Below, one piece after another: positions 1 through 64,000 of a DNA stretch of 64,000 bases (position 1 is its first letter; each line of letters starts with the position of its first letter). This DNA comes from an uncultured virus (IMG/VR IMGVR_UViG_3300043436_000696). Lineage: Duplodnaviria; Heunggongvirae; Uroviricota; Caudoviricetes. The notes beneath the pieces are model-generated. The model had not been told where the DNA came from. It ran no database searches and saw only the letters and a list, made by a program, of their open reading frames with translations. The translations under genes and the position numbers were made by a program. The stretch is taken from the IMG/VR virus record IMGVR_UViG_3300043436_000696. One strand, given 5' to 3'.

Positions 1-2
1 AA

Positions 3-3000
3 TTAGCTGCAGGACTAAAATATAGTATTGATCAAAGCTCTAGAGCTATTAGTAAAATATATGCCAATGCTCTTGATGATGTAATGCTTGAGCATTTAAA
101 ACCTTTAGCGGAAGAAATAGATAGATACTATTCAGATATTATCAAACAGCTTACTGATAAAAATCAAAAGCAATCAGAAATTGATAGAGTTCAAAAGAAG
201 TGGGATGCTCATAGACTAACTAAAGAAAGAGTTAATGACTTACTTACTGGTAATGCCAAAGATACTAATATCTTTTCTTCTTTTCTTGAATCATATGCTA
301 ATAGTCCTGATCCTATAATTGGAGGTTTTACTATGTTCTTGAAATCTGCATACAATGATGTGGATGCTGAAAGTCTTCGTTTAACTAATGAAATGGCTAT
401 TGAACTTGCTCCTTTATTAGACGCAGTTGGTTATAGTAATACAGACTTTTCTAAAACAATGAAAGAGCTAGTTTATGAAGAAAATAAACCTTATGTAGAT
501 CCAAAAGACGGTTTAATGAAAACTAGAAAAGTCTTTGCTTTTAAGTCTATGTTTAAAGATCATTTAGTACAACTAGGTAGTCTAAAACATGACTATAATG
601 TAGCAATAGCATCTGGAGATCAAATTTTAGCTGATCAAAAACTTAAAGAAATTAGAGAACATAAGAAAGATTACTTTCATCAAGAGTATGTTAATGAATA
701 TTATGATCGTGAACAGATATATAACTCGGAAGTAGGTAAAGAAGCTTATAGAAAAAAGTACGAGCTTTTAAATGAAATTAAAAATCTTACAGATCAAGAG
801 TACGATCCTGATCATATTGATGAGATCTTAACCCAGAAAAAAATCTTATGGAGAAGATACTCTCAATTAGCTTCTTTAACAGATGAGAATGGTAATCCTA
901 AAGTCGGCATTGATCTTGAGATAGCTCAGATAGAGCGTCAATATAGAAAAGAATCAAGAAAGTTTTTTGAATGGTTACCTACTAATAAGTTTGAGTCTAC
1001 ATTAAGAAGAATGGAACAGAATTTAGTAGATGAGGGAATATCACCAGACAGTCCAGAATTTAAACAAGCTAGAGATAAATGGATTAAAGAGAATACAGTT
1101 ATTGCTTATACTCCTCAATTTTTTGAAGAGAGAAATCAGATTATTTCTGATCTTAAAGACTTTATGGCTAAGTTGCCTAAAGCTACTCAAGACTTAGTAG
1201 ACTCATCTGGAGAGATGGAGAACATGTTAGATCTGTCTGTAGGATTTAGAGATCAAGATGGACAAATTATTGGAGGTGACTTTAGTCAAACTTCTAAAGA
1301 TAAAATTAAAGCTTATCAGAAATCTATACAAGATAAAAGAAAGAGCTTATATAATGGGCTTACAGATGATGAACAATCAGAACTTGATTCTCTATTTACT
1401 AGAAAAGATTTTGCAATAGGCAAAAGACTATCTCCAGAAGATGACGCTAGACTTAGTGAGTTAATTGATAAGGGTATTAGTCTTAGAATTAATGTTCTTC
1501 AAAAAGCGGAATTAGCTACTTTATACCAAAGACTTTCTGAGATTCAATCTAAAGAAGCTACTGATTACTATGCAGACATAGTTAATAACTATCTAGATCA
1601 GATGGGTGAAAAGCCTTTTGATGAGAACAATGAAAACAGTATAGATAGTCTATTAGATCCTAGTAACTATGTTAGATTGTTTAGTAAAAGCCCTGCGTTT
1701 GAAAAGTGGTTTAAAGATAACCATATTACTAAAGAAGTCTATGATAGAGATTCTGGTGAAGTTATAACTAAGTATGAGCGTTTATTTATATGGAACCGTA
1801 ACCGTCCTAATAATGAAGAACATTATGAGAAGATTACTCTTTCAGACGGTGAGCAGATTTTAGGTAAACCTAGCTTATCTTACTTTTTCCGTTCTGTTAA
1901 AAAAGAATATAGAACTAAAAAGGTAGTTGGAGAAACTGTAGATAACCGTGGCAACTTCTTACCTAAAACTATTGAGCAAGGTGCTAAAGATGATAAGTAC
2001 TATAACTATGAGTACACTAAATTGCAAAGAGAAAATCCTAATGCTTTTGCTTTAATGGAAAAACTAAAGGAAATTCATCTTAAAAATCAAGCTTTATTTC
2101 CTAGAGAAAGTCGTTTGTATTTAGAAATTCCTAGATATGGTAAAGAGAACTTAGAATATTTACAAGGTACTAGTGTAAGTAAGGAAACTAATAAATTTAA
2201 AGAATGGTTTACAGGATTAAAAGAATCTGTATTAGGTGCAGCAGATGACGCTGAACTAGCTGGGTTTAACTTTGATGCTAGTAAACTAATGTATACTGAT
2301 GTTTTTGGGGAAGATATTCATAAAGTTCCTATTACAGGTATGTATGCGTTAGAAACAAGTCAAGTTAGTTTAAACATAATTGATGGTATAAAAAGATATA
2401 CCAAGTCAGGATTAAAGCAAAGAAAACTTATTGAATTAAATCCATTTGCCCAAGCTCTGCAAAATGTTACGGCTGAAACTATTCCAAAAGGTGATAAAGG
2501 TTCAGCTAGAGCTGCTGCTACTATTGGTAAGTTTTTTAGAGGTAAACAAAAAACAACTAGAGGAAAATCTATACGTAATATTATTCAAAGAGAGTTTCAA
2601 GGAGTTCATACTAATAGCTGGATTGGTCGTTCTTCACTTCCTTATGTAGGTAAGGTAAGTAACCTAGCTCCTTTTATACAAAAATCATTAAACAGAGCTG
2701 GAGCTATAGGTAGTTTTGGTATATTTGCAGCTAATGTTCTTCCTTCTGCTGTTAAAAACAGATTTGGAGCATTAGTACAAAACCTTATAGAATCTTCAGG
2801 CGGTAGATTTTTAACTTTAAGAAGTTATCATCAAGGTAAATTTAGAGCTTTAAAAATGATAATGGCTCATACCACGTCTTTATATGAAACTGGTCCTAAA
2901 TCTTTAGATGGTCAATTAATGTTATTATTTGATCCTGGTCAAGGTATTTTTGAGAATTTTGTAAAACAACAGTTTGGTAGAAGTTTAGCTGGTGATGCTG

Positions 3001-4055
3001 CAGGACTTAGTTTCTTTACATCTCCAAGACAATTTTTAGATTTAGAAGTACAAACTGAATTACTTTCAGGAATGTTACATCATCAAAGAGTTACTCAAAC
3101 TATAAATGGTGTTCCTACTGAACTTAAATACATAGATGCTTGGGAAATACGTAATGGACAAATAGAACTTAAAGAAGGTATAGATAAGGAATGGGCTCAG
3201 GGAGGTAAGAAATTTAATGAATTTAAGAATAGATCTCATGAGTTAAATAATAGACTAGTTGGTACTTATGCTAAAATAGATCAACCAGAAGTAATGAGAT
3301 ATGCTTTGGGTAGAGCTGTTTTCTTTTTAAAGAGATTCTTTTTTTCTATGTTCATGAATAGATTTGCTACTACAAGAACTAGTAATGCTTTAGGTACAGT
3401 TAGTACAGGTTATTATACTAGTACTCTTTTTGCTGCTGCTAAATTACTTAGGACTAGAAGTATTGGAGCTATAACTAGTGAAGAAAAAACTAATGCTAAA
3501 AAGTTTGTAGCAGATGCTGCTTTACAAATGTTTATGTCATTCTTACTAGTTAATCTATTTAAGTGGTATGGAGCAGAAGATCCTGATAAGTATGATAGAA
3601 TGAAAGAACGTAGTGGAGCTCTTAATGAAGATGACTTTGACTTAACTGGATGGTTATTTAACCATACTCTAGTAGCTACTATGGCGACATTACTTGAAAC
3701 TGAAACTTTTGGAGTTCTTAATCCTGTAGAATATAATGCTAAAAAAGGTGAATGGAATTTTAGCTATGGTCGTAGAACAGTAAAACAATTAACTAATACA
3801 GGTAAGAGTATGGCTGATCCACTTGGCTTATGGAATACTTCTTACCAAAAAATGGTTGATGCTTATAGTAATTTTGCTTTATATTTAGAAGATAAACCTA
3901 ACGCCTATTGGAAAAAAGATACTGGTCCTTATTGGTTCCAGAAAGCAGATCAGCCTAAGTTCTGGAAAGATATCTTCTCTATCTTTGGCATCACTGGAAC
4001 TCAAGTGAGTCCAGTGGAAGCCGCAGAAAAGGAAGCATATAAACAAAGAAGGTAA
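3..4055 (+). CDS. Giant virion-associated protein, C-terminal part (5' truncated by window edge)
   Basis: Frame is open from base 3 to the stop at 4055 (>1350 aa), predicted helical with hydrophobic C-terminal segments. Size and position resemble the large ejected/cargo proteins of crAss-like phages. No RNAP catalytic motif seen in this part. Confidence 0.6.
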   Translation, partial: LAAGLKYSIDQSSRAISKIYANALDDVMLEHLKPLAEEIDRYYSDIIKQLTDKNQKQSEIDRVQKKWDAHRLTKERVNDLLTGNAKDTNIFSSFLESYANSPDPIIGGFTMFLKSAYNDVDAESLRLTNEMAIELAPLLDAVGYSNTDFSKTMKELVYEENKPYVDPKDGLMKTRKVFAFKSMFKDHLVQLGSLKHDYNVAIASGDQILADQKLKEIREHKKDYFHQEYVNEYYDREQIYNSEVGKEAYRKKYELLNEIKNLTDQEYDPDHIDEILTQKKILWRRYSQLASLTDENGNPKVGIDLEIAQIERQYRKESRKFFEWLPTNKFESTLRRMEQNLVDEGISPDSPEFKQARDKWIKENTVIAYTPQFFEERNQIISDLKDFMAKLPKATQDLVDSSGEMENMLDLSVGFRDQDGQIIGGDFSQTSKDKIKAYQKSIQDKRKSLYNGLTDDEQSELDSLFTRKDFAIGKRLSPEDDARLSELIDKGISLRINVLQKAELATLYQRLSEIQSKEATDYYADIVNNYLDQMGEKPFDENNENSIDSLLDPSNYVRLFSKSPAFEKWFKDNHITKEVYDRDSGEVITKYERLFIWNRNRPNNEEHYEKITLSDGEQILGKPSLSYFFRSVKKEYRTKKVVGETVDNRGNFLPKTIEQGAKDDKYYNYEYTKLQRENPNAFALMEKLKEIHLKNQALFPRESRLYLEIPRYGKENLEYLQGTSVSKETNKFKEWFTGLKESVLGAADDAELAGFNFDASKLMYTDVFGEDIHKVPITGMYALETSQVSLNIIDGIKRYTKSGLKQRKLIELNPFAQALQNVTAETIPKGDKGSARAAATIGKFFRGKQKTTRGKSIRNIIQREFQGVHTNSWIGRSSLPYVGKVSNLAPFIQKSLNRAGAIGSFGIFAANVLPSAVKNRFGALVQNLIESSGGRFLTLRSYHQGKFRALKMIMAHTTSLYETGPKSLDGQLMLLFDPGQGIFENFVKQQFGRSLAGDAAGLSFFTSPRQFLDLEVQTELLSGMLHHQRVTQTINGVPTELKYIDAWEIRNGQIELKEGIDKEWAQGGKKFNEFKNRSHELNNRLVGTYAKIDQPEVMRYALGRAVFFLKRFFFSMFMNRFATTRTSNALGTVSTGYYTSTLFAAAKLLRTRSIGAITSEEKTNAKKFVADAALQMFMSFLLVNLFKWYGAEDPDKYDRMKERSGALNEDDFDLTGWLFNHTLVATMATLLETETFGVLNPVEYNAKKGEWNFSYGRRTVKQLTNTGKSMADPLGLWNTSYQKMVDAYSNFALYLEDKPNAYWKKDTGPYWFQKADQPKFWKDIFSIFGITGTQVSPVEAAEKEAYKQRR

Positions 4056-4057
4056 TA

Positions 4058-4228
4058 TTACTTCTTAGTTTTATGATACCACATTAAGTCTAAGGTTAGG
4101 AATATAAATCCTAACCTTAGTCGTGTAAAGGGTACCCATACTTCTTTTGTTCTTTCATACTCTCCTTGGTCCATCATTAGACCAAGCAGTGTCTCGTTCT
4201 TACTTAATAGTGATAAGGTTATTTGCAT
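4058..4228 (-). CDS. Small hypothetical protein (56 aa, MQITLSLLSK...HKTKK)
   Basis: Hand-translated ORF directly downstream of 4231..4671; below the ORF-track cutoff. Confidence 0.55.
   Translation of the reverse strand: MQITLSLLSKNETLLGLMMDQGEYERTKEVWVPFTRLRLGFIFLTLDLMWYHKTKK
4090..4120. terminator. Perfect 12-bp inverted repeat at the convergence of two transcription units (probable bidirectional terminator)
   Basis: CTAAGGTTAGGA-atataaa-TCCTAACCTTAG, 35 nt after the giant-protein stop. Confidence 0.55.
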
Positions 4229-4230
4229 GT

Positions 4231-4671
4231 TTATTTATTTTCTGTAGTAAATGGCACCTTGCCTATATAACAATCCTCATCCCAGCCCATATGGCGTTTA
4301 AATCCATTTAATAGACTATGTAAATTTGCTGCCCCCACAGGGTTATGTGAGTGCACTGCACAACGTCCTAGCTTTATATTACCTGCTTGGCAATATTCTA
4401 CTAGCCAATTGGCACAGTCTATACCTGTCTTTTCTTTATAATCCATATACTTAGGATGCTGATATCCTTGCTGAGCTAATTGCGTATAGTAATCATTTAT
4501 ATGCTCATCAGCTAAGTCATGATCAAAGCTTATAAAGTCTGGTATTCCATTCTTAATAATCCATTCTACAAACTCATCATAGTTTCTTACTATATACCAT
4601 GGTTCATAACCTGGAAGGTTTTCTGTAGGTGTTCTAATATCATCTAGATATAATGCTCTTTTCATAACCAA
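4231..4671 (-). CDS. Cyclic-phosphate-processing receiver-like (cREC) domain protein
   Basis: Motifs LYLDDIR, ISFDHDL, KTGIDC, VHSHNPVG. Confidence 0.75.
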   Translation of the reverse strand: MVMKRALYLDDIRTPTENLPGYEPWYIVRNYDEFVEWIIKNGIPDFISFDHDLADEHINDYYTQLAQQGYQHPKYMDYKEKTGIDCANWLVEYCQAGNIKLGRCAVHSHNPVGAANLHSLLNGFKRHMGWDEDCYIGKVPFTTENK

Positions 4672-4844
4672 TCTATATTAAGTGCTGATTCTTTAGATTT
4701 TCTTATTATCAATCTGATACCTTTACATTTAAATCTTCTAACAGCTCGTTTAATAATTCTTTTTACATAAAGATCTTCTATATGAGTAGAATTTATTCTA
4801 TTAACCATAGAATAAATTCTATTGACCATCTGTTCTTTTTTCAT
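4662..4844 (-). CDS. Small basic hypothetical protein
   Basis: 60-aa ORF overlapping both neighbours in the operon. Confidence 0.5.
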   Translation of the reverse strand: MKKEQMVNRIYSMVNRINSTHIEDLYVKRIIKRAVRRFKCKGIRLIIRKSKESALNIDWL

Positions 4845-5007
4845 TCTTTTTTTCTAATTGTGTATTTCCTCTTTTATGAGGTTTAGTGTAAGGACAATGT
4901 CTACAGCCATTGCCACAACAGCTTCCCCTTTTTATATGGAAAGCTGCAGTGAATATGACTCTATCATTCTCTAAATAATAATCTCTATTGTGTTCTATAG
5001 GTTTCAT
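4819..5007 (-). CDS. DUF5522-like Cys-rich protein
   Basis: RGSCCGNGCRHCPY motif. Confidence 0.75.
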   Translation of the reverse strand: MKPIEHNRDYYLENDRVIFTAAFHIKRGSCCGNGCRHCPYTKPHKRGNTQLEKKNEKRTDGQ

Positions 5008-5012
5008 TATTT

Positions 5013-5273
5013 CTATAGGTATTTCTTTATTGAATCTTCATAGACAATACGTGGACGTTCTCCAACCATTCTGTCTACCTCAATCCCATTCTTTAGGAAT
5101 ATTACAGTGGGTACTGATGATACTTGTAACTGTGGACCATCTGCATCTACACTTAAATTTTCCCAATCTACCATATTTTTATATACGCTTTCTAGATTAG
5201 TTAAATCTGATTTTACTTTTTGACAAGTATGACACCAGTCTTCTAGAAAGACTTTTACATTTACATTATTCAT
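5013..5273 (-). CDS. Thioredoxin
   Basis: WCHTC active site, cis-Pro loop SVPT, C-terminal KNG.EVDRMVG. Confidence 0.85.
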   Translation of the reverse strand: MNNVNVKVFLEDWCHTCQKVKSDLTNLESVYKNMVDWENLSVDADGPQLQVSSVPTVIFLKNGIEVDRMVGERPRIVYEDSIKKYL

Positions 5274-5394
5274 ATGCTGCTTTTATTAAATTAATTACTG
5301 CATTCCATAATAAATAAGATACCAATAGTATTGTTGTCCATACTACAAGGAATGTCCAATTATATTTCTTTATTTTGTTAAACCATTGTTTCAT
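5266..5394 (-). CDS. Small single-TM membrane protein (42 aa)
   Basis: Hand-translated MKQWFNKIKKYNWTFLVVWTTILLVSYLLWNAV... Confidence 0.5.
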   Translation of the reverse strand: MKQWFNKIKKYNWTFLVVWTTILLVSYLLWNAVINLIKAAYE

Positions 5395-5395
5395 A

Positions 5396-5665
5396 TTATT
5401 CTGTTTGAGTATTCATAAATTCTTCAAACTCTTTAGCAGCTTTAGGATCTACTTCCTTTAAATGCTCTAAAGATAATTCATATCTACCATTTTGTACTTG
5501 GGTTTCAAAGTTGATTAGGTATAAGCTATCTTTTATAATACTTACACTATCTAATTGATGTTCCAACATTGGTATTTGCTTTACTTGATTCTTTAAATCA
5601 AACAGCGTATAGAACAGCATTGCTACTGTTCCTATACTTAATATTGCTGTTATGTATTTTTTCAT
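5396..5665 (-). CDS. Hypothetical protein with N-terminal membrane anchor
   Basis: Hydrophobic N-terminus followed by a coiled region. Confidence 0.6.
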   Translation of the reverse strand: MKKYITAILSIGTVAMLFYTLFDLKNQVKQIPMLEHQLDSVSIIKDSLYLINFETQVQNGRYELSLEHLKEVDPKAAKEFEEFMNTQTE

Positions 5666-5940
5666 TTCTTCATTGGTTTGATTGTTAAATACTTTTCAGT
5701 AAGTTCTATTAACTCTTTATCACCTTCTTTCATTACACCTATTCTACATGCTACTTCTTTCTTTAACATAGGAGAGTACATTCTACGCTTAGATTCACAC
5801 TTGTGTTGAACTGTTGAATGTCCTACTCCAAGTCTATTAGATGCTTTAGAATAAGTTTTAAAAACGGCTATTAACTCTTTTTTCTCTGGATCATACACTC
5901 TAATGCATGTATCCTCATATAAAACTTCTGCTTTGTACAT
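5662..5940 (-). CDS. Hypothetical protein, NUMOD1-like DNA-binding motif possible
   Basis: VYD...LIAVFKTYSKASNRLGV..STV resembles the NUMOD1 HTH. Confidence 0.5.
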   Translation of the reverse strand: MYKAEVLYEDTCIRVYDPEKKELIAVFKTYSKASNRLGVGHSTVQHKCESKRRMYSPMLKKEVACRIGVMKEGDKELIELTEKYLTIKPMKK

Positions 5941-5952
5941 AATCTATAATTA

Positions 5953-6645
5953 CTAAATTTTAAATTTATTACCAAATGATACTAAGCCTAAATCAAAACG
6001 CCCATCATATACACAAGCTGCATTAGAAAATGCTGTACTTGTATGTGCAAAACGAGATATACCTTGGTTAGTTGGTATGTCATCCATATTATGAATATGT
6101 CCAAAACATACTAACTTAAGAGTATCTTTTAACTGCATGCATCTTTTATAAAGAGCCATGTCTCCACAGAATTCTAATTGACCATGTCTATCAAATGATA
6201 AGTCTCTGATTCCTTTAGGGGGACCATGAACTATTAATACATCAGTATCTTCTGGTACAGCTTGCCACACATTATGCATCTTATCACGAGCTTTCATAAA
6301 TGCCCACTGACCAAATGTTGGTGTATAAGGAGAACCATAGAACTTAATTCCATCTATATTTGTAAATCCATCTTCTAAATAGATAAGACCACGTTTTTCA
6401 AAGTCTTCTCTAGTTATTCTTTTTCTTTCTATACAGGTATCATGGTTACCCGCTACATATATTTTATACTTTACGGGTACTTTCTCATACCAATTTAAGA
6501 AGTTAGTTACTTCTTGCTCATTTCTAAATACATCATAGTAGTTAGAACAGTCTCCACTATGGACTACTACATCAATACCTTCCCAGGTAGAATCTGGAAA
6601 GGCATTATGGAATCCATGAGTATCACTAATGTGTAGTATTTTCAT
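5953..6645 (-). CDS. Calcineurin-like metallophosphoesterase
   Basis: ISDTHG, HSGD, AGNHD, VHGPP, FGHIH. Start adjusted to MKILHISD. Confidence 0.9.
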   Translation of the reverse strand: MKILHISDTHGFHNAFPDSTWEGIDVVVHSGDCSNYYDVFRNEQEVTNFLNWYEKVPVKYKIYVAGNHDTCIERKRITREDFEKRGLIYLEDGFTNIDGIKFYGSPYTPTFGQWAFMKARDKMHNVWQAVPEDTDVLIVHGPPKGIRDLSFDRHGQLEFCGDMALYKRCMQLKDTLKLVCFGHIHNMDDIPTNQGISRFAHTSTAFSNAACVYDGRFDLGLVSFGNKFKI

Positions 6646-6646
6646 T

Positions 6647-7501
6647 TTAAAATATATATCTAATATTACTTGGGTTAAAAAATTCTGAGTATAAAGATAC
6701 AAAATCTTTTACCATTTCTCTTTTTAGAGTGTGTTTATATCTAATATTATCAGGAGCATACTGGGAGTCTTTAGACTCTTGAATATCTGGTCTCCATAGT
6801 ATAGATTGTACTTCTTCAGAACTACGCTGATGTTGATTTATATTATGTGTAAGGAATATGCATTCACACTTAACATCTGCACCTGCATCTTTAAGTTGTT
6901 GGAATAACTTACGGTATTCACCTAACCAACCATCTGCATATATAATAGGACTAAAGTTAATATGTACTTCCATGTATTGCTGTAATCTAGGAATTTCAGC
7001 TATACGACGAGCTATACTGTCTGTACCGGGTTCTAATACATTAGAGTAGATCTGAGGCATAAGACTTACCCTGATACGGTGTTTATCAGGATGAAATACA
7101 AATTTCTCATTAGGACGGAACATACTAGGATATTTAGTAGCAAATGTAGACTTAGCCATTGCATGACAGTCAAACCAGTCAAATACCTTTTGCCAATTAT
7201 AATATTTAGTCATCAAAGCTACATCAGTACTGCAGCCTATATCTATAGTGTAATACTTTTCATCACACTGATTAGGAACTTTAGGCCATGGTTTATCTAC
7301 TAGCCAATCATAAACAGAATGTAGAATATCATCTGTATTCTTATTAACATACACCTTATCATGATTATATCTACCTACATAGCAGTAGGACTTCATACAA
7401 CCACCTAGGCATCCATAGATGAAGTTCGGACTAACAGCGTCCGAACTTCTCCCATTATCTCTTGTCTTTAGTGTCTTCGTAGACTGCTCTATTATTTGCA
7501 T
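6647..7501 (-). CDS. Spore photoproduct lyase-like radical SAM protein
   Basis: GCLGGCMKSYCY cluster motif, DIGCSTD, FATK, RIRVSL, EPGT..I.RRI, HINFSPII, C-terminal IRYIF. Confidence 0.8.
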   Translation of the reverse strand: MQIIEQSTKTLKTRDNGRSSDAVSPNFIYGCLGGCMKSYCYVGRYNHDKVYVNKNTDDILHSVYDWLVDKPWPKVPNQCDEKYYTIDIGCSTDVALMTKYYNWQKVFDWFDCHAMAKSTFATKYPSMFRPNEKFVFHPDKHRIRVSLMPQIYSNVLEPGTDSIARRIAEIPRLQQYMEVHINFSPIIYADGWLGEYRKLFQQLKDAGADVKCECIFLTHNINQHQRSSEEVQSILWRPDIQESKDSQYAPDNIRYKHTLKREMVKDFVSLYSEFFNPSNIRYIF

Positions 7502-7545
7502 AGACCACTTTATTATCTTTAATACTAACCTTTACATAAGGTATT

Positions 7546-7941
7546 TTAAATCTCTTCCTTTTCTTCGGAGATATATCCTGCGTCAAGAAATTCTTGTCTG
7601 AGTTCTTCATCATTGTCTATTATAAGTTTTACTATTTCAGCGTCATGATCATCCATAGGATAATCATATATACATTGTCTATTTTTAATAAGACTTTCTA
7701 AAGTGACTTCACCCTTTATTACCATAAGAGCATGATCGTGACATGGTATAAAACCATGATTATCAAGTACTTGCTCTTGTGCTGGTGTTAGATTAAGATC
7801 TATTCTATTACAAAAAGCATCTATACAGCATTGAGGGTAGCCATAATACTTACCTTTTTCTTTCCAATGATCAATGTCTTCCTGAGTAACTTCAAGAAAC
7901 TCATTATCATCTAGTTCATAGTTTACACATTGGTCACACAT
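7546..7941 (-). CDS. Hypothetical Cys-containing protein
   Basis: GKYYGYPQCCIDAF and GFIPC motifs. Confidence 0.6.
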   Translation of the reverse strand: MCDQCVNYELDDNEFLEVTQEDIDHWKEKGKYYGYPQCCIDAFCNRIDLNLTPAQEQVLDNHGFIPCHDHALMVIKGEVTLESLIKNRQCIYDYPMDDHDAEIVKLIIDNDEELRQEFLDAGYISEEKEEI

Positions 7942-8579
7942 TACAGTATATTTTCTTTTAATAATATTGTTTCTACTGTACCAGTAAGAGCTTTAAGATC
8001 AGACACATTAGCTATCTTATAGTCAAACTTCCAATCATCAAGTCCTATCTCTGAAGGATGATTATTAATAGGTTTAACACCTGGTCTATCTACACGGATT
8101 ACTAAACCTCCAGCATCTTTAATAGCTTGTGCTTCATTAGGAAATCTAGTATCTGTAATAATCCAGTTTGGATATTCAGGTTGCTCATCATCATTATAAT
8201 CTATCTTTTTATAATCAGCCATAAGAGCATTAACCCATGCATTAGTATGTAAACCATTTCTAATAGCATCAGTACCTAGTTTTTGTAAAAAGTCTCTCAC
8301 TGACATATTCCATTCAGATCCAAGCATAGTTTTCTTAAAGTCTTGATCTTCAAACTTTTCTACAGGAATTCCTGTAAACAAGTTAGCCATAGTCTTAAGT
8401 TTACCTGCCCATTTCTTTACTTCCCATCCAGATGCTTCTTCTAACCACCATTGATGTGTAAGAGGAAAATCTAATACATCTTCTAAAGATACATTACTAG
8501 GGATAGTTTGCAAATATTGAATGATAGTACCGACAGTGTCTTTCCCACTGCCGGCATATCCGTTTATTCCTATGATCAT
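7941..8579 (-). CDS. Deoxynucleoside monophosphate kinase
   Basis: IIGINGYAGSGKDT P-loop, RDFLQKLGTD, ITDTRFPNE, HPSE. Confidence 0.9.
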   Translation of the reverse strand: MIIGINGYAGSGKDTVGTIIQYLQTIPSNVSLEDVLDFPLTHQWWLEEASGWEVKKWAGKLKTMANLFTGIPVEKFEDQDFKKTMLGSEWNMSVRDFLQKLGTDAIRNGLHTNAWVNALMADYKKIDYNDDEQPEYPNWIITDTRFPNEAQAIKDAGGLVIRVDRPGVKPINNHPSEIGLDDWKFDYKIANVSDLKALTGTVETILLKENIL

Positions 8580-8581
8580 AC

Positions 8582-8896
8582 TTATTCATTTGGGTTTATA
8601 CCTTGTTCAAGGCAGTTAACAATTCTATCGTGTCCAGCTTTAGCTTCTTCCCATGTACAATATCTCCACATCTCTTCATCATACTCTCCACCAAATATCA
8701 TGGTTTCAAATAAAACTGGTTTACCATCTGGGTCCCAGTTATGATCTAAATGTAAAAACACTGTAGATATTCTTTGGTCATTTACAACAGTATCTCCTAT
8801 ATGTTTAATAGGACTACGTAAATCTCCATTTAAAGGATACTCTCCTTCTGGTAGCATTTCTGTAGTATGGTCTTCATTTAACTTATACCATCTCAT
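8582..8896 (-). CDS. Conserved phage hypothetical protein
   Basis: ISTVFL.LDH...PVLFETMIFGG...RY.TWEEAKAGH motif. Confidence 0.65.
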   Translation of the reverse strand: MRWYKLNEDHTTEMLPEGEYPLNGDLRSPIKHIGDTVVNDQRISTVFLHLDHNWDPDGKPVLFETMIFGGEYDEEMWRYCTWEEAKAGHDRIVNCLEQGINPNE

Positions 8897-9239
8897 TGTT
8901 ATTGGTTTTAGTTTCAGGAAATGGCAGAGAGTCTTTTAGCCACTCTGCTGCTTCTTCTTTGTTCTTTACCAGAGTCTTGGTTGACTCTATTCTTTCTTTA
9001 AATATCTTTTCTCTTTTCTTTTGACCTAAGGGAGCATCATTGCTAGTCATATGATAACCATTACAGTGACAACAGTAGTAATATCTACATTGCTTTACTT
9101 TACCTGCTCTTCTATTTATTCTTTTACCTGTTGTATCATAATATCTTATACCTGACTTGAGACTGTTTATAGCTTCCTTAGCTTCTCCAGGTGTTGGAAA
9201 CCTAGACTTACCGGTTACTTTACATTTCTCCCTTACCAT
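8883..9239 (-). CDS. Hypothetical zinc-binding protein
   Basis: C..TGK..F and RYYYCCHCNGYHMTS. Confidence 0.6.
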   Translation of the reverse strand: MVREKCKVTGKSRFPTPGEAKEAINSLKSGIRYYDTTGKRINRRAGKVKQCRYYYCCHCNGYHMTSNDAPLGQKKREKIFKERIESTKTLVKNKEEAAEWLKDSLPFPETKTNNNEMV

Positions 9240-9558
9240 ATTTATTACTAAGATGATTGTCTATTAATTCTACAATCTCTTCCATGTCTTCACTATTAAG
9301 ATCATATAGTTGTTCTGTTAGTAGCATTACATAAACTAGATGGTCTTTATCTAGTTCCTTCTTTACTTCCATTGCACCACTTGAACTTGGTAGTAAATCA
9401 CATAGATGATTTATAGCTAGCTTTACTTTCTGTACAGCATTACCTAAAGCGTATTTCTGTTTTTGGCTACTTACAGCTTTTGTAAATTCCAATCTAACTT
9501 CAATACACTTTAGATGTTGCAATACAGCTTTAAACACAGAGCCTATACTCTCTTCCAT
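9220..9558 (-). CDS. Hypothetical protein
   Basis: 112-aa ORF in operon. Confidence 0.6.
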   Translation of the reverse strand: MEESIGSVFKAVLQHLKCIEVRLEFTKAVSSQKQKYALGNAVQKVKLAINHLCDLLPSSSGAMEVKKELDKDHLVYVMLLTEQLYDLNSEDMEEIVELIDNHLSNKYGKGEM

Positions 9559-9565
9559 AATTTTA

Positions 9566-10375
9566 TTATAAAAAGATTACACCATTGCTTGGTTCTAATT
9601 CTTCTTGCTCTTCTTCAATAGTTTCTACAAAATCTAATTCAGGTTGTACATATTTCTTAATGTTACCATATTGGTCCACAAAGAAACCATGTAGCTTCTG
9701 ATGATCTGATAGATAACTCATTGGATGTGAGTCTTTTAAGGCTAATGTAATATGATTGTATAGTGTCCATGCTGAATCAGCAGGAGCGTTATAGGTATGT
9801 GTTGGAGTTTCTAACTCACGCTTAACAATACCAACTTGAGAAAGTGTTAAAATATCTTGCTCTATCAGCAACTGGCCTACAATAGCAGCCTGCTGGCTTT
9901 TTGTAAGAGTGATATCTTTTAGCATATCTTTATCTTTAACTAACTGATCATAGAATCCTTTAGCATTAGCTATCTGATGTCTAATAGTATCAGTGGCTTC
10001 CTGTAAAGCATTGCCTGTATGTTTTCTTGCATAGTTAGATAAGTCTCCAGATACTACACCATTCATACAGATAAATACTTGGGCTCCAACTGCACATTTA
10101 AACTTCATCATTTTATTGTACGAGTTAGACCATGCAAACATAAGTCCCATGTCTTTGTCATTACCATAATTTAAATGATAGATACCTTGTGCTACTTCAC
10201 CGTTTAAGTTAGTCTTGTATATTTCTTTAGAAACCTCAAACCCTGCAGCCTGAAGTTCTTTTCTTGTTTCGTCTATAATATAACCATGAGGTATAACTGT
10301 ATAAGTTTTACCATGATTAGGAAGTACCGATGCTCTGATACGTTGTTCTGTTGTAAATTCTGTCTTGATTGGCAT
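9566..10375 (-). CDS. DUF932-like protein
   Basis: NSYN...GAQVFICMNG...RKHT and W.LYNHIT motifs. Start adjusted to MPIKTEF. Confidence 0.7.
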   Translation of the reverse strand: MPIKTEFTTEQRIRASVLPNHGKTYTVIPHGYIIDETRKELQAAGFEVSKEIYKTNLNGEVAQGIYHLNYGNDKDMGLMFAWSNSYNKMMKFKCAVGAQVFICMNGVVSGDLSNYARKHTGNALQEATDTIRHQIANAKGFYDQLVKDKDMLKDITLTKSQQAAIVGQLLIEQDILTLSQVGIVKRELETPTHTYNAPADSAWTLYNHITLALKDSHPMSYLSDHQKLHGFFVDQYGNIKKYVQPELDFVETIEEEQEELEPSNGVIFL

Positions 10376-10386
10376 TTTGTTTGATT

Positions 10387-12330
10387 TTAAAATAATGATA
10401 ATTGTGTGAAAGAGCAATGCTTAACTTTATTAATCTGCTCTATTTGCTTATATATGTTTTCTAAATAGTAATCCATGTCTATATCATAGTTTTCAAATGG
10501 TAAACTTGGATCTATTTCATTAACTACTTTCTGCATCCACTGGCCGGCTTCTACTTGCATTTCTCTACCGTCTGGATGACATTTTATAATTTTGTTACCT
10601 GTCTTAGTAACATAGTATCTAACAATCTTTTGTAGTTTATTAGTTACTAATTCTCCTTTTACAAGACTACGCTCTTCATAATGCCAACCACCTTTAGCTT
10701 TTACACCTGCACAGTAATCATAGAATGATTTGTTCTTTGCTAGAAACTCTTCAGGGGCTATACCATTTACAAAGTATGCATAGATTGCTTTTGGTATTAT
10801 AAGGAAAGACTTGTTTTTATGTAGCATAGCTACTTTCTTCTTTTCAAGATCTTCCCATTCAAAACGGCCTTTACATTTTACCTTTCCATTTTTGTATACA
10901 GCAATGTAATTATTTACATCACCGATAATCATTTTAGAATACTCGTCATGTTCTAAGTTGAGCTGCGTTAATTGCTGCCACTTATCACATACTTCCATAT
11001 ACTTAGGAATCAATGAGTTAGGTATCATCATTTCTAGACCATCTGTATTTTGCATAAGAGGAATACCTTCAGGAATCTCTAGACATAACATCTCATACAG
11101 CATTGATAGTAATAACTGACCGTTAATTGTAATCTGCATAGTCATCTTAGGGTCATATAGAAACGAGTTCTCGTCACCAGTAAGACCATATGTACTATTC
11201 AGAATAATCTTATATACATAATTCTTTGGATCTGTCTTTGGTATCTTTTTTCTCTCTTCAAAGAACCATTCATACAGGTCCCCAAATTCTTTCTGAGGTA
11301 AGTGCTCAGGATGAAATTTATTCTTAATAGCTAGATTAGGATAGAACGATGTTACATCTGATGTCATGATAGTCCATCCTGGTTGAGCTTCATACACTCC
11401 AGAGTCTTTAGCACCATGGATACCACCAAGACCATAGTCAGTCTTTACACCTTTATAATCAAGCGTAAACTTTAACTTGTCTTTAGTAGATGCAACTACC
11501 TTAGTTCTAAAGTAGTCATGCACTTTCTGAAATTCTGGAGTCTGGAATTTTACATACGGGAGTATACACTGTCCGAGATATATCTCATCTCTTTTAGTTC
11601 TGAGTCTTTTAATCTCTGCTTTATCCCATCCTAATTTCTTTTCAAGGAAAAACAAGAATAACTCTTTAGAGATTCTAGGCTCAGATGCTGAGTATAAATC
11701 TATACCGTATTCATTAGTAAGAGTCTTTCTTAACTCTATTTGCTCTTTAGAATGCTCTAATATCTTTTTAGTAGATAGTACATCATTAATACAGTATGTA
11801 ACGATGTCCTGCAGCTGTTGCTGATTTTCAACAGGTTTGCTATGATGATGTGGCATCTCTTCTACATTACCCCAATCCATGGAGTACTGTATCCACTTAA
11901 GGCTACTCATCTTAGCTTTATTATCCCAGTGATTCATTTTAAATAAATCTATCTGGCGGATCTTTAACTGTCTTGGAGCAAACTCTTGGAATTCACCACG
12001 ATCAGATCGGGTAATAATATCTTGAGCTAATTTATATAGATACGTAGCTACTTCTAAACCATTATTAATAGCTAGAAGAGCACGTTGATTTTTAATAATG
12101 TGTTGAGAGATCTGAGCATCAAATGCTAGACCATTATAAGATATGTGCCACTGATTAAGCTGGACACATTTATTAAGGAAGTCAATAAACTTAGGTAGAT
12201 CGTTTTGATCTTGATTGATGATAAATATCTCACTGATACTATCATCTTTATAGTGTTGGAATACACCTACAAAACAATTTGTTAGGGTCTCGTAGTCCAT
12301 TACCCAATGTGTAGGCATGTCTTTTTTCAT
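10387..12330 (-). CDS. polB: Family B DNA polymerase
   Basis: ExoI DYET, ExoII YNGLAFD, ExoIII YCINDV, motif A DVTSFYPN, motif B KIILNSTYG, motif C NTDG. Confidence 0.92.
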   Translation of the reverse strand: MKKDMPTHWVMDYETLTNCFVGVFQHYKDDSISEIFIINQDQNDLPKFIDFLNKCVQLNQWHISYNGLAFDAQISQHIIKNQRALLAINNGLEVATYLYKLAQDIITRSDRGEFQEFAPRQLKIRQIDLFKMNHWDNKAKMSSLKWIQYSMDWGNVEEMPHHHSKPVENQQQLQDIVTYCINDVLSTKKILEHSKEQIELRKTLTNEYGIDLYSASEPRISKELFLFFLEKKLGWDKAEIKRLRTKRDEIYLGQCILPYVKFQTPEFQKVHDYFRTKVVASTKDKLKFTLDYKGVKTDYGLGGIHGAKDSGVYEAQPGWTIMTSDVTSFYPNLAIKNKFHPEHLPQKEFGDLYEWFFEERKKIPKTDPKNYVYKIILNSTYGLTGDENSFLYDPKMTMQITINGQLLLSMLYEMLCLEIPEGIPLMQNTDGLEMMIPNSLIPKYMEVCDKWQQLTQLNLEHDEYSKMIIGDVNNYIAVYKNGKVKCKGRFEWEDLEKKKVAMLHKNKSFLIIPKAIYAYFVNGIAPEEFLAKNKSFYDYCAGVKAKGGWHYEERSLVKGELVTNKLQKIVRYYVTKTGNKIIKCHPDGREMQVEAGQWMQKVVNEIDPSLPFENYDIDMDYYLENIYKQIEQINKVKHCSFTQLSLF

Positions 12331-12373
12331 ATAGTACGGTTCAGTTAAGCTGTCCCCCCTTGGTTTAAAGCTG

Positions 12374-12400
12374 AAAAAAGGGGAGATTTCTCTCCCCTAT
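12374..12400 (-). terminator. Rho-independent terminator
   Basis: Minus strand AGGGGAGAGAAATCTCCCC followed by a T run, after 12421..12822. Confidence 0.7.
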
Positions 12401-12420
12401 TCCAGTTGTTTTGGGTTAGA

Positions 12421-12822
12421 TTATACGGTCACAATACTGCTTGGTGCAGTCTTAGGTTCTTCTACAAAGTATTGAGCATAATCAAAGCTATCAGCATTAA
12501 TAGCAAACATCTTAATAAAGTTTTCTACTTCACTAACGTTTTCTACATAATACTCATAGAATGTTTCTAATGTCTTACGCTCTTCTGCGTAATCTTTACC
12601 ATTAGCTCTTCTTCCAATTTTCATTGTCTGAGGATCACCAAACTCATTAAGCTTGGCTAACATGTGTAATGATTCTTTTTTCTCTTTAGAGATAACAGCT
12701 AACACTTTATTATCAGCATCAAAGATAGCCTCATTATAAGGGCAGTCTGATAATGCAGGTATTAACTTAAATGTTTTCTTACTTCCCCATGTTGAAGTAA
12801 CTAACAACATTGATTTATTCAT
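12421..12822 (-). CDS. Hypothetical protein
   Basis: 133-aa ORF with AAACCAAAT leader and a TAATTTTG box at 12836-12843. Confidence 0.7.
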   Translation of the reverse strand: MNKSMLLVTSTWGSKKTFKLIPALSDCPYNEAIFDADNKVLAVISKEKKESLHMLAKLNEFGDPQTMKIGRRANGKDYAEERKTLETFYEYYVENVSEVENFIKMFAINADSFDYAQYFVEEPKTAPSSIVTV

Positions 12823-12840
12823 ATTTGGTTTTTTACAAAA

Positions 12841-13401
12841 TTAAGGAGTCTTCTCCAATAATTCCAAATCTTTTATTGGAATTTTTAAAGTTTCTTTTTC
12901 TAGGTTACAAGCATCACAAAGCTCTACATTCTTTTTAAGAACGTCAATATCCACATCTAAAAGCTTGGCATATACTCCGTGGTACTTTTCTGGGTATAAA
13001 TAAGTTTCCATATACTTATATTCTGAAGATGTCTCTCCATAATAAGCTTTGATGGCTCTTTTTAATACAACAGAAAGCTGTGAGTATTTACCTAATAGAA
13101 AGTTAAACCAATCATCTTTATACATATCAAAGTTAAATATATAAAGTGTATAGTCTTTAACATCTAGTTTACTTTCAAATAAAGGATTAGTGAGAAGCAT
13201 TTGTGTTTCAAATGTTTTAAATCCTTCTGTATCAGTTGGTTTAAATGCTACTATTAGTTTCATATCCTCAGGATCTATCTTTCCCTCAAGAGAAAGATAG
13301 GTTCCTGTAGGAGTAATATTACTAGTACGTCTTATACCAAGTGCCGGATATAGAAATGATCGTGACTTTTGAAAATACTTCCCATAAAGGCTTTCTATCA
13401 T
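12841..13401 (-). CDS. Hypothetical protein
   Basis: 186-aa ORF in replication operon. Confidence 0.7.
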   Translation of the reverse strand: MIESLYGKYFQKSRSFLYPALGIRRTSNITPTGTYLSLEGKIDPEDMKLIVAFKPTDTEGFKTFETQMLLTNPLFESKLDVKDYTLYIFNFDMYKDDWFNFLLGKYSQLSVVLKRAIKAYYGETSSEYKYMETYLYPEKYHGVYAKLLDVDIDVLKKNVELCDACNLEKETLKIPIKDLELLEKTP

Positions 13402-13410
13402 ATTTTTTCT

Positions 13411-14439
13411 TTATAATGTTACAGAGCCCGTAGCAAATTCATATGGTAGTTCATAGCTTCTATTAGTATAGTGCCATGTTGCTTTTTCTATCACACTGAA
13501 GAATCTCTCTAACCAATCACTATATGTAGTGCTTGATATTGGAAATGCATACGTTTGGAATGCTCTATCAATAACTACAAAATGGAATTTAACGTTATAC
13601 CCTTTATCTATCATTTCTTTATAGATTGTAGTAACCATTGCTAAATAAATAGTTGCCTGCAACCAATAAGAATAGAACTCTACGCTTTCCGGGAAGTCTT
13701 TTAAATCTTTACTAGTAGTCTTAATATCATTTACAAATATAATCTTTTTGTCATGATCTATAACAAGATTATCTATAATTCCTTTAAGACCAAAAGGTTT
13801 ATCTACTAATTCTATCTGTACAGGAATCTCATTGTGAACTTCCATATTACTAAAATCATTAATATTAGCTCCAATTAGATCTGAGATAGACTTATTAGCC
13901 TTAATTAAATCTACTGCATTTTTACAATAATCAAAAGTTTCTTGATCAATTAAAGTTTTATTTCCTTTAATCTTAAGAAAATCCCAATAGTTAAGTGCTT
14001 CTGCAGTAATTACTTTTTCTACACGTTGTTGATCTGTCTTAAGATTTTGAAAGTAATTTATATCTTTCATTACATCTAAGATAGCACCATCAAATTCTTC
14101 TAACTTAGTACGAGTATCACCGTCTTGAGCTATTTCAGCATGATGATTATATACTCTATCTACTATTATTTTGATGTTATCACCAGGGAGTTTGCCGGGG
14201 CTAATAACAAACTGGTCATTAAACTTCTCTTCTTCTAAAAGAAGTGCGTGGATAATCTTACCTTGTATTAAGTGTGCATCAGTACGTTCTTCTTTATTGC
14301 CTAGAACATACATCTGATAAAATACTGCAGGATTCCACATAAGCTTATTCAAGCTACTATAAGAGAAGTAAAACTTCTTACTATAAAAATCATCTTGTAA
14401 TTTGATGATCGTATCTTCCATTAATGCTTCTAGTTCCAT
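13411..14439 (-). CDS. PD-(D/E)XK exonuclease (RecB/Cas4-like)
   Basis: SYSSL, G.IIH, KGIIDNL...NDIKT, Y.LQ..Y. Confidence 0.8.
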   Translation of the reverse strand: MELEALMEDTIIKLQDDFYSKKFYFSYSSLNKLMWNPAVFYQMYVLGNKEERTDAHLIQGKIIHALLLEEEKFNDQFVISPGKLPGDNIKIIVDRVYNHHAEIAQDGDTRTKLEEFDGAILDVMKDINYFQNLKTDQQRVEKVITAEALNYWDFLKIKGNKTLIDQETFDYCKNAVDLIKANKSISDLIGANINDFSNMEVHNEIPVQIELVDKPFGLKGIIDNLVIDHDKKIIFVNDIKTTSKDLKDFPESVEFYSYWLQATIYLAMVTTIYKEMIDKGYNVKFHFVVIDRAFQTYAFPISSTTYSDWLERFFSVIEKATWHYTNRSYELPYEFATGSVTL

Positions 14440-14765
14440 CCTTCTGATGTTTCTTGTTTTAATAATTTCTGAGCTGCTTCACAGATCATCATACCTGAAA
14501 TTTGATTACCCCTATCAAGTCCTTGTTCTATACAGAATTCAGGGTACTTTTCATAGAAAGAATGTGCTACATCTCTCCATGTATAATCATCATCACATCT
14601 CCACTGTCTAACATCTGACGTCATATCAGCTGTCATATTATCTTCTATTTTTTGCATAGCTGCATCCCAGTGTTTTTTAAATTCTACTCTTGCTGCAGCC
14701 AATTCAGGGTCATTCCATACTGTACTAAATTTAGGAGTACTATCCAATTCTTGATTATCTTCCAT
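14430..14765 (-). CDS. Hypothetical protein
   Basis: 111-aa ORF with AAACCAATAAT leader. Confidence 0.6.
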   Translation of the reverse strand: MEDNQELDSTPKFSTVWNDPELAAARVEFKKHWDAAMQKIEDNMTADMTSDVRQWRCDDDYTWRDVAHSFYEKYPEFCIEQGLDRGNQISGMMICEAAQKLLKQETSEGWN

Positions 14766-14777
14766 ATTATTGGTTTA

Positions 14778-14984
14778 TTATTTTGAAGGCCATAATCCTA
14801 GCTCTATAAGTTTTTCACTCATACGTTGCTGAGATCTAGTATCTACTGTCATTGCTTCCTCATACTCAAGGAAGTGAACTAATTCTTTAATTAGATCATT
14901 ACAGTTTTTAAGCTTTTGAGTTATACTTGTTAACTCTGCTTGACAGTCTTCAGCTCTAAAACTGTCTCTATGTAAATCGTCCAT
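14778..14984 (-). CDS. Hypothetical coiled-coil protein
   Basis: Start adjusted to MDDLHR, just after the HNH stop. Confidence 0.55.
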   Translation of the reverse strand: MDDLHRDSFRAEDCQAELTSITQKLKNCNDLIKELVHFLEYEEAMTVDTRSQQRMSEKLIELGLWPSK

Positions 14985-14985
14985 G

Positions 14986-15381
14986 TTACTTTTGTTTTTC
15001 AAGTTTTGTTTTAGCATCATGGCATTTCTCACATAAGACCTGTAAGTTATCTTGTTCACAGAACAATCTATCTACAAATCCTGGAAGGTCTGCCCCACAG
15101 TTTAAACTACCTGCTCCTACTATATGGTCAACGTTAATACTTTTTTCTGGAAACCATCTATGACAATTATTACATTCATATTCAAACTTCTGTCTCTTAT
15201 TAGGACCTTTATAAGGTCTACGAGCTTCTAGCTTACATTGTGTAATAGGTTTCCACCATCTAGACTTCTGTCTGAGTGTACTACGTATAAAACTCCAAAA
15301 AGCAGATTCTGTCATTGTACCAGCATTTCTAGTCTTTACAGCTTTACTAACTCTTTTGGTTGGTTTCTTTTTAGTTGCCAT
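14986..15381 (-). CDS. HNH endonuclease
   Basis: CNNC...VDHI...NLQVLCEKCHDAKT. Confidence 0.85.
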   Translation of the reverse strand: MATKKKPTKRVSKAVKTRNAGTMTESAFWSFIRSTLRQKSRWWKPITQCKLEARRPYKGPNKRQKFEYECNNCHRWFPEKSINVDHIVGAGSLNCGADLPGFVDRLFCEQDNLQVLCEKCHDAKTKLEKQK

Positions 15382-16349
15382 TATAGTTTTTTATTTATTA
15401 AAGGAACTAGTCTATTTCTTACTTCTTTAGCTCCATAGTCTTTTATTGAGTCAGATAAGTCTTTACTCATAGGAAGAAGAAGTATTTCCACTGCAGGATA
15501 AGTAGCTTTATACTTTTCCATGGCTTTAATACCTGCTTCATCATTATCAAACATTACAATTACTTTCTTATACTCTTCAATAAACTTTTCCATAGTGTCT
15601 TTCTTTATCATAGAATTCTCACTATCTGGAGCTACAATATTTATATTAGATAACTTAAGGGATCTAAGAGACATCATATCTTTTAGACTAGATAATACTA
15701 TCAGATAATCATTGTCTTCAAGATGTTGCTCACCCTGTAAATAGTCTTTGATTTTTAAGAATTTCTTATCAAAAGTTTTAGGCTGGTATATTTTATAAAG
15801 CTCCCCGCCCTTAGTAAAATAACCATATATATAGTTACCGCTAATGACTAGTTCTTTATCATCTTTTACCATTGTATAATATGCCAAAGGTCTTACACAA
15901 TACTCTTCTAATATTCTAGATCCAATATTAAACTGTGTCCAGAAATACTGATCCTGTGTAGTCCATTGCCTAAAAGCATATTTATCTACTTTATATTTAG
16001 ATTGTTCCTTAAACTCTTTTACATCGTATCCACCATTATTGTGTAATACAAAATCATTATAAGCTTCTACAATTATTGTACAAGCTTTATGATATGATAA
16101 GTTCTCTATATCTTTTACAAGATCAATTGCTGAACCACCTTTACCAGTTGAAAAATCTTTATATTTATACACTTTAGACTTTAAATCAAAGTATATACAC
16201 ATACTAGGAGTACGTTCTTTAGAATTAAACAAACTCTTAATTTTTATATCTTGCCCACTAAGCTTTTCTTTAAGCTTACAGAAGTGTTCAAATATCCAAG
16301 GTGTTGGTACATCTTTTACATCATGTACCAGATTTTTAGTTTTAAACAT
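15381..16349 (-). CDS. DNA primase (Toprim; DnaG-like)
   Basis: N-terminal ERTPSM...YKDFSTGKGGSAIDLV, SSLKD, Toprim FDNDEAG, KDLSD. Confidence 0.8.
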   Translation of the reverse strand: MFKTKNLVHDVKDVPTPWIFEHFCKLKEKLSGQDIKIKSLFNSKERTPSMCIYFDLKSKVYKYKDFSTGKGGSAIDLVKDIENLSYHKACTIIVEAYNDFVLHNNGGYDVKEFKEQSKYKVDKYAFRQWTTQDQYFWTQFNIGSRILEEYCVRPLAYYTMVKDDKELVISGNYIYGYFTKGGELYKIYQPKTFDKKFLKIKDYLQGEQHLEDNDYLIVLSSLKDMMSLRSLKLSNINIVAPDSENSMIKKDTMEKFIEEYKKVIVMFDNDEAGIKAMEKYKATYPAVEILLLPMSKDLSDSIKDYGAKEVRNRLVPLINKKL

Positions 16350-16421
16350 GAGCTAAGGTTTAAAAAATTGGGGGAAGTAGAAACCTCCCCCTCATATTTA
16401 TGTATATATGAAAAAGAAAGT

Positions 16422-17033
16422 TTACATATTAAAGTCATCGTTAACAGGCTCAAAACCAGCTACTGGCTTGTTCTGCAATGCTTTATAATGGTATTGATTA
16501 TTCTTATCAAACTTCTCTAATTTAGTTTCATCTGCATTTGCAAACTTAAACTTAGGAAGTGACAACTTAACAATTGTTTTTCCATTATACTCTTCTTCTT
16601 GACCCTTAAGGAAGAAATATAAATTCTTACCTTTTAATAACTTAGATACTTGTGCAACCCAGTCTTCAATACTAGATGCAGCAATTGTATCTAACTCATC
16701 TTTTAAACCCAATTCTACAGCAATGATGCTAAGTTTCATCATGATCTCATTCTTAGACGGGCTTGTCTCGTTATAAGAATCAATCCACATACTTGCAGAT
16801 ACTCTTGCTGATTGTCCTGTAAACTTAGGACCACTGTCGTTACCTTTTTCTATAGACCATCCTTCAAAGTTTTCTAACGCAGGTCCCTCTAAAACTAATT
16901 CTAGAGATTTCTTTCCTGTGTTTTTTGACTCTCTTACTGATGCACTAAAAATGTGTGCATAAACTACTCCTGGTTGCAGAGACTTCTGTACTCCACCACC
17001 TTGTTTTACTTCTTGTCCTTTTGTACTAAACAT
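16422..17033 (-). CDS. Putative single-stranded DNA-binding protein
   Basis: Lies between the AAA_24 ATPase and primase; beta-rich with acidic tail (VNDDFNM). Confidence 0.5.
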   Translation of the reverse strand: MFSTKGQEVKQGGGVQKSLQPGVVYAHIFSASVRESKNTGKKSLELVLEGPALENFEGWSIEKGNDSGPKFTGQSARVSASMWIDSYNETSPSKNEIMMKLSIIAVELGLKDELDTIAASSIEDWVAQVSKLLKGKNLYFFLKGQEEEYNGKTIVKLSLPKFKFANADETKLEKFDKNNQYHYKALQNKPVAGFEPVNDDFNM

Positions 17034-17065
17034 ACTGTTTGTTTTATAAATGTGAAACGTTTAAA

Positions 17066-17749
17066 CTAATTTTCAAAATCTGTTATTGCTTTCTTAACTA
17101 AACCTAAATCGTTTGGTATCTCAAAGGTATCAAACATTCCTTTAGGTGACTTACATGTATTATCACCTGTAGTCTGAGTTTCAAAAACATATCTAATAAC
17201 ATCATCTTTACCTTTCTTTACCTTACCATATAGCACAATAGAGAAAAGACCTTCTAAGGTAAGCTTTTCATCAACCATTTTACCGATTGTTTTAGCTTTT
17301 AATTTTCTCTTACCGTCCATATCAGTAGATTCTTCAGCATGTGTTAAAAAGAACACTGTTAAGTCATCTCTCAAATCTTTAGGCATTCTAGCTATACGAG
17401 CTAGACCTGCACCAATCTGAGTAAATTTCTCATAGCCCTTCTCGTCTACTCTTTCAAAAAACTCAAATGAGCTCATGTACTGAAAATCATCTATTACTAT
17501 AGTTTTGATTTCAGGACGCTTATCATTTATGTACTGTAATGCTGCATGTATATGCTGTGTACCAGACTTATCATACATGTTTCCTGTTGGATTGTCTTTA
17601 GACCAAAGTGTATACTTTGTTTTCCAACCTTTAAATGGTAGCGGTTTGTTAGCTACATTAATAATGAATGTTTCCTTCGGGTCCAGTGTCTCAATAGCTG
17701 TAGACTTACCTGCACCTGACTCTGCAATAATTAATACTCCTTGTGCCAT
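17066..17749 (-). CDS. AAA_24 / Sak4-like ATPase
   Basis: AESGAGKST Walker A, IVIDDFQY Walker B, LTHAE, KTIGKM, KSPKGMF. Confidence 0.85.
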   Translation of the reverse strand: MAQGVLIIAESGAGKSTAIETLDPKETFIINVANKPLPFKGWKTKYTLWSKDNPTGNMYDKSGTQHIHAALQYINDKRPEIKTIVIDDFQYMSSFEFFERVDEKGYEKFTQIGAGLARIARMPKDLRDDLTVFFLTHAEESTDMDGKRKLKAKTIGKMVDEKLTLEGLFSIVLYGKVKKGKDDVIRYVFETQTTGDNTCKSPKGMFDTFEIPNDLGLVKKAITDFEN

Positions 17750-17766
17750 GTGATTGTTATTATATG

Positions 17767-18360
17767 TTATTTAGATTTTATAAGCTCGTTTAACCAAGTC
17801 TTGGCACTTACAGGTTTACCTGTATGAATAGCATAGTAGTCTCTTATAGTCATTTCACTATAAGGAGCATCTGCCATTTCCATAGGAGCTGGTGCTTTGT
17901 ATATGTGCACATCCTTTAAAACAGGATTAGGATTGGTTGTAAATACGTTCTCTGTACTTTCAACAGCGGCATACTTACTGATTGCAATAGATTGAGGATT
18001 AACAGATCTCAATTGTTCAATAGGAACTAAATAAGAACCTTTCTCATTTAACTCATACTCTTCTTCAAAAGCTGAGTTATATGGGATTCTATATACTGTT
18101 CGTTTAGGATCTACTGGATCTAGTTCTCTAGTAACTAATTCAAAGTAGAAACCTTTTTCTTTCTTAAATTCTGATGAGAAAATACCAACTACAAGAGTAC
18201 CTTGTTTATTATGAAATGGCATTTTCATATTGAAGTCTGTGATACTAATACCAAGATCTTCAATTAACGTTTTATGGTAAGTACGTATAGCATCTAGCTT
18301 GCTACGCTTCCATTCTTTTTTCTGCTCTTCTGGAGACTGTAAAAAATTAAAATCTGACAT
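17767..18360 (-). CDS. Hypothetical protein
   Basis: C-terminal MTIRDYYAI...KPVS motif. Confidence 0.65.
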   Translation of the reverse strand: MSDFNFLQSPEEQKKEWKRSKLDAIRTYHKTLIEDLGISITDFNMKMPFHNKQGTLVVGIFSSEFKKEKGFYFELVTRELDPVDPKRTVYRIPYNSAFEEEYELNEKGSYLVPIEQLRSVNPQSIAISKYAAVESTENVFTTNPNPVLKDVHIYKAPAPMEMADAPYSEMTIRDYYAIHTGKPVSAKTWLNELIKSK

Positions 18361-18371
18361 AGTGTATAATG

Positions 18372-19430
18372 TTAGGGTTGGAATGTGTTTTGTGTTGTGA
18401 ATGTTTGATTCTGCTGCTGATTTCTAGCAGAACGTCTCTGATATGTACCTGTAGGATTTTGAGAAGCAAACTCTGCTACTTCTACTAATTTCTGTCTATT
18501 GAAATTAGCATCCATAAATAATAAGTTATTATCATCAGAACCGTTTCTTACTTTAAGTAAATGCATAAAGATATGATTCTTTTGAACATCATACTCTTTA
18601 GGACCATATAAAGGTATATTAGCTTTGAATGGATTATTTAAAGCAATCAATATATCTGATCCTTGCATAAGAGCATCCCCGCCAAATACATCTGATGATA
18701 CTGGATAGTTACCAATTTTACCTGGCTCTTTTCTAGATGGCTCATCAATTGTTCTATTTAACTGAGTAATCATAAAGATGATAACAGGAAGTTCTTTCTT
18801 AACTTGCATTAATGCTTCTACAGTGTTATACAATGTAGCAATCTTCTCTTTCTCATCTGGTGCTTTTTTAATTAACCAGCTATGATCTATAGTTACTATC
18901 AAAGGCTTACTGCCAAGAGCAACATAAAATTGTTTAATGGCATCTACTATCTCTCTATTGTTAATAGGATTATTAATCTGTAATCTATGTATTCCTATAC
19001 TTTCTAATGCTTCTGCTTCTTTAATATAATTTAATAATAGATTATAGTTAAAGTCATCAAGAGCTTTAGTAGTACTTAAGATTTCATTATAGTCAAGAGC
19101 AGTCTCTGCAGCAAAGGCTCTAGAGCCTGACTGTTTAGCTCCCATCTCAAATTGGAACTCTAAAATATTAAAATCTTGTGTAGGATTTAATTTACGAGCT
19201 TCTCTTAAAATTTGACTTACAATAAGTGTTTTACCTGCACCAGGTCTTGCACCAATTGTAACAAGAGAGCCCCATTCTATACCATTGACACCTGCTTTAT
19301 TAAGTCCAGGCCATGGTGTAAGTAAAGATTTGATATTACCTTTACGTCTATCATCTACGTACTTAGCTGTTTCTTTTAAGATCTCTGAGTACTTTCTAGC
19401 TCCGTAAGGTCTTTCTTTTGCATCAGACAT
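18372..19430 (-). CDS. dnaB: DnaB-like replicative helicase
   Basis: GARPGAGKT, FEM, IDH, TQLNR, SD...GDALMQ.SD, KVRNG. Confidence 0.88.
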   Translation of the reverse strand: MSDAKERPYGARKYSEILKETAKYVDDRRKGNIKSLLTPWPGLNKAGVNGIEWGSLVTIGARPGAGKTLIVSQILREARKLNPTQDFNILEFQFEMGAKQSGSRAFAAETALDYNEILSTTKALDDFNYNLLLNYIKEAEALESIGIHRLQINNPINNREIVDAIKQFYVALGSKPLIVTIDHSWLIKKAPDEKEKIATLYNTVEALMQVKKELPVIIFMITQLNRTIDEPSRKEPGKIGNYPVSSDVFGGDALMQGSDILIALNNPFKANIPLYGPKEYDVQKNHIFMHLLKVRNGSDDNNLLFMDANFNRQKLVEVAEFASQNPTGTYQRRSARNQQQNQTFTTQNTFQP

Positions 19431-19633
19431 TATACAGAGGTTATAAGTTTATTAAGATCTGTTCTTACTTCGTTTAAGACTTCTAGCTTAGCTTCTAAAG
19501 TTGCTTTAGCTATTAAGTTTTCTGCAGCTAATTTGAAACCGTCTAGGCTAATTCCGTAAACTGATTTCTTTTCATTTAGGGGAAGGGTGATCTGATAGAA
19601 CATTGATTCTATCTCTTTTTCATAATTTTGCAT
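19430..19633 (-). CDS. Hypothetical protein
   Basis: Start adjusted to MQNYEKE; TAACTTTA box upstream. Confidence 0.55.
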   Translation of the reverse strand: MQNYEKEIESMFYQITLPLNEKKSVYGISLDGFKLAAENLIAKATLEAKLEVLNEVRTDLNKLITSV

Positions 19634-19709
19634 AATGTAGTTTTGTAATTTTGAGGGATGTAAAGTTAATACATGTAAAGTCAGATTCCAAGAAATAACT
19701 AAACTATTT

Positions 19710-20270
19710 TTAAATATCATTTAGTATTTTAGGATTATCTATAATAGCTTGACAAGTATCCGCTAATTTGGAGGTGTCATTCTTCATTATAAAGTAACTA
19801 CTTGTTACCATAAATTTAAATCCTACCTTCTTATAATAATTTACGTAATAATCTGTAGCATCTAAAATTAATTCCCAATCATACTGTGGATACTTTTTAA
19901 AGAATTTTACAAATTTATCTGCTAACTCAGATGGACTTTGCCTACCTAACTCTTTGGAAGGTAATCTCTTATCAGGGAACATTTCCCTATATTCATTAAC
20001 ATTTTTCATAAAGTCATCACCTAAAATTTGTTTAGTAATTTTGGTTTTAGTCTTCTTTAAAAACGTCTCAAACTCATCTAAAATATATATAGCTCCTTCT
20101 GTTAGGTTTCCCTCAGGAGTAATCCAACCTCTTTCCAGACACACTACTTTTAGTGCTTCTGCATTAATAACTTGGCTTGGTACAATCTTTTCTCTACAGC
20201 TATCTAGATAGTATAGCTGATTAGGACTAATATTGTATTTCCTGCAAACGTTCCATAATTGGTGACCCAT
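19710..20270 (-). CDS. Hypothetical replication-region protein
   Basis: 186-aa ORF upstream of DnaB; may be an initiator/loader-like protein (inference from position). Confidence 0.6.
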   Translation of the reverse strand: MGHQLWNVCRKYNISPNQLYYLDSCREKIVPSQVINAEALKVVCLERGWITPEGNLTEGAIYILDEFETFLKKTKTKITKQILGDDFMKNVNEYREMFPDKRLPSKELGRQSPSELADKFVKFFKKYPQYDWELILDATDYYVNYYKKVGFKFMVTSSYFIMKNDTSKLADTCQAIIDNPKILNDI

Positions 20271-20718
20271 CTTCTATATTATTTATTTGTTTAATGTGTT
20301 CTATTATCTTAAAATACTTCTCTCTAAAGATATCACAGGTTTCTATTAAGTTTTTGAAATTATTAATAGAATGTATCACCGTAGTATGATCCTTTCCGTT
20401 AAGGTATTCACCTATAGATTTAAGGGAATATCTCATATTTCTAGCTAAAAAGCAGAAAATAGACCTTAATTCCGTAAGTTCTCTAACACGTATCTTTTGC
20501 TTTAAATTTAATACTTTATTGTACCTAGTGGGTAAAAAGGGTGTAAAATAGGATTCCAAATGCTCTAGACTCATTAGAGGAGCTCGGTCAGATTGGTCTG
20601 TAATAAGGTTTACTTTGGTTAAAACTACTGGGTAGTACTCAAATTTGTTGAAAAAGTCTTCTTTAAACTTATCTATAAGTTTCTTTTCTAGACGTAGGGC
20701 ATAATCTTGTTGGTTCAT
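20227..20718 (-). CDS. DnaA C-terminal (domain IV) HTH protein
   Basis: R.I..FLAR...SLKSIGEYLNGKDHTTVIHSI, the DnaA_C signature. Confidence 0.8.
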   Translation of the reverse strand: MNQQDYALRLEKKLIDKFKEDFFNKFEYYPVVLTKVNLITDQSDRAPLMSLEHLESYFTPFLPTRYNKVLNLKQKIRVRELTELRSIFCFLARNMRYSLKSIGEYLNGKDHTTVIHSINNFKNLIETCDIFREKYFKIIEHIKQINNIEDGSPIMERLQEIQY

Positions 20719-20736
20719 ATATAGATTTTATGTTCA

Positions 20737-20744
20737 CAAATGTA
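20737..20744 (-). promoter_or_regulatory. Bacteroidota-type -7 promoter box (TACATTTG) heading the replication operon
   Basis: Matches TAnnTTTG 19 nt upstream of the ATG at 20718. The same box occurs at 40683-40690 (-); TAAATTTG at 33753-33760 (+); TAATTTTG at 12836-12843 (-). Confidence 0.65.
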
Positions 20745-20764
20745 GATAATTTCCTTAATATTTT

Positions 20765-20780
20765 GTATATTATATTGTAG
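20765..20780 (+). promoter_or_regulatory. Putative late promoter GTATATT-N4/5-TGTA
   Basis: GTATATTATATTGTAG. Near-identical copies precede the late block (47715-47730) and the scaffold/capsid operon (57984-58000). Confidence 0.55.
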
Positions 20781-20830
20781 GGTTTATAAAAATTCTACAT
20801 ATCCCAAGTTTATATTAAATCATTTATACT

Positions 20831-21112
20831 ATGGCTAATAAATTTTATGCCCAAAAAGATGCTTTAGGATTTCCTATTCCGGGAACTATGATGTCTGTAC
20901 CAGCTACAAGAAGTATTCCTAAAGATTCTGTATCAATTCCTGCTCAAAACGTTACAGCTGGAGCTGGGCAAGCAGTGGTTCCTCAACCATCAAGCTTGCG
21001 TTATTTTGTACGTAAAGATAGATCTGGTAACATTATTCCTAACTCATTGACTATCAGCTTAGAAAAGCCTCAAGGATCTGTATATGAGTTTAAATTGTTG
21101 AAAACAGTCTAA
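20831..21112 (+). CDS. Hypothetical (possibly structural) protein with internal duplication
   Basis: FYAQKDALGFPIPGTM and YFVRKDRSGNIIPNSL are repeats of one motif. Confidence 0.65.
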   Translation: MANKFYAQKDALGFPIPGTMMSVPATRSIPKDSVSIPAQNVTAGAGQAVVPQPSSLRYFVRKDRSGNIIPNSLTISLEKPQGSVYEFKLLKTV

Positions 21113-21124
21113 TCTTAACTAAAA

Positions 21125-21403
21125 ATGACTAAAGAAAATCCTTCTATAGCTGCTTTTAAGGTGTGGATATTCCCATCTTTAGTATCACTTGTTAGTCTTT
21201 TGATATGGAATGATGTCAATGAGATAAAAGCTGATGTTAAGCTTCTTATGGCTCAGTCTAATATAGACAAAACAAGGATTGACAATATAGAAAGACAGCT
21301 TTATAAAGCTGCTCCATCAGCTTCTATTCCGGCTATACCTGAAAAGGAACGTGAAATAGTATATGCTGTTTTACCTGATAACAAGATAAAATACACAAGA
21401 TGA
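21125..21403 (+). CDS. Single-TM coiled-coil protein (lysis cassette; holin/antiholin-like)
   Basis: One TM segment followed by heptad repeats. Confidence 0.5.
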   Translation: MTKENPSIAAFKVWIFPSLVSLVSLLIWNDVNEIKADVKLLMAQSNIDKTRIDNIERQLYKAAPSASIPAIPEKEREIVYAVLPDNKIKYTR

Positions 21404-21648
21404 ATTTTAAAGACTGGGTTTTAGATCTTTTTAAAGATGAGCGTGGTTCTACATCAATCAAACCTGTAGTAGGTTTTATGTGTGCATTATTCTTATGTGT
21501 AACATTAACTGCTAACAGTTTTAGTCATGGAGATATTAAACCTTCAGATGCTTTAGTAGAGTCTGTAATGTATATATGTATAGCAGCTTTATTAGGGGAT
21601 ACTGGAGATAAGTTCTCCCTAAAAAAGAAAAAAGATGAAATATCTTAG
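21400..21648 (+). CDS. Putative holin
   Basis: Two TM segments, DERGSTS.K motif, basic C-terminus; upstream of the endolysin. Confidence 0.6.
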   Translation: MNFKDWVLDLFKDERGSTSIKPVVGFMCALFLCVTLTANSFSHGDIKPSDALVESVMYICIAALLGDTGDKFSLKKKKDEIS

Positions 21649-22255
21649 TATAATTATAGTAATACTAGTTGTAGTATTATTTTTTCAACAAGGTGGATGT
21701 GGTTATGTAAACTTTGACGGTAAAAAATCAGATACAACAGTTGTTCATGATACTACTTGGTCTGTACATGATACTACCATTTATAAAACACTAACTTTAA
21801 AAGGTAAAGTGTTACATGATACAATTACCACTCCTCCAGAGTATATTGCTGATACAAACTATCCTAAGCTTTTAGCTCAGTATAATGATTTGTTAAAGAA
21901 ATATATGGCTCTTGTAGAGTTTAAGGATACTATTAGAATAGATACCCTTGGTTACGTAGCTATTACAGATACTGTTAACCAAAATAGTCTTAAAGGTAGA
22001 TCAGTAAGAACTAACTATAAGATTCCTACAATAACTAACACTGTTACTATACAACATTATGAAAAGCCTAAGACTCAAATGTTCTTTGGTGGTGGTATAA
22101 ACGGTAATCAAACTCTTGGAATTACAGGAGCAAGTGCCGGAGTATTATTAAAAAATAAAAAAGATCATATATATGGATTGAATATAGGTACTGAAATCAA
22201 TGGTCCTATTACTTATGGTATTCAATCTTATTGGAAGATAAAACTAAAAAAATAG
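21635..22255 (+). CDS. Putative spanin-like envelope protein
   Basis: Signal anchor, repeated DT(T/I) motifs, C-terminal beta strands ending YWKIKLKK, as in Bacteroidota phage lysis cassettes. Confidence 0.55.
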   Translation: MKYLSIIIVILVVVLFFQQGGCGYVNFDGKKSDTTVVHDTTWSVHDTTIYKTLTLKGKVLHDTITTPPEYIADTNYPKLLAQYNDLLKKYMALVEFKDTIRIDTLGYVAITDTVNQNSLKGRSVRTNYKIPTITNTVTIQHYEKPKTQMFFGGGINGNQTLGITGASAGVLLKNKKDHIYGLNIGTEINGPITYGIQSYWKIKLKK

Positions 22256-22256
22256 T

Positions 22257-22430
22257 ATGAAAAAAGTAATTGCATTTTTTAAGAGCTTATTTGCTGCACC
22301 TGCAAAACCAGTTGTAGCTCCTGCTCCAGTAGTAGAGGAAGCTCCTAAAGCTAAAAAAGAAGTAGTTGTTGCTGAAGAAGCAGCTCCTAAAAAGAAAAAA
22401 AGATATTACAAACCTAAAAATAAGGCTTAA
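22257..22430 (+). CDS. Small Ala/Pro/Lys-rich protein (57 aa)
   Basis: Hand-translated MKKVIAFFKSLFAAPAKPVV...KKKKRYYKPKNKA. Confidence 0.65.
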   Translation: MKKVIAFFKSLFAAPAKPVVAPAPVVEEAPKAKKEVVVAEEAAPKKKKRYYKPKNKA

Positions 22431-22432
22431 TT

Positions 22433-23050
22433 ATGGACTTATCTCGTTTAAAAGGACATGTTCCTGACACAGTTATTGCTCAGATTCCTTCTATACAAGA
22501 AAAGTTTGGTATCACTACTGCATTAAGACTTGCTCATTTCCTAGCTCAAGCTGGACATGAATCTGGTGGGTTTAGAGTTACACAAGAAAACCTTAACTAT
22601 TCAGCTAAAGGTCTTAAAGGAATTTTTGGTAAGTATTTTAGAAGACCTGATAGAACTTTTGATGAACCAAAGGTATTAGCTTATGCTAAAAAACCTGAGA
22701 AGATTGCAAATCTTGTTTATGGTGGTAGAATGGGTAATGGTCCTGAAGCATCAGGTGATGGTTATAAATTCAGAGGCCGTGGTTATATCCAGTTAACTGG
22801 TAAAGATAACTATACAGCATTTGGTAAATCTATTGGTGTAGATATGGCTGCTAATCCTGATTCAGTAGCTACAACTCACGCCTTATCTTCTGCAGCATGG
22901 TTCTGGTCTAAGAACAAACTTAATGAAATTGCTGATACAGGATCTTCTGATGAAGTAGTAACTAAGATTACTAAAAGAGTTAATGGTGGTACTATTGGCT
23001 TAGCCGATCGTATTAAGCATTTTAAAGAGTATCATACATTACTTGTTTAA
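22433..23050 (+). CDS. Glycoside hydrolase family 19 endolysin
   Basis: AHFLAQAGHESGGF, ENLNYS, FRGRGYIQLTGKDNY, SAAWFW, ITKRVNGG. Confidence 0.92.
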   Translation: MDLSRLKGHVPDTVIAQIPSIQEKFGITTALRLAHFLAQAGHESGGFRVTQENLNYSAKGLKGIFGKYFRRPDRTFDEPKVLAYAKKPEKIANLVYGGRMGNGPEASGDGYKFRGRGYIQLTGKDNYTAFGKSIGVDMAANPDSVATTHALSSAAWFWSKNKLNEIADTGSSDEVVTKITKRVNGGTIGLADRIKHFKEYHTLLV

Positions 23051-23066
23051 TTCTAAATAAATCAAA

Positions 23067-23198
23067 ATGGCTGTAAAGAAAGGTTCTAAATCTGACAACA
23101 GGAAAGTCTCTTTTGGTAAACGCAAAGGAGGAAAAGCTTCAAAAACATCTGGCCCTAAAGCTAAGAAAGTTAGTAAGTACAGAGGTCAGGGTAGATAA
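23067..23198 (+). CDS. Small very basic protein ending KYRGQGR (43 aa)
   Basis: Hand-translated MAVKKGSKSDNRKVSFGKRKGG...SKYRGQGR. Confidence 0.7.
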   Translation: MAVKKGSKSDNRKVSFGKRKGGKASKTSGPKAKKVSKYRGQGR

Positions 23199-23231
23199 TT
23201 TCTACCCTTTCTTTTTTTAAAAATTTATACT

Positions 23232-23861
23232 ATGTTAATATTAACTAGACTCCGAGAGTATTTACTTTACGGTTTTATGACCTTTGTAGGTGCATGGTTA
23301 CTTTTTGCTATAAGTTTTATGTTCTACTGTTTATTCTTAGAATTTACAGGAGGTCAAGAAAAACTTCAGCAAATGTCTAATGAGTTTTCTTGGAAGTTTG
23401 ATGGTACATTTAAAAACCATCCAGGAAACATTTGGTATGAAGAACCTAAGACAATTGCTATAGGAATGATTACTAACAAGATCCAGATTGGAAACTTAGC
23501 GGGTAATAGAAAACTAGAGTTTGGTATAAAGAATGTCTTAGAAGAAGTGTATCAAGCTGAGGGCTATGATTTAGATCACGCTTCTGACAATGTTTTAAAG
23601 GTTGATATAGTATATCTAGATGTATTAAAAACACAATCTAGCTTTTCTATAGTACATAATAACAAGGAATCTGTAGTTATCAGACTACAAGGATTCTTAT
23701 ATAAAGGTGATAAGCTCGTTAAAAAAGTTCTTGTAGAAGAATCTGCAGATGAGATATCAATGTCCACTCTTCTTATAGATGAGGGAGGTAAATTTAACAA
23801 TCAAAATTTATCTACTGCTATTAAAAAAGCATGTAGTTCACTTGTAAAGAAACTTAATTAA
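23232..23861 (+). CDS. Membrane-anchored CsgG/HfaB-like protein
   Basis: N-terminal TM helix; alpha/beta domain whose ends resemble 27540..28253 (KLEFGIKNVLEE vs RVGLGVANISME; KFNNQNLSTAIKKA vs KFNQSTISISTKKA). Confidence 0.5.
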   Translation: MLILTRLREYLLYGFMTFVGAWLLFAISFMFYCLFLEFTGGQEKLQQMSNEFSWKFDGTFKNHPGNIWYEEPKTIAIGMITNKIQIGNLAGNRKLEFGIKNVLEEVYQAEGYDLDHASDNVLKVDIVYLDVLKTQSSFSIVHNNKESVVIRLQGFLYKGDKLVKKVLVEESADEISMSTLLIDEGGKFNNQNLSTAIKKACSSLVKKLN

Positions 23862-25966
23862 TGAAGAAACTATTATTTTTTCTTACACTTTTATTTGTTA
23901 TTCAAGCATCTGCTCAACAGAAGTTTAAAGCTGCTGTTTTAGTTGGTGGTCCATCTCTTAATAGAGGTGGTGAGTTTGACTATGTAATTTATGGTAATGG
24001 TATGAACAATGCTACTACTCGTCAATTACTATTTGATTTACAATATGATAGAAACAATTTTGAGATTGTATCTGTAAATCATACTGGTACAGGAGGTAAT
24101 GGTGGTATTCTTCCTCAAGGTTCTAATATTAATCTTGCTTATTACGACTATCCTGGGTATAATTTTCTTACAGTAAGCTCAGGATCTAGTGCTAATACCA
24201 CAACTAACGGTACTACTAACTATCAATATGCACAGTACAACTATAGTAATACTAATCCTTATGCTATATTAAGAGTTACTCTTACTTGGTCTACTAATTC
24301 AGCTATGCCTTATAATGGTTATAGTGATTTTATCAAAATTAAGTTTAGACTTAAAGCTGCTTCTACAGCATATACTTTTAATCCAATTAAGTTGAACTTT
24401 GTAGCTGGCTGGACAGCTTCAGGTGCTTATGATGCTACTACAATGGAAGCTCCGTTAACTACAGCTGTAGCTATGAACCAAAACTTTGGTAAATATGTGA
24501 CAGCTAAGGTAGATTTAAACTCTAACTTATTTAATGTTTCTAATCTTAGAGTATCTTTTAGAGATACTGTAGCAAATACAGGCGTTTTATTCCCTGTAAC
24601 TTCTACAGGAGATGTAGATGTAAATCAATCTCAGCTAGCTGCTAATAAAGTTTATGAAGTTAGTTTAATGCATGACATGGATAAATTATATACTATCTAT
24701 GGTAATGCAATCACTATATCAGATTTTACTACAGCTCAGAATGAATTTACTTCAATGGGACTGGATGGATCAAATGGTCAGAATTTAAAAACTGGACAGT
24801 CACTGTATGCTGCTGACATTAACAGAAACCAAAAGATAGATGGAGGTGATTTACCTAGACTACTAGGTCAAGTAGCTAATATAGATACATTAACAAAACT
24901 TCCTAGTACTTATGTTACCGGTAGTGGTGGATATATGGCTATTCCTACATGGAATGCAGCTGAAATACGTACACTTGCTGGTCAAGTTGAATGGGTATAT
25001 GTCAATGTTGGAACATCAAATAGTACTTTGTATGTTGATATGAGAAAGTTTCCTAGTGGAACTGTGGCTAGTACTTTAAAAAGTATACAATTATTTGATG
25101 TATACACTGGACCTATAGAATATATAACAGAAGATGCTGCTTGGGCTCAATATAGAATTCCTACTACTATACCAAAAGCTGTAGATGGTAGTTCACTATA
25201 CTCTGTATATATAAGAAAGAATAATAATGATTACATGTTCCAAGCTGAACCTAGTTTTAATACTTCTGTAAATAGTTCATGGGGAGCTATAAATACTACT
25301 AACTGGAAGAATATAACATATCCTAGAACTTATTTGACTACAGGAACTCTTGGTACAAATGCTGTTTTGGATCTTAAATATCTTTTATGGGGTGATGTAA
25401 ATAGATCTCACTCTTCTCAGGTTGTAACTGTTTCTAGTGGATCTTCTACTGTACAAACTAATGCTGTTAATAGTTTACAAACTAACACTGCATTTAGAAA
25501 CATGTCTACACTATCTACAGGAGGATTTATTAACACTCCATATGATGTAAGTTCTGTAGATGTAAACTTAACTAACTTAACTGTTACAAGTAACACTATA
25601 GAAATACCTGTAGGTTTAGACACTAAAGGTTTAAATGTATCTGGTTTACAATTTGAGTTTACATATGATCCTAATAAAATTAAATTTGAAGAGCTTGTTC
25701 CTACACTTCCTGCTACTTGGTACATTTTTGCAAATGATAATAATGGCAGAGTTAAATTTGGAGCATTAGATCAAAATAAATCAGTTGCTTTATCTGGTGT
25801 AAGTATACCATTCAAACTTAAGTTTAGCACAATTGGTGAAGGTGTAAATATTATTACATCTGTAAAAGTATCAACTCTTATGGATGCTAGTGATGCTAAA
25901 GGTAATCAATTAGGTATTAATCTAAATTCTACACAAATTAAATTAACCGGTTATAACAACTTTTAG
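23861..25966 (+). CDS. Secreted cohesin/dockerin-domain protein
   Basis: Signal peptide (..QASA/Q). N-terminal cohesin-like LFDLQYD domain; dockerin Ca-loops AADINRNQKIDGGDL and GDVNRS; C-terminal cohesin-like IEIPV...SGLQFEFTYDPNKIKF. Confidence 0.7.
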   Translation: MKKLLFFLTLLFVIQASAQQKFKAAVLVGGPSLNRGGEFDYVIYGNGMNNATTRQLLFDLQYDRNNFEIVSVNHTGTGGNGGILPQGSNINLAYYDYPGYNFLTVSSGSSANTTTNGTTNYQYAQYNYSNTNPYAILRVTLTWSTNSAMPYNGYSDFIKIKFRLKAASTAYTFNPIKLNFVAGWTASGAYDATTMEAPLTTAVAMNQNFGKYVTAKVDLNSNLFNVSNLRVSFRDTVANTGVLFPVTSTGDVDVNQSQLAANKVYEVSLMHDMDKLYTIYGNAITISDFTTAQNEFTSMGLDGSNGQNLKTGQSLYAADINRNQKIDGGDLPRLLGQVANIDTLTKLPSTYVTGSGGYMAIPTWNAAEIRTLAGQVEWVYVNVGTSNSTLYVDMRKFPSGTVASTLKSIQLFDVYTGPIEYITEDAAWAQYRIPTTIPKAVDGSSLYSVYIRKNNNDYMFQAEPSFNTSVNSSWGAINTTNWKNITYPRTYLTTGTLGTNAVLDLKYLLWGDVNRSHSSQVVTVSSGSSTVQTNAVNSLQTNTAFRNMSTLSTGGFINTPYDVSSVDVNLTNLTVTSNTIEIPVGLDTKGLNVSGLQFEFTYDPNKIKFEELVPTLPATWYIFANDNNGRVKFGALDQNKSVALSGVSIPFKLKFSTIGEGVNIITSVKVSTLMDASDAKGNQLGINLNSTQIKLTGYNNF

Positions 25967-25967
25967 A

Positions 25968-26339
25968 ATGAATAAATTAGAAAAATTATTAAACTTAGGA
26001 TTTTTGCTAACTATTGTAGTTGCAAGTTGTAGAAAAGTAGAACCTGTACCTTTTCAAACAATTGATTTAGGTAAACAATCTACATCTACAAGTATTAAAT
26101 CTATTGTACAGAATGGTACTACAGTCACTGCAGAGTTTGCAACAACTCCAGGAGCTAAGTATTCTGTACAGATAATCCCATTTGGTTCAGAAGAGCCTGC
26201 TAAGAAAGAAGGGTTTACAGCTAAAGATAGTTTAACTGTTAAATCTTATAGCTTAGTTGATTTACCTAAAAAACACTATGATTTTATATTCATAGATATT
26301 AGCGGTAAAGAAGTAAAGTTTCCTATATTAATTAAATAA
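25968..26339 (+). CDS. Lipoprotein
   Basis: Lipobox VASC followed by an Ig-like beta-rich domain. Confidence 0.7.
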   Translation: MNKLEKLLNLGFLLTIVVASCRKVEPVPFQTIDLGKQSTSTSIKSIVQNGTTVTAEFATTPGAKYSVQIIPFGSEEPAKKEGFTAKDSLTVKSYSLVDLPKKHYDFIFIDISGKEVKFPILIK

Positions 26340-26358
26340 ACTATAAAAAACATACATT

Positions 26359-26664
26359 ATGTCAGAAGAAGTAGAACAAGAATCAACTGGTAAGTCCTTT
26401 AAAGGGATTCTTATCACTTTAGTAAGTACCGTTACACTAGGTGTAGGTGGTTTTGTTACTAATAAATTAACAGGTGGCGGTGATGAGAAAGAAACTCCTG
26501 CCGCTGCAGCTCCAGTTATTAATATTACCAACTCTAACCAGCAAGCTGCTGCTAGTGGTGGTAAAACTGTTATTATTAAGGAGAAAGAAGTTGCGGCTAA
26601 ACCTGCTGCTCCTGTTAAAAAGAAAGAAGGAGACGAGTTTAAAGAAGAAGCTCCTAAATGGTAA
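26359..26664 (+). CDS. Single-TM protein with low-complexity tail
   Basis: TM ILITLVSTVTLGVGGFV, then A/P/K/E-rich segment. Confidence 0.65.
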   Translation: MSEEVEQESTGKSFKGILITLVSTVTLGVGGFVTNKLTGGGDEKETPAAAAPVINITNSNQQAAASGGKTVIIKEKEVAAKPAAPVKKKEGDEFKEEAPKW

Positions 26665-26691
26665 TATATTATTAAGAATTAAAAAGTTTTC

Positions 26692-27300
26692 ATGGAAGAT
26701 AAAAAACAACCAGAAGCTGGTGGGTTCAAGGAACTCCTAGGCTCAATGATGAGAAGACGCTGGTTTATTACAGCGTTAGTATTAGGATCATTTATGATGA
26801 TCATTGTAGCTATTTTTATAGCTGTATCTAATAATGCCTCTATGGCTGGAGAATGGAAAGAGTTATTAATGTTATTATTAGGAGCTTTTATTGGCTCTTA
26901 CGGTAAGATTATTGATTATTGGTTCTCTGATACAGATAAAGATAAGATGCTTGTACAGAAGATGGATGAGGAAGATGGTGTTACTCTTTCTCATACTAAT
27001 GATATGAAAGAGTCTAATAAACCATATGCTCCAACTATTCCTGATGCATTTGTTAAAGCTGCAGAGCGTGCTTCTGATTTAGCTGTTACTGAAAACAAAC
27101 AAAAGTTTGAGCTTGCTAAAGATGAACAAGAACATCGTCAAGTTTTAGAAGTTGATCAGCAAGAACATAAGCAAGAGATGGAAAAATTAGAGTTCCTGCA
27201 TCATGAGCACAAACAGTGTGTGCATGAATGGGGTGATACTGATGGTGATGGAGATTTAGAATGTATCCATTGCGGCAGAATCAAGGATGAGCATTGTTAA
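26692..27300 (+). CDS. Two-TM membrane protein with coiled tail and C-terminal metal-binding motif
   Basis: Two TMs, IIDYWFSD (holin-like), C-terminal CVHEWGDTDGDGDLECIHCG. Confidence 0.7.
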   Translation: MEDKKQPEAGGFKELLGSMMRRRWFITALVLGSFMMIIVAIFIAVSNNASMAGEWKELLMLLLGAFIGSYGKIIDYWFSDTDKDKMLVQKMDEEDGVTLSHTNDMKESNKPYAPTIPDAFVKAAERASDLAVTENKQKFELAKDEQEHRQVLEVDQQEHKQEMEKLEFLHHEHKQCVHEWGDTDGDGDLECIHCGRIKDEHC

Positions 27301-27324
27301 CTTAATTAAATACTATGGATTCTG

Positions 27325-27543
27325 ATGACCAAAAGACAGAGAATAAAAATACTTCGTTCCTCACGGGATGTCAGCTTAATGGCAGCAATGTTCTTTCTGC
27401 CTTTAGGCTACGATCTGTTGTTCAAGACGCTCTTAGATTACACTGGGAGCTTTTGGGCTACAGATATCATATTCTATTGTCTATCCGGAGTGTTTTGGCT
27501 ATCATACTTCTTGCTGTCCAGATCTTTAAAAACTAAGTCATGA
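27325..27543 (+). CDS. Small two-TM membrane protein
   Basis: Two hydrophobic segments; ATGA overlap with the next gene. Confidence 0.6.
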   Translation: MTKRQRIKILRSSRDVSLMAAMFFLPLGYDLLFKTLLDYTGSFWATDIIFYCLSGVFWLSYFLLSRSLKTKS

Positions 27544-28253
27544 AATACTTTATAATATTAGCTTGTTTACTATTTACTATTAACGGGAGTGCACAGATTG
27601 CATCTACTAAAACAGAAAACTATAAAGCTTCTTTTGAGAAGGCTATAGATATTTCTGATTTTTTAGACTATGATGGGCCACAAATACCTATACAGATATT
27701 GAAGTGTGGTATATCAGATGAAATGTATGAGATGTATCCTGAGCTTAAAGAAAAGCGTGTAGGTCTTGGTGTAGCCAATATCTCTATGGAATATTTAGAG
27801 AATCTTAATAGATTCAAATTTACAGAGGATAAAACAGAGATTAAAAATCGTATGGTGAAGCAGTTTCAGGCTTCTCAAGCAGGTATCTCTGAGAATAAGT
27901 TAGATGGTCGTGGTAAGATTAATCTTGCTAAATACTTTGTAACAATTGAATGTTATGATTATAGTATATCAGAAGATGAAAGTGTTAGCCTTAAAGATGG
28001 TACAAAACAACTTATGGTTACGAGGATTGGTTTACAAGTTAGATTCACTGATGCTGAAACTGGTGTGGTTTTTTCTGGTTCTGGACTTGGTGAGGCAAAG
28101 ACTACTAAAGAGACTTCAGGTTTATCTGATGCGGCTTTAGATCCAGTTAAGTTCAATCAATCTACTATTAGTATTTCTACTAAGAAAGCATTAGATATAG
28201 CTTGTGCTCGTATCCTAGATCGTATGATTAAGAAAGGTATATTTACTAAATAA
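27540..28253 (+). CDS. CsgG-like (curli secretion channel family) protein
   Basis: Signal peptide; LGVANI..EYL..LNRFKFTE, AKYFV...YDYS, RIGLQVRFTDAETG...GSGLGEA, C-terminal KKALD.A helix. Confidence 0.7.
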   Translation: MKYFIILACLLFTINGSAQIASTKTENYKASFEKAIDISDFLDYDGPQIPIQILKCGISDEMYEMYPELKEKRVGLGVANISMEYLENLNRFKFTEDKTEIKNRMVKQFQASQAGISENKLDGRGKINLAKYFVTIECYDYSISEDESVSLKDGTKQLMVTRIGLQVRFTDAETGVVFSGSGLGEAKTTKETSGLSDAALDPVKFNQSTISISTKKALDIACARILDRMIKKGIFTK

Positions 28254-28261
28254 TTATTATT

Positions 28262-28369
28262 ATGGCAAACGCTAAGAAAAAGAAGAGAGCTATGAGATCA
28301 ATTAGATCTGGAGTTAAAACTGCAGCTTTAATTAAATCTAATCTAGTCATCTTAAATAAGTTAAAGTGA
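28262..28369 (+). CDS. Small basic protein (35 aa)
   Basis: Hand-translated MANAKKKKRAMRSIRSGVKTAALIKSNLVILNKLK. Confidence 0.5.
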   Translation: MANAKKKKRAMRSIRSGVKTAALIKSNLVILNKLK

Positions 28370-29626
28370 TTGAAAAAGTTTATATTTGCTGTAATTTTAG
28401 TAGTATTACTACCATTGTATGCGTATAACCAAACTCTTATACAGACGTTCACGGACCCTTGTACTAAAGTTGTCAGTACGTTTAGCATTCCTATTACTGG
28501 TAGTACTGTTATTGTGTTTTATAATAAGTCTAGGACTTTTACTGCCGCTGATATATCTTCTGGTGCATTTCAGACTTGGCTTAATCAGGTATATGAAGAT
28601 TATCGTAGACTATCTCCCTGTTCTGTCGCTCAGACTGCACAAACTAGCACTCAAGTTACAGCCAATGCTGTGTCTGCTGCAGTAGGTGCTGCTGTAAGTT
28701 CAGCTACATCATCTGCTGCTTCAAGTGCAGCTTCTTCTGCCGCTTCTGCAGCTGCAGCATCTTCCGCTCCTCCACCTACTAGTAGCTCTGCCCCTAGTTC
28801 AAGCAATTCTCAAGGATCAAGCTCGGAGTCTAGTAGCAGCAGCTCTAGTAGTTCATCAGAATCTAAATCTGAATCTAAGAGTGAAAGTAGTTCTGAATCT
28901 AAATCAGAAGAAAAATCAGAGTCTAAGTCTGAATCTAAATCTGAAAAAAAGTCTGAGTCTAAAAAGGATTCTAAATCCTCTAACAAGTCTCAGGCTAAAA
29001 TGAATCCTATTTTATTTAATTCTGATCTCACTGCAGGTCAGAATGTTGACGCTAGTATAGCGTTGGTACTTAGCGGGGGAATATCTCAGTCTTCTATGAC
29101 TGGAGCTTCTTCTTGGGGTGTAAGTGCTATGGTATGGAGTAATCTAAAACAGTTTGTACTGTCTTCTAGATATACTAAAATGAATTTCAATGGAGGGAAG
29201 TTAGAGTCTATATCTAACTATGGTTTTACTACAGCTTATATGTTTGGAAACTTATCTAGTTTCTTGACATATGCTTATATCTACCCTATGGGTAAATGGG
29301 GTGTTACGGGTGCTAACTATACATTGGCTTTTAGTAAGGATAATGTAATGCACAATCTTCTACTCTTCTACACTAAGCCCTTTTCTATTAATAGAAGGCT
29401 AAATCTATCTCCTGAGCTTTATGTCTCAGGGAGTCCTGTTATGTATATGTTTGATACAAAGGACTTTGTTATATCCGAGGATATGGGTTTTATCACTGGT
29501 GTGTCCGGTGATTATTCTTTTACTAAACGTTTTAAATTAAACATAGGGTTGAGGACTAGTCTTTCAACTAATCCTCAGGTTCCTATGTTACTTTTTATGG
29601 TAGTAGGTTCTAAAATTAATCTTTAG
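28370..29626 (+). CDS. Outer-membrane beta-barrel-like protein with Ser/Ala- and ESKS-rich linker
   Basis: Signal peptide, small N-domain with two Cys, about 100-aa low-complexity linker, C-terminal amphipathic strands. Confidence 0.65.
   Translation: MKKFIFAVILVVLLPLYAYNQTLIQTFTDPCTKVVSTFSIPITGSTVIVFYNKSRTFTAADISSGAFQTWLNQVYEDYRRLSPCSVAQTAQTSTQVTANAVSAAVGAAVSSATSSAASSAASSAASAAAASSAPPPTSSSAPSSSNSQGSSSESSSSSSSSSSESKSESKSESSSESKSEEKSESKSESKSEKKSESKKDSKSSNKSQAKMNPILFNSDLTAGQNVDASIALVLSGGISQSSMTGASSWGVSAMVWSNLKQFVLSSRYTKMNFNGGKLESISNYGFTTAYMFGNLSSFLTYAYIYPMGKWGVTGANYTLAFSKDNVMHNLLLFYTKPFSINRRLNLSPELYVSGSPVMYMFDTKDFVISEDMGFITGVSGDYSFTKRFKLNIGLRTSLSTNPQVPMLLFMVVGSKINL
28672..28990 (+). repeat. Low-complexity coding repeat (SSAA and SESK units)
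   Basis: Degenerate tandem TCTGAATCTAAA-like units within the CDS. Confidence 0.7.
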
Positions 29627-31134
29627 TATTTACCTTTTGAATCTACATTAAATATTCTTGAACCATCAAACACTACTGCTTGACCAGCTTCAGAATACTT
29701 TTTCATAGTTTCTTTATTAAAGTGGTCAAATCTTGCTCCTTTAACGCCTATAAAGAAAGCTTTTTCTGAATAGCTATGACAGCTATCTTCAGCATCTGTA
29801 ATAACTAATGCATTATCAGGATGTCTCTTGATATGATCTACTACTACATTAATTGATGTTCCACCACTGGTTCCTAAGTTTGCTATTGAAAACAGATCAG
29901 TCTTAAGTTCTTTAACATTATTGTTAAATACATAGATCTTATTTAGCATACCTAAGTCTTGCATTTTAAGAGCAAATGCTTTACAGAAATCTAGCTTATC
30001 TATTCTTGTACCATCAACAGTTCCTACGCCACAACTGTCTGACATTGAACCAGATATATCAATATAGATATTAATTTTACCTATAGCTTTAGTATCCTTA
30101 ATCATAATGTCTTCAATCATGAACTTTCTTAGCTGTGGATGCAAGAACATATACTCATCTAATCCTGCTATATTATCAGAGTTAAATAAGTCTTCTTGAA
30201 TGGTTTCTTTCTTAGCAGAAAAGTAGTTCTTGGACTTATCCATTAACTTCTTAATTTTATCTTTAAGACTACCCATAGACATATTTATTCTTCTAATATC
30301 TGCAGCCACTTGATTTATATAATCAGGACTTAACTTGCCAGCATTTGTACCTTCTTTGATGTTATTAAACATATCATCTTGAAGGTCTTGTGGAATTGCA
30401 TCATCCATTGCTTTACAAGTATTTTGAGCATCTTGTATGGCGTCATCCATCATATTTTTAGATAATCTATTATCAAGCATCTTATTCATAAGATCATCAA
30501 TATTTTGATTACCAAACTCTGAATCACCATTAAGACCTTGCATCAACTCATTAGCTGCATTTGGATCTATATATTCCATCATAGTCATCTGCATAATGTA
30601 ATATTGCATTAGATTTCTAGTAAAGATTGCTGACTTAAGACTACTTGTCTCTGTCATAATCTTACCTACTGGATTATTAGAACGTTCTAAAAACTTATAC
30701 TGTGTATAGTTTTTATCTGTACGCTGTTCAAATTCTAGTTTATCCATCTTATGATAGAACATCTTAAAGATATCATTCTTTAAATGCGTTGGAAACTTTT
30801 TGTAAGTTTCTGACATCTTTTTTTGAAATGCTTGCCAGTCAGGCTTTTGATCATCTTGTAAGGCTATAAATCCTGCACTTTTTGCAAATCTTTGATAATA
30901 TTTATTAGTATTATTAGGATCATTTATATGACTATCAACCACTGTTTTTAGTCTACTTTCATCTATATAATGCATGTGAGGTTTAATAAGGTCACCTTTC
31001 TTATAGAAATTTAGCTTACCAAATAAACCTTCTGAGTCTTTATAGTGAGACTGTATCTCCCCTTTCTTTACTTTCTCTAGGATAGTATAAACATTTTTAT
31101 ACTGCTTTCCTGTACTAAGGCTTCTTAGTGCCAT
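29623..31134 (-). CDS. von Willebrand factor A (vWA) domain protein
   Basis: MIDAS DISGSM, GGT, VITDAED. Confidence 0.85.
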   Translation of the reverse strand: MALRSLSTGKQYKNVYTILEKVKKGEIQSHYKDSEGLFGKLNFYKKGDLIKPHMHYIDESRLKTVVDSHINDPNNTNKYYQRFAKSAGFIALQDDQKPDWQAFQKKMSETYKKFPTHLKNDIFKMFYHKMDKLEFEQRTDKNYTQYKFLERSNNPVGKIMTETSSLKSAIFTRNLMQYYIMQMTMMEYIDPNAANELMQGLNGDSEFGNQNIDDLMNKMLDNRLSKNMMDDAIQDAQNTCKAMDDAIPQDLQDDMFNNIKEGTNAGKLSPDYINQVAADIRRINMSMGSLKDKIKKLMDKSKNYFSAKKETIQEDLFNSDNIAGLDEYMFLHPQLRKFMIEDIMIKDTKAIGKINIYIDISGSMSDSCGVGTVDGTRIDKLDFCKAFALKMQDLGMLNKIYVFNNNVKELKTDLFSIANLGTSGGTSINVVVDHIKRHPDNALVITDAEDSCHSYSEKAFFIGVKGARFDHFNKETMKKYSEAGQAVVFDGSRIFNVDSKGKY

Positions 31135-31160
31135 TTTATTTTTATTTAAGAGTTATAAAT

Positions 31161-31191
31161 AAACTCCCCGATAGTATTCTATCAGGGAGCT
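31161..31191 (-). terminator. Hairpin between MoxR and vWA genes
   Basis: CTCCCCGATAG-tatt-CTATCAGGGAG imperfect stem. Confidence 0.5.
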
Positions 31192-31207
31192 ATTATAATT
31201 TTATAAC

Positions 31208-32374
31208 TTAGAAAGGATTACTTGCTGAAATTGTAGAAGTAATCATAGCATCATTTACTATAGTTACTTGTTCTTGTTCAGCCATTATAGATTCAAAGTC
31301 TTCAGTTACTTGAGTTTCTCTAGCTGGATGATTCTGTAGAATATATTGCATTGATAATTCAATTTCTTCTACTTGACCTTCATCCATAATACCACGAGAA
31401 GTATAAGTATTAATTAATCCTTCAATCTCAGCAATAGCTAGTTCTAACTGCTCATTAGAGCTATGAGAATGTAACATCTCTACCTTAGACATAACCGCCT
31501 TGATTTCTGGACTCATCAACTTATTCTGTAATTCTGAACCTGCAGACTGTGAAATCATAATCTGAGCTGTTTTTACAAGAGCCTTATCAAGGCTGATATC
31601 CCAGATATAACTAACTGCTTTTGTCAAACTAGGTACAAAAGTTAAGGTACGATCTGAGCTATGCTGATAACCTACTTCTAAATACTTTTCTAATTTATTT
31701 GGTGGTACTTCTAAACCATCAATTTCTTGCTTGTTAGGTACACCAATAGAAAACTTCTCTCTATAATTACGAGCACCTTTGCTAAAATATTTAGCTAATT
31801 CACCTGCAGATACACGGTTAACGGTCATCTTTAACATGAAACGGTCCCAGAATGGAGATCCAATTTCATCTTTAGGAATTTCATTACATGTAGCTACAAA
31901 TAACTTCCACTTACATGGAATCTTGTGCTTACCGTTAAATAAGAACTTCTCGTTCATTACACCTAACATTGCATTTCTGATACCAGAGCTAGCTTTGTCA
32001 ACCTCGTTAATGATAACTATCTCTGCATCTGCAATTGGTGTATTAAGTTCATACTTATTGTCTGTAAATAACTTACCTAAGTCAGGCATACCTTTAATCT
32101 CTGATGCTTTAGTACCTTCGTCTGTCTCCAAGATATAGATCTTGTTGGCAAAGTCTTCTGGTGTCATGTTACCATCTCTATTTAACCATGCTTTAGCATA
32201 GTCAATAATAGTTTTGGTTTTAGCTACTCCCGGTTGACCTACAAGAAGACATGGTAATCCTGTAGATTCTGCTAACGCTAGCATTTTAAACACTTCTTCT
32301 TTATTAATTAAAGAGGTGTCAATTGTTCTTACTTCCTGAGTAGATTTCTTTGTAATAGATTTTACTTTAGACAT
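31208..32374 (-). CDS. MoxR/RavA-like AAA+ ATPase (frame open upstream to 32803)
   Basis: GQPGVAKT Walker A, IINEVDKA, RNAML..MNE, ATCN, FWDRF. A-rich leader before MSKVKS. Confidence 0.85.
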   Translation of the reverse strand: MSKVKSITKKSTQEVRTIDTSLINKEEVFKMLALAESTGLPCLLVGQPGVAKTKTIIDYAKAWLNRDGNMTPEDFANKIYILETDEGTKASEIKGMPDLGKLFTDNKYELNTPIADAEIVIINEVDKASSGIRNAMLGVMNEKFLFNGKHKIPCKWKLFVATCNEIPKDEIGSPFWDRFMLKMTVNRVSAGELAKYFSKGARNYREKFSIGVPNKQEIDGLEVPPNKLEKYLEVGYQHSSDRTLTFVPSLTKAVSYIWDISLDKALVKTAQIMISQSAGSELQNKLMSPEIKAVMSKVEMLHSHSSNEQLELAIAEIEGLINTYTSRGIMDEGQVEEIELSMQYILQNHPARETQVTEDFESIMAEQEQVTIVNDAMITSTISASNPF

Positions 32375-32576
32375 GTTATTTTGTTTGTATTTAAATGATT
32401 GTTGAGCATTTGTATTAATGCTAGTATTTATTGATGGAGTAGGTCTAGTATAAGCTCTAACCCAACGTTTTACGCCTGAATGTGTAGGTTTTACTTCCCA
32501 TGTATTACCATCGTTACCTATCATTTGACGTCCTACAGGAAACTGTGTAGCACTCATAGTAGGACTAGGTCTTAGA

Positions 32577-33002
32577 TTAGAGACTGGCAAAGGCTGAGAG
32601 CTCTGAGTCTGTTGTTGCATAGACTTCCGCTGTTCTTGTTGTAACATTTGTGTCACTGTCTGTAGGTAAGCTTGCTTCTCTTTGCTCCCCATTATTAAAT
32701 CCTTGCTCAATCTTAGGTAAGCTTCCCATATTGAGTGCATCTGAAGAGTTGTTAACTCCACTGGTGATTGTTCCTGCATTAGTTTGCTCTTTAGTGTCAT
32801 CAATGATTGTAAATACTGTTACGCTTGTCTCAGCATCTTTTAATGCCGGATGCTTTCTGATGGTCATAATCTGAACATCTTTTGCATTATACTTTTCTTG
32901 GATAGAACCATAACCTAAGTCATCTTTCTTTAACCAAGTTAGACCGTTGTTTAGGTCTTCTAAAATTTGGCTCACGTAGAGCTCAACTTTGTTTACTGCC
33001 AT
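32577..33002 (-). CDS. Hypothetical protein
   Basis: 141-aa ORF; its 3' half overlaps the MoxR upstream frame. Confidence 0.65.
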   Translation of the reverse strand: MAVNKVELYVSQILEDLNNGLTWLKKDDLGYGSIQEKYNAKDVQIMTIRKHPALKDAETSVTVFTIIDDTKEQTNAGTITSGVNNSSDALNMGSLPKIEQGFNNGEQREASLPTDSDTNVTTRTAEVYATTDSELSAFASL

Positions 33003-33026
33003 AAATTTGAGTTTATAAATAATTGA

Positions 33027-33743
33027 TTACCAATTGATTGTGAATTCTGGACCATTGTTTTTAGCAATAATCTCATTTACTTTATTAAAGACATCATTAC
33101 AATCCCATACTGTTTTTGTATAAGCTGCTGATGCCGGATGACTAGCTTTTAATATATAGTGATTAGGTCCTATTAAACTTTCTAGTTCTTGTGCAGGCTT
33201 ACCTAATAATACAAAGATTAAACCGCTGTCTGTAAAGTTTAGTATGTCTAATACATACATTAAAAACTCGTTCCATATATCATAGTGAGATCCAACCTTA
33301 TCAATTTCACAAGTAAGTGCTTTATTTATTAATAGCACACCTTGGTTAGCCCATCTTGTTAGATTAGGATCTTGATGAGTTGGAAACTCTTGATATACAG
33401 TTTGTTCTATAGCCTCAAACATGTTTCGTAGACTTGGTTGAGGTTTATCTGTGTTACCACATGAAAAAGCTAACCCGTCTGCTACACCTAGCTGAGGATA
33501 AGGATCTTGTCCTATTATAATTACACGTAGTTTATCTACGGGGCATTCTTCAAATGCTCTGAACACTTGCTTAAGAGGCGGGGTAAATCTTTTACCATCT
33601 TCTCTTAAGTTATATAGTTTTTGTAGAATAGTATCAAAATCAGATGATTGTATAAAACTTTTAAGTTTTGTAGACCATCCTGATGGCTTAAGCTTTTCTA
33701 TCAACTTGCATTTTATATCCGCAAGATCTACTGTTTGTATCAT
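33027..33743 (-). CDS. ung: Uracil-DNA glycosylase (family 1)
   Basis: GQDPYP, GLAFS, PSLRN, WANQGVLLIN, SHPAS. Confidence 0.95.
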   Translation of the reverse strand: MIQTVDLADIKCKLIEKLKPSGWSTKLKSFIQSSDFDTILQKLYNLREDGKRFTPPLKQVFRAFEECPVDKLRVIIIGQDPYPQLGVADGLAFSCGNTDKPQPSLRNMFEAIEQTVYQEFPTHQDPNLTRWANQGVLLINKALTCEIDKVGSHYDIWNEFLMYVLDILNFTDSGLIFVLLGKPAQELESLIGPNHYILKASHPASAAYTKTVWDCNDVFNKVNEIIAKNNGPEFTINW

Positions 33744-33775
33744 AAATTTGATTAAATTTGTATAAATAACTAGTT

Positions 33776-34075
33776 ATGGCTAATACGTATACAGCAATTA
33801 AAAGAGATAGTACTTTTCCTATTGAGGTAGGTGGTAACACTCTTATCAATCTTCAAAAGCTTCTATTATATATTTTAGAAGGGAAAACAGAAGAACAGAT
33901 TCTTAAAGCACAAGAGCTTATTATGAAAAATCAGTATCCTGAAGAATGGATTGAACATTTTGCTTTCTTATCTTTTTTTGTAAGACACTTAGAAGTAGTT
34001 GCTCAAACTAAAGGATTAACTGTTCAAGAAGATCTTGATAAATCTACATCAACGGGTGATTTACCTCTTGACTAA
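33776..34075 (+). CDS. Hypothetical protein (lone plus-strand gene)
   Basis: 99-aa ORF with its own TAAATTTG box at 33753-33760. Confidence 0.7.
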   Translation: MANTYTAIKRDSTFPIEVGGNTLINLQKLLLYILEGKTEEQILKAQELIMKNQYPEEWIEHFAFLSFFVRHLEVVAQTKGLTVQEDLDKSTSTGDLPLD

Positions 34076-34445
34076 TTTCTATTGCTGCTTGTATAGCTAG
34101 GGATAATTCTTCTTTAGAACATTCTGCAAAGCTTTTTGCTAAGAAGTATTCCTTACCGGCTACTTCTCTAGCTATGCATAGTCCAGCTCTATCTTTTACT
34201 AGTATCTTCATATTCTCTACAGTCTCACCAATATGTGTTGCTAATTGTTTTAGCATTACATGTAGCTTAGCAAGCTGTGGAAGAGTACCATCATCATGAG
34301 TAACTTCATAGAAGAATTCTACTATACTATTTTCAGGTACATTTGATACAAATAATTCAAATTGTTTTGATGAGGCAAGACTACTGAAATCTAAACGTCC
34401 ACCTTTTTTTATAAACTTACCTGTTAAGTGATTACTCATAGTCAT
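34044..34445 (-). CDS. Hypothetical protein (NinB-like possible)
   Basis: T.PQLAKLH...G.T...MK...KSFA.CSKEELS pattern. Confidence 0.6.
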   Translation of the reverse strand: MTMSNHLTGKFIKKGGRLDFSSLASSKQFELFVSNVPENSIVEFFYEVTHDDGTLPQLAKLHVMLKQLATHIGETVENMKILVKDRAGLCIAREVAGKEYFLAKSFAECSKEELSLAIQAAIEISQEVNHPLM

Positions 34446-35538
34446 CTACATTTACATCAAAGTATTTAATTTTTCTAGGATCTAAATCTTTAAGAGCTTC
34501 ACCAACCCAACGTTCATCAGCTGTACCACTATAACATAGTATATGTATATAAGCTGTTTCTGTTGGATTAAGTCTTAACAATCTACCAATTCTCTGACTA
34601 GACTTTCTTTCATTACCGTATGCATGCATGATTATTCCAGCTTTTAGATCTGGTATATTAATACCTTCGTTAAGCTGCATTACACATGATAGTTCATGAA
34701 TGTTCCCATCTTTAAACTGTTGTAGATTATCTTCTGACTCTGGATTATTAGAATGATATGAATATGTACAGATTCTATCTGCTTGATCTTGTGTATTACA
34801 AAATACAATACATTTATCTTCTATATCACCTAATAACTTCATAGTGTACTCTTCTTTAGTTCTAAAATCCATTAAGGCCCTCATTCTCATTACAGATGCA
34901 ATTTGCTCCTGCTTCTTAGATTGAGCATCCATTATTCTTTTAGTCCAATAATCATAGTTTTTCTTCTCTGATGTATAGAACTGTTTATCTTTTAGTTGTA
35001 CAAGCATGTTGTTACGTGTAGATATTGGCATCTTATGTACTATAATTCTATAGTCATTAAGAATATCATCATCTACTGCGTCATCTGTAATATACTTGTA
35101 TAGTATAGGACAATATGTGTTTACCATCTGACCCTTTTCTGATTTTGTATATCTTGGGGGTGTGCCAGTGAGTCCTAATATTCTACCTGTAAAGTTAGCT
35201 AGAAATATTTCATGAGAGTCTAGTAAACTATGACACTCATCTAACACAACTACATCGTAGTTATTTGGATTAAACTTATTTATTGATAAGTAAGTTGTAA
35301 ACTCCATATTATCATGACTAATACCAAACTTATCTCCATCATCTTTCCAGCTTTCAAATATAGAAAGCTTAGGGGCTACTACTAGCACCCTAAGACTTGG
35401 ATTTAATTCTCTAAAATGTTGTATATACTTTAAGCCTATGAGTGTCTTTCCAACACCCATAGATATTCCTAAACCACAACGTTTGTGTTTAACAGCCATA
35501 TCTAAGGCTTCTTGTTGGACTTCTTCTCTTTTAGACAT
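34432..35538 (-). CDS. Superfamily 2 helicase
   Basis: MGVGKT, DECH, GLTGT, EGINIP, QRIGRLLR. Confidence 0.9.
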   Translation of the reverse strand: MSKREEVQQEALDMAVKHKRCGLGISMGVGKTLIGLKYIQHFRELNPSLRVLVVAPKLSIFESWKDDGDKFGISHDNMEFTTYLSINKFNPNNYDVVVLDECHSLLDSHEIFLANFTGRILGLTGTPPRYTKSEKGQMVNTYCPILYKYITDDAVDDDILNDYRIIVHKMPISTRNNMLVQLKDKQFYTSEKKNYDYWTKRIMDAQSKKQEQIASVMRMRALMDFRTKEEYTMKLLGDIEDKCIVFCNTQDQADRICTYSYHSNNPESEDNLQQFKDGNIHELSCVMQLNEGINIPDLKAGIIMHAYGNERKSSQRIGRLLRLNPTETAYIHILCYSGTADERWVGEALKDLDPRKIKYFDVNVDDYE

Positions 35539-35852
35539 TATAAAGTAGTTTGTTGTTTTTCTAACTCGTCTTTAAACGCTTTAGCTTGGTAATAAGTATC
35601 TATATTCTGATAAGCTTGATAAATAATTCTTAAATTATCCATTACTTGATTATCAGCATATCTGATTACATCATGTAAATTATTTTTCATAAAAGCTTGA
35701 ACAAAACTTCCACCATGATCAATAATCTTATCTCTATGTAATAAGATATTAATGATTATAAACTGTACATGATCTGAGATCGTGTACTGATTTCTTGCAG
35801 CCCAATCAATTACTAGATGAGCATACGTTTCTTTTAATTTATCAAATGTCAT
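35538..35852 (-). CDS. Hypothetical protein
   Basis: GGSFVQA...N.L...I.YAD motif. Confidence 0.65.
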   Translation of the reverse strand: MTFDKLKETYAHLVIDWAARNQYTISDHVQFIIINILLHRDKIIDHGGSFVQAFMKNNLHDVIRYADNQVMDNLRIIYQAYQNIDTYYQAKAFKDELEKQQTTL

Positions 35853-35854
35853 AT

Positions 35855-36265
35855 TTAATTATTTAAACGTGATTCAGATAGTCCTAATTCTTTGGCTTCA
35901 TTTGGATTTTCTTCAATCCAACGGTGGCATGATCTGCACACTGGAAGCCAAGTACTGACTTTTAAATGGTTTTCTCCTCTACCAGCTTTATGATGAACAT
36001 CTGTAGCAGCTGTGCTACAACCTACTAATCCTGCTTTACATGTAGGATTAGCTATCATATATAAGTTTCTAAGTTTAGAGTACTCATCTATGGTTTCTTT
36101 CATTTTCTTACTGATAGGATTTGGTCTTTTTGTAGGTTTAGGCATACCTTTTGGAGGCTGGTGTTGATACCAGCACTCCTTGCAGTATTTATCTTTACCT
36201 TCAGATTTCCAAATGTGCTTTGGTTGATTACAACCAGAGCAATTCTTAAGCTTTACTTGAATCAT
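35855..36265 (-). CDS. Zinc-finger / HNH-like nuclease
   Basis: CSGC...CKEC, DVHHKAGR...VCRSCHRWI. Start adjusted to MIQVK. Confidence 0.7.
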   Translation of the reverse strand: MIQVKLKNCSGCNQPKHIWKSEGKDKYCKECWYQHQPPKGMPKPTKRPNPISKKMKETIDEYSKLRNLYMIANPTCKAGLVGCSTAATDVHHKAGRGENHLKVSTWLPVCRSCHRWIEENPNEAKELGLSESRLNN

Positions 36266-36455
36266 CTGATGATGTTTTTCTTTTGATGATAACGCCATCT
36301 TGTATAGATTGTCCAATAACACCTACAGGCTGGCTCACTGTAATTAGTTCAACAGGACCATTGCTTAATAATTTATTAAGTAATAATCTATCTAATTCGT
36401 TATCAGGAACTAAAACTAACTGGACATCATTATCCGTTATGAATATATTTTGCAT
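36246..36455 (-). CDS. Hypothetical protein
   Basis: Start adjusted to MQNIF. Confidence 0.55.
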   Translation of the reverse strand: MQNIFITDNDVQLVLVPDNELDRLLLNKLLSNGPVELITVSQPVGVIGQSIQDGVIIKRKTSSDDSSKA

Positions 36456-36459
36456 AATC

Positions 36460-36981
36460 TTAACTAAGTTTAAAAAATTCTTTTGGTAGTAAATTAACTT
36501 CAACAAGCTTTTTGGCTATCATTTCTTTAGAAATACCTAACTCTTTAAATGAATGCTTATCTTTTATAGAATCGTCTGATCCTTTAATTGTAATCATATG
36601 TTTAATAACATTAGACTTAGGAAATAGCTTTATTAAAAAGTTATCTACTCTTCTATTAGCTATTTCTTGTTTCCATGCATTTAAAAATCTTTGTACTTTA
36701 TTGAAATGAGTCATTATTGCTGACTTTTTAGTAGCCGGCATTTTCTCTAACTCCTGTTTGGTGAATACACTTAATCCATATACAGCTTCTGAATAAACTT
36801 TGTGCTGGGCTAGATTAAATACAGGTGGTTCAAATTGTTGATACTTAGCAGTTCCATGTAATTGGACTTGCTTTACATACTGGTTTTCATAAGGTATAAA
36901 CTTATGTTTGTTGTTTTCTTGAAAGGAAATAACTATTCCCTTTAAGTTAGCAGATGCTGTTTTACTTGTGTTGTGATACAT
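36460..36981 (-). CDS. Hypothetical protein
   Basis: 173-aa ORF. Confidence 0.7.
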   Translation of the reverse strand: MYHNTSKTASANLKGIVISFQENNKHKFIPYENQYVKQVQLHGTAKYQQFEPPVFNLAQHKVYSEAVYGLSVFTKQELEKMPATKKSAIMTHFNKVQRFLNAWKQEIANRRVDNFLIKLFPKSNVIKHMITIKGSDDSIKDKHSFKELGISKEMIAKKLVEVNLLPKEFFKLS

Positions 36982-37015
36982 GTGGGATGATTTTTGTAAA
37001 TTTACTAAATATATA

Positions 37016-37047
37016 AGAAAGGACCTAGATTTCTCTAGATCCTTTCT
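37016..37047 (-). terminator. Terminator hairpin
   Basis: AGAAAGGA.CTAGA...TCTAG.TCCTTTCT inverted repeat after 37055..37516. Confidence 0.6.
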
Positions 37048-37054
37048 ATTATTT

Positions 37055-37516
37055 TTATAATTCAGGTGCTACTTCAGTCTTAGGCTTTAATAAGCTTTTT
37101 TGAACTTCAGCAACCTGTCTGATTTCTTCTATATTGTTATGAGTAATGAACTCATCTTGAGCTTGGTCATTTACTGTATAAACACTTTGTCTATAAATTG
37201 GTTGGTCATCTACTCTACAGATAACACCTGTGTCACCTGCAATCTTTAGATCACGATCAGGATTCTCAGGATTAAATGGATTAAATGATTCTACAACTAC
37301 AATCTTACCTGGCAATTCTTGACCATTTGTAAACTTAGCTTCTAAAAGATCAGCTACTTTACCTTTGATTAATGTAGAACGCTTTACGTTTCTTAACCAA
37401 CCATTTGTGATTTGTGTAGTAACTTGTTCAACTCGGATATAACCAAACTCTGGGTTATTGTCTGAGATGTTAACGATGTTACCGTTTCTGTCTGCTGTTA
37501 CTGTTACTTTGCTCAT
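37055..37516 (-). CDS. Conserved hypothetical protein (beta-rich, possibly nucleic-acid binding)
   Basis: 153-aa ORF with A-rich leader and downstream hairpin. Confidence 0.7.
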   Translation of the reverse strand: MSKVTVTADRNGNIVNISDNNPEFGYIRVEQVTTQITNGWLRNVKRSTLIKGKVADLLEAKFTNGQELPGKIVVVESFNPFNPENPDRDLKIAGDTGVICRVDDQPIYRQSVYTVNDQAQDEFITHNNIEEIRQVAEVQKSLLKPKTEVAPEL

Positions 37517-37583
37517 TTTGTATTTTGTTTAAAATAAAAAGCCCCAAGACTTTTGGTCCCAGGGCTCGTTTAAAATTGTTTAA

Positions 37584-37844
37584 TTAATCCTCTTCTATCT
37601 GGATGTCCAGATCAGGATTAACAAGTCTTTCTGATATAGGTATATCGGTTAAGTCAGGAATAGCATCAGTAATATCTTCTTTAAGGGAATTATCTGATTT
37701 ACTTATTACTGATCCAAACCATGGGTCTTCAACGACCTCTCCATAGTTATAAGCTATCAAATATTCAAACTCTTCATCTGACATTTCAATGTATTGCTCT
37801 GTACTTATCTCTATTACCTTTCCATTTGGTAATTGATAAAGCAT
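37584..37844 (-). CDS. Acidic hypothetical protein
   Basis: MLYQLPNGKVIEIS...; followed by a hairpin at about 37537-37566. Confidence 0.7.
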   Translation of the reverse strand: MLYQLPNGKVIEISTEQYIEMSDEEFEYLIAYNYGEVVEDPWFGSVISKSDNSLKEDITDAIPDLTDIPISERLVNPDLDIQIEED

Positions 37845-37936
37845 AGCTGTAGTTTATTTATATAAAGCTACCTACTATATCTTAATTTACAAACGGTTGA
37901 TTAGTAATATGTTGGATAATAGAGCTATAACATCTT

Positions 37937-38101
37937 TTAGTCTTCCTTCTTTTTTAGATTATGCATCTTTCTTTTCCAATAAGCATTGGTCTTATTGATA
38001 TCTTCTTGTCTTTTTAAAAGTTCTCTTTCTAAGACAGCTACATGCTGTTCAAGTTCTCTTACTCTTGTTGATTTAAATAAGTCTTTAATCCATTTTATCA
38101 T
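37937..38101 (-). CDS. Small coiled-coil protein (54 aa)
   Basis: Hand-translated MIKWIKDLFKSTRVRELEQ...KKKED. Confidence 0.6.
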   Translation of the reverse strand: MIKWIKDLFKSTRVRELEQHVAVLERELLKRQEDINKTNAYWKRKMHNLKKKED

Positions 38102-38649
38102 TATATAAATTTTTTATAAAGTCCAGTGAATCTGCCACCCATATTTAGGTCTTTTCCACTTAACTCTTCGTCCTTAATTAACTCAATTGTATCAGCTAAC
38201 CCGTCCTCGGTTACCTGCATTCCTTTACGCACTATCTCATAAATAAGTGCTTCATTTCCAAATTTAGATTCTATAGATACCATTAAGACTTCCTTTTTAA
38301 TAGGCATATCTTTCCAATTTTCTAAAGGATCTTTGCTATTTTTATCAGCTGATCTAACCCATGCTTCGGATGCCCATACTACAGCTGTTGTATCAAAGTC
38401 TTTTTTTACAGTTTTAGCTATTTCTGGTATCATTCTAGTAATAAAAAACTCTTTACCTTCATCTGAATCAGCTATATCCTCAGGAATAGGAATATGTATG
38501 ATAGCATTCTTATTATCATCGTCATCTTGATGATTTATTGGCTCAGCAATAATACTAACATGAGAAAATATTCCACCTTCTTGTTGCATGTACTTTTTAA
38601 TGTTTTTAAGATAGCCTTCTTTTACTTCTATAAATTGTTCTTCAGTCAT
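38101..38649 (-). CDS. Hypothetical protein
   Basis: SEAWVR...KEVLMVSIES motif. Confidence 0.7.
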   Translation of the reverse strand: MTEEQFIEVKEGYLKNIKKYMQQEGGIFSHVSIIAEPINHQDDDDNKNAIIHIPIPEDIADSDEGKEFFITRMIPEIAKTVKKDFDTTAVVWASEAWVRSADKNSKDPLENWKDMPIKKEVLMVSIESKFGNEALIYEIVRKGMQVTEDGLADTIELIKDEELSGKDLNMGGRFTGLYKKFI

Positions 38650-38665
38650 AATAGTTTATTTACTT

Positions 38666-38884
38666 TCATACATGTATAGTTTTAGCTACAGTTTTCCAAC
38701 CTTCATAGTATTCCCAACCATCGTTGGCTTTTGTATATACTTGTTCTTCAATATACAATTCTAACCATATTTTGTGGTCAGTCATAGTTAGTTTACTAAG
38801 AGCTATTGTTGGTAACCAAGCAAACTTAGTTACAAATCTAACATCACCTACTTTGGGTGATTTGTCTGTTATTTCCCATTTCAT
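38666..38884 (-). CDS. Hypothetical protein
   Basis: KFAWLP...IWLE.Y motif. Confidence 0.6.
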   Translation of the reverse strand: MKWEITDKSPKVGDVRFVTKFAWLPTIALSKLTMTDHKIWLELYIEEQVYTKANDGWEYYEGWKTVAKTIHV

Positions 38885-38887
38885 GGT

Positions 38888-39175
38888 TTATAATTTAGCA
38901 TCTAAGAAATCTGCCATATCTCTCAATTGTTTGGCATGTCTTTTAGTTAGGATTAATTCATCCCAGTCTCCATATTTAGATCTATGTCCAAATATGTATT
39001 TGATTCCATGTATCAATCGTTTATACCATGGAGTCCAGTCTGTTAAATGCGTATGCATATAAATAATTTGTTCTTCCACATCGGGATAGAATATAATCTG
39101 ATGCTCACTGTTATGACAAGCACAGATAATTAATTTTGGGTCAATTGCCTCATTAGGTGTGTCGCTTATTATCAT
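38888..39175 (-). CDS. Hypothetical protein
   Basis: CAC...EH, WYKRL..GIKYIFG....GDWDE motif. Confidence 0.65.
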   Translation of the reverse strand: MIISDTPNEAIDPKLIICACHNSEHQIIFYPDVEEQIIYMHTHLTDWTPWYKRLIHGIKYIFGHRSKYGDWDELILTKRHAKQLRDMADFLDAKL

Positions 39176-39229
39176 ATAAGGTTGGTTTTAAAATAAAAAA
39201 GGCCTATGTATAAACATAGACCAGTTTAG

Positions 39230-39579
39230 TGGAGCCGAGGGGAGTTGAACCCCTGTCCAAACAAGCGTCAATAATACCATTCTTACATGCTTAGATCTGC
39301 AAGCTGATCAGTAGTTGGGATCGTCTGGGTGACTAATCTACCACCACTCTGTTTTATGACTACAGAGAAAACGCTTGTAACTTTCTGTTGCTAGGTTGTT
39401 ACCACCCCGTGGGTTAGGCAGCAATTGCTACTTCACCGAAGATAGAAGCTAAGATAGCTTCACCTTCTGCCACACGCTCAGATGTACTCTTTACGGTTAT
39501 TGTTTAGAACTTGTTTACCCGTTCCAGGGCTTGCATGTGATACTATCCCCATCATGTCTGTCAAAGCCAATACGGCCCC
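39230..39579 (-). ncRNA. ssrA: tmRNA
   Basis: 5' GGGGCCGTATTGGCTTTGAC and 3' GACAGGGGTTCAACTCCCCTCGGCTCCA form the acceptor stem with a G3.U wobble and a T-arm. Internal tag ORF 39494-39414 ends ...AIAA*. Terminator-like hairpin at about 39195-39222. Confidence 0.93.
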
Positions 39580-39739
39580 GTGCTATATAAAGATAAGTAA
39601 AATTTATTACTTTCTTCTTATTTCTTTATATAAATCATAGACTAATTTAGGTATTAGTATCATAAAAAATACAATAAATACACATATAGTGTACTCCATC
39701 CATACTGGTATATACTGCATAGCAATAAATTTTGATTAG

Positions 39740-39812
39740 ATATTCTTCTAGGACTTGCACCTAAGATCTTCTACTTAATCAGTAGGTGCTCTACTAGTTG
39801 AGCTAAAGAATA
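39740..39812 (-). tRNA. Degenerate tRNA-like element (anticodon loop TGATTAA; identity uncertain)
   Basis: TATTCTT/AAGAATA acceptor, GCTC/GAGC D-stem, CTAC/GTAG anticodon stem, TTAGG-TGCAAGT-CCTAG T-arm. Confidence 0.65.
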
Positions 39813-40372
39813 TGTTTTTCGTTGATTACTTTTACGGGTCAGAACTGGAAAGTTTTACCGACTGTTTATACTGCTTCTGCTACTCGGATAATATAAGTAG
39901 CTTCCAGACATAGAATTTCACCAACTGCTCCCAAGTATCCGGTTTTATCGTGGCTCTCTACAGTGCAATACTAAGAGGACATCTCACGTGGCCGGTTTTA
40001 TTGCCACTGACTTCAACTTGGTAATATTTTAAAAAAGGTCTATCTCAGGGTTCAATAGTTCTTATGGATCTATACTGTCCTGATCATGTTACTAAGTTGA
40101 TACACGCTTCGTTCATGGAGCTCCATCCTCATGACATGCTACTAAGTGTAAACGAACCCTTCACGGATACTGTCCTGATACTTATGGTTAATACGCTATG
40201 TATAGCTCCCAAGATCAGACCTCTTTGTTTTAACTATCATAGCTGACTTAGCCCGAAGGTCTTACAAGTCTTCTATAATCAGTCAATACATTAGCTGGGG
40301 CGTAGGACTTATTCATATAAACAGCGTACATGTACCCATTTATCTGTGCCTAGCCCACTGCTATCAAAGCTT

Positions 40373-40663
40373 TTATTTTAATAATTTTGTAAATGATGTT
40401 AGTCCATTACCACGAGTTGTCCTTATTATTATACCCTTACTCTCTAGACTATTCAATATTCTCTTAATAGTTGATTGGGATACTCCACATTCATCTGCCA
40501 TTTTATTTATACCAACATATGTTTGATTAGTTGAAGCGTCTGAATAAGTACAAAGGTAAGAGTACACTGCTTTCTCTTGTAGAGAAACTTTAGGATCTCT
40601 TATAATATTGTTACTAACTTGTCCAAAGCCGTTTTTTAATCTGTAGTTGATAAATTGTGACAT
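40373..40663 (-). CDS. Helix-turn-helix (HTH_36-like) protein
   Basis: D..VS...KAVYSYL...MADECGVSQSTIKRIL..LESKG.I. Confidence 0.8.
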   Translation of the reverse strand: MSQFINYRLKNGFGQVSNNIIRDPKVSLQEKAVYSYLCTYSDASTNQTYVGINKMADECGVSQSTIKRILNSLESKGIIIRTTRGNGLTSFTKLLK

Positions 40664-40731
40664 GTGTATATTTTGTATGCAGCAAATGTAATAAAGTGAG
40701 GGTAATTTCTACCCTCACATTTACTTATTTA

Positions 40732-41331
40732 CTAATCATCACCTTTAAGTATATCTCCTAATAATCCTTCTATGTCAAAGTCTGATTTAGTATCATTATT
40801 ACCTTGTAACATATTCATGTACTTACCAAAGTTATAATTAGACTTTTTTACATACTTTAAACGTTTCATCATACTTGAATGATTAACTGCAAAAGGACCT
40901 TTTTCTTCATCATCAAAGAATTCTTCATCAGACTCTTCTTTATCTTTCTCACGCTTTAATTCCATTATAGCTTCTATAATAGTATGTTTTAGCATAGCTT
41001 CTCTATCCTCAGGATCATTACTATTTCTCATTTTATATTCTGCTATAATAGATTTAGTAAGTCTCTGATACATAGTAAAAGATAGCAATGCGTACTCATA
41101 TTCTTGCTGTGAATCAATCATTTGTAAACATTTTTCTAGATCACCTGTTACCGTGCATAACGATCTTGGTGCATCATTTATGTCTTCAAATAGATCCATT
41201 GCTTGTAATGCATTAGAAAATGATGAGAAGAATATCTTTTCTCTAACAATATTCTTTATATCATCAGTCACGTTAAGAGCTCTATGAAACATCTCCTCTT
41301 CGTGATTAAATCCTTGTTGTTTAAATAACAT
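40732..41331 (-). CDS. Hypothetical protein
   Basis: 199-aa ORF; GTGAGGGTA/TACCCTCAC hairpin downstream. Confidence 0.7.
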   Translation of the reverse strand: MLFKQQGFNHEEEMFHRALNVTDDIKNIVREKIFFSSFSNALQAMDLFEDINDAPRSLCTVTGDLEKCLQMIDSQQEYEYALLSFTMYQRLTKSIIAEYKMRNSNDPEDREAMLKHTIIEAIMELKREKDKEESDEEFFDDEEKGPFAVNHSSMMKRLKYVKKSNYNFGKYMNMLQGNNDTKSDFDIEGLLGDILKGDD

Positions 41332-41342
41332 ACAGTTAACTT

Positions 41343-41690
41343 TTATTTATTTAGAATGTATATGTTATTGTTTTGGTCAACAACAACTCTAGAATTTGCA
41401 TTCTTATGAATCTGTACAGAGAAATCTTGGAAGTATACAGTTCTAAAATCATTAGCTGTTGTAGCAACTTGTTTTGGTTGAGCTACAGCAACTGGTTTAG
41501 ACTTAGCTAATTTAGCTGTTTTATACTTTCTTTTAGGCAAAACACCTGTCTTTCTTAAATAGTACACTGTGTAGTATAACTCACGTCTATTTGGAAAGCC
41601 GTATTTAGTTACTAATTCATTAGTTTTAACGCCTGCTTTGATGTCAGCAACAAATGCTGTTTGTACACCTTTAATTAATTTTTTACTCAC
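41343..41690 (-). CDS. Basic hypothetical protein, possibly DNA-binding
   Basis: GTG start, HTH-like N-terminal half. Confidence 0.6.
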   Translation of the reverse strand: MSKKLIKGVQTAFVADIKAGVKTNELVTKYGFPNRRELYYTVYYLRKTGVLPKRKYKTAKLAKSKPVAVAQPKQVATTANDFRTVYFQDFSVQIHKNANSRVVVDQNNNIYILNK

Positions 41691-41710
41691 GGTAAATTGT
41701 TTTTAGATTG

Positions 41711-42109
41711 TTATTTAGATAATTTGTCAGCAATATATTTAATAAACTCTTCTGGAGTTTGATTGCCATCAGCCATATAATCCTCTATTAAGACCATATC
41801 TTTGATACTTTCTACTGAGAATGCAGAACGATAGTTAACAGATACATGAGGCTTAGAATGATAGGCAGATACACCTACATCAGACATTTTTGTAGAGAAG
41901 GTTTCCTCTATTTCTCTTCTAAGAGATTGTTTTTTGTTTTCAAGCTCTTCAATCTTAGTGATTGTTAATAATAACTCTTTATAAAGTTTAGAAGCTTCCA
42001 CTTTTTTGGTAAGGGTTTCAGTGCTTCCTTTGTGACGAGCTACTAATTCAGCTCTTACTTTCTCTGCTAATGCTTTGGCAATAACAGGTGTCATTTTCTT
42101 TTGTGACAT
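41711..42109 (-). CDS. Hypothetical coiled-coil protein
   Basis: 132-aa ORF with AAACCAATC leader. Confidence 0.65.
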   Translation of the reverse strand: MSQKKMTPVIAKALAEKVRAELVARHKGSTETLTKKVEASKLYKELLLTITKIEELENKKQSLRREIEETFSTKMSDVGVSAYHSKPHVSVNYRSAFSVESIKDMVLIEDYMADGNQTPEEFIKYIADKLSK

Positions 42110-42116
42110 GATTGGT

Positions 42117-42614
42117 TTATTTAATAGTTCTTAATAAAAGAATTTGTTGTCTTTTAAGATCAATAAGATCTTGTGGTATATCTGTATTAGATATGTTAAA
42201 CTCTTTACGCATAGAATGTGGAAATATAAGCTTACGTACATAACAACCTGCAAGATTTTCTATCCTACGTTGTGATTTTGTACGAGATCGTTTTTTATCA
42301 CGTTGTTTATATTTGAGTCTTTTAGCAACAACTTTACAACTAGGACACAATGTTCCTCTTCTTATTGTATGATTATCACATTTTATACAAGTAGGTTTAC
42401 CTTGTTGTATTTCTATATGTAAGCGTCTATGATTTAACTCTGCCATTTTCTGCATTTCTGCAGTTGGATAGTAATAAACGGAAAAAGAACGACCTGTTGA
42501 GTTACTACATATTCTACATTTACTACGATACTTATTATTATTACCACCTTTCTTATGAAACATGGCTAATTCATGATTAATCCCACATTGTTTGCATATT
42601 TTATGGGTTCTCAT
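42117..42614 (-). CDS. Double zinc-finger protein
   Basis: CKQC...CRIC and CIKC...CPSC; C-terminal IPQDLIDLKR. Confidence 0.7.
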   Translation of the reverse strand: MRTHKICKQCGINHELAMFHKKGGNNNKYRSKCRICSNSTGRSFSVYYYPTAEMQKMAELNHRRLHIEIQQGKPTCIKCDNHTIRRGTLCPSCKVVAKRLKYKQRDKKRSRTKSQRRIENLAGCYVRKLIFPHSMRKEFNISNTDIPQDLIDLKRQQILLLRTIK

Positions 42615-42622
42615 ACGTAGTT

Positions 42623-42835
42623 CTACTTTAAGAAGTCTATATCAATAGGTGTTCCTGTTAGTTTTTTATAAACTAACTGTGTTTTGGCAGCATTAATAGC
42701 TGTACCATATGCAGATACAGCACCTTGTGCCACTTTTAGATCTGCTGTTTTGTCAAAGTTATCTTTTAGTTTATCACCAATGCTTTGACACTGTTCTCTA
42801 ACATCATTGATGTCTACTGTTTTAGTTTTTGCCAT
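42623..42835 (-). CDS. Hypothetical protein
   Basis: 70-aa ORF. Confidence 0.65.
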   Translation of the reverse strand: MAKTKTVDINDVREQCQSIGDKLKDNFDKTADLKVAQGAVSAYGTAINAAKTQLVYKKLTGTPIDIDFLK

Positions 42836-43127
42836 AAAATGGGTTTATTTTTAGTAAATAATTAAGTTAAAAAATAATCAGCTTGACGTACTGATTATGA
42901 TTGGAGTTTCTTACTTCTAAGCAGCTATGCTGTTAGTCTCAGTATTGTATAATTACTAGCCTTCAGTTAACTTACATGAAGTTAATCAATGTAACCCCCA
43001 GCTTTCATCACCCCCGTCACGGTAGTCTCTATCAACTACAGCAGCTCATGGTTGATCAGTATCCTAGTTCAGAGGTTCGGGTAAGAGCGTACCCATGCTA
43101 ACCTGTTGTTAGCCTCACCGAGTTTAA

Positions 43128-43355
43128 TTAGAATGATTTAATGCTATGTAGATCAACATACTTAACTATGTTACCCATTCTAACTTGGACATTGGTTGAT
43201 TGTCTATCAGACAATATGCCCACATTATGATTTTTGAACCAATCAGTCATACTTGGCCTGCTTGCAGGTGTATATGTAGAGAATGATAGTTCAGATGGTA
43301 CAGAGAGCTTGTTAGGCTCTCTTATACCAAATAATACTTCTAATGCTTTTTTCAT
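43128..43355 (-). CDS. Hypothetical protein
   Basis: 75-aa ORF. Confidence 0.55.
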   Translation of the reverse strand: MKKALEVLFGIREPNKLSVPSELSFSTYTPASRPSMTDWFKNHNVGILSDRQSTNVQVRMGNIVKYVDLHSIKSF

Positions 43356-43366
43356 GCGTTATGATT

Positions 43367-43837
43367 TTAAGCGTTTTCAATTAGTTCAAGATGTTTAAGA
43401 GCATCTCTATAACTACTGTCCCAGATTCTATAACCTTTGATAATCCACATAGATTTACCTGTAACAGTATCTATTTCATCAGGAGCTGGGTCCAATGAGT
43501 TCAGATTACTAGGAGGTGTACCCCATTCTGATTCAGGATTAAGTGTACATATTTGTACATCTACGAAGCCAGTAGTTACCCATTTGTCTGTTGGAAATAC
43601 AATGTTATTCGTTGTTAGGAACTCTAACATTCCTTCGTTCTCTGAATAATCTTTAACTATTACCTCGTTGTCTAGTAATAAGACATCAGGTAAGTTAATA
43701 GAAGCAACGGCATATGGCTCGTTGTCAACTGTGTCTAAAAGACAAATTCTAGTTCTACCGTTAGCATACTTATCTAGTTTAACGCTAACGAGAGTTGATC
43801 TCTCGTCCCAAGGGGCACTGATTGAGAATGTTTTCAT
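43367..43837 (-). CDS. DUF4313-like protein
   Basis: Y.NG...I.L....EPYAVASINL...VKDYSENEGMLEFL...GFV. Confidence 0.65.
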   Translation of the reverse strand: MKTFSISAPWDERSTLVSVKLDKYANGRTRICLLDTVDNEPYAVASINLPDVLLLDNEVIVKDYSENEGMLEFLTTNNIVFPTDKWVTTGFVDVQICTLNPESEWGTPPSNLNSLDPAPDEIDTVTGKSMWIIKGYRIWDSSYRDALKHLELIENA

Positions 43838-43855
43838 GTTAAATGAATTAATGGA

Positions 43856-44017
43856 TTAGAAAATGTTGTCTCTTTTTTTCTTTTTAACGTTTATTTCTAT
43901 GATAAACGGACCAAAAGCCATGAATATGTCTTCTCCATCATAAGCTGAGCCTATGAGTAGGGCATTGGTCATTAGCCCTAGTTTGAATCTTTTGTAGCGG
44001 ATAAGCGTCTTTTCCAT
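43856..44017 (-). CDS. Small hypothetical protein (53 aa)
   Basis: Hand-translated MEKTLIRYKRFKLG...RDNIF. Confidence 0.55.
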   Translation of the reverse strand: MEKTLIRYKRFKLGLMTNALLIGSAYDGEDIFMAFGPFIIEINVKKKKRDNIF

Positions 44018-44045
44018 GTGAGGAATTGTTTTGTGGGTTTGTAAA

Positions 44046-44222
44046 TTAGTTTCTCCATAGGTTAACTCTACCTACAACGCATCTATATTGTTTTGGTGCT
44101 TTGTACTTTTTGTAGGGATTATGAGAATAATGAAGGGTTGAGCAAGATGATAGGAACATGATTACTACTATAACAGCAGCAAACCATAGTAATACTTGTA
44201 AAACGTAATCTGGCTTTTTCAT
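44046..44222 (-). CDS. Small lipoprotein (58 aa)
   Basis: Hand-translated MKKPDYVLQVLLWFAAVIVVIMFLSSC...; lipobox LSSC. Confidence 0.6.
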   Translation of the reverse strand: MKKPDYVLQVLLWFAAVIVVIMFLSSCSTLHYSHNPYKKYKAPKQYRCVVGRVNLWRN

Positions 44223-44307
44223 ATATAAATGAATTGGTTAATGAATAAGGTATGTGTGGCACCCATTGACATATCGTCTCCGGGTCACCATCCACATAAT
44301 TTCTTTG

Positions 44308-44457
44308 TTAGTAGCTAATAGATACAGCTACATAAGGACTGGTCCTAAATCTCTTTAAGAACTCTAGACGTAGAGAGATAAATCTCTTTGCCATCTTCAT
44401 GTACCATTCCGTGAAGGATTGATAGGTACGAAACACTAGGTTTTTAATTCTTTTCAT
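44308..44457 (-). CDS. Small basic hypothetical protein (49 aa)
   Basis: Hand-translated MKRIKNLVFRTYQSF... Confidence 0.4.
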   Translation of the reverse strand: MKRIKNLVFRTYQSFTEWYMKMAKRFISLRLEFLKRFRTSPYVAVSISY

Positions 44458-44855
44458 GTGTGATGTTGTATTGGTGAATGTATAAATAGTGAGGGCTCAT
44501 GTATGAGCTACTATCATAGTATTAATATATTAACTATACTATGATTAGGGCTCACTGGTGAGCTGTCAGAAAGTTTAGAGTGCCCACATAGAAATGCAGG
44601 CACTTTGGGTTTGTCCGCCCTATGAAATATATTATAGCCATATTATCCGCAGGTAAGTGGCTGATTTAGAGCTACTTGAATACATGATAAAAATGGGGAG
44701 TGTGTTCCTATCTCACACATCTTTACACACATCTGATTGAAAATCAGGGAGTTAGTGTGGGTGAGTCCCGCTGAAAGCGGGCAGATAGTTAGAAACTATG
44801 CCGTCAGAGACGGTGCCTTGGGAAGGCAGCTCTCGTGGAGAGCCATTATATATAG

Positions 44856-44890
44856 AAAAAAAAATCCTACACCGGATTAGGGTGTAGGAT
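44856..44890 (-). terminator. Rho-independent terminator
   Basis: ATCCTACACC-ctaatcc-GGTGTAGGAT followed by a T run on the minus strand. Confidence 0.8.
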
Positions 44891-44899
44891 AAGTCTAGG

Positions 44900-45229
44900 C
44901 TATTCAGCACTAGACGCAGTAGCCTTCTGCATAAGCACGAGCTTTGCAACGTCTGGGCCAAACTGCTCTACTAATGATTGTAGTTTGGACAGTTCAGTAT
45001 CATCAGCAACAACTTGGTTGTTAGAAGTGATGATTAAGTTAACGGAGTCTCCCGTATAACGAGTGGTGAACCACAATGGTTTACCGGTGTTTTCGTCTAA
45101 ACGGAAACTGTCACCTTGGGCTTCTTCATAAGCTTTAAGGTCTTGTTCATTACCACTAACGGTAAATCTAAATACTTTGGTACCGGTGTTTGCTTTACGG
45201 TAAGAACCGTTTAATTTAGCTGTTAACAT
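44900..45229 (-). CDS. Hypothetical early protein
   Basis: Start adjusted to MLTAK; ACCCCTGA motif upstream and terminator downstream. Confidence 0.7.
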   Translation of the reverse strand: MLTAKLNGSYRKANTGTKVFRFTVSGNEQDLKAYEEAQGDSFRLDENTGKPLWFTTRYTGDSVNLIITSNNQVVADDTELSKLQSLVEQFGPDVAKLVLMQKATASSAE

Positions 45230-45692
45230 GTTTAACTTGTTTAAAATTATATAATATAATACCAACTTTCAATCAGGGGTTAAAGAGAGCATAATAACAG
45301 CCGAAGGCTGCGTAGTATGTCTATGCAGGTGGTAAAAGAAGCAAGACGGTTAAGCCTTGCTTCTTAATGCTCATTTGGGGGTAATGAGACTTTATTGGGT
45401 AGTTATTTACTAACTATATGTAAGTCAGGGGTTAATGAGAGGGTGAGTATTCTGCGTTAGCAGAGACAGCCGCAGGCTGCTAGAAAGTAAAAGAAACAGG
45501 AGAAATAATAAACTCCTGTTTCTGTATACTGTGCAATACATCCTTTTTTAAGACCTGAGTTTATTAAACTCTCAGTAGGTAGATGGTTGGGTCATGACTC
45601 CCACTGATTGCGGCTTGGGACTTTCGTCTATTTAAAATCAGGGGTTATTAGACAAAAAAATAAAAGAGAAGCTGTTAAGCTTCCCTTAAATG

Positions 45693-45941
45693 TTACTTGT
45701 TGTGTATTCTACACGTAGTGCTGTCCTTACCAACAGTCATCATGCACGGCTTACCTGCCTTTGTCTTGGCAGAGCAATGTACTCTGTTAGGATTGTGGGC
45801 ATTACAGTAGCCTGTCTTTGAGTCTACGATAATAGACTTACATGGCTTACCTGCTTTTGTGGTCCCTTTACAAGGAGTTGTGCCAGCGTAGCTGCTAATA
45901 GACAATGTAATAACTGTCAAGAGTAATAATAAATGTTTCAT
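45693..45941 (-). CDS. Secreted protein with two CX3TKAGKPC...CXXH repeats
   Basis: Signal peptide (SYA/G); CKGTTKAGKPC...CNAH and CSAKTKAGKPC...CRIH. Confidence 0.75.
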   Translation of the reverse strand: MKHLLLLLTVITLSISSYAGTTPCKGTTKAGKPCKSIIVDSKTGYCNAHNPNRVHCSAKTKAGKPCMMTVGKDSTTCRIHNK

Positions 45942-46022
45942 ATAATTATATTTTAATATAATATCAGGGGTAATACTCTACAAAATATAGCAGACTGCTT
46001 GTTAGGCAATCTGCTATATGTA

Positions 46023-46334
46023 TTACAGGCATATGTAATCCGGTACTTCTTTGGCGTACTTTTTGGTTACACGCTCATGCATAATAGAGGCAAGTATGTC
46101 GTTAAGTAGCTCTCTATACATGTTATGCACTATGTAATCAGTAGTGGTCCAACTAATAGCAACGCAGTTATTCTTATGGTTGCTAATAATTACAGGGTGT
46201 TGTGCCACAGCGGAGTTCCACATTCTCTCAAATGTGGTGCTGTCTGCTTTAACACGGATTTTACCACTGTAAACGGTAACTGTGCCAATAGTGAAGTAGT
46301 TGTAGCCGTAAGGCTGTTTAATTTGGTTACGCAT
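46023..46334 (-). CDS. Hypothetical early protein
   Basis: Motif 23 nt upstream; hairpin at 45985-46019 downstream. Confidence 0.7.
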   Translation of the reverse strand: MRNQIKQPYGYNYFTIGTVTVYSGKIRVKADSTTFERMWNSAVAQHPVIISNHKNNCVAISWTTTDYIVHNMYRELLNDILASIMHERVTKKYAKEVPDYICL

Positions 46335-46400
46335 AATAAATTATTTTATTATGTAATCAGGGGTATATTCTACGTAAGTTAGAAAAAAATAACCAACCCA

Positions 46401-46640
46401 CTATTTAGTAGGTTGATTACGTAATAAGTCAAGCTTGTTTTGTAGTTCAGCCAAGTTTCTACTTGGTGCTACATACTCTGCTTCAAAGATGATATGCCCA
46501 GACTTGGTAGTAAAGTGTGAGCCGTATTCAGCTATCTCTGCTTTAAGGAACTTTTCCTTAGTAAAGCGTAGCTTGATACATACTGTATTACCTTCAAATC
46601 TGATACCAAATGGTTTCTTGTTTACATTCATGTTAGTCAT
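46401..46640 (-). CDS. Hypothetical early protein
   Basis: Start adjusted to MTNMN to fit the 22-nt motif spacing. Confidence 0.7.
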   Translation of the reverse strand: MTNMNVNKKPFGIRFEGNTVCIKLRFTKEKFLKAEIAEYGSHFTTKSGHIIFEAEYVAPSRNLAELQNKLDLLRNQPTK

Positions 46641-46693
46641 AATATTTATTTTTAAATACAATCAGGGGTTGATCTCTTTGTTAAAAGAACCTG

Positions 46694-46909
46694 CTATTTA
46701 GCAGGCTCCTTTACTTTTAATTCATCTAATACCATACCTATTAGGCATAACCATATGAACCAGTAGATTATACCAACACCCCAGAATGCGTTACTATGAA
46801 ATACATCATAGACGTCAAAGCTGAAAGCTGTCATAATCCATCCAATCCATACTGCTAAGAATGGTACTAACATAGTTACTGTGAATACACTCATTTTAAT
46901 CTTTTTCAT
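46694..46909 (-). CDS. Two-TM early membrane protein
   Basis: Two hydrophobic helices; motif 23 nt upstream. Confidence 0.7.
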   Translation of the reverse strand: MKKIKMSVFTVTMLVPFLAVWIGWIMTAFSFDVYDVFHSNAFWGVGIIYWFIWLCLIGMVLDELKVKEPAK

Positions 46910-46959
46910 AATATATTATTTTATAATACAATCAGGGGTAAATTCTAACTTAATGACTA

Positions 46960-47238
46960 CTACTTTTCAGTAGTAATCGTTAAGTCTTCATCATATGCCC
47001 ACTTACCAGTAGCTAGGCTATTACCTATCTCTTCACCATACATGTGGTCTAATCCCTTCTCATCTTCAAAGAGAATAGTGTATGTAGGTCTACCCTCTAC
47101 TGTATCAGATGGGATAATCAACATAGATCCAGGTGTATTGTGTGCACACACAGGTTCATTAGTACAGCTGTAAGCTAAAACAGCTATTACAACTAATACT
47201 GTAAAAATCTCAGGAATAAAGTACTTTAAGTTTTTCAT
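46960..47238 (-). CDS. Early lipoprotein
   Basis: Lipobox AYSC; motif 22 nt upstream. Confidence 0.7.
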   Translation of the reverse strand: MKNLKYFIPEIFTVLVVIAVLAYSCTNEPVCAHNTPGSMLIIPSDTVEGRPTYTILFEDEKGLDHMYGEEIGNSLATGKWAYDEDLTITTEK

Positions 47239-47289
47239 AATATATATTTTATATATACATCAGGGGTAGAATACTACATGATAATCCCC

Positions 47290-47487
47290 CTAGAAAGGGA
47301 GATCATCATCAACTTCTACAGTCTCTACACTACTACTAATAGGCAATATAATATTCTTTTCTTCCACCTCCTGATAGTATGCTTCTTCTTCCAATCTACA
47401 ATTCATACAAGTATGTGATGGTTCCCACTGATTCTCATCAGGTAAGTAGTATGCTGGTGTACACGTACATTCATTAATCTTTTCCAT
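47290..47487 (-). CDS. Small Cys-rich acidic protein with SSB-like tail (DDDLPF)
   Basis: CTC...CMNC and C-terminal EVDDDLPF; motif 22 nt upstream. Confidence 0.7.
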   Translation of the reverse strand: MEKINECTCTPAYYLPDENQWEPSHTCMNCRLEEEAYYQEVEEKNIILPISSSVETVEVDDDLPF

Positions 47488-47714
47488 AGTATTTATTTTT
47501 AATGTACGTCAGGGGTTTCTTCCTCTCTCCCCACAGCTCATAGGGGTACACACCCAATTTCTTTCTGCCGGGGGGATTTTTCTCTAAAGGTAACGCCACC
47601 GCATAACACGGAGTAAAATTTTATGGGTAGAAAAAAATTGTACACCCATGGGGATATCTTTTCATGGAGTTACGTATTATATAATATTAAATTTGTGTAG
47701 TTTAAACTTTTTAA

Positions 47715-47730
47715 GTATATTATAATGTAA
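47715..47730 (+). promoter_or_regulatory. Putative late promoter
   Basis: GTATATTATAATGTAA at the start of the late block. Confidence 0.55.
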
Positions 47731-47740
47731 ACCAACTGTT

Positions 47741-47962
47741 ATGAGTAAGAAAAAATACGTAGAAGGAGAAACCTCTAGTCATTATATACAGACTAAGGAT
47801 AGTTATGGTAGACCCGTTAATATTCCCGTTGTGGATGTAAGGGATGGTATTGGGGAAAGGATGTTAGCCATGGCTATTATGAAGGCTACTAATAGAAGTA
47901 AGTATATCACTTACAATGAGTACCATGTATCTAGGAAACCAGTTAATAACTTAAGTGAGTAG
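47741..47962 (+). CDS. Hypothetical protein
   Basis: 73-aa ORF with AAACCAACTGTT leader. Confidence 0.55.
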   Translation: MSKKKYVEGETSSHYIQTKDSYGRPVNIPVVDVRDGIGERMLAMAIMKATNRSKYITYNEYHVSRKPVNNLSE

Positions 47963-47966
47963 TAAT

Positions 47967-48275
47967 ATGAATCTACACGAATGTAATATACATTGTCATA
48001 CGATACATCCCGACCAAATGGATCTTCTTAATATAGATGATGACCAGGGTAAGTGGATGCCGTTTATATTTGATCTAGATATAGTGGTTGCAGCTAAACA
48101 GACGTCAGAAGACGAAGAAGAGTTAGTATATAACGCTACCACTATTTTCACTGACCACGGGGATACGTACATTATAGACACTCCCTATCACGAATTCTTT
48201 AAATTATGGAGATCTCATATTGACCCGACCAGTGGTAGACTTTCTACTAATGGTACAGGGGATTTAGAGTTTTAA
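47967..48275 (+). CDS. Hypothetical protein
   Basis: About 102-aa acidic ORF (ATG at 47967; alternative GTG at 47955). Confidence 0.65.
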   Translation: MNLHECNIHCHTIHPDQMDLLNIDDDQGKWMPFIFDLDIVVAAKQTSEDEEELVYNATTIFTDHGDTYIIDTPYHEFFKLWRSHIDPTSGRLSTNGTGDLEF

Positions 48276-48306
48276 ATAATTGATTATAAAATAAAAACCA
48301 AATATT

Positions 48307-48651
48307 ATGTCTGAAGAACAAAAAGTTCCAACAAAAGAAGAGATCATCTCTTTTCTTAATGAGCAAATTGAAGTGAAAGAACTTCAATTGAAGCTACAAG
48401 AGATCAACGCAGGCTTGGCAGTTGCCAGAGCTGAAGAGTTAAAAGCCCTAGCATTTATTGGACAGATGACTACCCAAGCGGGTAAGAAGCCTGATCAACC
48501 AGAAGGCACCCCTCACACAATCACTCAAGAAGACTTGGATAACAATCCAGAGTTAGTTGAAGCTGGTGTGGAAGTGGGTGATGATATTATTATACCTACA
48601 GCTGCAGAGCAAGCTGAAGGAGTTCCTGCTAAAAAGTTAAAAAAGAAGTAA
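48307..48651 (+). CDS. Hypothetical protein
   Basis: Coiled N-terminal half; HTITQEDLDNNPELVEAGVEVGD.I motif. Confidence 0.75.
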   Translation: MSEEQKVPTKEEIISFLNEQIEVKELQLKLQEINAGLAVARAEELKALAFIGQMTTQAGKKPDQPEGTPHTITQEDLDNNPELVEAGVEVGDDIIIPTAAEQAEGVPAKKLKKK

Positions 48652-48659
48652 ACACCCTT

Positions 48660-49091
48660 ATGACAACTCTTTACAAACTACGAGACTATAAGTTAGCTTA
48701 CAAGTTTGAGAAGGAACATCCTAAGCCTATCCAATGGGACGAGAAGTATAAAACATACGTTTTGTCCCAAGGGGATGGGATTCAGGGTATCTGGTTTAAA
48801 GATAAAGATACTCTTATTGCTGAAATCATAATGTCTTGGACAAGTGATAATGTAGTGAAAGTAGATTCTTTTACAGTGATGCCTTCACATAGAGGTCAGG
48901 GCCTAGGTCACGATCTTATTAAAGAAGCTTTAGATTGGGCTACAGAATCAGGATTTAAATACTTTATAGGTGAAGCTCGTAAAGGAGCATCATGGAAAGT
49001 ATTCCAAGCTTTTGGAGCAGAAGAAATCTTAGTTTATAAAAACTGGAGCAAGACAGGTGAAGAGTACGTAAGTTTTAAAATAGAATTATAA
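48660..49091 (+). CDS. GNAT family N-acetyltransferase
   Basis: Motif A V.PSHRGQGLG..LI. Confidence 0.85.
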   Translation: MTTLYKLRDYKLAYKFEKEHPKPIQWDEKYKTYVLSQGDGIQGIWFKDKDTLIAEIIMSWTSDNVVKVDSFTVMPSHRGQGLGHDLIKEALDWATESGFKYFIGEARKGASWKVFQAFGAEEILVYKNWSKTGEEYVSFKIEL

Positions 49092-49462
49092 TGGCAATAG
49101 TAAACCAAGTAGATAAAAGAATGAGGATGGATACCTGGCAGATTGTCAAGTATCAAATCCTTACACATTGTTATCTATATAACATACAAGTATCAGAGGC
49201 AGATTTAGATTGTCTAACTTATTTAGCAATTGAGGGTGAGCAAGAACTTACATCTTTTTGTATAAAGGCTCATGCTAAAAATATATTTTCATCAACACAG
49301 TCAGTACGTAATTGTTTGACTAAAGCTGAAAAGAAAAACCTTATTGTAAAAGAAGGAAAGAACAAAAAGAAGATTAACATCAATCCTATTATGAATGTTC
49401 ATAGTAAAGGAAATGTTTTATTAGATTATAAATTCTTATCAATTGAAACCCAAGAAGGCTAA
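49091..49462 (+). CDS. Winged-helix-like hypothetical protein
   Basis: FSSTQSVRNCLTKAEKKNLIVK. Confidence 0.6.
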   Translation: MAIVNQVDKRMRMDTWQIVKYQILTHCYLYNIQVSEADLDCLTYLAIEGEQELTSFCIKAHAKNIFSSTQSVRNCLTKAEKKNLIVKEGKNKKKININPIMNVHSKGNVLLDYKFLSIETQEG

Positions 49463-49874
49463 ACAATTACTACCAGAGGTAGCAGAATCTGTTGGTCTTC
49501 CTGAACAGACAGTAAAAGATATAACAGACTTTTATTGGCAGGAGATAAGAAAAAGTCTCTCTAGTTTAAAACATACTAGAGTGCATATAACTAACTTAGG
49601 AGATTTTACAATAAAGCATTGGAAGATTGATGATAAGATATCAATACTAGAAAAGTTTAAAGAGAATTTTAAACAAAGAGGATTACAAGAAACTGTAACT
49701 AGATTTAGAACAGATGAAAAACTCTTTGATTTAAAAGCTATGAAGAAGATGGTAGAGGAAGAGAGTCAAAGAAAAGATTTTATAAAACTACATAAATTAC
49801 AATCACATGAGTCTAACAGACAACATAATAAGGATATGGAAGAACAAGGGTCAGATTCTGGAGGGAGTAACTAA
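49443..49874 (+). CDS. HU/IHF-like protein
   Basis: VAESVGL....V..I...Y...I...L.....VHITNLGDF. Confidence 0.6.
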   Translation: MKPKKAKQLLPEVAESVGLPEQTVKDITDFYWQEIRKSLSSLKHTRVHITNLGDFTIKHWKIDDKISILEKFKENFKQRGLQETVTRFRTDEKLFDLKAMKKMVEEESQRKDFIKLHKLQSHESNRQHNKDMEEQGSDSGGSN

Positions 49875-50136
49875 TTCTATATTTAAGAAAGAAGATGTAG
49901 AAGAAATTGCACAACAGAGAATGCAGATTTGTAAGAGTTGTGCACTTTTTGATATGCAAGGTACAGGTTGCTTAGTAGGAGGAACGGCTCCTTGTTGTGA
50001 TCAAACTAAAGGAGGTTGTGGATGTAGTCTTACATTTAAAACAAGATCTTTATCTTCAGAATGCCCTAATGGACATTGGAAAGCAGAAGTAAGTCAAGAA
50101 GAGGAAGATGTTATAAACCAAAAATTAGGACTATGA
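49807..50136 (+). CDS. Cys-rich (zinc-binding) hypothetical protein
   Basis: R.QICKSC...CC...CGC.L.FKTRS...CP.GHW. Confidence 0.7.
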   Translation: MSLTDNIIRIWKNKGQILEGVTNSIFKKEDVEEIAQQRMQICKSCALFDMQGTGCLVGGTAPCCDQTKGGCGCSLTFKTRSLSSECPNGHWKAEVSQEEEDVINQKLGL

Positions 50137-50972
50137 GTATATTAATATTTACACCAGAAGACCATAAGTATAGAAGTATTGATGTAACAGATTTAACTGA
50201 TTGGTTATCCGTTACTAGTTTTATAGGAAACTTTAAACAACCATTTGATGCAGATAAGATTGCTGAGAAGTCAGCTAAGTCTAAGAAGTCAAAATGGTAT
50301 GGTATGACTCCTGAAGAAATCAAAGCTGCTTGGAAAGCAGAAGCTCTTCGTGCTACAACATTAGGAACATGGTATCATAATTGTAGAGAAGCAGATATAT
50401 GTGAACTTACTGATATGGAACGACATGGTAAGACTGTACCTGTATTTAAACCTATAGAGAAAGAAGGTTGTAAATATTCTCCATCTCAAAAACTTACAGA
50501 TGGAATTTATCCAGAGCATTTAGTTTATTTAAAATCTGCCGGCTTATGTGGTCAATCAGATTTAGTTGAGGTGATAGATGGGGAAGTACATATTACAGAT
50601 TACAAGACTAATAAAGAAATTAAGACAGAAGGCTTTACAAACTGGGAAGGAATGGTGACTAAGATGATGTCTCCTGTATCTCATTTAGATGATTGTAACT
50701 TTATGCACTATGCATTACAATTGTCTATGTATATGTATATTATTCTTAAGCATAATCCTAGACTTAAACCAGGAAAGTTAACACTTCATCACATTATATT
50801 TGAAGAAGCAGGAAGAGATAAGTTTGATAATCCAATAACAGCTTTAGATACTACTGGTAATCCTATTGTAAAGGATGTGGTTCCTTACGATGTTCCATAT
50901 TTAAAAGGAGAAGCAATATCTCTTATACATTGGTTAGAAGATAATAGAAAAAAATTAAAACCTAAATACTAA
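50133..50972 (+). CDS. PD-(D/E)XK nuclease
   Basis: H.Y, SVTS, GTWYH, PEH, CGQSDL...DYKTNK, YALQLS.Y. Start adjusted to MSILIF. Confidence 0.85.
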   Translation: MSILIFTPEDHKYRSIDVTDLTDWLSVTSFIGNFKQPFDADKIAEKSAKSKKSKWYGMTPEEIKAAWKAEALRATTLGTWYHNCREADICELTDMERHGKTVPVFKPIEKEGCKYSPSQKLTDGIYPEHLVYLKSAGLCGQSDLVEVIDGEVHITDYKTNKEIKTEGFTNWEGMVTKMMSPVSHLDDCNFMHYALQLSMYMYIILKHNPRLKPGKLTLHHIIFEEAGRDKFDNPITALDTTGNPIVKDVVPYDVPYLKGEAISLIHWLEDNRKKLKPKY

Positions 50973-51592
50973 TGATTTTAAATCATAATATTGATAATTT
51001 AAAATGTTTAGTAAGAGTATCTCATTTTACTCATAAACCAGAGGACCATGATAAATACCATAACGCTTATATATTTGGTATACAATCAATAGCTGGAAAA
51101 ATATTAACTTTTCATATTATGACTGATTATGGTATGCTAAGAAGTAGAGTACCAATTAGTGAAATATTTTTAAAAGAACCAACTAAAGATATTCCTTTTC
51201 ATTTTAAACAGTTATGGGATTGTTTTAGTGAGAATGTATCCGTAATTAGTTATGATTATTTATGTGAAAGAAGATGTCAAGTGGTATTAAAAGACGGAAT
51301 TAAAGTTTGGGCTAGTTATTTATTCACTGTAGATTGGTATAGTAATCCTTATTCTGATGAGCCTAGTGATTATAAATGTGGTCATATTTTAGTAGCAGAT
51401 GATGGATATTTATTATGCCAACCAAATAATAGAATATTTTGGAAAGATTCTAATTGGATTACAAGACCTTTTCCACTTGACTTAAAAGAAATAAAGGTTG
51501 ATGTACAGTTACCATCTGTTGAAACAGTTTCTGATAGATGGGTAAGTGAAGACACTGACTCATATTATTACAATATAAATAAAGAAGATTAA
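50972..51592 (+). CDS. Conserved phage hypothetical protein
   Basis: QLWDCFS, YLFTVDW, KCGH, QPNNRI.W motifs. Confidence 0.7.
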   Translation: MILNHNIDNLKCLVRVSHFTHKPEDHDKYHNAYIFGIQSIAGKILTFHIMTDYGMLRSRVPISEIFLKEPTKDIPFHFKQLWDCFSENVSVISYDYLCERRCQVVLKDGIKVWASYLFTVDWYSNPYSDEPSDYKCGHILVADDGYLLCQPNNRIFWKDSNWITRPFPLDLKEIKVDVQLPSVETVSDRWVSEDTDSYYYNINKED

Positions 51593-51969
51593 TGTTACTT
51601 GTAGAAACATATTTATCAGAGTCTCCAGGAAAAGGATTAGGCTTATTTGCTAAAAACTTTATTCCAAAAGATACATTGATATGGCAGTTTGTTGAGGGTT
51701 TTGATGTAAGAGTGCATAAAGACAAATATGAAACATTAACAGATGTTCAAAAAAACTTTGTAGATACTTATTTCTGGAAAGACGGTGATTACTTATATTC
51801 TTCTTGTGATTACTCAAACTTTCAAAATCATAGTGATAATCCAAATTCTATTGGGTTAGATGAAGATAAGATGATAGCCTCAAGAGACATTCATCCGAAT
51901 GAAGAAATATTAGTTTCTTATGAAAGTTTTGATGATGATTTTGAGTTGTATAAAAATAAATTAAAATGA
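51592..51969 (+). CDS. SET domain protein (putative lysine methyltransferase)
   Basis: G.GLGLFA...I.K...IW, NHSDNPN, A.RDI...EEI.VSY. Confidence 0.88.
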   Translation: MLLVETYLSESPGKGLGLFAKNFIPKDTLIWQFVEGFDVRVHKDKYETLTDVQKNFVDTYFWKDGDYLYSSCDYSNFQNHSDNPNSIGLDEDKMIASRDIHPNEEILVSYESFDDDFELYKNKLK

Positions 51970-52478
51970 TAAGACTATTTGATATACAGAACGGACAAGT
52001 AACTGCAAGTGAGCATTGTTATACACTTAAGTTTCTTAAGAATATAATGACTGAGTATCCTTTAGAATATTTAAAGGTTTACACTTACTTATTTTATATG
52101 ACTTGTCCTAACCCAGATATAAATCCATTCTTTCATTTTCCAGAGAGTGAAAAGGAAGAAGTTATATTAGAAGAGGTGGATGGAGACTTTTCTCCTGAAG
52201 ATGACGCTATAGTGTATGCATTACAGAGATGTAAGCAAATGTATGAGACAGAAACATCTAGAGCATATTATGGAATTAAGACAGCTTTGGATAATCTAGG
52301 AAAGGTATTAGCCACAGAAACTCCTACATTTGGTAGAGATGGATCAGCTGTAGGTATTCTTAGAATAGCAGAAAGATTTGATTCTGTAAGACAATCTTAT
52401 AAAGGAGTATATAAAGATTTAATGGATGAACAACAGTCTTCTGTAAGAGGAGGACAAGACTTAGCATATGATCAATAA
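51966..52478 (+). CDS. Conserved protein upstream of TerL (possible small terminase)
   Basis: Position and size; C-terminal VRGG..LAYDQ. Confidence 0.5.
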   Translation: MIRLFDIQNGQVTASEHCYTLKFLKNIMTEYPLEYLKVYTYLFYMTCPNPDINPFFHFPESEKEEVILEEVDGDFSPEDDAIVYALQRCKQMYETETSRAYYGIKTALDNLGKVLATETPTFGRDGSAVGILRIAERFDSVRQSYKGVYKDLMDEQQSSVRGGQDLAYDQ

Positions 52479-52578
52479 TGTAGGGTGGTGAAACTGGCAG
52501 ACACGCTACCTTGTCTCGGTAGTGTTTAGTTTTGTAAATAAAAAACTAGATATGGAGGTTCAAATCCTTCCCCTACAG
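52479..52578 (+). tRNA. Atypical tRNA, anticodon GTC (Asp-reading) on a Leu/Ser-like class II body
   Basis: TGTAGGG/CCCTACA acceptor + G73; D region GTGGTGAAACTGGCAGACAC; CTACC-TTGTCTC-GGTAG; 31-nt variable arm; GGAGG-TTCAAAT-CCTTC T-arm. Confidence 0.8.
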
Positions 52579-52592
52579 CTTAATTAAAAATT

Positions 52593-52877
52593 ATGAAAAC
52601 AGAAGTTTACACAGATTTAGAAATCAAAGAGTTTGCCGCTATTGGTGAAGAGTTAAGACCAGAATCAGATTACATGAATGATTGGGTATTTCATTTTAAC
52701 CCTTACAATCAGTTATGGAATGCTATTCCAAGAAACGTTTGTAATGAGTATTGGAGTAATAGTCAGCATCATGCTGTATTAAGAAGCAAACATTTAAACA
52801 CACTATTAGACATGCTTCACCGTACAAAAGGTGATACAGGAATGATAGAAGATCTTACACGTGGAGAAATTAGATAA
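52593..52877 (+). CDS. Hypothetical protein
   Basis: WVFHFNPY..LWNAIPR motif. Confidence 0.7.
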   Translation: MKTEVYTDLEIKEFAAIGEELRPESDYMNDWVFHFNPYNQLWNAIPRNVCNEYWSNSQHHAVLRSKHLNTLLDMLHRTKGDTGMIEDLTRGEIR

Positions 52878-55080
52878 TAACCATACAATATATAAAGAAG
52901 TACCCACTTATAAAGATGGGTCTTGGGATACTACCGTGTTTTACTCACGTGAAGAATTCCGAGATTTTCTTATTCCTTTATTTAAGGAACCTGGTCAATA
53001 TGAGTTTGATGAGGTGAGTACAATATTTAATGCTGAAGGACGTAAGTTTCAGAAACAAGGTTATTATTGTGCAGCTCCTGTAAAGACTAAAGACTTTATT
53101 AAATACTGGGATGATCAAAAAGCTAAATGCCGTAATGGTATTATAGTATATAATGGAGAAAAGACATGGTATGTGTCTAGAGATTATTACATGTGGTTAA
53201 ACTTTCTTCCTATTTATGATAAGGAAGAAAAACGTTTTGACTTTGCTAAGATAAGAGATGCTCAGTATCACATGGCTCTTTATGAACATCTTGCAGAATT
53301 ACATTGGAAGCATGCTATTATTTTAAAGAAACGTCAGATAGCTTCTTCATACTTTCACATGGCTAAGTTAATTAACCAATGGGTATTTGAAGCAGGTGCT
53401 GTACTAAAAATAGGTGCTAGTCTTAAAGATTATATTAATGAAAAAGGTTCTTGGAAGTTTTTAGAAGAATATAAAAACTTTATTAATCAGCATACAGCGT
53501 GGTATAGACCGGCTGAGCCAGATAAAGTTGGAGCATGGAACCAGCAAATTAAAGTGAGAATAGCAGGTAGAGATACTTATAGAGGATTAAAATCTAGTAT
53601 TAACTCATATTCATTTGAAAAGAATCCTACAAATGGTGTCGGTGGTCCTGTAACTTATTTTTTTCACGAGGAAGCAGGTATTGCTCCAAGTATGCATGAT
53701 ACATATGGATTCATGAAACCAGCATTAAAGTCTGGTCATATGATTACAGGTCAGTTTATTGCTGCAGGATCAGTCGGTGATCTTGATCAGTGTGAACCTT
53801 TAAAACTTTATATAGAAAAACCAGAAGAAAATGGATTCTATGGAGTTAAGTCTGATCTTATAGATAAGAATGGTACAATTGGAATAACAGGATTATTTAT
53901 TCCTGAACAATGGTCAATGCCTCCATATATAGATCAATATGGTAACTCTCTTGTAGAAGAAGCATTAGAAGCTTTAGAAAAAGAGTTTATTCAGTTAAAG
54001 AAAGATCTTGAACCGGCAGCATATCAACTTGAAGTATCTCAGCATCCTCGTACTATAGAAGAAGCGTTTGCTACTAGAAAACTTTCTATATTTGCTCCTC
54101 ACTTAATTGCCAAGCAGCAACAACGTATTCAGGATAAAGAATATCCTGTAGAATATCTTGAATTATCTAGAGATAGTGAAGGTAAAATTATAGATAAACC
54201 TTCTAGAAAGATTCCTATTACAGAATGGCCTATATCTAAAAGAACAGAAGATAAAGAGGGAGTGTTGTGTATCTATGAAAGACCTGTAAAAGATCCTACC
54301 TTTGGTATGTATTATGGCTCTGTTGACCCTGTAGGTGAGGGTAAGACCACTACATCAGATTCATTATGTGCCATTTATATTTATAAGAATCCTGTAGAGG
54401 TTATAAAAGATGATGGAAATGGTAAAGTGACTAACACAATAGAAAGAGATAAGATAGTAGCTAGTTGGTGTGGACGTTTTGATGATATTAACAAAACACA
54501 TGAAAGATTAGAACTTCTTATAGAATGGTATAATGCTTGGACTATTGTGGAGAATAACGTAGCTTTGTTTATACAATACATGATTAGTAAGAAAAAACAA
54601 AGATATTTAGTTCCTAAAGACATGATCTTATTCTTAAAAGATATAGGAGCTAACCGCAATGTATTCCAAGAATACGGTTGGAAGAACGTTGGTACGTTAT
54701 TTAAAGGAACTGTCTTATCTTATGCTATTGAATTTTTAAAAGAAGAGCTTGATCATGAGACAACTCCTGATGGAACTATCGTAAAAACTATATATGGCGT
54801 AGAAAGAATTCCTGATCCAATGCTTTTAAAAGAGATGCAAGCTTACCAAGATGGTGTCAACGTGGATAGACTTGTAGCTTTTTCAGCTTTGATAGCCTTT
54901 GCAAAGGTTCAACAATCTAATAGAGGACTGGTTAAACGTGTAGAAGTTAGCAAAGAAAACTTGGATAACTCCCAAAAATTTAGTAAATTAAATTGGAGCC
55001 CCTTTAGACATATGGGTGGTTCTAAAAGAGGGTCAGGAAATAGTCAACCTCCTAGAAATCCTTTTAAAAATATGAGATAA
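52861..55080 (+). CDS. terL: Terminase large subunit
   Basis: LKKRQIASSY Walker A, FFHEEAG Walker B, nuclease GSVDPV...SDS, IVENN, NVDRLVA. Confidence 0.92.
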   Translation: MEKLDNNHTIYKEVPTYKDGSWDTTVFYSREEFRDFLIPLFKEPGQYEFDEVSTIFNAEGRKFQKQGYYCAAPVKTKDFIKYWDDQKAKCRNGIIVYNGEKTWYVSRDYYMWLNFLPIYDKEEKRFDFAKIRDAQYHMALYEHLAELHWKHAIILKKRQIASSYFHMAKLINQWVFEAGAVLKIGASLKDYINEKGSWKFLEEYKNFINQHTAWYRPAEPDKVGAWNQQIKVRIAGRDTYRGLKSSINSYSFEKNPTNGVGGPVTYFFHEEAGIAPSMHDTYGFMKPALKSGHMITGQFIAAGSVGDLDQCEPLKLYIEKPEENGFYGVKSDLIDKNGTIGITGLFIPEQWSMPPYIDQYGNSLVEEALEALEKEFIQLKKDLEPAAYQLEVSQHPRTIEEAFATRKLSIFAPHLIAKQQQRIQDKEYPVEYLELSRDSEGKIIDKPSRKIPITEWPISKRTEDKEGVLCIYERPVKDPTFGMYYGSVDPVGEGKTTTSDSLCAIYIYKNPVEVIKDDGNGKVTNTIERDKIVASWCGRFDDINKTHERLELLIEWYNAWTIVENNVALFIQYMISKKKQRYLVPKDMILFLKDIGANRNVFQEYGWKNVGTLFKGTVLSYAIEFLKEELDHETTPDGTIVKTIYGVERIPDPMLLKEMQAYQDGVNVDRLVAFSALIAFAKVQQSNRGLVKRVEVSKENLDNSQKFSKLNWSPFRHMGGSKRGSGNSQPPRNPFKNMR

Positions 55081-55170
55081 TATGAATTTATTTTCTAATT
55101 CTATAAACAATTACTACAGTACAACTACTGGCGGTGTTGTTTTTTATACCTATACAACTAATTAAGAATC

Positions 55171-57915
55171 ATGCAAGTATATAATGCTCTAGACCTAAAA
55201 GCGGGTAAAAAAGCTGATTATAATAAGATGGGTACTCTTACCCAGCCTATTCAGTTTTTACCTGAAAAAGAAAAAGATGATGAATGGAGAGCTTGGAACC
55301 TAGATTGGCTAGAGTTTCAGGGTATGAAACAACTTAGACGTAATGCTCGTAGACTTATGAAGAACTATAATCTTGCAAAAGGGATTATAGATAAACAAGA
55401 CTATATCATAGAAGAAGATAATGAAGTGGCTGATCTTATAGATACTTTGACTAAACAAGACGAATCTGCTTTAGAACTTAAGTTTTACCCTATTATTCCT
55501 AATGTAATCAATGTACTTACTAATGAATTTAGTAAACGTACTTCTAAGATTATGTTTAGAGCTATTGACGACATTTCTTATAATGAAATGTTAGAGGAAA
55601 AGCGTCAAATGGTAGAAGATGTTCTATTACAACAAGCTCAGCAGAAGATGTTTATGAACCTTGTTAATCAAGGAATGGACCCTGAATCAGAAGAAGCTCA
55701 ACAAATGCTATCTCCTGATAGTCTTAGAAGTCTTCCTGAAATTGAAGATTATTTTAAGAAAGACTACAGATCTATGATTGAAGAGTGGGCTACCCATCAG
55801 ATGAAGGTAGACACTGAAAAGTTTGGATTACAAGAATTAGAAGAGCGTGCATTTAGAGACATGCTTATTACAGATAGAGAATTCTGGCATTTTAAGATGA
55901 ATGAAGATGATTATGAGGTGGAGTTATGGAACCCACTTTTGACATTCTATCATAAGTCTCCAGATGTACGTTACATTTCTCAGGGTAACTGGGTAGGTAA
56001 AATGGATATGATGTCTGTATCAGACGTTATTGACAAGTTTGGTTGGATGATGAATCAAGAGCAGTTAGAAGCTCTAGAAGCTATCTATCCTGTAAGATCT
56101 GCGGGTTATGCTATCCAAGGTATGCAAAATGATGGTAGTTACTATGATCCTACCAGATCTCATGATTGGAATACTCAGATGCCAAGTCTTGGATATAGAC
56201 AATTTGCATCTATTTATGATAGTAAATTTGGTACAGGAGATATAGTTGAGTGGATCTTATCTGATTCAGAAGATACTATTGACTTTGGTAAAACTCATTT
56301 ATTGCGTGTATCTACAATCTATTGGAAGTCTCAACGTAAGGTGGGACACTTAACTAAGATTACAGAAGAAGGAGAAATTATTCAAGATATTATATCTGAA
56401 GAATATAAGGTTACTGATAAACCTCAATATAACACTGTTGTATATAAACAAAAATCTAAGGATAACTTAATTTTTGGAGAGCATATTGACTGGATTTGGA
56501 TTAACGAAACTTGGGGTGGTATTAAGATTGGACCTAACCGTCCTGCATTCTGGGGTATGAATAATCCAGGAGGTATTAACCCAATATATTTAGGTCTTAA
56601 TGGTGGTAAGCCAGGTAAGGTTCCTTTCCAATTTAAAGGTGATAGTACATTATATGGATGTAAACTTCCTGTAGAAGGAGCTGTATTTGGTGATAGAAAC
56701 ACTCGTAGTATTTCTTTAGTGGATCTTATGAAGCCTTATCAGATTGGTTATAATATTGTAAATAACCAAATAGCTGACATCCTTGTAGATGAATTAGGTA
56801 CAGTGATCATGCTAGATCAGAATTCTTTACCACGTCACTCTATGGGAGAAGATTGGGGTAAGAATAACTTATCTAAAGCCTACGTGGCTATGAAGAACTT
56901 CCAGATGTTACCATTAGATACTTCTATTACTAACACTGAGAATGCTCTTAACTTCCAACACTACCAAGTATTAAACTTAGAACAAACTAACCGTTTGCTT
57001 TCTCGTATCAATCTTGCTACATATTTTAAGAATCAAGCGTTTGAAGTGATTGGTTTGAACCAACAACGTATGGGTCAACAGATTGCTCAACAACAGACTG
57101 CTACAGGGGTAGAGCAAGCTATGAATGCTTCTTATGCACAGACAGAGCAGTATTTTATACAACATAGTGATTACTTGATGCCAAGAGTTCACCAAATGAG
57201 AACTGACTTAGCTCAATATTATCATTCTAAAAAGCCGTCTTTAAGACTTCAATATATTACAGGTAATGATGAAAAGATTAATTTCCAGATAAATGGAACA
57301 GATCTTTTAATGAGAGACTTTAATATATTCTGTACTACTAAGACTAATCAAAGATCTGTAATGGAGCAATTACGCCAGATTGCTGTTAATAATAATACAA
57401 CTGGAGCTTCTATATTTGATTTAGGAAACGTTATTAAAGCTGAGTCTATTGCTGAGTTAACTGGTGTTCTTAAGAATGCTGAAGAAAAAGCTAATGCTCT
57501 TAAGCAACAAGAACAAGAGGCTCAACAGAAAATGCAGGAAGAAATGCTTGCTTCTCAAGAGCGTCAGAAACAAATGGATCTTCAGTTTAAAGCTGAACAA
57601 GCTGACCTTGATAGACAAAATAATATTACTCTTGCTGAAATTAGATCAGCAGGTTATGGTGCTATGATGGATATTGACAAGAACCAAGTGTCTGACTATC
57701 AAGATGTTTTAGCTAATATTCAGAAGCAGCAAAGTTATCAAGATACAATGAGTTTTAAACGTGAGCAGGAAGTAAATAAGAACGCTACTAATGCTCAGAA
57801 ATTAGATATTGAGCGTCAGAAGTTACAAACTCAGAAAGAGATTGCTGATAAACAATTACAGATAGCTAAAGAAAATAAGAACAAATATGATGTTGGAGCT
57901 AAGAAGAAGAAATAA
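55171..57915 (+). CDS. Portal protein
   Basis: 914 aa immediately after TerL; FYPIIPNVIN.L..E, SLVDLMKPYQ..YN, Q/E-rich C-terminal coiled coil. Confidence 0.88.
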   Translation: MQVYNALDLKAGKKADYNKMGTLTQPIQFLPEKEKDDEWRAWNLDWLEFQGMKQLRRNARRLMKNYNLAKGIIDKQDYIIEEDNEVADLIDTLTKQDESALELKFYPIIPNVINVLTNEFSKRTSKIMFRAIDDISYNEMLEEKRQMVEDVLLQQAQQKMFMNLVNQGMDPESEEAQQMLSPDSLRSLPEIEDYFKKDYRSMIEEWATHQMKVDTEKFGLQELEERAFRDMLITDREFWHFKMNEDDYEVELWNPLLTFYHKSPDVRYISQGNWVGKMDMMSVSDVIDKFGWMMNQEQLEALEAIYPVRSAGYAIQGMQNDGSYYDPTRSHDWNTQMPSLGYRQFASIYDSKFGTGDIVEWILSDSEDTIDFGKTHLLRVSTIYWKSQRKVGHLTKITEEGEIIQDIISEEYKVTDKPQYNTVVYKQKSKDNLIFGEHIDWIWINETWGGIKIGPNRPAFWGMNNPGGINPIYLGLNGGKPGKVPFQFKGDSTLYGCKLPVEGAVFGDRNTRSISLVDLMKPYQIGYNIVNNQIADILVDELGTVIMLDQNSLPRHSMGEDWGKNNLSKAYVAMKNFQMLPLDTSITNTENALNFQHYQVLNLEQTNRLLSRINLATYFKNQAFEVIGLNQQRMGQQIAQQQTATGVEQAMNASYAQTEQYFIQHSDYLMPRVHQMRTDLAQYYHSKKPSLRLQYITGNDEKINFQINGTDLLMRDFNIFCTTKTNQRSVMEQLRQIAVNNNTTGASIFDLGNVIKAESIAELTGVLKNAEEKANALKQQEQEAQQKMQEEMLASQERQKQMDLQFKAEQADLDRQNNITLAEIRSAGYGAMMDIDKNQVSDYQDVLANIQKQQSYQDTMSFKREQEVNKNATNAQKLDIERQKLQTQKEIADKQLQIAKENKNKYDVGAKKKK

Positions 57916-57983
57916 TTATAGCTCTATTATCCAGACCTTAGATGATAATTTCTTAAAAAGTGTAAATTTTTAAGATTTAAGTT

Positions 57984-58000
57984 GTATATTTTTAATGTAG
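57984..58000 (+). promoter_or_regulatory. Putative late promoter
   Basis: GTATATTTTTAATGTAG before the scaffold/capsid genes. Confidence 0.55.
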
Positions 58001-58025
58001 AGATACACAATAAAAACCAAACAAA

Positions 58026-59306
58026 ATGACTGATAATCAAAACAATGTACAGACATCTGTACAACAAGTAGACCTTGACATTGATAGTTGGTTAGGAGCT
58101 CCAGGTGCAGACAGTATAGTTACACCTACAAGTGGTAATCCAACTGGAGAAACTACAGAGCTTAAACCTAACATCTTTAGCCAAGGAAAACCAGATCTTA
58201 GTTTCTTAGATAAAGAAGTTGAAGATACTGAAGAACATAAGGATAAAGACGGTAATGTCTTACCTAAAGTTACTAAAGAAGAAACTAAAGACCTTATTGA
58301 CAGTTTAGATGAAGATTCTAACAATGATCAAGATGAGGATGGAAAATCTAAAGGTGGAAGACCTAAGACAGAAAAGTCTGGCTTAGTAGAGTTTCTTAAA
58401 AAACGTATAGAATCAAAGGAAATGTTTGCCTTTGATGACTATGATGAAAGTAAACAAGATCTTGGAGAGTACTTAGGTACACTCTCAGAAAAAGATATAG
58501 ATGAGTTATGGCAAGCTAACATGGACAATTTAAAGTCTGAAGTTGCTGCTAAAACTCCACAAGAGTTCTTTGAATCTTTACCTGAAGAACTTCAGTATGC
58601 TGCTAAATATGTAATGGATGGTGGTACAGACTTAAAAGGAATGTTCCAAGCATTATCAGCAGTTGAACAAGTTCGTGAATTAGATCCTTCTAAAGAAAGT
58701 GATCAAGAACAGATTGTTCGTCAATATTTACAAGCAAGAGGAGAATCTTCTGAAGATATTGAAGATGAGATCTCTACTATTAAAGATTTAGGAGCTTTAG
58801 AAAAAAAGGCTAAGCAGTATAAACCTAAGTTAGACCAAATGCAAGAAGAGATTGTACAATCTCAGATTGCTGAACAAGAAGCTAGAAAAGTACAACAAGA
58901 GCAAGCTGCTGAAGCTTATATGAAAAATGTATTTGAAGCTTTAAGACCTGCGGAAATCAATGGTTTAAAGTTAGATAAGAAAACTCAAGCTCAATTGTAC
59001 AGTGGATTAGTACAACCTCAGTATCCTTCTATTAGTGGAAGACCTACTAATCAATTAGGACACTTATTAGAGAAGTATCAGTTTGTAGAACCAAACTATC
59101 CTTTAATAGCTGAAGCACTTTGGTTACTTTCTGATCCTGAAGCATATCGTCAAAATCTAGTTAAACAAGGTAAGAATCAAGCTGTTGAACAAACAGTTCG
59201 TACTTTAAAAACAGAACAATCTAGAAAGACAAGTAGTACTCATCAAGAAGATGATGAACCTAGATCTAGAAAGTTAGTAAGACCAACAAACATATTTAAA
59301 AGATAA
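58026..59306 (+). CDS. Acidic scaffold-like protein
   Basis: Highly acidic and helical; between portal and capsid, as in crAss-like gene order. Confidence 0.65.
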   Translation: MTDNQNNVQTSVQQVDLDIDSWLGAPGADSIVTPTSGNPTGETTELKPNIFSQGKPDLSFLDKEVEDTEEHKDKDGNVLPKVTKEETKDLIDSLDEDSNNDQDEDGKSKGGRPKTEKSGLVEFLKKRIESKEMFAFDDYDESKQDLGEYLGTLSEKDIDELWQANMDNLKSEVAAKTPQEFFESLPEELQYAAKYVMDGGTDLKGMFQALSAVEQVRELDPSKESDQEQIVRQYLQARGESSEDIEDEISTIKDLGALEKKAKQYKPKLDQMQEEIVQSQIAEQEARKVQQEQAAEAYMKNVFEALRPAEINGLKLDKKTQAQLYSGLVQPQYPSISGRPTNQLGHLLEKYQFVEPNYPLIAEALWLLSDPEAYRQNLVKQGKNQAVEQTVRTLKTEQSRKTSSTHQEDDEPRSRKLVRPTNIFKR

Positions 59307-59345
59307 ACTTTTTATAATTTCTAACCCTTAAAATTAAAAAGCCTT

Positions 59346-60965
59346 ATGGCAACTCCAGTTTTGAACAATGGTATATTTCTACGTGATACCAGTTATCAAA
59401 CAAGTTCACACGTAGATTCGTATCACCTTTCAAACTTACTGAAGTCAGCTGAACCTACAGACTTAGGTCCTGTAGATTTATGGGCTATGGCACAAAAAGT
59501 AGAAATGCCTTTGTACCAGATGTCTAGCTTCGGTGGTAAGAACGTTATCTCTGTAGATAATGCTCGTGGTGAGTACAAATGGCAGATCCCTGTAACTCAG
59601 GACTTGCCTTATATCGTGGAAGATATTGAATCAGCAAACCAAACTAAAGGTGTTGATGGTCAATCTTTCAAGATTAAATTGAATAAGCGTTCTTTTGGTC
59701 ATGGTGATATCATCACTTATGACAAGTACAATGGTGTTGAAATGTACATCACTGCTGACGATATTATCCCAGCTGGTGACGGTTTCATCTACACTGTACA
59801 ATTGGTAAACAACGACAACGCTAAGTACTTGGATAACAAATACTTAAAAGTTGGTACTAAAGTTTTCCGTAAAGGTTCTGCAAGAGGTGAATACGGTGAA
59901 AGATTCTCTGACATCGGTAACGTAAATGCAGGTTTCCGTGAATTCTACAACTATGTAGGTGGTGCTGAAGCTCACGTTCATTATTCTGTAAGCTCTAGAG
60001 CTGACTTGATGATGAAAGGTGGTATGAAAGCTGATGGTACAGTTCCTGTAGTTGAGCTTTGGAGAAACTTTGACAAGAGCGTAGATCCTTCTATTTCTAA
60101 CTTAGAAGACATGGCTTCTAAAATGGGTAAAGATTATGTAAAGAAAGCTTACCAATCTGGTCAGTTAACTCGTACATTCTTAACTACAATGGAAGCAGCT
60201 CATTTGAGCAAGATTGCTAATGACATTGAGACTTACTTAATGTGGGGTCAAGGTGGTAAAGTTAAGCAAGATGGTCCAGATGACATCAGATTGTCTGTAG
60301 GTTTATGGAAGCAGTTAGATAACTCTTACAAGCGTATTTACAACAAAGGTTCTTTCAACTTAGATTTGTTCAAGTCTGAAATCTTCAACTTCTTCAATGG
60401 TAAGGTTGAATTCCAAGGACCAGATCCTAAGCGTCAGTTGGTTGTACAAACTGGTTTAGGTGGTATGAAGTTGGTAAATGAAGCTATTAAGCGTGAAGCT
60501 ATCAACTCTGGTTTAGTAATCAATGCTTCTGAAATTGGTGCTATCACTGGTAAAGGTATGGACTTAAACTTTGGTTTTGCATACACTCAATACGTTATTC
60601 CTTTCTTAGCTAACGTTAAGTTTGTATTGAACCCAGCGTTTGATAACATCCACACTAATGACATTGAGAACCCAATCATTGATGGTTTCCCATTAAGTTC
60701 TTACAATTTCATTATCTTTGATATTACAGATAACACTAACGATAACATCTACTTGTTAAAGTTAAGTTGGGACAACCAATTAAAGTGGTTCTATCAAAAC
60801 GGTACAATGGATTACATGGGACGTACACAAGGATTCCAGTCTTCTGGAAACTTCAACGGATACCGTGTATTCATGACACAAACAATGCCAGCTATTTGGG
60901 TTAAAGATCCAACTAAGGTATTGAAGATCGTTATGAGAAACCCTGTAACTGGTGGCTCATTCTAG
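59346..60965 (+). CDS. Major capsid protein
   Basis: 539 aa, position after portal and scaffold, visibly biased codon use (C-ending codons), GLWKQL segment. Confidence 0.85.
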   Translation: MATPVLNNGIFLRDTSYQTSSHVDSYHLSNLLKSAEPTDLGPVDLWAMAQKVEMPLYQMSSFGGKNVISVDNARGEYKWQIPVTQDLPYIVEDIESANQTKGVDGQSFKIKLNKRSFGHGDIITYDKYNGVEMYITADDIIPAGDGFIYTVQLVNNDNAKYLDNKYLKVGTKVFRKGSARGEYGERFSDIGNVNAGFREFYNYVGGAEAHVHYSVSSRADLMMKGGMKADGTVPVVELWRNFDKSVDPSISNLEDMASKMGKDYVKKAYQSGQLTRTFLTTMEAAHLSKIANDIETYLMWGQGGKVKQDGPDDIRLSVGLWKQLDNSYKRIYNKGSFNLDLFKSEIFNFFNGKVEFQGPDPKRQLVVQTGLGGMKLVNEAIKREAINSGLVINASEIGAITGKGMDLNFGFAYTQYVIPFLANVKFVLNPAFDNIHTNDIENPIIDGFPLSSYNFIIFDITDNTNDNIYLLKLSWDNQLKWFYQNGTMDYMGRTQGFQSSGNFNGYRVFMTQTMPAIWVKDPTKVLKIVMRNPVTGGSF

Positions 60966-60978
60966 ATAAATTTACAAT

Positions 60979-61002
60979 CCTGGGAGGTAAAATCTCCCAG
61001 GC
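60979..61002 (+). terminator. Hairpin after capsid gene
   Basis: CCTGGGAG-gtaaaat-CTCCCAGG. Confidence 0.6.
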
Positions 61003-61149
61003 TCTTGTATCTATACCCTCCCTTAGGATAGTATCCTAAGAAAATCCAACCTGTTGTATGCAGACTGGCTGATCACCGGAGAGCTTGCAACTCTCAACAG
61101 GTTCAACATTAGGTCGTAAAGACCATGTATAAAAACCAAAAAACCAAAT

Positions 61150-62166
61150 ATGAGTAGTGTAACTATCGTGGAGAAGTATCCACAAAACAAAAGATCTAGT
61201 ATAGCTATTAGACCTTATTTTGATCCTGCAGTAGATAACATGGGATTACAAAAGTATGGTTTAAGTCTTTTTGACGGAGCGTTCCACGAGGAACAATTAG
61301 CTTGTTTAGAAATTAACGGTATTAAACGATACCTTACAGGTCTTAATGAGTTTGCTCCAGAAGTAAAGAACTTACCAATGGAAGAACAAGAAGCTAAGAT
61401 TAAAAGTATCCGTAGTATCATAGTACAGCTTGAACGTGAGTTAGCTGCTAATATGGTAGATCCATCGGATAAAGAATTTTGGAATAAGATTAAGTTGTTA
61501 AAACCAGATAATTCTGAGTTTTGGGATAAGATCAAAATTAGATGTGGTAATGAACCTGTATTTTTAGAGCCTGATAAAGATCCTTATGATTTAATCAGAC
61601 TATATGCTATAGAAGCAGGTGGGTTTTCAATAGTTGCTAAATCTTTAGAAGAAGCTAGAAGAATGCCAGTTCCTCCTAAGTTTTACTTAGATAAATTAGA
61701 GGAAACAGCAACACTTAATACTGAAGTTAAGAAGCTGAGAAACAAAGCGTTATCAGAACTTCAGAAGTTATTTGATAAGAATACCAATAAGTTATTTTAT
61801 ATAGCTAAGGTATTAGATGCAAATAGTGCTCAGTATAAGAAGTCAACTCCAAATGATATTGTTTATGATAACATGGACAAGTTTATTAATGGAGATTTAG
61901 TAGAGAAGAATAAGAAGAAAACAGCTGAAAGATTCCTAGATATAGTGAATCTTGACATGGAAACGTTAAAAATAAGAGCTATTGTAAAAGATAGTGGTTA
62001 TTATAAATTCATTGCTACAAAAGCTGACGGATTTATTTACCATATGGAAACAACAACCATGTTGGGAAGAACTCCTTCAGATGTGTTAGAGTACCTAAAG
62101 AATCCTTTGAATGAGGAGATTTTGGTAGATTTAACTAAAAAAGTAGAAAAATACTGGAATCAGTAA
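61150..62166 (+). CDS. Conserved structural-module protein downstream of capsid gene
   Basis: 338 aa; position in the crAss-like head module. Confidence 0.6.
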   Translation: MSSVTIVEKYPQNKRSSIAIRPYFDPAVDNMGLQKYGLSLFDGAFHEEQLACLEINGIKRYLTGLNEFAPEVKNLPMEEQEAKIKSIRSIIVQLERELAANMVDPSDKEFWNKIKLLKPDNSEFWDKIKIRCGNEPVFLEPDKDPYDLIRLYAIEAGGFSIVAKSLEEARRMPVPPKFYLDKLEETATLNTEVKKLRNKALSELQKLFDKNTNKLFYIAKVLDANSAQYKKSTPNDIVYDNMDKFINGDLVEKNKKKTAERFLDIVNLDMETLKIRAIVKDSGYYKFIATKADGFIYHMETTTMLGRTPSDVLEYLKNPLNEEILVDLTKKVEKYWNQ

Positions 62167-62172
62167 TAACAT

Positions 62173-62874
62173 ATGAACAATAGTACTTTACAAATTAAGT
62201 TTAAGCAGCGTCTGAATAAGCTAGATTCTATGGATTATGATAACATAGAATGCTGGCAAATAACAGAAGCTTTTAATAAAGCTCAGTTAGAATGGGCCCG
62301 TAGACAGTTACATGGTAACAACGGGTTAAAACAACTGCCTGAACAAAGTATTACTGCTATTGATGATTTACAAGTTTTATTAGTACAAAGAGATTTGAAA
62401 CTTAAAAACTTAGATCTGTTCTTTGAATCTTTAAAAATACCTGATGACTACTTACATTTTGTAAGAGTTAGTGGATATGCTAGTTCAGATTGCTGCCCTA
62501 GAAGACCACTATCTATTTACCAAGCTGAAGAAGCTAACGTAGATGTAATGTTATCAGATAGTTTTAAATCACCTTCTTTTGAATGGGCAGAAACGTTTTG
62601 TACAGTAATGGGAGATAAGATTAGAATTTATAGTGATAATAAGTTTGCTGTAGATGATGTGACTTTAACCTATTACAGAAAACCAAGAGCCGTTCAAATA
62701 TTAGGTTGTGTAGATCCAGCTAACGGATTACAGTTTAAAGCTAATCAAACCTGTGAGTTAAGAGATGATATTATAGAGATTATTATAGATGACGCTGTAG
62801 CAATATTAGCTGGAGACATGGATAATATGGGTCAGTATCAGAGAAATATTCAGAACGCACAAAGAAATAGTTAA
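62173..62874 (+). CDS. Putative head-tail connector/ring protein
   Basis: LNKLDS...FNKAQ...DDLQVL...P.DY...YYRKP...EII..AV pattern typical of crAss-like neck proteins. Confidence 0.65.
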   Translation: MNNSTLQIKFKQRLNKLDSMDYDNIECWQITEAFNKAQLEWARRQLHGNNGLKQLPEQSITAIDDLQVLLVQRDLKLKNLDLFFESLKIPDDYLHFVRVSGYASSDCCPRRPLSIYQAEEANVDVMLSDSFKSPSFEWAETFCTVMGDKIRIYSDNKFAVDDVTLTYYRKPRAVQILGCVDPANGLQFKANQTCELRDDIIEIIIDDAVAILAGDMDNMGQYQRNIQNAQRNS

Positions 62875-62876
62875 TA

Positions 62877-63287
62877 ATGCAGAAGTTACAAAGACCTAGT
62901 CAAATGGGACCGTGTACAGAAACCGCAGCTATGATAGCTAATGCACAAGCTCTTACATTGAGTATGCATCAGTTACATTTAAAAATTACAGGACCTGGTT
63001 CTTTTTCAGCTCATAAAGCTTTAAACGATTTTTATGATGGTATGCCAGGTTTAATTGATGCTGTAGCTGAGCAGTATCAAGGAGCTCGTGAGAAGCTTTT
63101 AGAGTATCCTACAGTAACACCTTATAAGTGTAAATCTGTACAAGAGGCTCTTTCTCACATGAAAGAATTATATACAGAAGTTAATGAGTTACAAAAGCTT
63201 ATGCCTTTTTCAGAAGTTACAAATCAACTAGATGAGGTAAAAAGTTTAATAGCTTCAACTAAGTATAAATTAATGTTCTTAAGTTAA
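62877..63287 (+). CDS. Ferritin/Dps-like (DUF5856-like) protein
   Basis: H.LH....SFSAHKALNDFYD...ID.VAE.YQG...N.LDE...I...KYKL.FL. Confidence 0.8.
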   Translation: MQKLQRPSQMGPCTETAAMIANAQALTLSMHQLHLKITGPGSFSAHKALNDFYDGMPGLIDAVAEQYQGAREKLLEYPTVTPYKCKSVQEALSHMKELYTEVNELQKLMPFSEVTNQLDEVKSLIASTKYKLMFLS

Positions 63288-63325
63288 ATTTTTTATTTAT
63301 TTATAACCCTTAAATTTAAAGCCCT

Positions 63326-64000
63326 ATGTATTTTCCAAATGCATTCCGCAAGTCTTTCTTGCCTGCTAGCACAACTTTAGCTAGCTCAGGATCAACTGCT
63401 GCTTTAACTGCTGGACAAATTGGTTTCTTTGATGCCAAAACGTTTGCTGCAGTTACTGCTCAAGCTGCTCCTTTTATCTTAGCTCAAGGTTCTTACTTTA
63501 CTAAAGACAAAATTGGTCCAGTTCACGGTGGATACCAAGAGTCTGTAAAGTCTAAAGTAATCAACCCTAAGTACATCAGTCGTCTTATCAAAGTTTCTGC
63601 TAAGACAGCTCAGAACCAAATTGTTAAAGTAGAAGCTAATGCTTGTGCAGGTCTTGCTTGTGATAGCACTATCCGTCTACGTCTTGACGTTAAAGGTTCT
63701 CCAGCACTTCGTTTCTTAAACCACCAGTTGTACAAAACATTGGATGCTTACACAGGATGCTGTGATTCATCTAATAGTGCTATTGATCACACTGTGGCTC
63801 TTTTGAAATGGGCTGACCAAATCAATGAAGCTCTTTTGTTAAAAGATTTTGTACAAGCAAAAGTATGGGTTGAAGCACACGCTAGCGTAGCTATTGATCC
63901 TACCGCAGCATCTGCAACAATTGTTGTAGCTAATGCTGACCGTACTAAGTTTACAGTTGGTGACAAGGTGGTTGCTGCTGGTATCCCTGCTAATACAGTT
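63326..64000 (+). CDS. Structural protein (3' truncated by window edge)
   Basis: MYFPNAFRKSFLPAS... open to the end of the window; leader shared with the capsid gene. Confidence 0.7.
   Translation, partial: MYFPNAFRKSFLPASTTLASSGSTAALTAGQIGFFDAKTFAAVTAQAAPFILAQGSYFTKDKIGPVHGGYQESVKSKVINPKYISRLIKVSAKTAQNQIVKVEANACAGLACDSTIRLRLDVKGSPALRFLNHQLYKTLDAYTGCCDSSNSAIDHTVALLKWADQINEALLLKDFVQAKVWVEAHASVAIDPTAASATIVVANADRTKFTVGDKVVAAGIPANTV

Follow-up and report, generated by a model that had tools for sequence, protein, structure and literature searches.

What would a tailed phage do with a compact row of genes whose products all appear to be bound for the cell envelope, placed shortly after its endolysin gene? 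The question is raised by an uncultured member of the Caudoviricetes (IMG/VR record IMGVR_UViG_3300043436_000696), of which a stretch of 64,000 nucleotides, here called the window, was analysed. An earlier note, made from the letters of the DNA, had described the row as a single module for assembly at the outer envelope.

Layout and conservation of the gene block

Eight tightly packed plus-strand ORFs occupy positions 23232-29626, as the earlier note had placed them, and all eight are conserved in IMG/VR relatives, so that the block can be regarded as real. Intergenic gaps range from -4 to +27 nt, except for 116 nt before the last gene (28370-29626), and start and stop codons overlap at 23861 and at 27540-27543. 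Seven of the products had been credited with export or membrane signals; the signals are there, but the count is too low, as an N-terminal signal peptide, lipobox or TM helix can be read in all eight (a hydropathy scan also flags five of them).

Co-occurrence was assessed in 80 loci anchored on the CsgG-like gene, 51 of them informative (at least 9 kb of sequence upstream and 2.5 kb downstream). The LptE-like domain is encoded in all 51, the small bitopic membrane protein (26359-26664) and the barrel protein (28370-29626) in 50 each, and the cohesin protein (23861-25966) in 49; all four lie jointly beside the anchor in 47 of the 51. Together with the CsgG-fold protein they constitute a five-gene core, whose order is likewise maintained in 47 loci, and gene order persists even in relatives that carry the endolysin elsewhere or on the opposite strand. 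Synteny across related contigs, along with recurrence of the core in the cultured phage described below, supports the earlier view of one dedicated envelope gene set. Other content varies by clade: the lipoprotein (25968-26339) is found in 36 of the 51 loci and a 72-aa protein (27325-27543) in 27. Diverged clades have a gene for an 82-aa holin-like protein and a Lipase_3 (class-3 lipase) gene (1.1e-27) inside the module, and one locus, L074, has additional lectin, lipase, barrel and lipoprotein genes; a 765-aa cohesin-like protein of this locus has a C-type lectin domain.

The CsgG-fold protein

The most conserved member of the module (median identity 85%, versus about 57% for its neighbours) is a secreted, non-lipidated protein of 237 aa encoded at 27540-28253. 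As had been proposed, it is CsgG-like: its fold is that of CsgG, and it is a member of the CsgG family in the wider sense. A Pfam search with the window protein itself gave no direct match; the homology is transitive, by way of a profile that recovered 237 representatives, and among 35 distant homologues scanned, a chosen subset of these, 12 pass the Pfam CsgG cut-off. With the AF2 model (pLDDT 83.4) as query, Foldseek ranks CsgG first (E 4.5e-7), and VIA-align superimposes 182 residues on CsgG at Z 12.8 and rmsd 3.6, clearly above PelC (Z 9.5) and LptE (Z about 8.4); 173-194 residues align against the eight CsgG chains listed. The neighbourhoods of distant cellular homologues are unrelated and give no functional clue.

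Modelled in four copies, the protein is predicted to form a head-to-tail oligomer in which every copy contacts two neighbours through two different faces, in line with the homo-oligomer envisaged earlier. The score is 0.68 (runs 0.67, 0.68 and 0.75), against 0.00 for the best control, and the runs have at least 93% of contacts in common, with partner pLDDT of at least 76. In calibration, 20 of 30 proteins whose solved structure is a pair of one chain reached the mark, as did 1 of 23 solved as single chains; these counts apply only roughly here, as four copies and an alignment made for this analysis were used. The score may also echo the model's memory of solved CsgG nonamers. A lipobox Cys is present in most of the distant cellular homologues and in 0 of 17 aligned phage sequences; the segments that might correspond to membrane hairpins (about residues 142-160 and 186-209) read as polar or acidic on both faces, with D146 and E147 invariant.

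The membrane-anchored LptE/YajG-fold protein

The first gene of the module (23232-23861) encodes a bitopic protein of 209 aa, with a TM helix at about residues 18-36, where hydropathy peaks. The juxtamembrane segment is conserved, and a periplasmic domain of LptE/YajG fold follows (residues about 74-208; nt 23451-23855). The protein had been taken for a second CsgG-like paralogue with a TM anchor; the anchor stands, and the CsgG identity is rejected on the matches to Pfam Lipoprotein_16 and on the Foldseek result. Of 20 family members, 19 match Lipoprotein_16 (PF03923) at E<=0.05 (best 1.7e-6); the copy in the window scores 20.2 bits, short of the curated cut-off of 25. The family also weakly matches the E. 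coli YajG model PRK11627 (E 0.025), and Foldseek with the AF2 model (pLDDT 76) places LptE and its relatives on top (E about 7e-7). The LptE/YajG fold and CsgG share one broad fold class. The two parts, TM piece and LptE-like domain, are encoded by separate genes in diverged clades.

The cohesin-domain protein

The secreted 701-aa product of 23861-25966 starts with a signal peptide and a beta-rich N-terminal region. A short loop follows, then the motif GDVNRSHSSQ at residues 511-520, which is conserved, and a Ser/Thr linker leads to the cohesin domain at the C-terminus (residues 578-668; nt 25592-25864). Two cohesins and dockerin-type calcium loops had been described in it. One cohesin is borne out by Pfam (E 1e-5; 26.2 bits against a cut-off of 24.1) and is matched in all 16 relatives (best 6.5e-10), the closest solved cohesin by sequence reaching only E 0.088. 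A second is unsupported, as the N-terminal region has no homology to the C-terminal cohesin detectable by hhalign (probability 0.6%). One loop, DINRNQKIDGGDL (residues 319-331; nt 24815-24853), has key positions that are invariant among relatives and agrees with the dockerin/EF-hand calcium-loop pattern. A true dockerin is likewise unsupported, with this single loop and a Dockerin_1 match in 1 of 16 relatives (E 0.031), and GDVNRS, conserved as it is, falls short of a complete calcium loop. The protein has no type IX sorting domain (0 of 16 relatives), and it may remain periplasmic.

The probable barrel and the smaller envelope proteins

The last gene (28370-29626) begins with TTG where relatives have ATG at the identical place. 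In its 418-aa product, a signal peptide precedes an N-domain of some 65 aa in which two Cys residues (C31 and C84) are conserved. A linker, Ser/Ala-rich at first and then Lys/Ser/Glu-rich (residues about 88-205; nt 28631-28984), connects the N-domain to the C-terminal domain, which is about 214 aa long (nt 28982-29623). Of the barrel on a Ser-rich stalk noted earlier, the Ser-rich stretch is confirmed and differs in length among relatives; the C-terminal domain is probably an outer-membrane beta-barrel, as weak leads suggest. Its Pfam matches are to membrane barrels only (DUF5777 in 2 of 19 and Phenol_MetA_deg in 1 of 19), every one of the closest ESM Atlas clusters that bear a name is an outer-membrane barrel (score 0.93), and the protein is homologous to a stand-alone secreted protein of 297 aa whose last residue is F (hhalign 95.8%, E 6.6e-9).

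Four smaller products complete the module. The lipoprotein (25968-26339; 123 aa) has a lipobox ending at Cys21 and a mature part that forms a small beta-rich domain; each of the 16 relatives compared retains this Cys, which is also invariant in 21 aligned sequences, in agreement with the earlier assignment. The resemblance of the lipoprotein to the C-terminal domain of type IX secretion is weak and can serve as a lead only (hhalign probability 25%, E 7.7e-4). The 101-aa bitopic protein (26359-26664) has an acidic N-terminus, a TM helix at residues 16-34 by hydropathy, a low-complexity tail and a terminal W. An inner-membrane protein of 202 aa (26692-27300), found in 46 of the 51 loci, has a strong TM segment (residues 25-43; hydropathy 2.76), a second hydrophobic stretch that is very conserved, and a Cys-rich tail of CxxC type. 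The small hydrophobic protein of 72 aa (27325-27543) overlaps the CsgG-fold gene by 4 nt; the alternative frame 27315-27536 was rejected (median identity in relatives 52%, versus 76%). Diverged clades have at this position a 76-aa protein homologous to the N-terminal TM piece of the LptE/YajG-fold protein.

Recurrence in Flavobacterium phage immuto

The module core is also carried by a cultured and unrelated myovirus, Flavobacterium phage vB_FspM_immuto. The window terminase and major capsid protein, searched in the immuto genome, found nothing, while the CsgG-like protein, as positive control, was matched. Immuto gp017 shares 54% identity with the CsgG-like protein across 99% of its length; hhalign relates gp016 to the small bitopic protein 26359-26664 (99.0%, E 2.5e-18), gp018 to the N-domain of the barrel protein (98.9%, E 1e-17) and gp019 to the LptE-like domain (93.5%, E 2.4e-7). 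The fifth core member, gp015, has both a Cohesin domain (5.9e-9) and a Por_Secre_tail domain (2.4e-8), each above cut-off, the latter being the type IX sorting domain PF18962 (34.6 bits against 27), and gp013 is a Lectin_C protein (3e-15). No homologue of 26692-27300 was found in immuto. In the ESM Atlas, a related viral cluster takes its automatic name from the type IX sorting domain; this is a lead only. Because of the sorting domain of gp015 and the lectin domains in two lineages (immuto gp013 and L074), a surface destination of module products is plausible.

Relation to the lysis genes

Upstream of the module, on the same strand, lies a presumed lysis cassette (21125-23050) for a 92-aa TM protein, an 82-aa holin-like protein with two TM helices, a 206-aa signal-anchored or lipoprotein-like protein, a 57-aa protein and a GH19 endolysin (22433-23050; Pfam Glyco_hydro_19 1.3e-11; phrog_181 6.5e-73). 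Except for the endolysin, these proteins had no family match, and their features are read from the sequence. A small basic ORF of 43 aa (23067-23198, plus strand; also a sequence reading) lies outside the module, between it and the endolysin, and is followed by a terminator-like hairpin and T-run (23188-23218, plus strand; 8-bp stem with 4 G-C pairs, 5-nt loop) that ends 14 nt 5' of the ATG of the first module gene. Relatives likewise have the C-terminal KYRGQG of this ORF, and the hairpin after it, ahead of their first module gene. When the 70 nt preceding that gene are folded, 25 of 33 distinct relatives reach -10 kcal/mol or below with altered stems (raw fold energies, with no shuffle baseline), and a T-run is present in 4 of the 33. 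A consensus scan of 20500-30000 gave 7 terminator-like sites, against 3.7 +/- 2.0 in shuffles. Since a terminator-like hairpin separates the two, co-transcription of the module with the endolysin, as once assumed, is doubtful. Expression late in infection, also assumed, is called into question by the same division into units and by the position of the module in immuto, among replication genes.

Comparison with known systems

The curli secretion channel CsgG of Enterobacteria (PDB 4uv2, 4uv3 and 6l7a; PF03783) is the best structural match to the 27540-28253 product, which is linked to it through the Pfam-passing representatives and through the modelled head-to-tail oligomer. The phage protein differs in being phage-borne, in a Bacteroidota host, in having a type I signal peptide in place of a lipid anchor, in lacking lipid-facing hairpins (as read) and in having no CsgA, B, E or F partners. 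The nearest architectural analogy for how the module may work is offered by PelC-PelB (PDB 5t10 and 9h80) and LptE-LptD (PDB 4q35 and 5iv9), in which periplasmic lipoproteins ring or plug an outer-membrane barrel: these entries are matched by both module proteins of the fold class, and the module encodes a probable barrel. Unlike PelC and LptE, neither phage protein is a lipoprotein (one has a TM anchor and the other is soluble); no homology of the barrel protein to PelB or LptD was detected, and the window module is without polysaccharide or LPS genes. YajG is similar to the 23232-23861 family through the Lipoprotein_16 matches, qualified by the score of the window copy, and differs in its lipid anchor, for which the phage family has a TM anchor or, in other clades, a cleavable signal; to our knowledge, the function of YajG itself is not known.

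With the cellulosome (PF00963, PF00404) the module shares the cohesin of the 701-aa protein and of gp015, and the one invariant loop; it differs in having no two-repeat dockerin domain and no glycoside hydrolases, and in its Bacteroidota phage context. Bacteroidota type IX cargo resembles gp015 in its sorting domain, which is absent from the window cohesin protein, and the window lipoprotein is only weakly similar.

Possible roles of the module

Tentatively, and at a confidence a little short of even, we regard the gene set as a mobile, phage-borne cell-envelope or surface-display module of Bacteroidota phages, which is neither a curli system nor part of the core lysis cassette. A role as an accessory lysis device, which would weaken or breach the outer membrane by a non-spanin route once the endolysin has cut the wall, seems unlikely. 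In such a device the LptE mimic and the CsgG-like ring might disturb the host's outer-membrane assembly machines, or the inner-membrane-anchored protein might bridge both membranes together with the lipoprotein and barrel. It would suit the place of the module in the window clade, directly after the holin-like and endolysin genes, the endolysin in the same locus of 40 of the 51 informative relatives, the holin-like and Lipase_3 genes within the module of diverged clades, and the several small membrane proteins, as in lysis cassettes. Against it stand the conserved hairpin, terminator-like in the window, and the immuto core, whose neighbours are genes for ribonucleotide reductase and nucleases, with the endolysin about 8 kb away; moreover, cohesin, C-type lectin and type IX sorting domains typify surface proteins and not known lysis proteins, and the model of 23232-23861 is an alpha/beta domain, not an i-spanin coiled coil.

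A true secretion pore, with the CsgG-like protein as an outer-membrane channel exporting the cohesin protein or another polymer, is improbable. The Z score, the Pfam-passing homologues and the modelled oligomer speak for it, as does the 701-aa protein, which, having no type IX sorting domain, would need another exit route; with no lipid anchor and with polar would-be hairpins, however, the phage protein is unlikely to make a membrane pore. Curlin-repeat, CsgE and CsgF families were not found by Pfam among the module proteins, in keeping with the earlier remark that, for want of a CsgA gene, the cargo would not be curli. We give just as little credence to a set of independent accessory genes, such as exclusion lipoproteins or outer-membrane proteins, each acting alone and gathered at a permissive insertion site. 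The clade-specific content (lipoprotein, 72-aa protein and the extras of L074) would fit this; the ordered core in 47 loci, its presence in unrelated immuto and the overlapping start/stop junctions do not.

Gene content, folds, export signals, joint occurrence and mobility are observed, and the oligomer is modelled; the association of different members, their topology, the cargo, the timing and the purpose are proposed. As a surface-display module, the gene set would probably build an outer-membrane structure in the infected cell. All products would leave the cytoplasm through Sec, and the barrel would insert into the outer membrane. The CsgG-fold protein would form a periplasmic ring beneath it, with the LptE-fold domain as adaptor or plug, like PelC under PelB or LptE in LptD, and the inner-membrane proteins would tether the complex to the inner membrane. 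Phages are known to encode envelope proteins for masking receptors or excluding other phages, an example being the Llp lipoprotein of T5. Proteins of this type are also exported phage gene products that alter the host surface and are dispensable for virion structure; they are single small proteins, in contrast to a multi-gene module with a five-gene core, and we know of no report of its fold classes in receptor masking or exclusion. By exporting or anchoring the cohesin and lectin proteins, the complex might coat or remodel the surface of the infected cell, and its likely purposes would be the masking of receptors against adsorption of further phages, or the making of a sticky cell.

Organization of the envelope module and its phage

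Eight closely abutting plus-strand open reading frames occupy positions 23232-29626 and encode, in order, proteins of 209, 701, 123, 101, 202, 72, 237 and 418 amino acids, an arrangement that bears out the gene layout of the earlier note. The first two genes have one base in common at 23861, a 4-nucleotide overlap lies at 27540-27543, the other gaps are 1-27 nucleotides, and 116 nucleotides precede the last gene. Every one of the eight was found by tblastn against 132 viral loci, with the 237-residue protein the most conserved (median identity 85%, compared with about 57% for its neighbors); where small frames overlap, 27325-27543 is the conserved one (median identity 76% vs 52% for the alternative frame). 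The 209-residue protein has a transmembrane anchor, the 701-, 237- and 418-residue proteins have signal peptides, the 101-, 202- and 72-residue proteins have transmembrane helices, and the 123-residue protein carries a lipobox whose cysteine is retained in all 16 relatives printed and is invariant across 21 aligned sequences. From these N-terminal features, read from sequence, together with a hydropathy scan that flags five of the eight proteins, all eight products are predicted to be envelope-directed; the earlier note had recognized export signals in seven.

The DNA is that of a phage, with a G+C content of about 0.33 and PHROGs matches to a DNA polymerase, primase, DnaB-like helicase, Sak4-like annealing protein, large terminase, portal and major head protein. 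The terminase matched 128 phage records, all at less than 60% identity (the 15 listed are about 25% identical), and by first organism word these were uncultured (43), Bacteroides (30), Flavobacterium (29) and Cellulophaga (9), the best-ranked being crAss-like phages and Flavobacterium phage FpV4. Close copies of the region occur in metagenome-assembled genome (MAG) bins named Sediminibacterium, Flavobacterium and "Bacteroidetes". Because of these terminase relatives and MAG bins, the host very probably belongs to the Bacteroidota. The predicted signal peptides stop just before a glutamine (e.g., ...SAQ/Q), and signal peptide cleavage before glutamine is typical of that phylum. The contigs that carry the IMG/VR relatives measure about 100-130 kb.

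Among 50,697 phage records, searched with DNA and with protein queries, there was no match for the region 20000-32000, for the 701- and 209-residue proteins or for the barrel domain of the 418-residue protein, and an NCBIfam scan of the module proteins returned nothing near any cut-off. No RNA runs with the region were found; three freshwater runs of one study contained 0.05 of its words each. Bacteroidota and phage polymerases recognize promoters other than the sigma-70 type, and a sigma-70 scan was uninformative (34 sites vs 42 ± 8 in shuffled sequence).

Several other features of this genome deserve mention. On the minus strand, 20227-20718 encodes a 163-residue protein with a DnaA C-terminal helix-turn-helix (PF08299, 2.5e-13), divergent from the plus-strand block. 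A full-length tmRNA gene is present at 39227-39579 (minus strand; Rfam RF00023, 91.2 bits vs a gathering threshold of 47, E 3.9e-34) and is also called, with its tag peptide, by ARAGORN. Just upstream of the terminase gene, 100 nucleotides at 52479-52578 (plus strand) match the Rfam tRNA model at 41.2 bits with no ARAGORN call, and may be a tRNA with an insertion.

A CsgG-fold protein that is unlikely to serve curli

The 237-residue protein (27540-28253) has no direct match in PHROGs or Pfam, including CsgG at E ≤ 0.1, and its homology to the CsgG family (PF03783) is therefore transitive. Searched against 1.84 billion proteins, a profile of 17 phage sequences reached 237 representatives at E ≤ 1e-3. 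When 35 mostly full-length matches, selected by us, were scanned with Pfam, 12 passed the CsgG cut-off (best 63.7 bits) and five more had E ≤ 0.01; caspase domains occur in three of the distant homologues scanned, and a protein kinase in one. Around distant homologues of the CsgG family, in MAGs assigned to Ignavibacteriales, KSB1, Fibrobacterota and other groups, the neighboring genes are unrelated: they encode a caspase-domain protein or a CHASE2 cyclase, or are housekeeping genes. A PDB profile search with the family gave no relevant match.

Structure prediction covered this protein, the 209-residue protein and one complex, the homo-oligomer of the 237-residue protein. The AlphaFold2 model, built on a 40-sequence alignment (pLDDT 83.4, pTM 0.75), retrieved CsgG entries first by Foldseek (E 4.5e-7, TM about 0.5), and VIA-align also placed CsgG first (Z 12.8, rmsd 3.6 over 182 residues), with lower Z scores for Cj1090c (10.7), PelC (9.5) and LptE (about 8.4). 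Its best match in a viral structure library was a protein of an uncultured phage automatically named CsgG. The CsgG fold suggested by the earlier note is thus upheld by Foldseek, VIA-align and transitive Pfam matches.

In other respects the protein departs from the curli channel. The lipobox cysteine of CsgG is not conserved in the 17 aligned phage sequences, although most distant cellular homologues have ...GC or ...AC at this point, and the segments that would correspond to the membrane hairpins (residues ~142-160 and ~186-209) appear, as judged by reading the sequence, polar or acidic on both faces. No Pfam match at E ≤ 0.1 to the curli partners CsgE and CsgF or to the curlin repeats of CsgA/B was found among the 14 proteins of 20831-29626, in line with the earlier note's failure to see a curlin gene. 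Curli assembly was rejected as an interpretation on these grounds.

Four copies of residues 20-237 were modeled with a score of 0.68 (runs of 0.67, 0.68 and 0.75), whereas the best control scored 0.00; contact agreement between runs was at least 93% and partner pLDDT at least 76. The copies are arranged head-to-tail, each meeting two neighbors through two distinct faces in a ring-like manner. In calibration, 20 of 30 proteins with structures solved as one-chain pairs attained the mark used, as did 1 of 23 solved as single chains; these figures apply here just roughly because four copies and a custom alignment were used. CsgG nonamers have already been solved, and for that reason the score could reflect the model's memory of them; the homo-oligomer that the earlier note suggested modeling is obtained in the model, with this reservation. 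Since the putative membrane-crossing stretches are polar or acidic, we infer that the protein, instead of making a pore, would assemble as a soluble ring in the periplasm.

An LptE/YajG-like protein

The earlier note had proposed two CsgG paralogues. The second candidate, the 209-residue protein (23232-23861), instead resembles the LptE/YajG lipoproteins by both Pfam and Foldseek. Lipoprotein_16 (PF03923, the YajG family) is matched at E ≤ 0.05 by 19 of the 20 members of this protein's family (best 1.7e-6), although the window copy itself falls below the cut-off. In the AlphaFold2 model (pLDDT 76) a long helix at the N-terminus leads into an alpha/beta domain of the fold common to these lipoproteins, and the top Foldseek matches of the model are the LptE structures 3bf2, 4nhr and 5iv8_D (E about 7e-7, probability 1.0, 139-151 columns), with further matches to HpaA, PelC, FlgT and GNA1162; profile searches of PDB with the family gave no relevant match. 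The lipid anchor of LptE and YajG is absent: the window copy has a transmembrane helix at residues 18-36, and diverged clades have a cleavable signal without cysteine. Nor was homology to LptD, the partner of LptE, detected in the barrel protein of the module. The 209- and 237-residue proteins share a broad fold class; evidence of a paralogous relationship between them is suggestive only (BLASTP E 0.066; hhalign probability 12-14%, with a C-terminal helix motif as the sole overlap).

The domain structure of this gene varies. In diverged clades the LptE-like domain is a gene of its own with a cleavable signal peptide, and the transmembrane piece is a separate 76-residue gene immediately upstream of the CsgG-like gene. 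Window gene 23232-23861 thus corresponds to two genes (9644-9874 and 611-1174) in L074, a locus of one such clade, through gene fusion or fission.

The cohesin and barrel proteins

For the 701-residue protein (23861-25966) the earlier note described two cohesins and a dockerin, of which one C-terminal cohesin is clearly supported. The Cohesin family (PF00963) matches at 26.2 bits against a cut-off of 24.1, and is found in all 16 relatives examined (best 6.5e-10); a profile of this domain reached a cellulosomal cohesin in PDB at an E of only 0.088. The N-terminal 186 residues have just a short motif in common with the cohesin domain (hhalign probability 0.6%), and neither their profile, which matched no cohesin, nor that of the whole family had a relevant PDB match. 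A loop at residues 319-331, invariant at key positions, fits the dockerin calcium-loop pattern, but the tandem calcium repeats of a dockerin (PF00404) are absent: there is this one loop only, the second motif described (GDVNRSHSSQ) lies 190 residues from it and lacks the acidic position 12, and among 16 relatives a single one matches Dockerin_1, at E 0.031. In the ESM Atlas the clusters closest to the protein, which serve as leads only, are viral with cohesin annotations, and in one cluster dockerin. The sorting domain of type IX cargo (PF18962/TIGR04183) occurs in none of the 16 relatives, and NCBIfam gave no match to it.

Alignment of the 418-residue family (28370-29626) reveals, after the signal peptide, a small domain (about 65 residues) in which two cysteines are conserved, a linker of variable length that is Ser/Ala-rich and then Lys/Ser/Glu-rich, and, at the C-terminus, a conserved domain of some 214 residues. 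This last domain is likely an outer-membrane barrel. Pfam scans of 19 C-domains matched membrane barrels only (DUF5777 in two, best 2.1e-4; Phenol_MetA_deg in one), the nearest named ESM Atlas clusters to the protein are all outer-membrane barrels (score 0.93), and the domain is homologous to a stand-alone, Phe-terminated secreted protein of 297 residues in L074 (95.8%, E 6.6e-9). The homologue in the cultured Flavobacterium phage vB_FspM_immuto (hereafter immuto) is likewise Phe-terminated. A PDB profile search with the barrel domain gave nothing relevant. One Bacteroidetes MAG has, on a contig of 254 kb (L136), matches to the N-part (8719-9279) and to the C-part (12068-12325) of the barrel protein that follow the CsgG-like gene, spaced about 3.6 kb from each other; should both belong to one gene, it would have about 1,200 codons with a far longer middle.

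Conservation and mobility of the core

The CsgG-like protein is encoded in 515 viral contig stretches, and a profile of the first module gene (23232-23861) reaches 4664 proteins. Among the best 80 of the 515 matches, taken as loci anchored on the CsgG-like gene, 51 extend at least 9 kb upstream and at least 2.5 kb downstream and were counted. The LptE-like domain is present in all 51, the 101-residue and barrel proteins in 50 each and the cohesin protein in 49, with all four together in 47; this is the kind of co-occurrence for which the earlier note asked. The 202-residue protein (46 of 51), the endolysin (40), the lipoprotein (36) and the 72-residue protein (27) are less constant. As the loci are related to one another, these counts are not independent events, and stronger evidence for the core comes from the 160-kb immuto, of which four records were matched. 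Its gene products comprise a C-type lectin protein (gp013, 3e-15), a 363-residue secreted protein (gp014), a cohesin protein with a type IX sorting domain (gp015; both domains above cut-off, the latter at 34.6 bits vs 27), and homologues of the 101-residue protein (gp016, 99.0%), the CsgG-like protein (gp017, 54% identity), the N-domain of the barrel protein (gp018, 98.9%) and the LptE-like domain (gp019, 93.5%). In the same genome the window's terminase, capsid protein, 202-residue protein and holin-like protein found no match, whereas the CsgG-like protein, as positive control, did. Because immuto has the core, yet lacks matches to the window terminase and capsid protein, the core moves as one unit between unrelated phages.

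An enlarged module is found in a diverged clade (L074, 1-14500; also L054 and L048). It encodes a pair of cohesin-like proteins, of which one has a C-type lectin domain (1.1e-5), and a barrel-like protein that stands alone and ends in F. Also encoded are two lipoproteins, a class-3 lipase (1.1e-27), a FeoA-like protein and another secreted protein of 283 residues; genes for a PfkB sugar kinase and a cytidylyltransferase come next.

Flanking genes and the boundary with lysis functions

Upstream of the endolysin, a presumed lysis cassette at 21125-22430 (plus strand) encodes a transmembrane protein, an 82-residue holin-like protein with two transmembrane helices (median identity 89%) and a 206-residue signal-anchored protein, none of which has a PHROGs or Pfam match. 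Between the GH19 endolysin and the module that follows it lie an ORF for a basic 43-residue product and a hairpin bearing a T-run, which ends 14 nucleotides upstream of the first module gene. At this site a hairpin of ≤ -10 kcal/mol is present in 25 of 33 distinct relatives, with differing stems (raw folding energies), and the T-run in 4 of 33. The very basic ORF (23067-23198, plus strand) has its stop codon within the conserved hairpin, and relatives retain its KYRGQG end along with a hairpin; the whole segment (23067-23218) might act as a regulatory boundary that separates the endolysin unit from the module. Co-transcription behind the endolysin, as the earlier note had it, is not borne out, given the intervening hairpin and the position of the immuto core some 8 kb from that phage's endolysin, among ribonucleotide reductase and nuclease genes.

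Convergent to the module, 29623-32803 (minus strand) encodes a MoxR-type AAA ATPase (Pfam bpMoxR, 2e-22) and a 503-residue protein whose DISGSM motif reads like a vWA metal site, with no Pfam vWA match. The position of this pair is kept in the closest clade only.

Possible functions of the module

We tentatively favor, at somewhat less than an even chance, an outer-membrane-associated complex that would export or anchor the cohesin and lectin proteins and thereby remodel the surface of the infected cell. Its parts would be the barrel, a CsgG-fold ring, the LptE-fold adaptor and inner-membrane partners, for which PelC-PelB and LptE-LptD are working analogies. An accessory role in outer-membrane lysis is less likely but retains some probability: diverged clades do place a holin-like gene and the class-3 lipase inside the module, and the window module follows the endolysin, but the hairpin separates the two units, and in immuto the core is remote from the endolysin. 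Resemblance to a two-component spanin is also wanting, as the periplasmic part of the 209-residue protein is modeled as alpha/beta rather than as a coiled coil, and the adjacency of spanin genes is broken by the 701-residue gene, which separates the lipoprotein gene from the 209-residue gene. Quite improbable, despite the fold, is a true CsgG-type pore, against which stand the polar or acidic character of the putative membrane-crossing stretches and the unconserved lipobox cysteine. Equally improbable is that unrelated accessory genes merely lie side by side, considering their joint presence in immuto. Whatever probability remains falls to explanations outside of these.

A more specific form of the favored complex, which we regard as doubtful, is a portable phage apparatus for display or export. 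Here a non-lipidated CsgG-fold ring and LptE-fold adaptor on the Ser-stalked barrel would, together with the host type IX system, bring cohesins and lectins to the surface, and the host surface would be rebuilt.

Phage genes that alter the host surface usually encode single lipoproteins or outer-membrane proteins. The component folds and such single surface proteins are already known; it is their multi-gene mobile combination that appears to be new. No publication joining "crAss-like" phages with CsgG was found, and the literature on phages with cohesin, dockerin, barrel or type IX secretion, in the portions available, describes no such module; that on phage immuto, as available in part, concerns other topics. 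Phage "csgG" figures among the virulence genes counted in one study of marine viromes, which in its available portion does not analyze it further (PMC7003362). Such annotations probably denote modules of the present kind, not curli.

What emerges is an envelope module of multiple genes, whose core of five is conserved throughout a freshwater phage group of very high abundance. It joins fold classes familiar from the outer-membrane export machines of bacteria with domains for surface assembly and glycan binding. A cultured phage-host pair, immuto and Flavobacterium sp. LMO8, has the core, and the role of the module is therefore directly testable. If the portable apparatus exists as outlined, it would be a phage envelope machine of a previously undescribed kind, by which the host surface would be rebuilt, for example with a glycan-binding coat that blocks further adsorption or that glues infected cells to particles or to their neighbors.

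What the first reader, a model, noticed from the sequence alone, without database searches (positions are those of the whole stretch)
45485..45645. Non-coding early transcription unit 1 (promoter motif + structured RNA + terminator)
The ACCCCTGA copy at 45638-45645 is not followed by a usable ORF (only a 7-codon one). About 140 nt follow, with stems TCCCA/TGGGA and ACCT..GAGTTT/AAACTC..AGGT, closed by the terminator AGAAACAGGAG/CTCCTGTTTCT-TTT. It has the same architecture as the neighbouring protein cassettes, so it looks like a deliberately expressed early small RNA. Possible roles (inference): decoy for a host defence protein, or antisense regulator.
Basis: partly seen in the sequence, partly recalled or inferred. 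Interest (0 to 1): 0.7.

Follow-up and report, generated by a model that had tools for sequence, protein, structure and literature searches.

The report
Conserved structured small RNA cassette in phage
An ORF-less promoter-to-terminator cassette among the first genes of a crAss-like aquatic phage carries a ~80-nt folded RNA domain that is almost identical in very distant phages, so it is probably a functional phage RNA of a family not yet described.

Summary
ACCCCTGA occurs 9 times in the window, all on the minus strand within 45273-47516 (0.75 expected). Seven copies precede ORFs. The copy at 45638-45645 precedes only a 7-codon ORF and a strong terminator hairpin (45523-45492).

The core of the unit (45611-45533, minus strand) is a conserved RNA domain. 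It recurs once per genome in 11 distinct phage or metagenome sequences. It matches a complete phage (G003) at 77 of 78 nt, although that phage's terminase and DNA polymerase are only 32-35% identical in protein.

Comparative folding gives a three-way junction. The closing stem P1 and the distal hairpin show compensatory changes; two inner helices and the loops never vary. No Rfam family, tRNA or bacterial genome copy matches.

In other lineages the same domain sits at the tip of a variable arm of a larger conserved "scaffold" RNA. Only in the window's lineage is it a separate promoter-plus-terminator unit.

Transcription, timing and function are not shown. I found no antisense target in the window. 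My best reading is a trans-acting, probably protein-binding, early small RNA. A cis-acting leader element is the main rival.

The parts
45638..45645 (-). ACCCCTGA promoter-like motif of unit 1. It is one of 9 same-strand copies; the others are at 45273, 45425, 45964, 46357, 46662, 46932, 47260 and 47509.
   Evidence: One search gives 9 matches against 0.75 expected. The placement after terminator hairpins and 21-22 nt before ATGs is read. The promoter function is an inference.
45612..45637 (-). Leader of unit 1.
   Evidence: The leader is conserved only in close relatives and is replaced in L023.
45533..45611 (-). Conserved RNA domain (the 'module'), a three-way junction.
- P1: 45611-45607 with 45537-45533.
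- P2: 45603-45600 with 45591-45588, loop AGUCAUGA at 45599-45592.
- P4: 45585-45581 with 45543-45539.
- P3a: 45580-45577 with 45556-45553.
- P3b: 45571-45566 with 45562-45557.
- A-rich 9-nt strand: 45552-45544.
   Evidence: Ten distinct homologues were aligned (A3). RNAalifold gives this consensus. Pair counts are 92.1% paired against 21-40% when slid, with 6 pairs changed on both sides. Model R1 scores the window copy at 105.6 bits.
45572..45595 (-). 7-codon ORF (MTQPSTY) lying inside the module. Its ATG sits in the P2 loop.
   Evidence: Only the first 6 codons are shared by homologues, and they lie in the invariant nucleotides. The ORF ends differently in L004, L017 and L003. It is judged not to be the function.
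45489..45523 (-). Intrinsic-terminator-like hairpin with an 11-bp stem, a 10-nt loop and a T-run.
   Evidence: Its arms are the same in L004 and L023 (the L004 and L023 loops have one more T), although L023 has about 90 extra nt between module and terminator.
45664..45687 (-). Terminator of the preceding 82-aa zinc-finger gene. It marks the upstream boundary of unit 1.
   Evidence: 10-bp stem plus T-run. Pfam zf-primase match for the 82-aa ORF.
45281..45432 (-). Neighbouring ORF-less unit 2. It has the motif at 45432-45425, three hairpins and the terminator-like stem GAAGCAAG/CTTGCTTC. It is listed as context, not as part of unit 1.
   Evidence: z -5.3. It is conserved only in close relatives. 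L023 has different content at this position.

Best explanation
Unit 1 is a genuine non-coding gene cassette of a crAss-like (Crassvirales-related) aquatic phage. It most likely yields a small RNA of about 140-150 nt. The RNA would start shortly after the ACCCCTGA motif and end at the hairpin at 45523-45489.

Its functional part is a ~79-nt three-way-junction domain (45611-45533). A closing stem can have any sequence as long as it pairs. The internal loops and two inner helices are sequence-invariant, and the distal hairpin is variable but always paired.

The domain is portable. In other phage lineages it is plugged into the tip of a variable arm of a larger conserved scaffold RNA, or it follows that scaffold as a second stem unit. 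It appears to have been exchanged between very distant phages.

Shown: the anatomy, the conservation, the covariation, the strand, and the absence from known families and from the bacterial genomes searched.

Inferred:
- It is transcribed early, from the motif.
- It acts in trans through its invariant loops. The likeliest mode is binding a host or phage protein as a decoy, sponge or cofactor.
- It may pair with itself through the self-complementary UCAUGA in the P2 loop, rather than work by antisense pairing.
For: Cassette:
- The motif is enriched and on one strand only.
- Its placement matches that in 7 protein cassettes.
- A strong terminator follows.
- The same motif-module-terminator unit occurs in three arrangements: the window type (window, L018, L019, L021), the L004 type (L004, L020), and L023.

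Conservation:
- An 18-mer from the core found 5 true copies among 8 viral-contig hits.
- A 20-mer found 8 of 8 true copies in metagenome contigs.
- This gives 11 distinct sequences. A 31-nt stretch is invariant in 9 of the 10 aligned sequences; L020 has one change.
- A 3.9-kb query matched complete genome G003 only over 78 nt at 99%, and G002 only over 78 nt at 87%.
- Terminase is 32% and DNA polymerase 34-35% identical in protein to those two genomes.
- There is one copy per genome in G002, G003, G004 and G006.

Structure:
- RNAalifold gives P1, P2, P4 and P3.
- 92.1% of cells pair, against 21-40% with slid partners.
- Five P1 pairs and one P3b pair change on both sides.
- 0 of 500 shuffles reach the covariation score, and 8 of 500 reach the count of pairs changed on both sides.
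- P1 has a different sequence in four contexts but always pairs.

Strand:
- G-U pairs would be A-C on the other strand. They occur at P4 in 9 of 10 sequences, and in P3b and P1.
- The orientation matches the neighbouring genes in every locus I read.

Not a known family:
- Rfam gives nothing at gathering or E-value thresholds.
- ARAGORN gives nothing.

Not from a host:
- The 19-mer hit 3 bacterial MAG contigs, and none fits model R1.
- 0 of 151 sampled genomes of one phylum match.

Precedent:
- The crAss-like phage phi14:2 makes two abundant non-coding RNAs from intergenic regions at the start of its early region. This comes from bioRxiv 10.1101/2020.03.07.982082; I read section 4 and matched passages.
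Against: - There is no transcript evidence. The four public runs gave only assembled contigs of relatives, which cannot show starts, ends or strand.
- The promoter role of ACCCCTGA is unproven. No RNA polymerase gene and no DFDxD motif were found in the window.
- The module alone is not unusually stable (z -1.9).
- The window's own minimum-energy fold (-18.8) uses a different central pairing from the consensus (-14.1). That alternative pairing is broken in 5 of the 10 homologues.
- P2 and P4 never vary, so they have no covariation support.
- The 10 sequences come from only four or five lineages, so the shuffle statistics overstate significance.
- In G002, G003, G004 and L025 the module has no promoter motif or terminator of its own. 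There it could act in cis.
Confidence: 0.6

Rival explanations
1. The module is a cis-acting RNA element of the early leader. Candidates are a processing or stability signal, a polymerase-modifying (antitermination-type) element, or a ligand-sensing aptamer coupled to the terminator. On this reading the window's unit is such an element that happens to lie between two promoters.
For: In G002, G003, G004 and L025 the module is embedded in a non-coding region of 0.9-1.2 kb with no motif or terminator of its own. A three-way junction with invariant junction and loop nucleotides, followed about 10 nt later by a terminator, looks like a riboswitch layout.
Against: In the window the terminator is followed by another copy of the promoter motif, so there is nothing obvious to regulate. 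I saw no alternative anti-terminator pairing by inspection. L023 has about 90 nt inserted between module and terminator, which does not suit a coupled expression platform. No riboswitch or leader family in Rfam matches.
Confidence: 0.2
2. The conserved stretch works as DNA. It could be a protein-binding site (the near-palindrome around GTCATGAC), a recombination hot spot, or a small mobile element whose terminal inverted repeats imitate a stem.
For: The P2 region contains an 8-bp perfect palindrome. The element is nearly identical in very distant genomes and sits in different contexts.
Against: The flanking inverted repeats differ in sequence between contexts yet keep pairing, unlike transposon ends. 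The P3b hairpin also shows a compensatory change. G-U pairs make the structure strand-specific. There is one copy per genome and no direct-repeat flanks.
Confidence: 0.07
3. The unit expresses the tiny peptide MTQPSTY, and the RNA structure is incidental.
For: The ATG lies 42 nt after the motif, close to the 43 nt of the 109-aa gene. A GGGAG lies just upstream. The one substitution in L020 is synonymous.
Against: The peptide ends differently or runs on in L004, L017 and L003. The 16 nt before the ATG are just as invariant as the codons. The GGGAG-to-ATG spacer is 2 nt. The other cassettes have no such purine-rich stretch before their ATGs.
Confidence: 0.05
4. The unit is a decayed protein cassette with no function.
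For: It has the same frame of motif and terminator as its protein-coding neighbours.
Against: The core is 77 of 78 nt identical to that of a phage whose core proteins are about 33% identical, and it shows compensatory changes.
Confidence: 0.03

Closest known systems
Early long non-coding RNAs of the crAss-like Cellulophaga phage phi14:2 (g004-g005 and g005-g006 intergenic regions). Source: bioRxiv 10.1101/2020.03.07.982082; I read section 4 and matched passages.
   Same: Both are non-coding regions at the very start of the early gene block of a crAss-like phage and lie on the early strand. In phi14:2 they are highly expressed from the first time point. Their function is unknown.
   Different: No sequence similarity was found. 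The paper reports no common motif upstream of phi14:2 early transcripts, whereas this phage has a clear repeated motif. The unit here is short and terminator-bounded.
phi29-type packaging RNA (pRNA). Its properties are recalled from general knowledge; its presence in the Rfam library is also recalled.
   Same: Both are small phage RNAs made from an early promoter near a genome end. Both are built on a three-way junction and have loops that could pair between molecules.
   Different: No Rfam match of any kind was found for the unit. The phage type and host phylum are unrelated. Nothing links this RNA to packaging.
Phage-encoded decoy or regulatory small RNAs, such as RNA anti-CRISPRs and prophage sRNA sponges. 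Recalled; the review PMC12197685 was seen only in a search listing.
   Same: These too are stand-alone promoter-RNA-terminator genes among early or accessory genes. They are patchily distributed and exchanged between phages.
   Different: RNA anti-CRISPRs are defined by their likeness to a host CRISPR repeat. The host here is unknown, so this cannot be tested. No host-like copy was found, and no antisense target was found in the window.
Large ornate phage-associated RNAs that often lie next to tRNA genes (GOLLD, ROOL). Recalled.
   Same: In other lineages the module is part of a long, conserved, structured non-coding region, which lies next to tRNA-like genes in some of the loci read.
   Different: No Rfam match was found. 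The conserved scaffold core seen here is only about 70 nt plus a variable arm.
Transcription-terminating riboswitches (general class).
   Same: Both have a junction-type fold with invariant unpaired nucleotides and covarying stems, followed closely by an intrinsic terminator.
   Different: No known class matches. No gene is under the terminator's control. The terminator is absent from the other contexts of the module.

Membership tests
Any Rfam 15 family | Covariance-model score at or near the family's gathering threshold | tested here: not met
   At the gathering threshold the window gave only a tmRNA and a tRNA, both elsewhere. In E-value mode on 44700-46000 the best match was E 0.38, on the neighbouring terminator. 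Related loci carrying the module and the scaffold gave nothing there.
tRNA / tmRNA / tRNA-like | Cloverleaf or tRNA-like domain detectable by ARAGORN or by the Rfam tRNA model | tested here: not met
   ARAGORN found only the tmRNA at 39229-39579. The Rfam tRNA model did not match the unit.
Stand-alone phage small-RNA gene (generic kind) | Own promoter | tested here: inconclusive
   The motif is enriched, on one strand, and placed as in 7 protein cassettes. No transcription-start data exist and no polymerase has been identified.
Stand-alone phage small-RNA gene (generic kind) | Own intrinsic terminator and no ORF | tested here: met
   There is an 11-bp hairpin followed by a T-run. The only ORFs are one of 7 codons and a 38-aa ORF that crosses the terminator.
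Stand-alone phage small-RNA gene (generic kind) | A discrete transcript is observed | not testable with these tools
   The public runs held only contigs of relatives.
Conserved structured RNA (general criterion) | Compensatory base changes that keep helices across homologues | tested here: met
   Six pairs change on both sides (five in P1, one in P3b). 92.1% of cells pair, against 21-40% when slid. P2 and P4 never vary, so they are uninformative.
phi14:2-type early lncRNA | Sequence or structure homology to the phi14:2 intergenic RNAs | tested here: not met
   There was no blastn match in the phage collection with the window region or with the scaffold region. The phi14:2 record itself was not aligned separately.
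RNA anti-CRISPR | Resemblance to the CRISPR repeat of the host | not testable with these tools
   The host is unknown. The only related results are negative: no copy in bacterial genomes by 19-mer, and none in 151 sampled genomes by model R1.
Antisense regulator of phage genes | Extended complementarity to another transcript of the phage | tested here: not met
   In the RNAduplex scan of the invariant 30 nt against both strands of the window, the best non-self duplex was -28.9 kcal/mol. The best values from 15 shuffled queries ranged from -24.7 to -33.0. Host targets could not be tested.
Scaffold RNA of related phages (new family, model R2) | P0, hairpin Pa and the conserved base of P1 | tested here: not met
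   R2 finds the scaffold in L016 (103 bits) and L003 (76 bits). It finds nothing at E<=5 in the window, L004, L018 or L023. The window carries the module but not the scaffold.

The most novel reading that the evidence does not exclude
The module is a self-contained RNA 'effector domain' that phages trade horizontally. It can be expressed alone, as in this window, or displayed on the variable arm of a conserved scaffold RNA whose arm carries different cargo domains in different phages. That would amount to a modular, RNA-based accessory system, for example a set of decoys or sponges for host defence or host RNA-binding proteins. The self-complementary UCAUGA loop would allow dimer or higher-order assembly.
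Probability: 0.2. Interest if true: 0.85.

Novelty: new variant of a known kind. Interest (0 to 1): 0.6.

Why it matters
Non-coding RNAs of lytic phages are few and mostly unexplained. For crAss-like phages, the only report I found notes abundant early non-coding RNAs of unknown function.

This finding gives a compact, alignable RNA domain with a testable secondary structure and sequence-invariant loops that probably mark a binding surface. It also shows signs of exchange between phages whose core proteins are only about a third identical. That pattern is typical of accessory or counter-defence genes, but here the gene product is RNA.

The domain occurs both as a stand-alone cassette and as cargo on a conserved scaffold RNA, which offers a natural experiment on how phage RNAs are built from modules. 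If a cultured host-phage pair can be found, the ~79-nt size makes probing, pull-down and structural work straightforward.

Tried and rejected
Expression:
- Laying them gave only contigs of relatives at 85-99% likeness, with similar depth over coding and non-coding parts. This says nothing about transcription.
- In X3 and X4, which belong to one study, a contig joins 45512 to 45635 with 116 other letters between. This may be a diverged or a different insert. The letters were not available to me.

Known families and phage collections:
- Rfam was searched four times with no match.
- ARAGORN found nothing in the unit.
- blastn of 44000-48000 and of the G003 non-coding region against the phage collection found no match.

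Host origin:
- The 19-mer in bacterial genomes gave 3 chance hits that do not fit model R1.
- R1 matched 0 of 151 sampled genomes of the phylum of one of those MAGs.

More distant homologues:
- A pattern that left the P2 loop free gave 13 loci. Five were already known, and the 8 new ones did not fit R1 (best E 0.17).
- A pattern for the 3' half gave 2 known loci and 1 chance hit.
- A terminator 17-mer was too unspecific. It gave at least 118 hits, and only 1 of the 80 fetched had the full hairpin, a known contig.
- The upstream terminator 20-mer found only the two known contigs.

Other checks:
- The antisense scan inside the window was at chance level.
- No DFDxD motif occurs in any frame, and PHROG and Pfam scans found no RNA polymerase. 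The polymerase that would read the motif is therefore unidentified.
- The 1350-aa ORF at 3-4055 has no match in the phage collection, PHROGs or Pfam.

Literature:
- A full-text search for the motif together with 'bacteriophage' and 'promoter' returned only unrelated papers among the 10 listed of 19.
- Searches for crAss-like non-coding RNAs returned only the phi14:2 preprint as relevant. One search was uninformative.
- Supplements of that preprint are closed and may hold the lncRNA coordinates.

Earlier notes of this scan: none exist for this genome or this sequence.

Full report
**What the window is**

The 64-kb window is phage DNA with about 32-35% G+C. It encodes several phage hallmark proteins:
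- a large terminase at 52861-55080;
- a portal protein at 55171-57915;
- a major head protein at 59346-60965;
- a DNA polymerase, helicases, a primase and an endolysin.

The terminase is only about 25% identical to those of Crassvirales from gut samples and of Flavobacterium and Cellulophaga phages. I therefore treat it as a distant crAss-like phage, probably of a Bacteroidota host. The host is an inference.

Genes to the right of about 47740 run rightward and include the structural genes. Genes to the left run leftward. The finding lies in the first 2.3 kb of the leftward block.

**The observation**

ACCCCTGA occurs 9 times, always on the minus strand and always between 45273 and 47516. Chance would give 0.75, and 0 of 100 shuffles reached 9. 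One-mismatch variants are at chance level (21 found, 22.95 expected).

Reading the sequence, seven copies precede ATG ORFs:
- Six ORFs, of 65, 92, 71, 79, 103 and 82 aa, start 21-22 nt after the motif.
- The seventh, the 109-aa ORF, starts 43 nt after the motif.

Most copies follow a hairpin plus T-run. Two copies, at 45645->45638 and 45432->45425, have no such ORF.

After the first of these two copies come:
- a 26-nt leader;
- a structured stretch;
- an 11-bp hairpin with a 10-nt loop and a T-run (45523->45489).

The only reading frames are a 7-codon ORF (45595->45572) and a 38-aa frame that crosses the terminator.

The unit folds at -40.2 kcal/mol (z -4.4).

**Relatives**

Neighbouring proteins led to close relatives. 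These are contigs behind L001/L004 and L002/L005, which are 91% identical across the non-coding units. They also led to a more distant relative, L003 (G004), where the 109-aa protein is 61% identical.

In L003 the cassette motif reads ACCCTTGA and sits in the same places.

A 78-nt stretch of unit 1 is 87% identical in L003. There it lies about 800 nt downstream of the 109-aa gene, inside a long non-coding region.

Exact-word scans with the invariant core gave:
- 5 true copies among 8 viral-contig hits; the other 3 are chance matches that score poorly with the later model;
- 8 of 8 true copies in metagenome contigs.

Together with the window this makes 11 distinct sequences.

**How conserved it is**

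Two carriers, G002 and G003, are complete genomes of 111 and 115 kb with terminal repeats. Their proteins are far from the window's:
- terminase 32% identical;
- DNA polymerase 34-35% identical.

A 3.9-kb query from the window matched G003 only over these 78 nt, at 99%. It matched G002 only over the same 78 nt, at 87%.

G003's copy is closer to the window's than to that of its own near relative G002, although G002 and G003 share identical flanks. This points to exchange of the element between lineages, to very strong selection on its sequence, or to both.

Each genome holds one copy. This is true of G002, G003, G004 and G006. None was found in G005, which is a 44%-complete fragment.

**Structure**

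I aligned 10 of the 11 distinct copies. L021 was left out because it is identical to the window over these columns.

RNAalifold predicts a three-way junction:
- P1, a closing stem;
- P2, UGGG/CCCA with the loop AGUCAUGA;
- P4, CAUCU/GGAUG, which stacks on P3;
- P3, ACCU/AGGU plus a 6-bp hairpin;
- a 9-nt A-rich strand opposite.

With P1 extended to 10 pairs, the pair counts are as follows:

| Measure | Result |
|---|---|
| Cells that form a standard pair | 92.1% |
| Same, with 3' partners slid by 1-3 columns | 21-40% |
| Pairs changed on both sides | 6 (5 in P1, 1 in P3b) |
| Shuffles reaching the covariation score | 0 of 500 |
| Shuffles reaching the count of pairs changed on both sides | 8 of 500 |

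P1 reads GCAAU/AUUGC in the window, GUAAU/AUUAC in G002 and G003, GUGAU/AUUAC in G004, and GUGAU/AUCAC in L025.

G-U pairs would be A-C mismatches on the opposite strand, so the structure belongs to the strand of the early genes. They occur in P4 in 9 of 10 sequences, and also in P3b and P1.

Caveats:
- P2 and P4 never vary, so they carry no covariation evidence.
- The sequences represent only four or five lineages.
- The module alone is not unusually stable (z -1.9, 10 of 200 shuffles).
- The window's own minimum-energy fold (-18.8 kcal/mol) uses a different central pairing from the consensus (-14.1). That alternative needs a CUACUGA that is changed, without compensation, in 5 of the 10 homologues.

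**Context in other phages**

The sequence flanking the module in G002 and G003 turned out to be conserved by itself. A 20-mer from it occurs in 17 viral contigs. With L025 these give 15 distinct sequences that all fold alike:
- a 5-bp stem P0;
- a hairpin, CAGCUU-CCCAA-GGGCUG;
- a long stem, P1, whose base is conserved and whose apex is a variable insert of 25-95 nt.

One P0 pair is U-A in 9 and C-G in 5 of the 14 aligned sequences. None is unpaired. L054 was left out because it is cut by the contig end; by eye it is C-G.

The unit-1 module takes different positions:
- In G002 and G003 it is the apex insert.
- In G004 and L025 it follows the scaffold as a second stem unit.
- In the window lineage there is no scaffold at all. 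Model R2 finds nothing at E<=5 in the window, L004, L018 or L023, but scores 103 and 76 bits in L016 and L003.

In the window lineage the module stands between a motif copy and a terminator. It does so in three arrangements: the window type, the L004 type, and L023. In L023 the unit follows the 103-aa gene directly and has about 90 extra nt before a terminator whose arms are the same.

The sequence after P1 in the window (AGUAUACAGA...) resembles the scaffold tail (AGUACAGAGGG). This suggests the stand-alone unit derives from a scaffold-borne copy, which is an inference.

**What it is not**

- No Rfam family matches the unit, the module or the scaffold.
- ARAGORN finds no tRNA-like gene there.
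- The phage collection holds nothing similar.
- The invariant 19-mer occurs in 3 bacterial MAG contigs, and none fits model R1.
- 0 of 151 sampled genomes of one phylum match.
- A duplex scan of the invariant 30 nt against both strands of the window gave a best non-self energy of -28.9 kcal/mol. That lies inside the range of 15 shuffled queries, -24.7 to -33.0. I therefore see no antisense target in the phage DNA at hand.

The 7-codon ORF is unlikely to be the point:
- The peptide ends differently in L004, L017 and L003.
- The nucleotides before the ATG are as invariant as the codons.
- The purine-rich GGGAG stands only 2 nt from the ATG.

**How it most likely works**

Shown:
- an ORF-less cassette;
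- a conserved, strand-specific, covarying RNA fold with invariant loops;
- portability between contexts and between distant phages;
- no relation to known families.

Inferred:
- The motif is a promoter, perhaps for a phage-supplied polymerase. It does not resemble the host-type promoter elements I recall for Bacteroidota. No polymerase gene is in the window.
- The RNA is made early.
- It acts in trans.

Three features fit an RNA that is recognised by a protein, as decoy, sponge or cofactor, better than an antisense RNA:
- invariant loop and junction sequences combined with free-to-vary stems;
- patchy distribution;
- signs of horizontal exchange.

The P2 loop carries the self-complementary hexamer UCAUGA. 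That would allow loop-loop dimers, but an 8-nt loop holds such a hexamer by chance about 5% of the time (my arithmetic).

The main rival is a cis-acting role in the early leader, because most other carriers lack a promoter motif or terminator next to the module.

**Comparison and novelty**

The nearest described case by context is the pair of abundant early non-coding RNAs of the crAss-like phage phi14:2. Their function is unknown (bioRxiv 10.1101/2020.03.07.982082, section 4 and passages). I found no sequence relation to them.

By form it recalls phage small RNAs built on three-way junctions, and riboswitch-like aptamers, but it meets no family's test.

I rate it as a new variant of a known kind: a phage-encoded structured small RNA belonging to a new family. 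What is unusual is that the same domain occurs both alone and as cargo on a conserved scaffold RNA.

**Verdict**

- Observation: confirmed.
- Interpretation: partly supported.
- Interest: 0.6.

Noticed in passing
L047-L063, L025, L016:3941-4074, L003:4995-5096: A conserved 'scaffold' RNA occurs in 15 distinct phage sequences. It has a stem P0, a hairpin CAGCUU-CCCAA-GGGCUG, and a long stem whose apex is a variable insert of 25-95 nt. One P0 pair switches U-A to C-G with no unpaired case. It is not in Rfam, it is absent from the window, and tRNA-like genes lie downstream of it in some loci.
   Followed up: partly
window 45281-45432 (-): This is a second ORF-less cassette (unit 2). It has the motif at 45432-45425, three hairpins, and z -5.3. 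It is conserved only in close relatives, and L023 has different content at this place.
   Followed up: partly
window 45297-45311 and 45464-45478 (-); L003:3887-3901; L023:1576-1590: The hairpin GCAGCCTTCGGCTGT (GCAGCCTGCGGCTGT in its second window copy) lies about 15-45 nt upstream of the next motif copy. It is kept before the 109-aa gene in the window, L003 and L023, although the sequence around it differs.
   Followed up: no
window 39227-39579 (-): The phage encodes a tmRNA. Rfam scores it at 91 bits, and ARAGORN gives a tag peptide ending in AIAA. It lies on the same strand as the early genes.
   Followed up: no
window 52479-52578 (+): Rfam reports a 100-nt match to the tRNA model (41 bits) right after the ORF that ends at 52478. 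ARAGORN did not call it. It may have an insert or a long arm.
   Followed up: no
L003 (G004) 3360-3370, 3800-3810, 3930-3940: In this relative (terminase 81% identical) the cassette motif reads ACCCTTGA instead of ACCCCTGA and sits at the same positions relative to the genes. This fits co-variation of a promoter with its polymerase.
   Followed up: no
window 44632-44650 (-); L003 about 4722-4745; L007 about 3539-3560: A short motif, GCGGATAA-AT-GCTATAA, recurs in the non-coding stretch after the 109-aa gene region in three lineages. I saw it by eye.
   Followed up: no
window 44460-44860 (-): A stretch of about 400 nt after the 109-aa gene has no credible ORF. It has unusually high G+C and reversed GC skew for this region and several hairpins, including TGCCTT-CCC-AAGGCA. 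It does not match scaffold model R2.
   Followed up: partly
window 45513-45634, in runs X3 and X4: Contigs of relatives join 45512 to 45635 with 116 other letters between. The same promoter and terminator flanks may therefore enclose a different or strongly diverged insert in some strains. The letters could not be seen.
   Followed up: no
L016:4167-4239 (+): A tRNA-like gene (Rfam 44 bits, not called by ARAGORN) lies about 100 nt downstream of the module in complete genome G003, inside the same non-coding region of about 870 nt.
   Followed up: no
window 44308-44457 (-) and L003:4468-4620: A 49-50-aa ORF ending in ISY is shared by the window and L003. It is a small conserved early protein set among the non-coding stretches. 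I saw this by eye.
   Followed up: no
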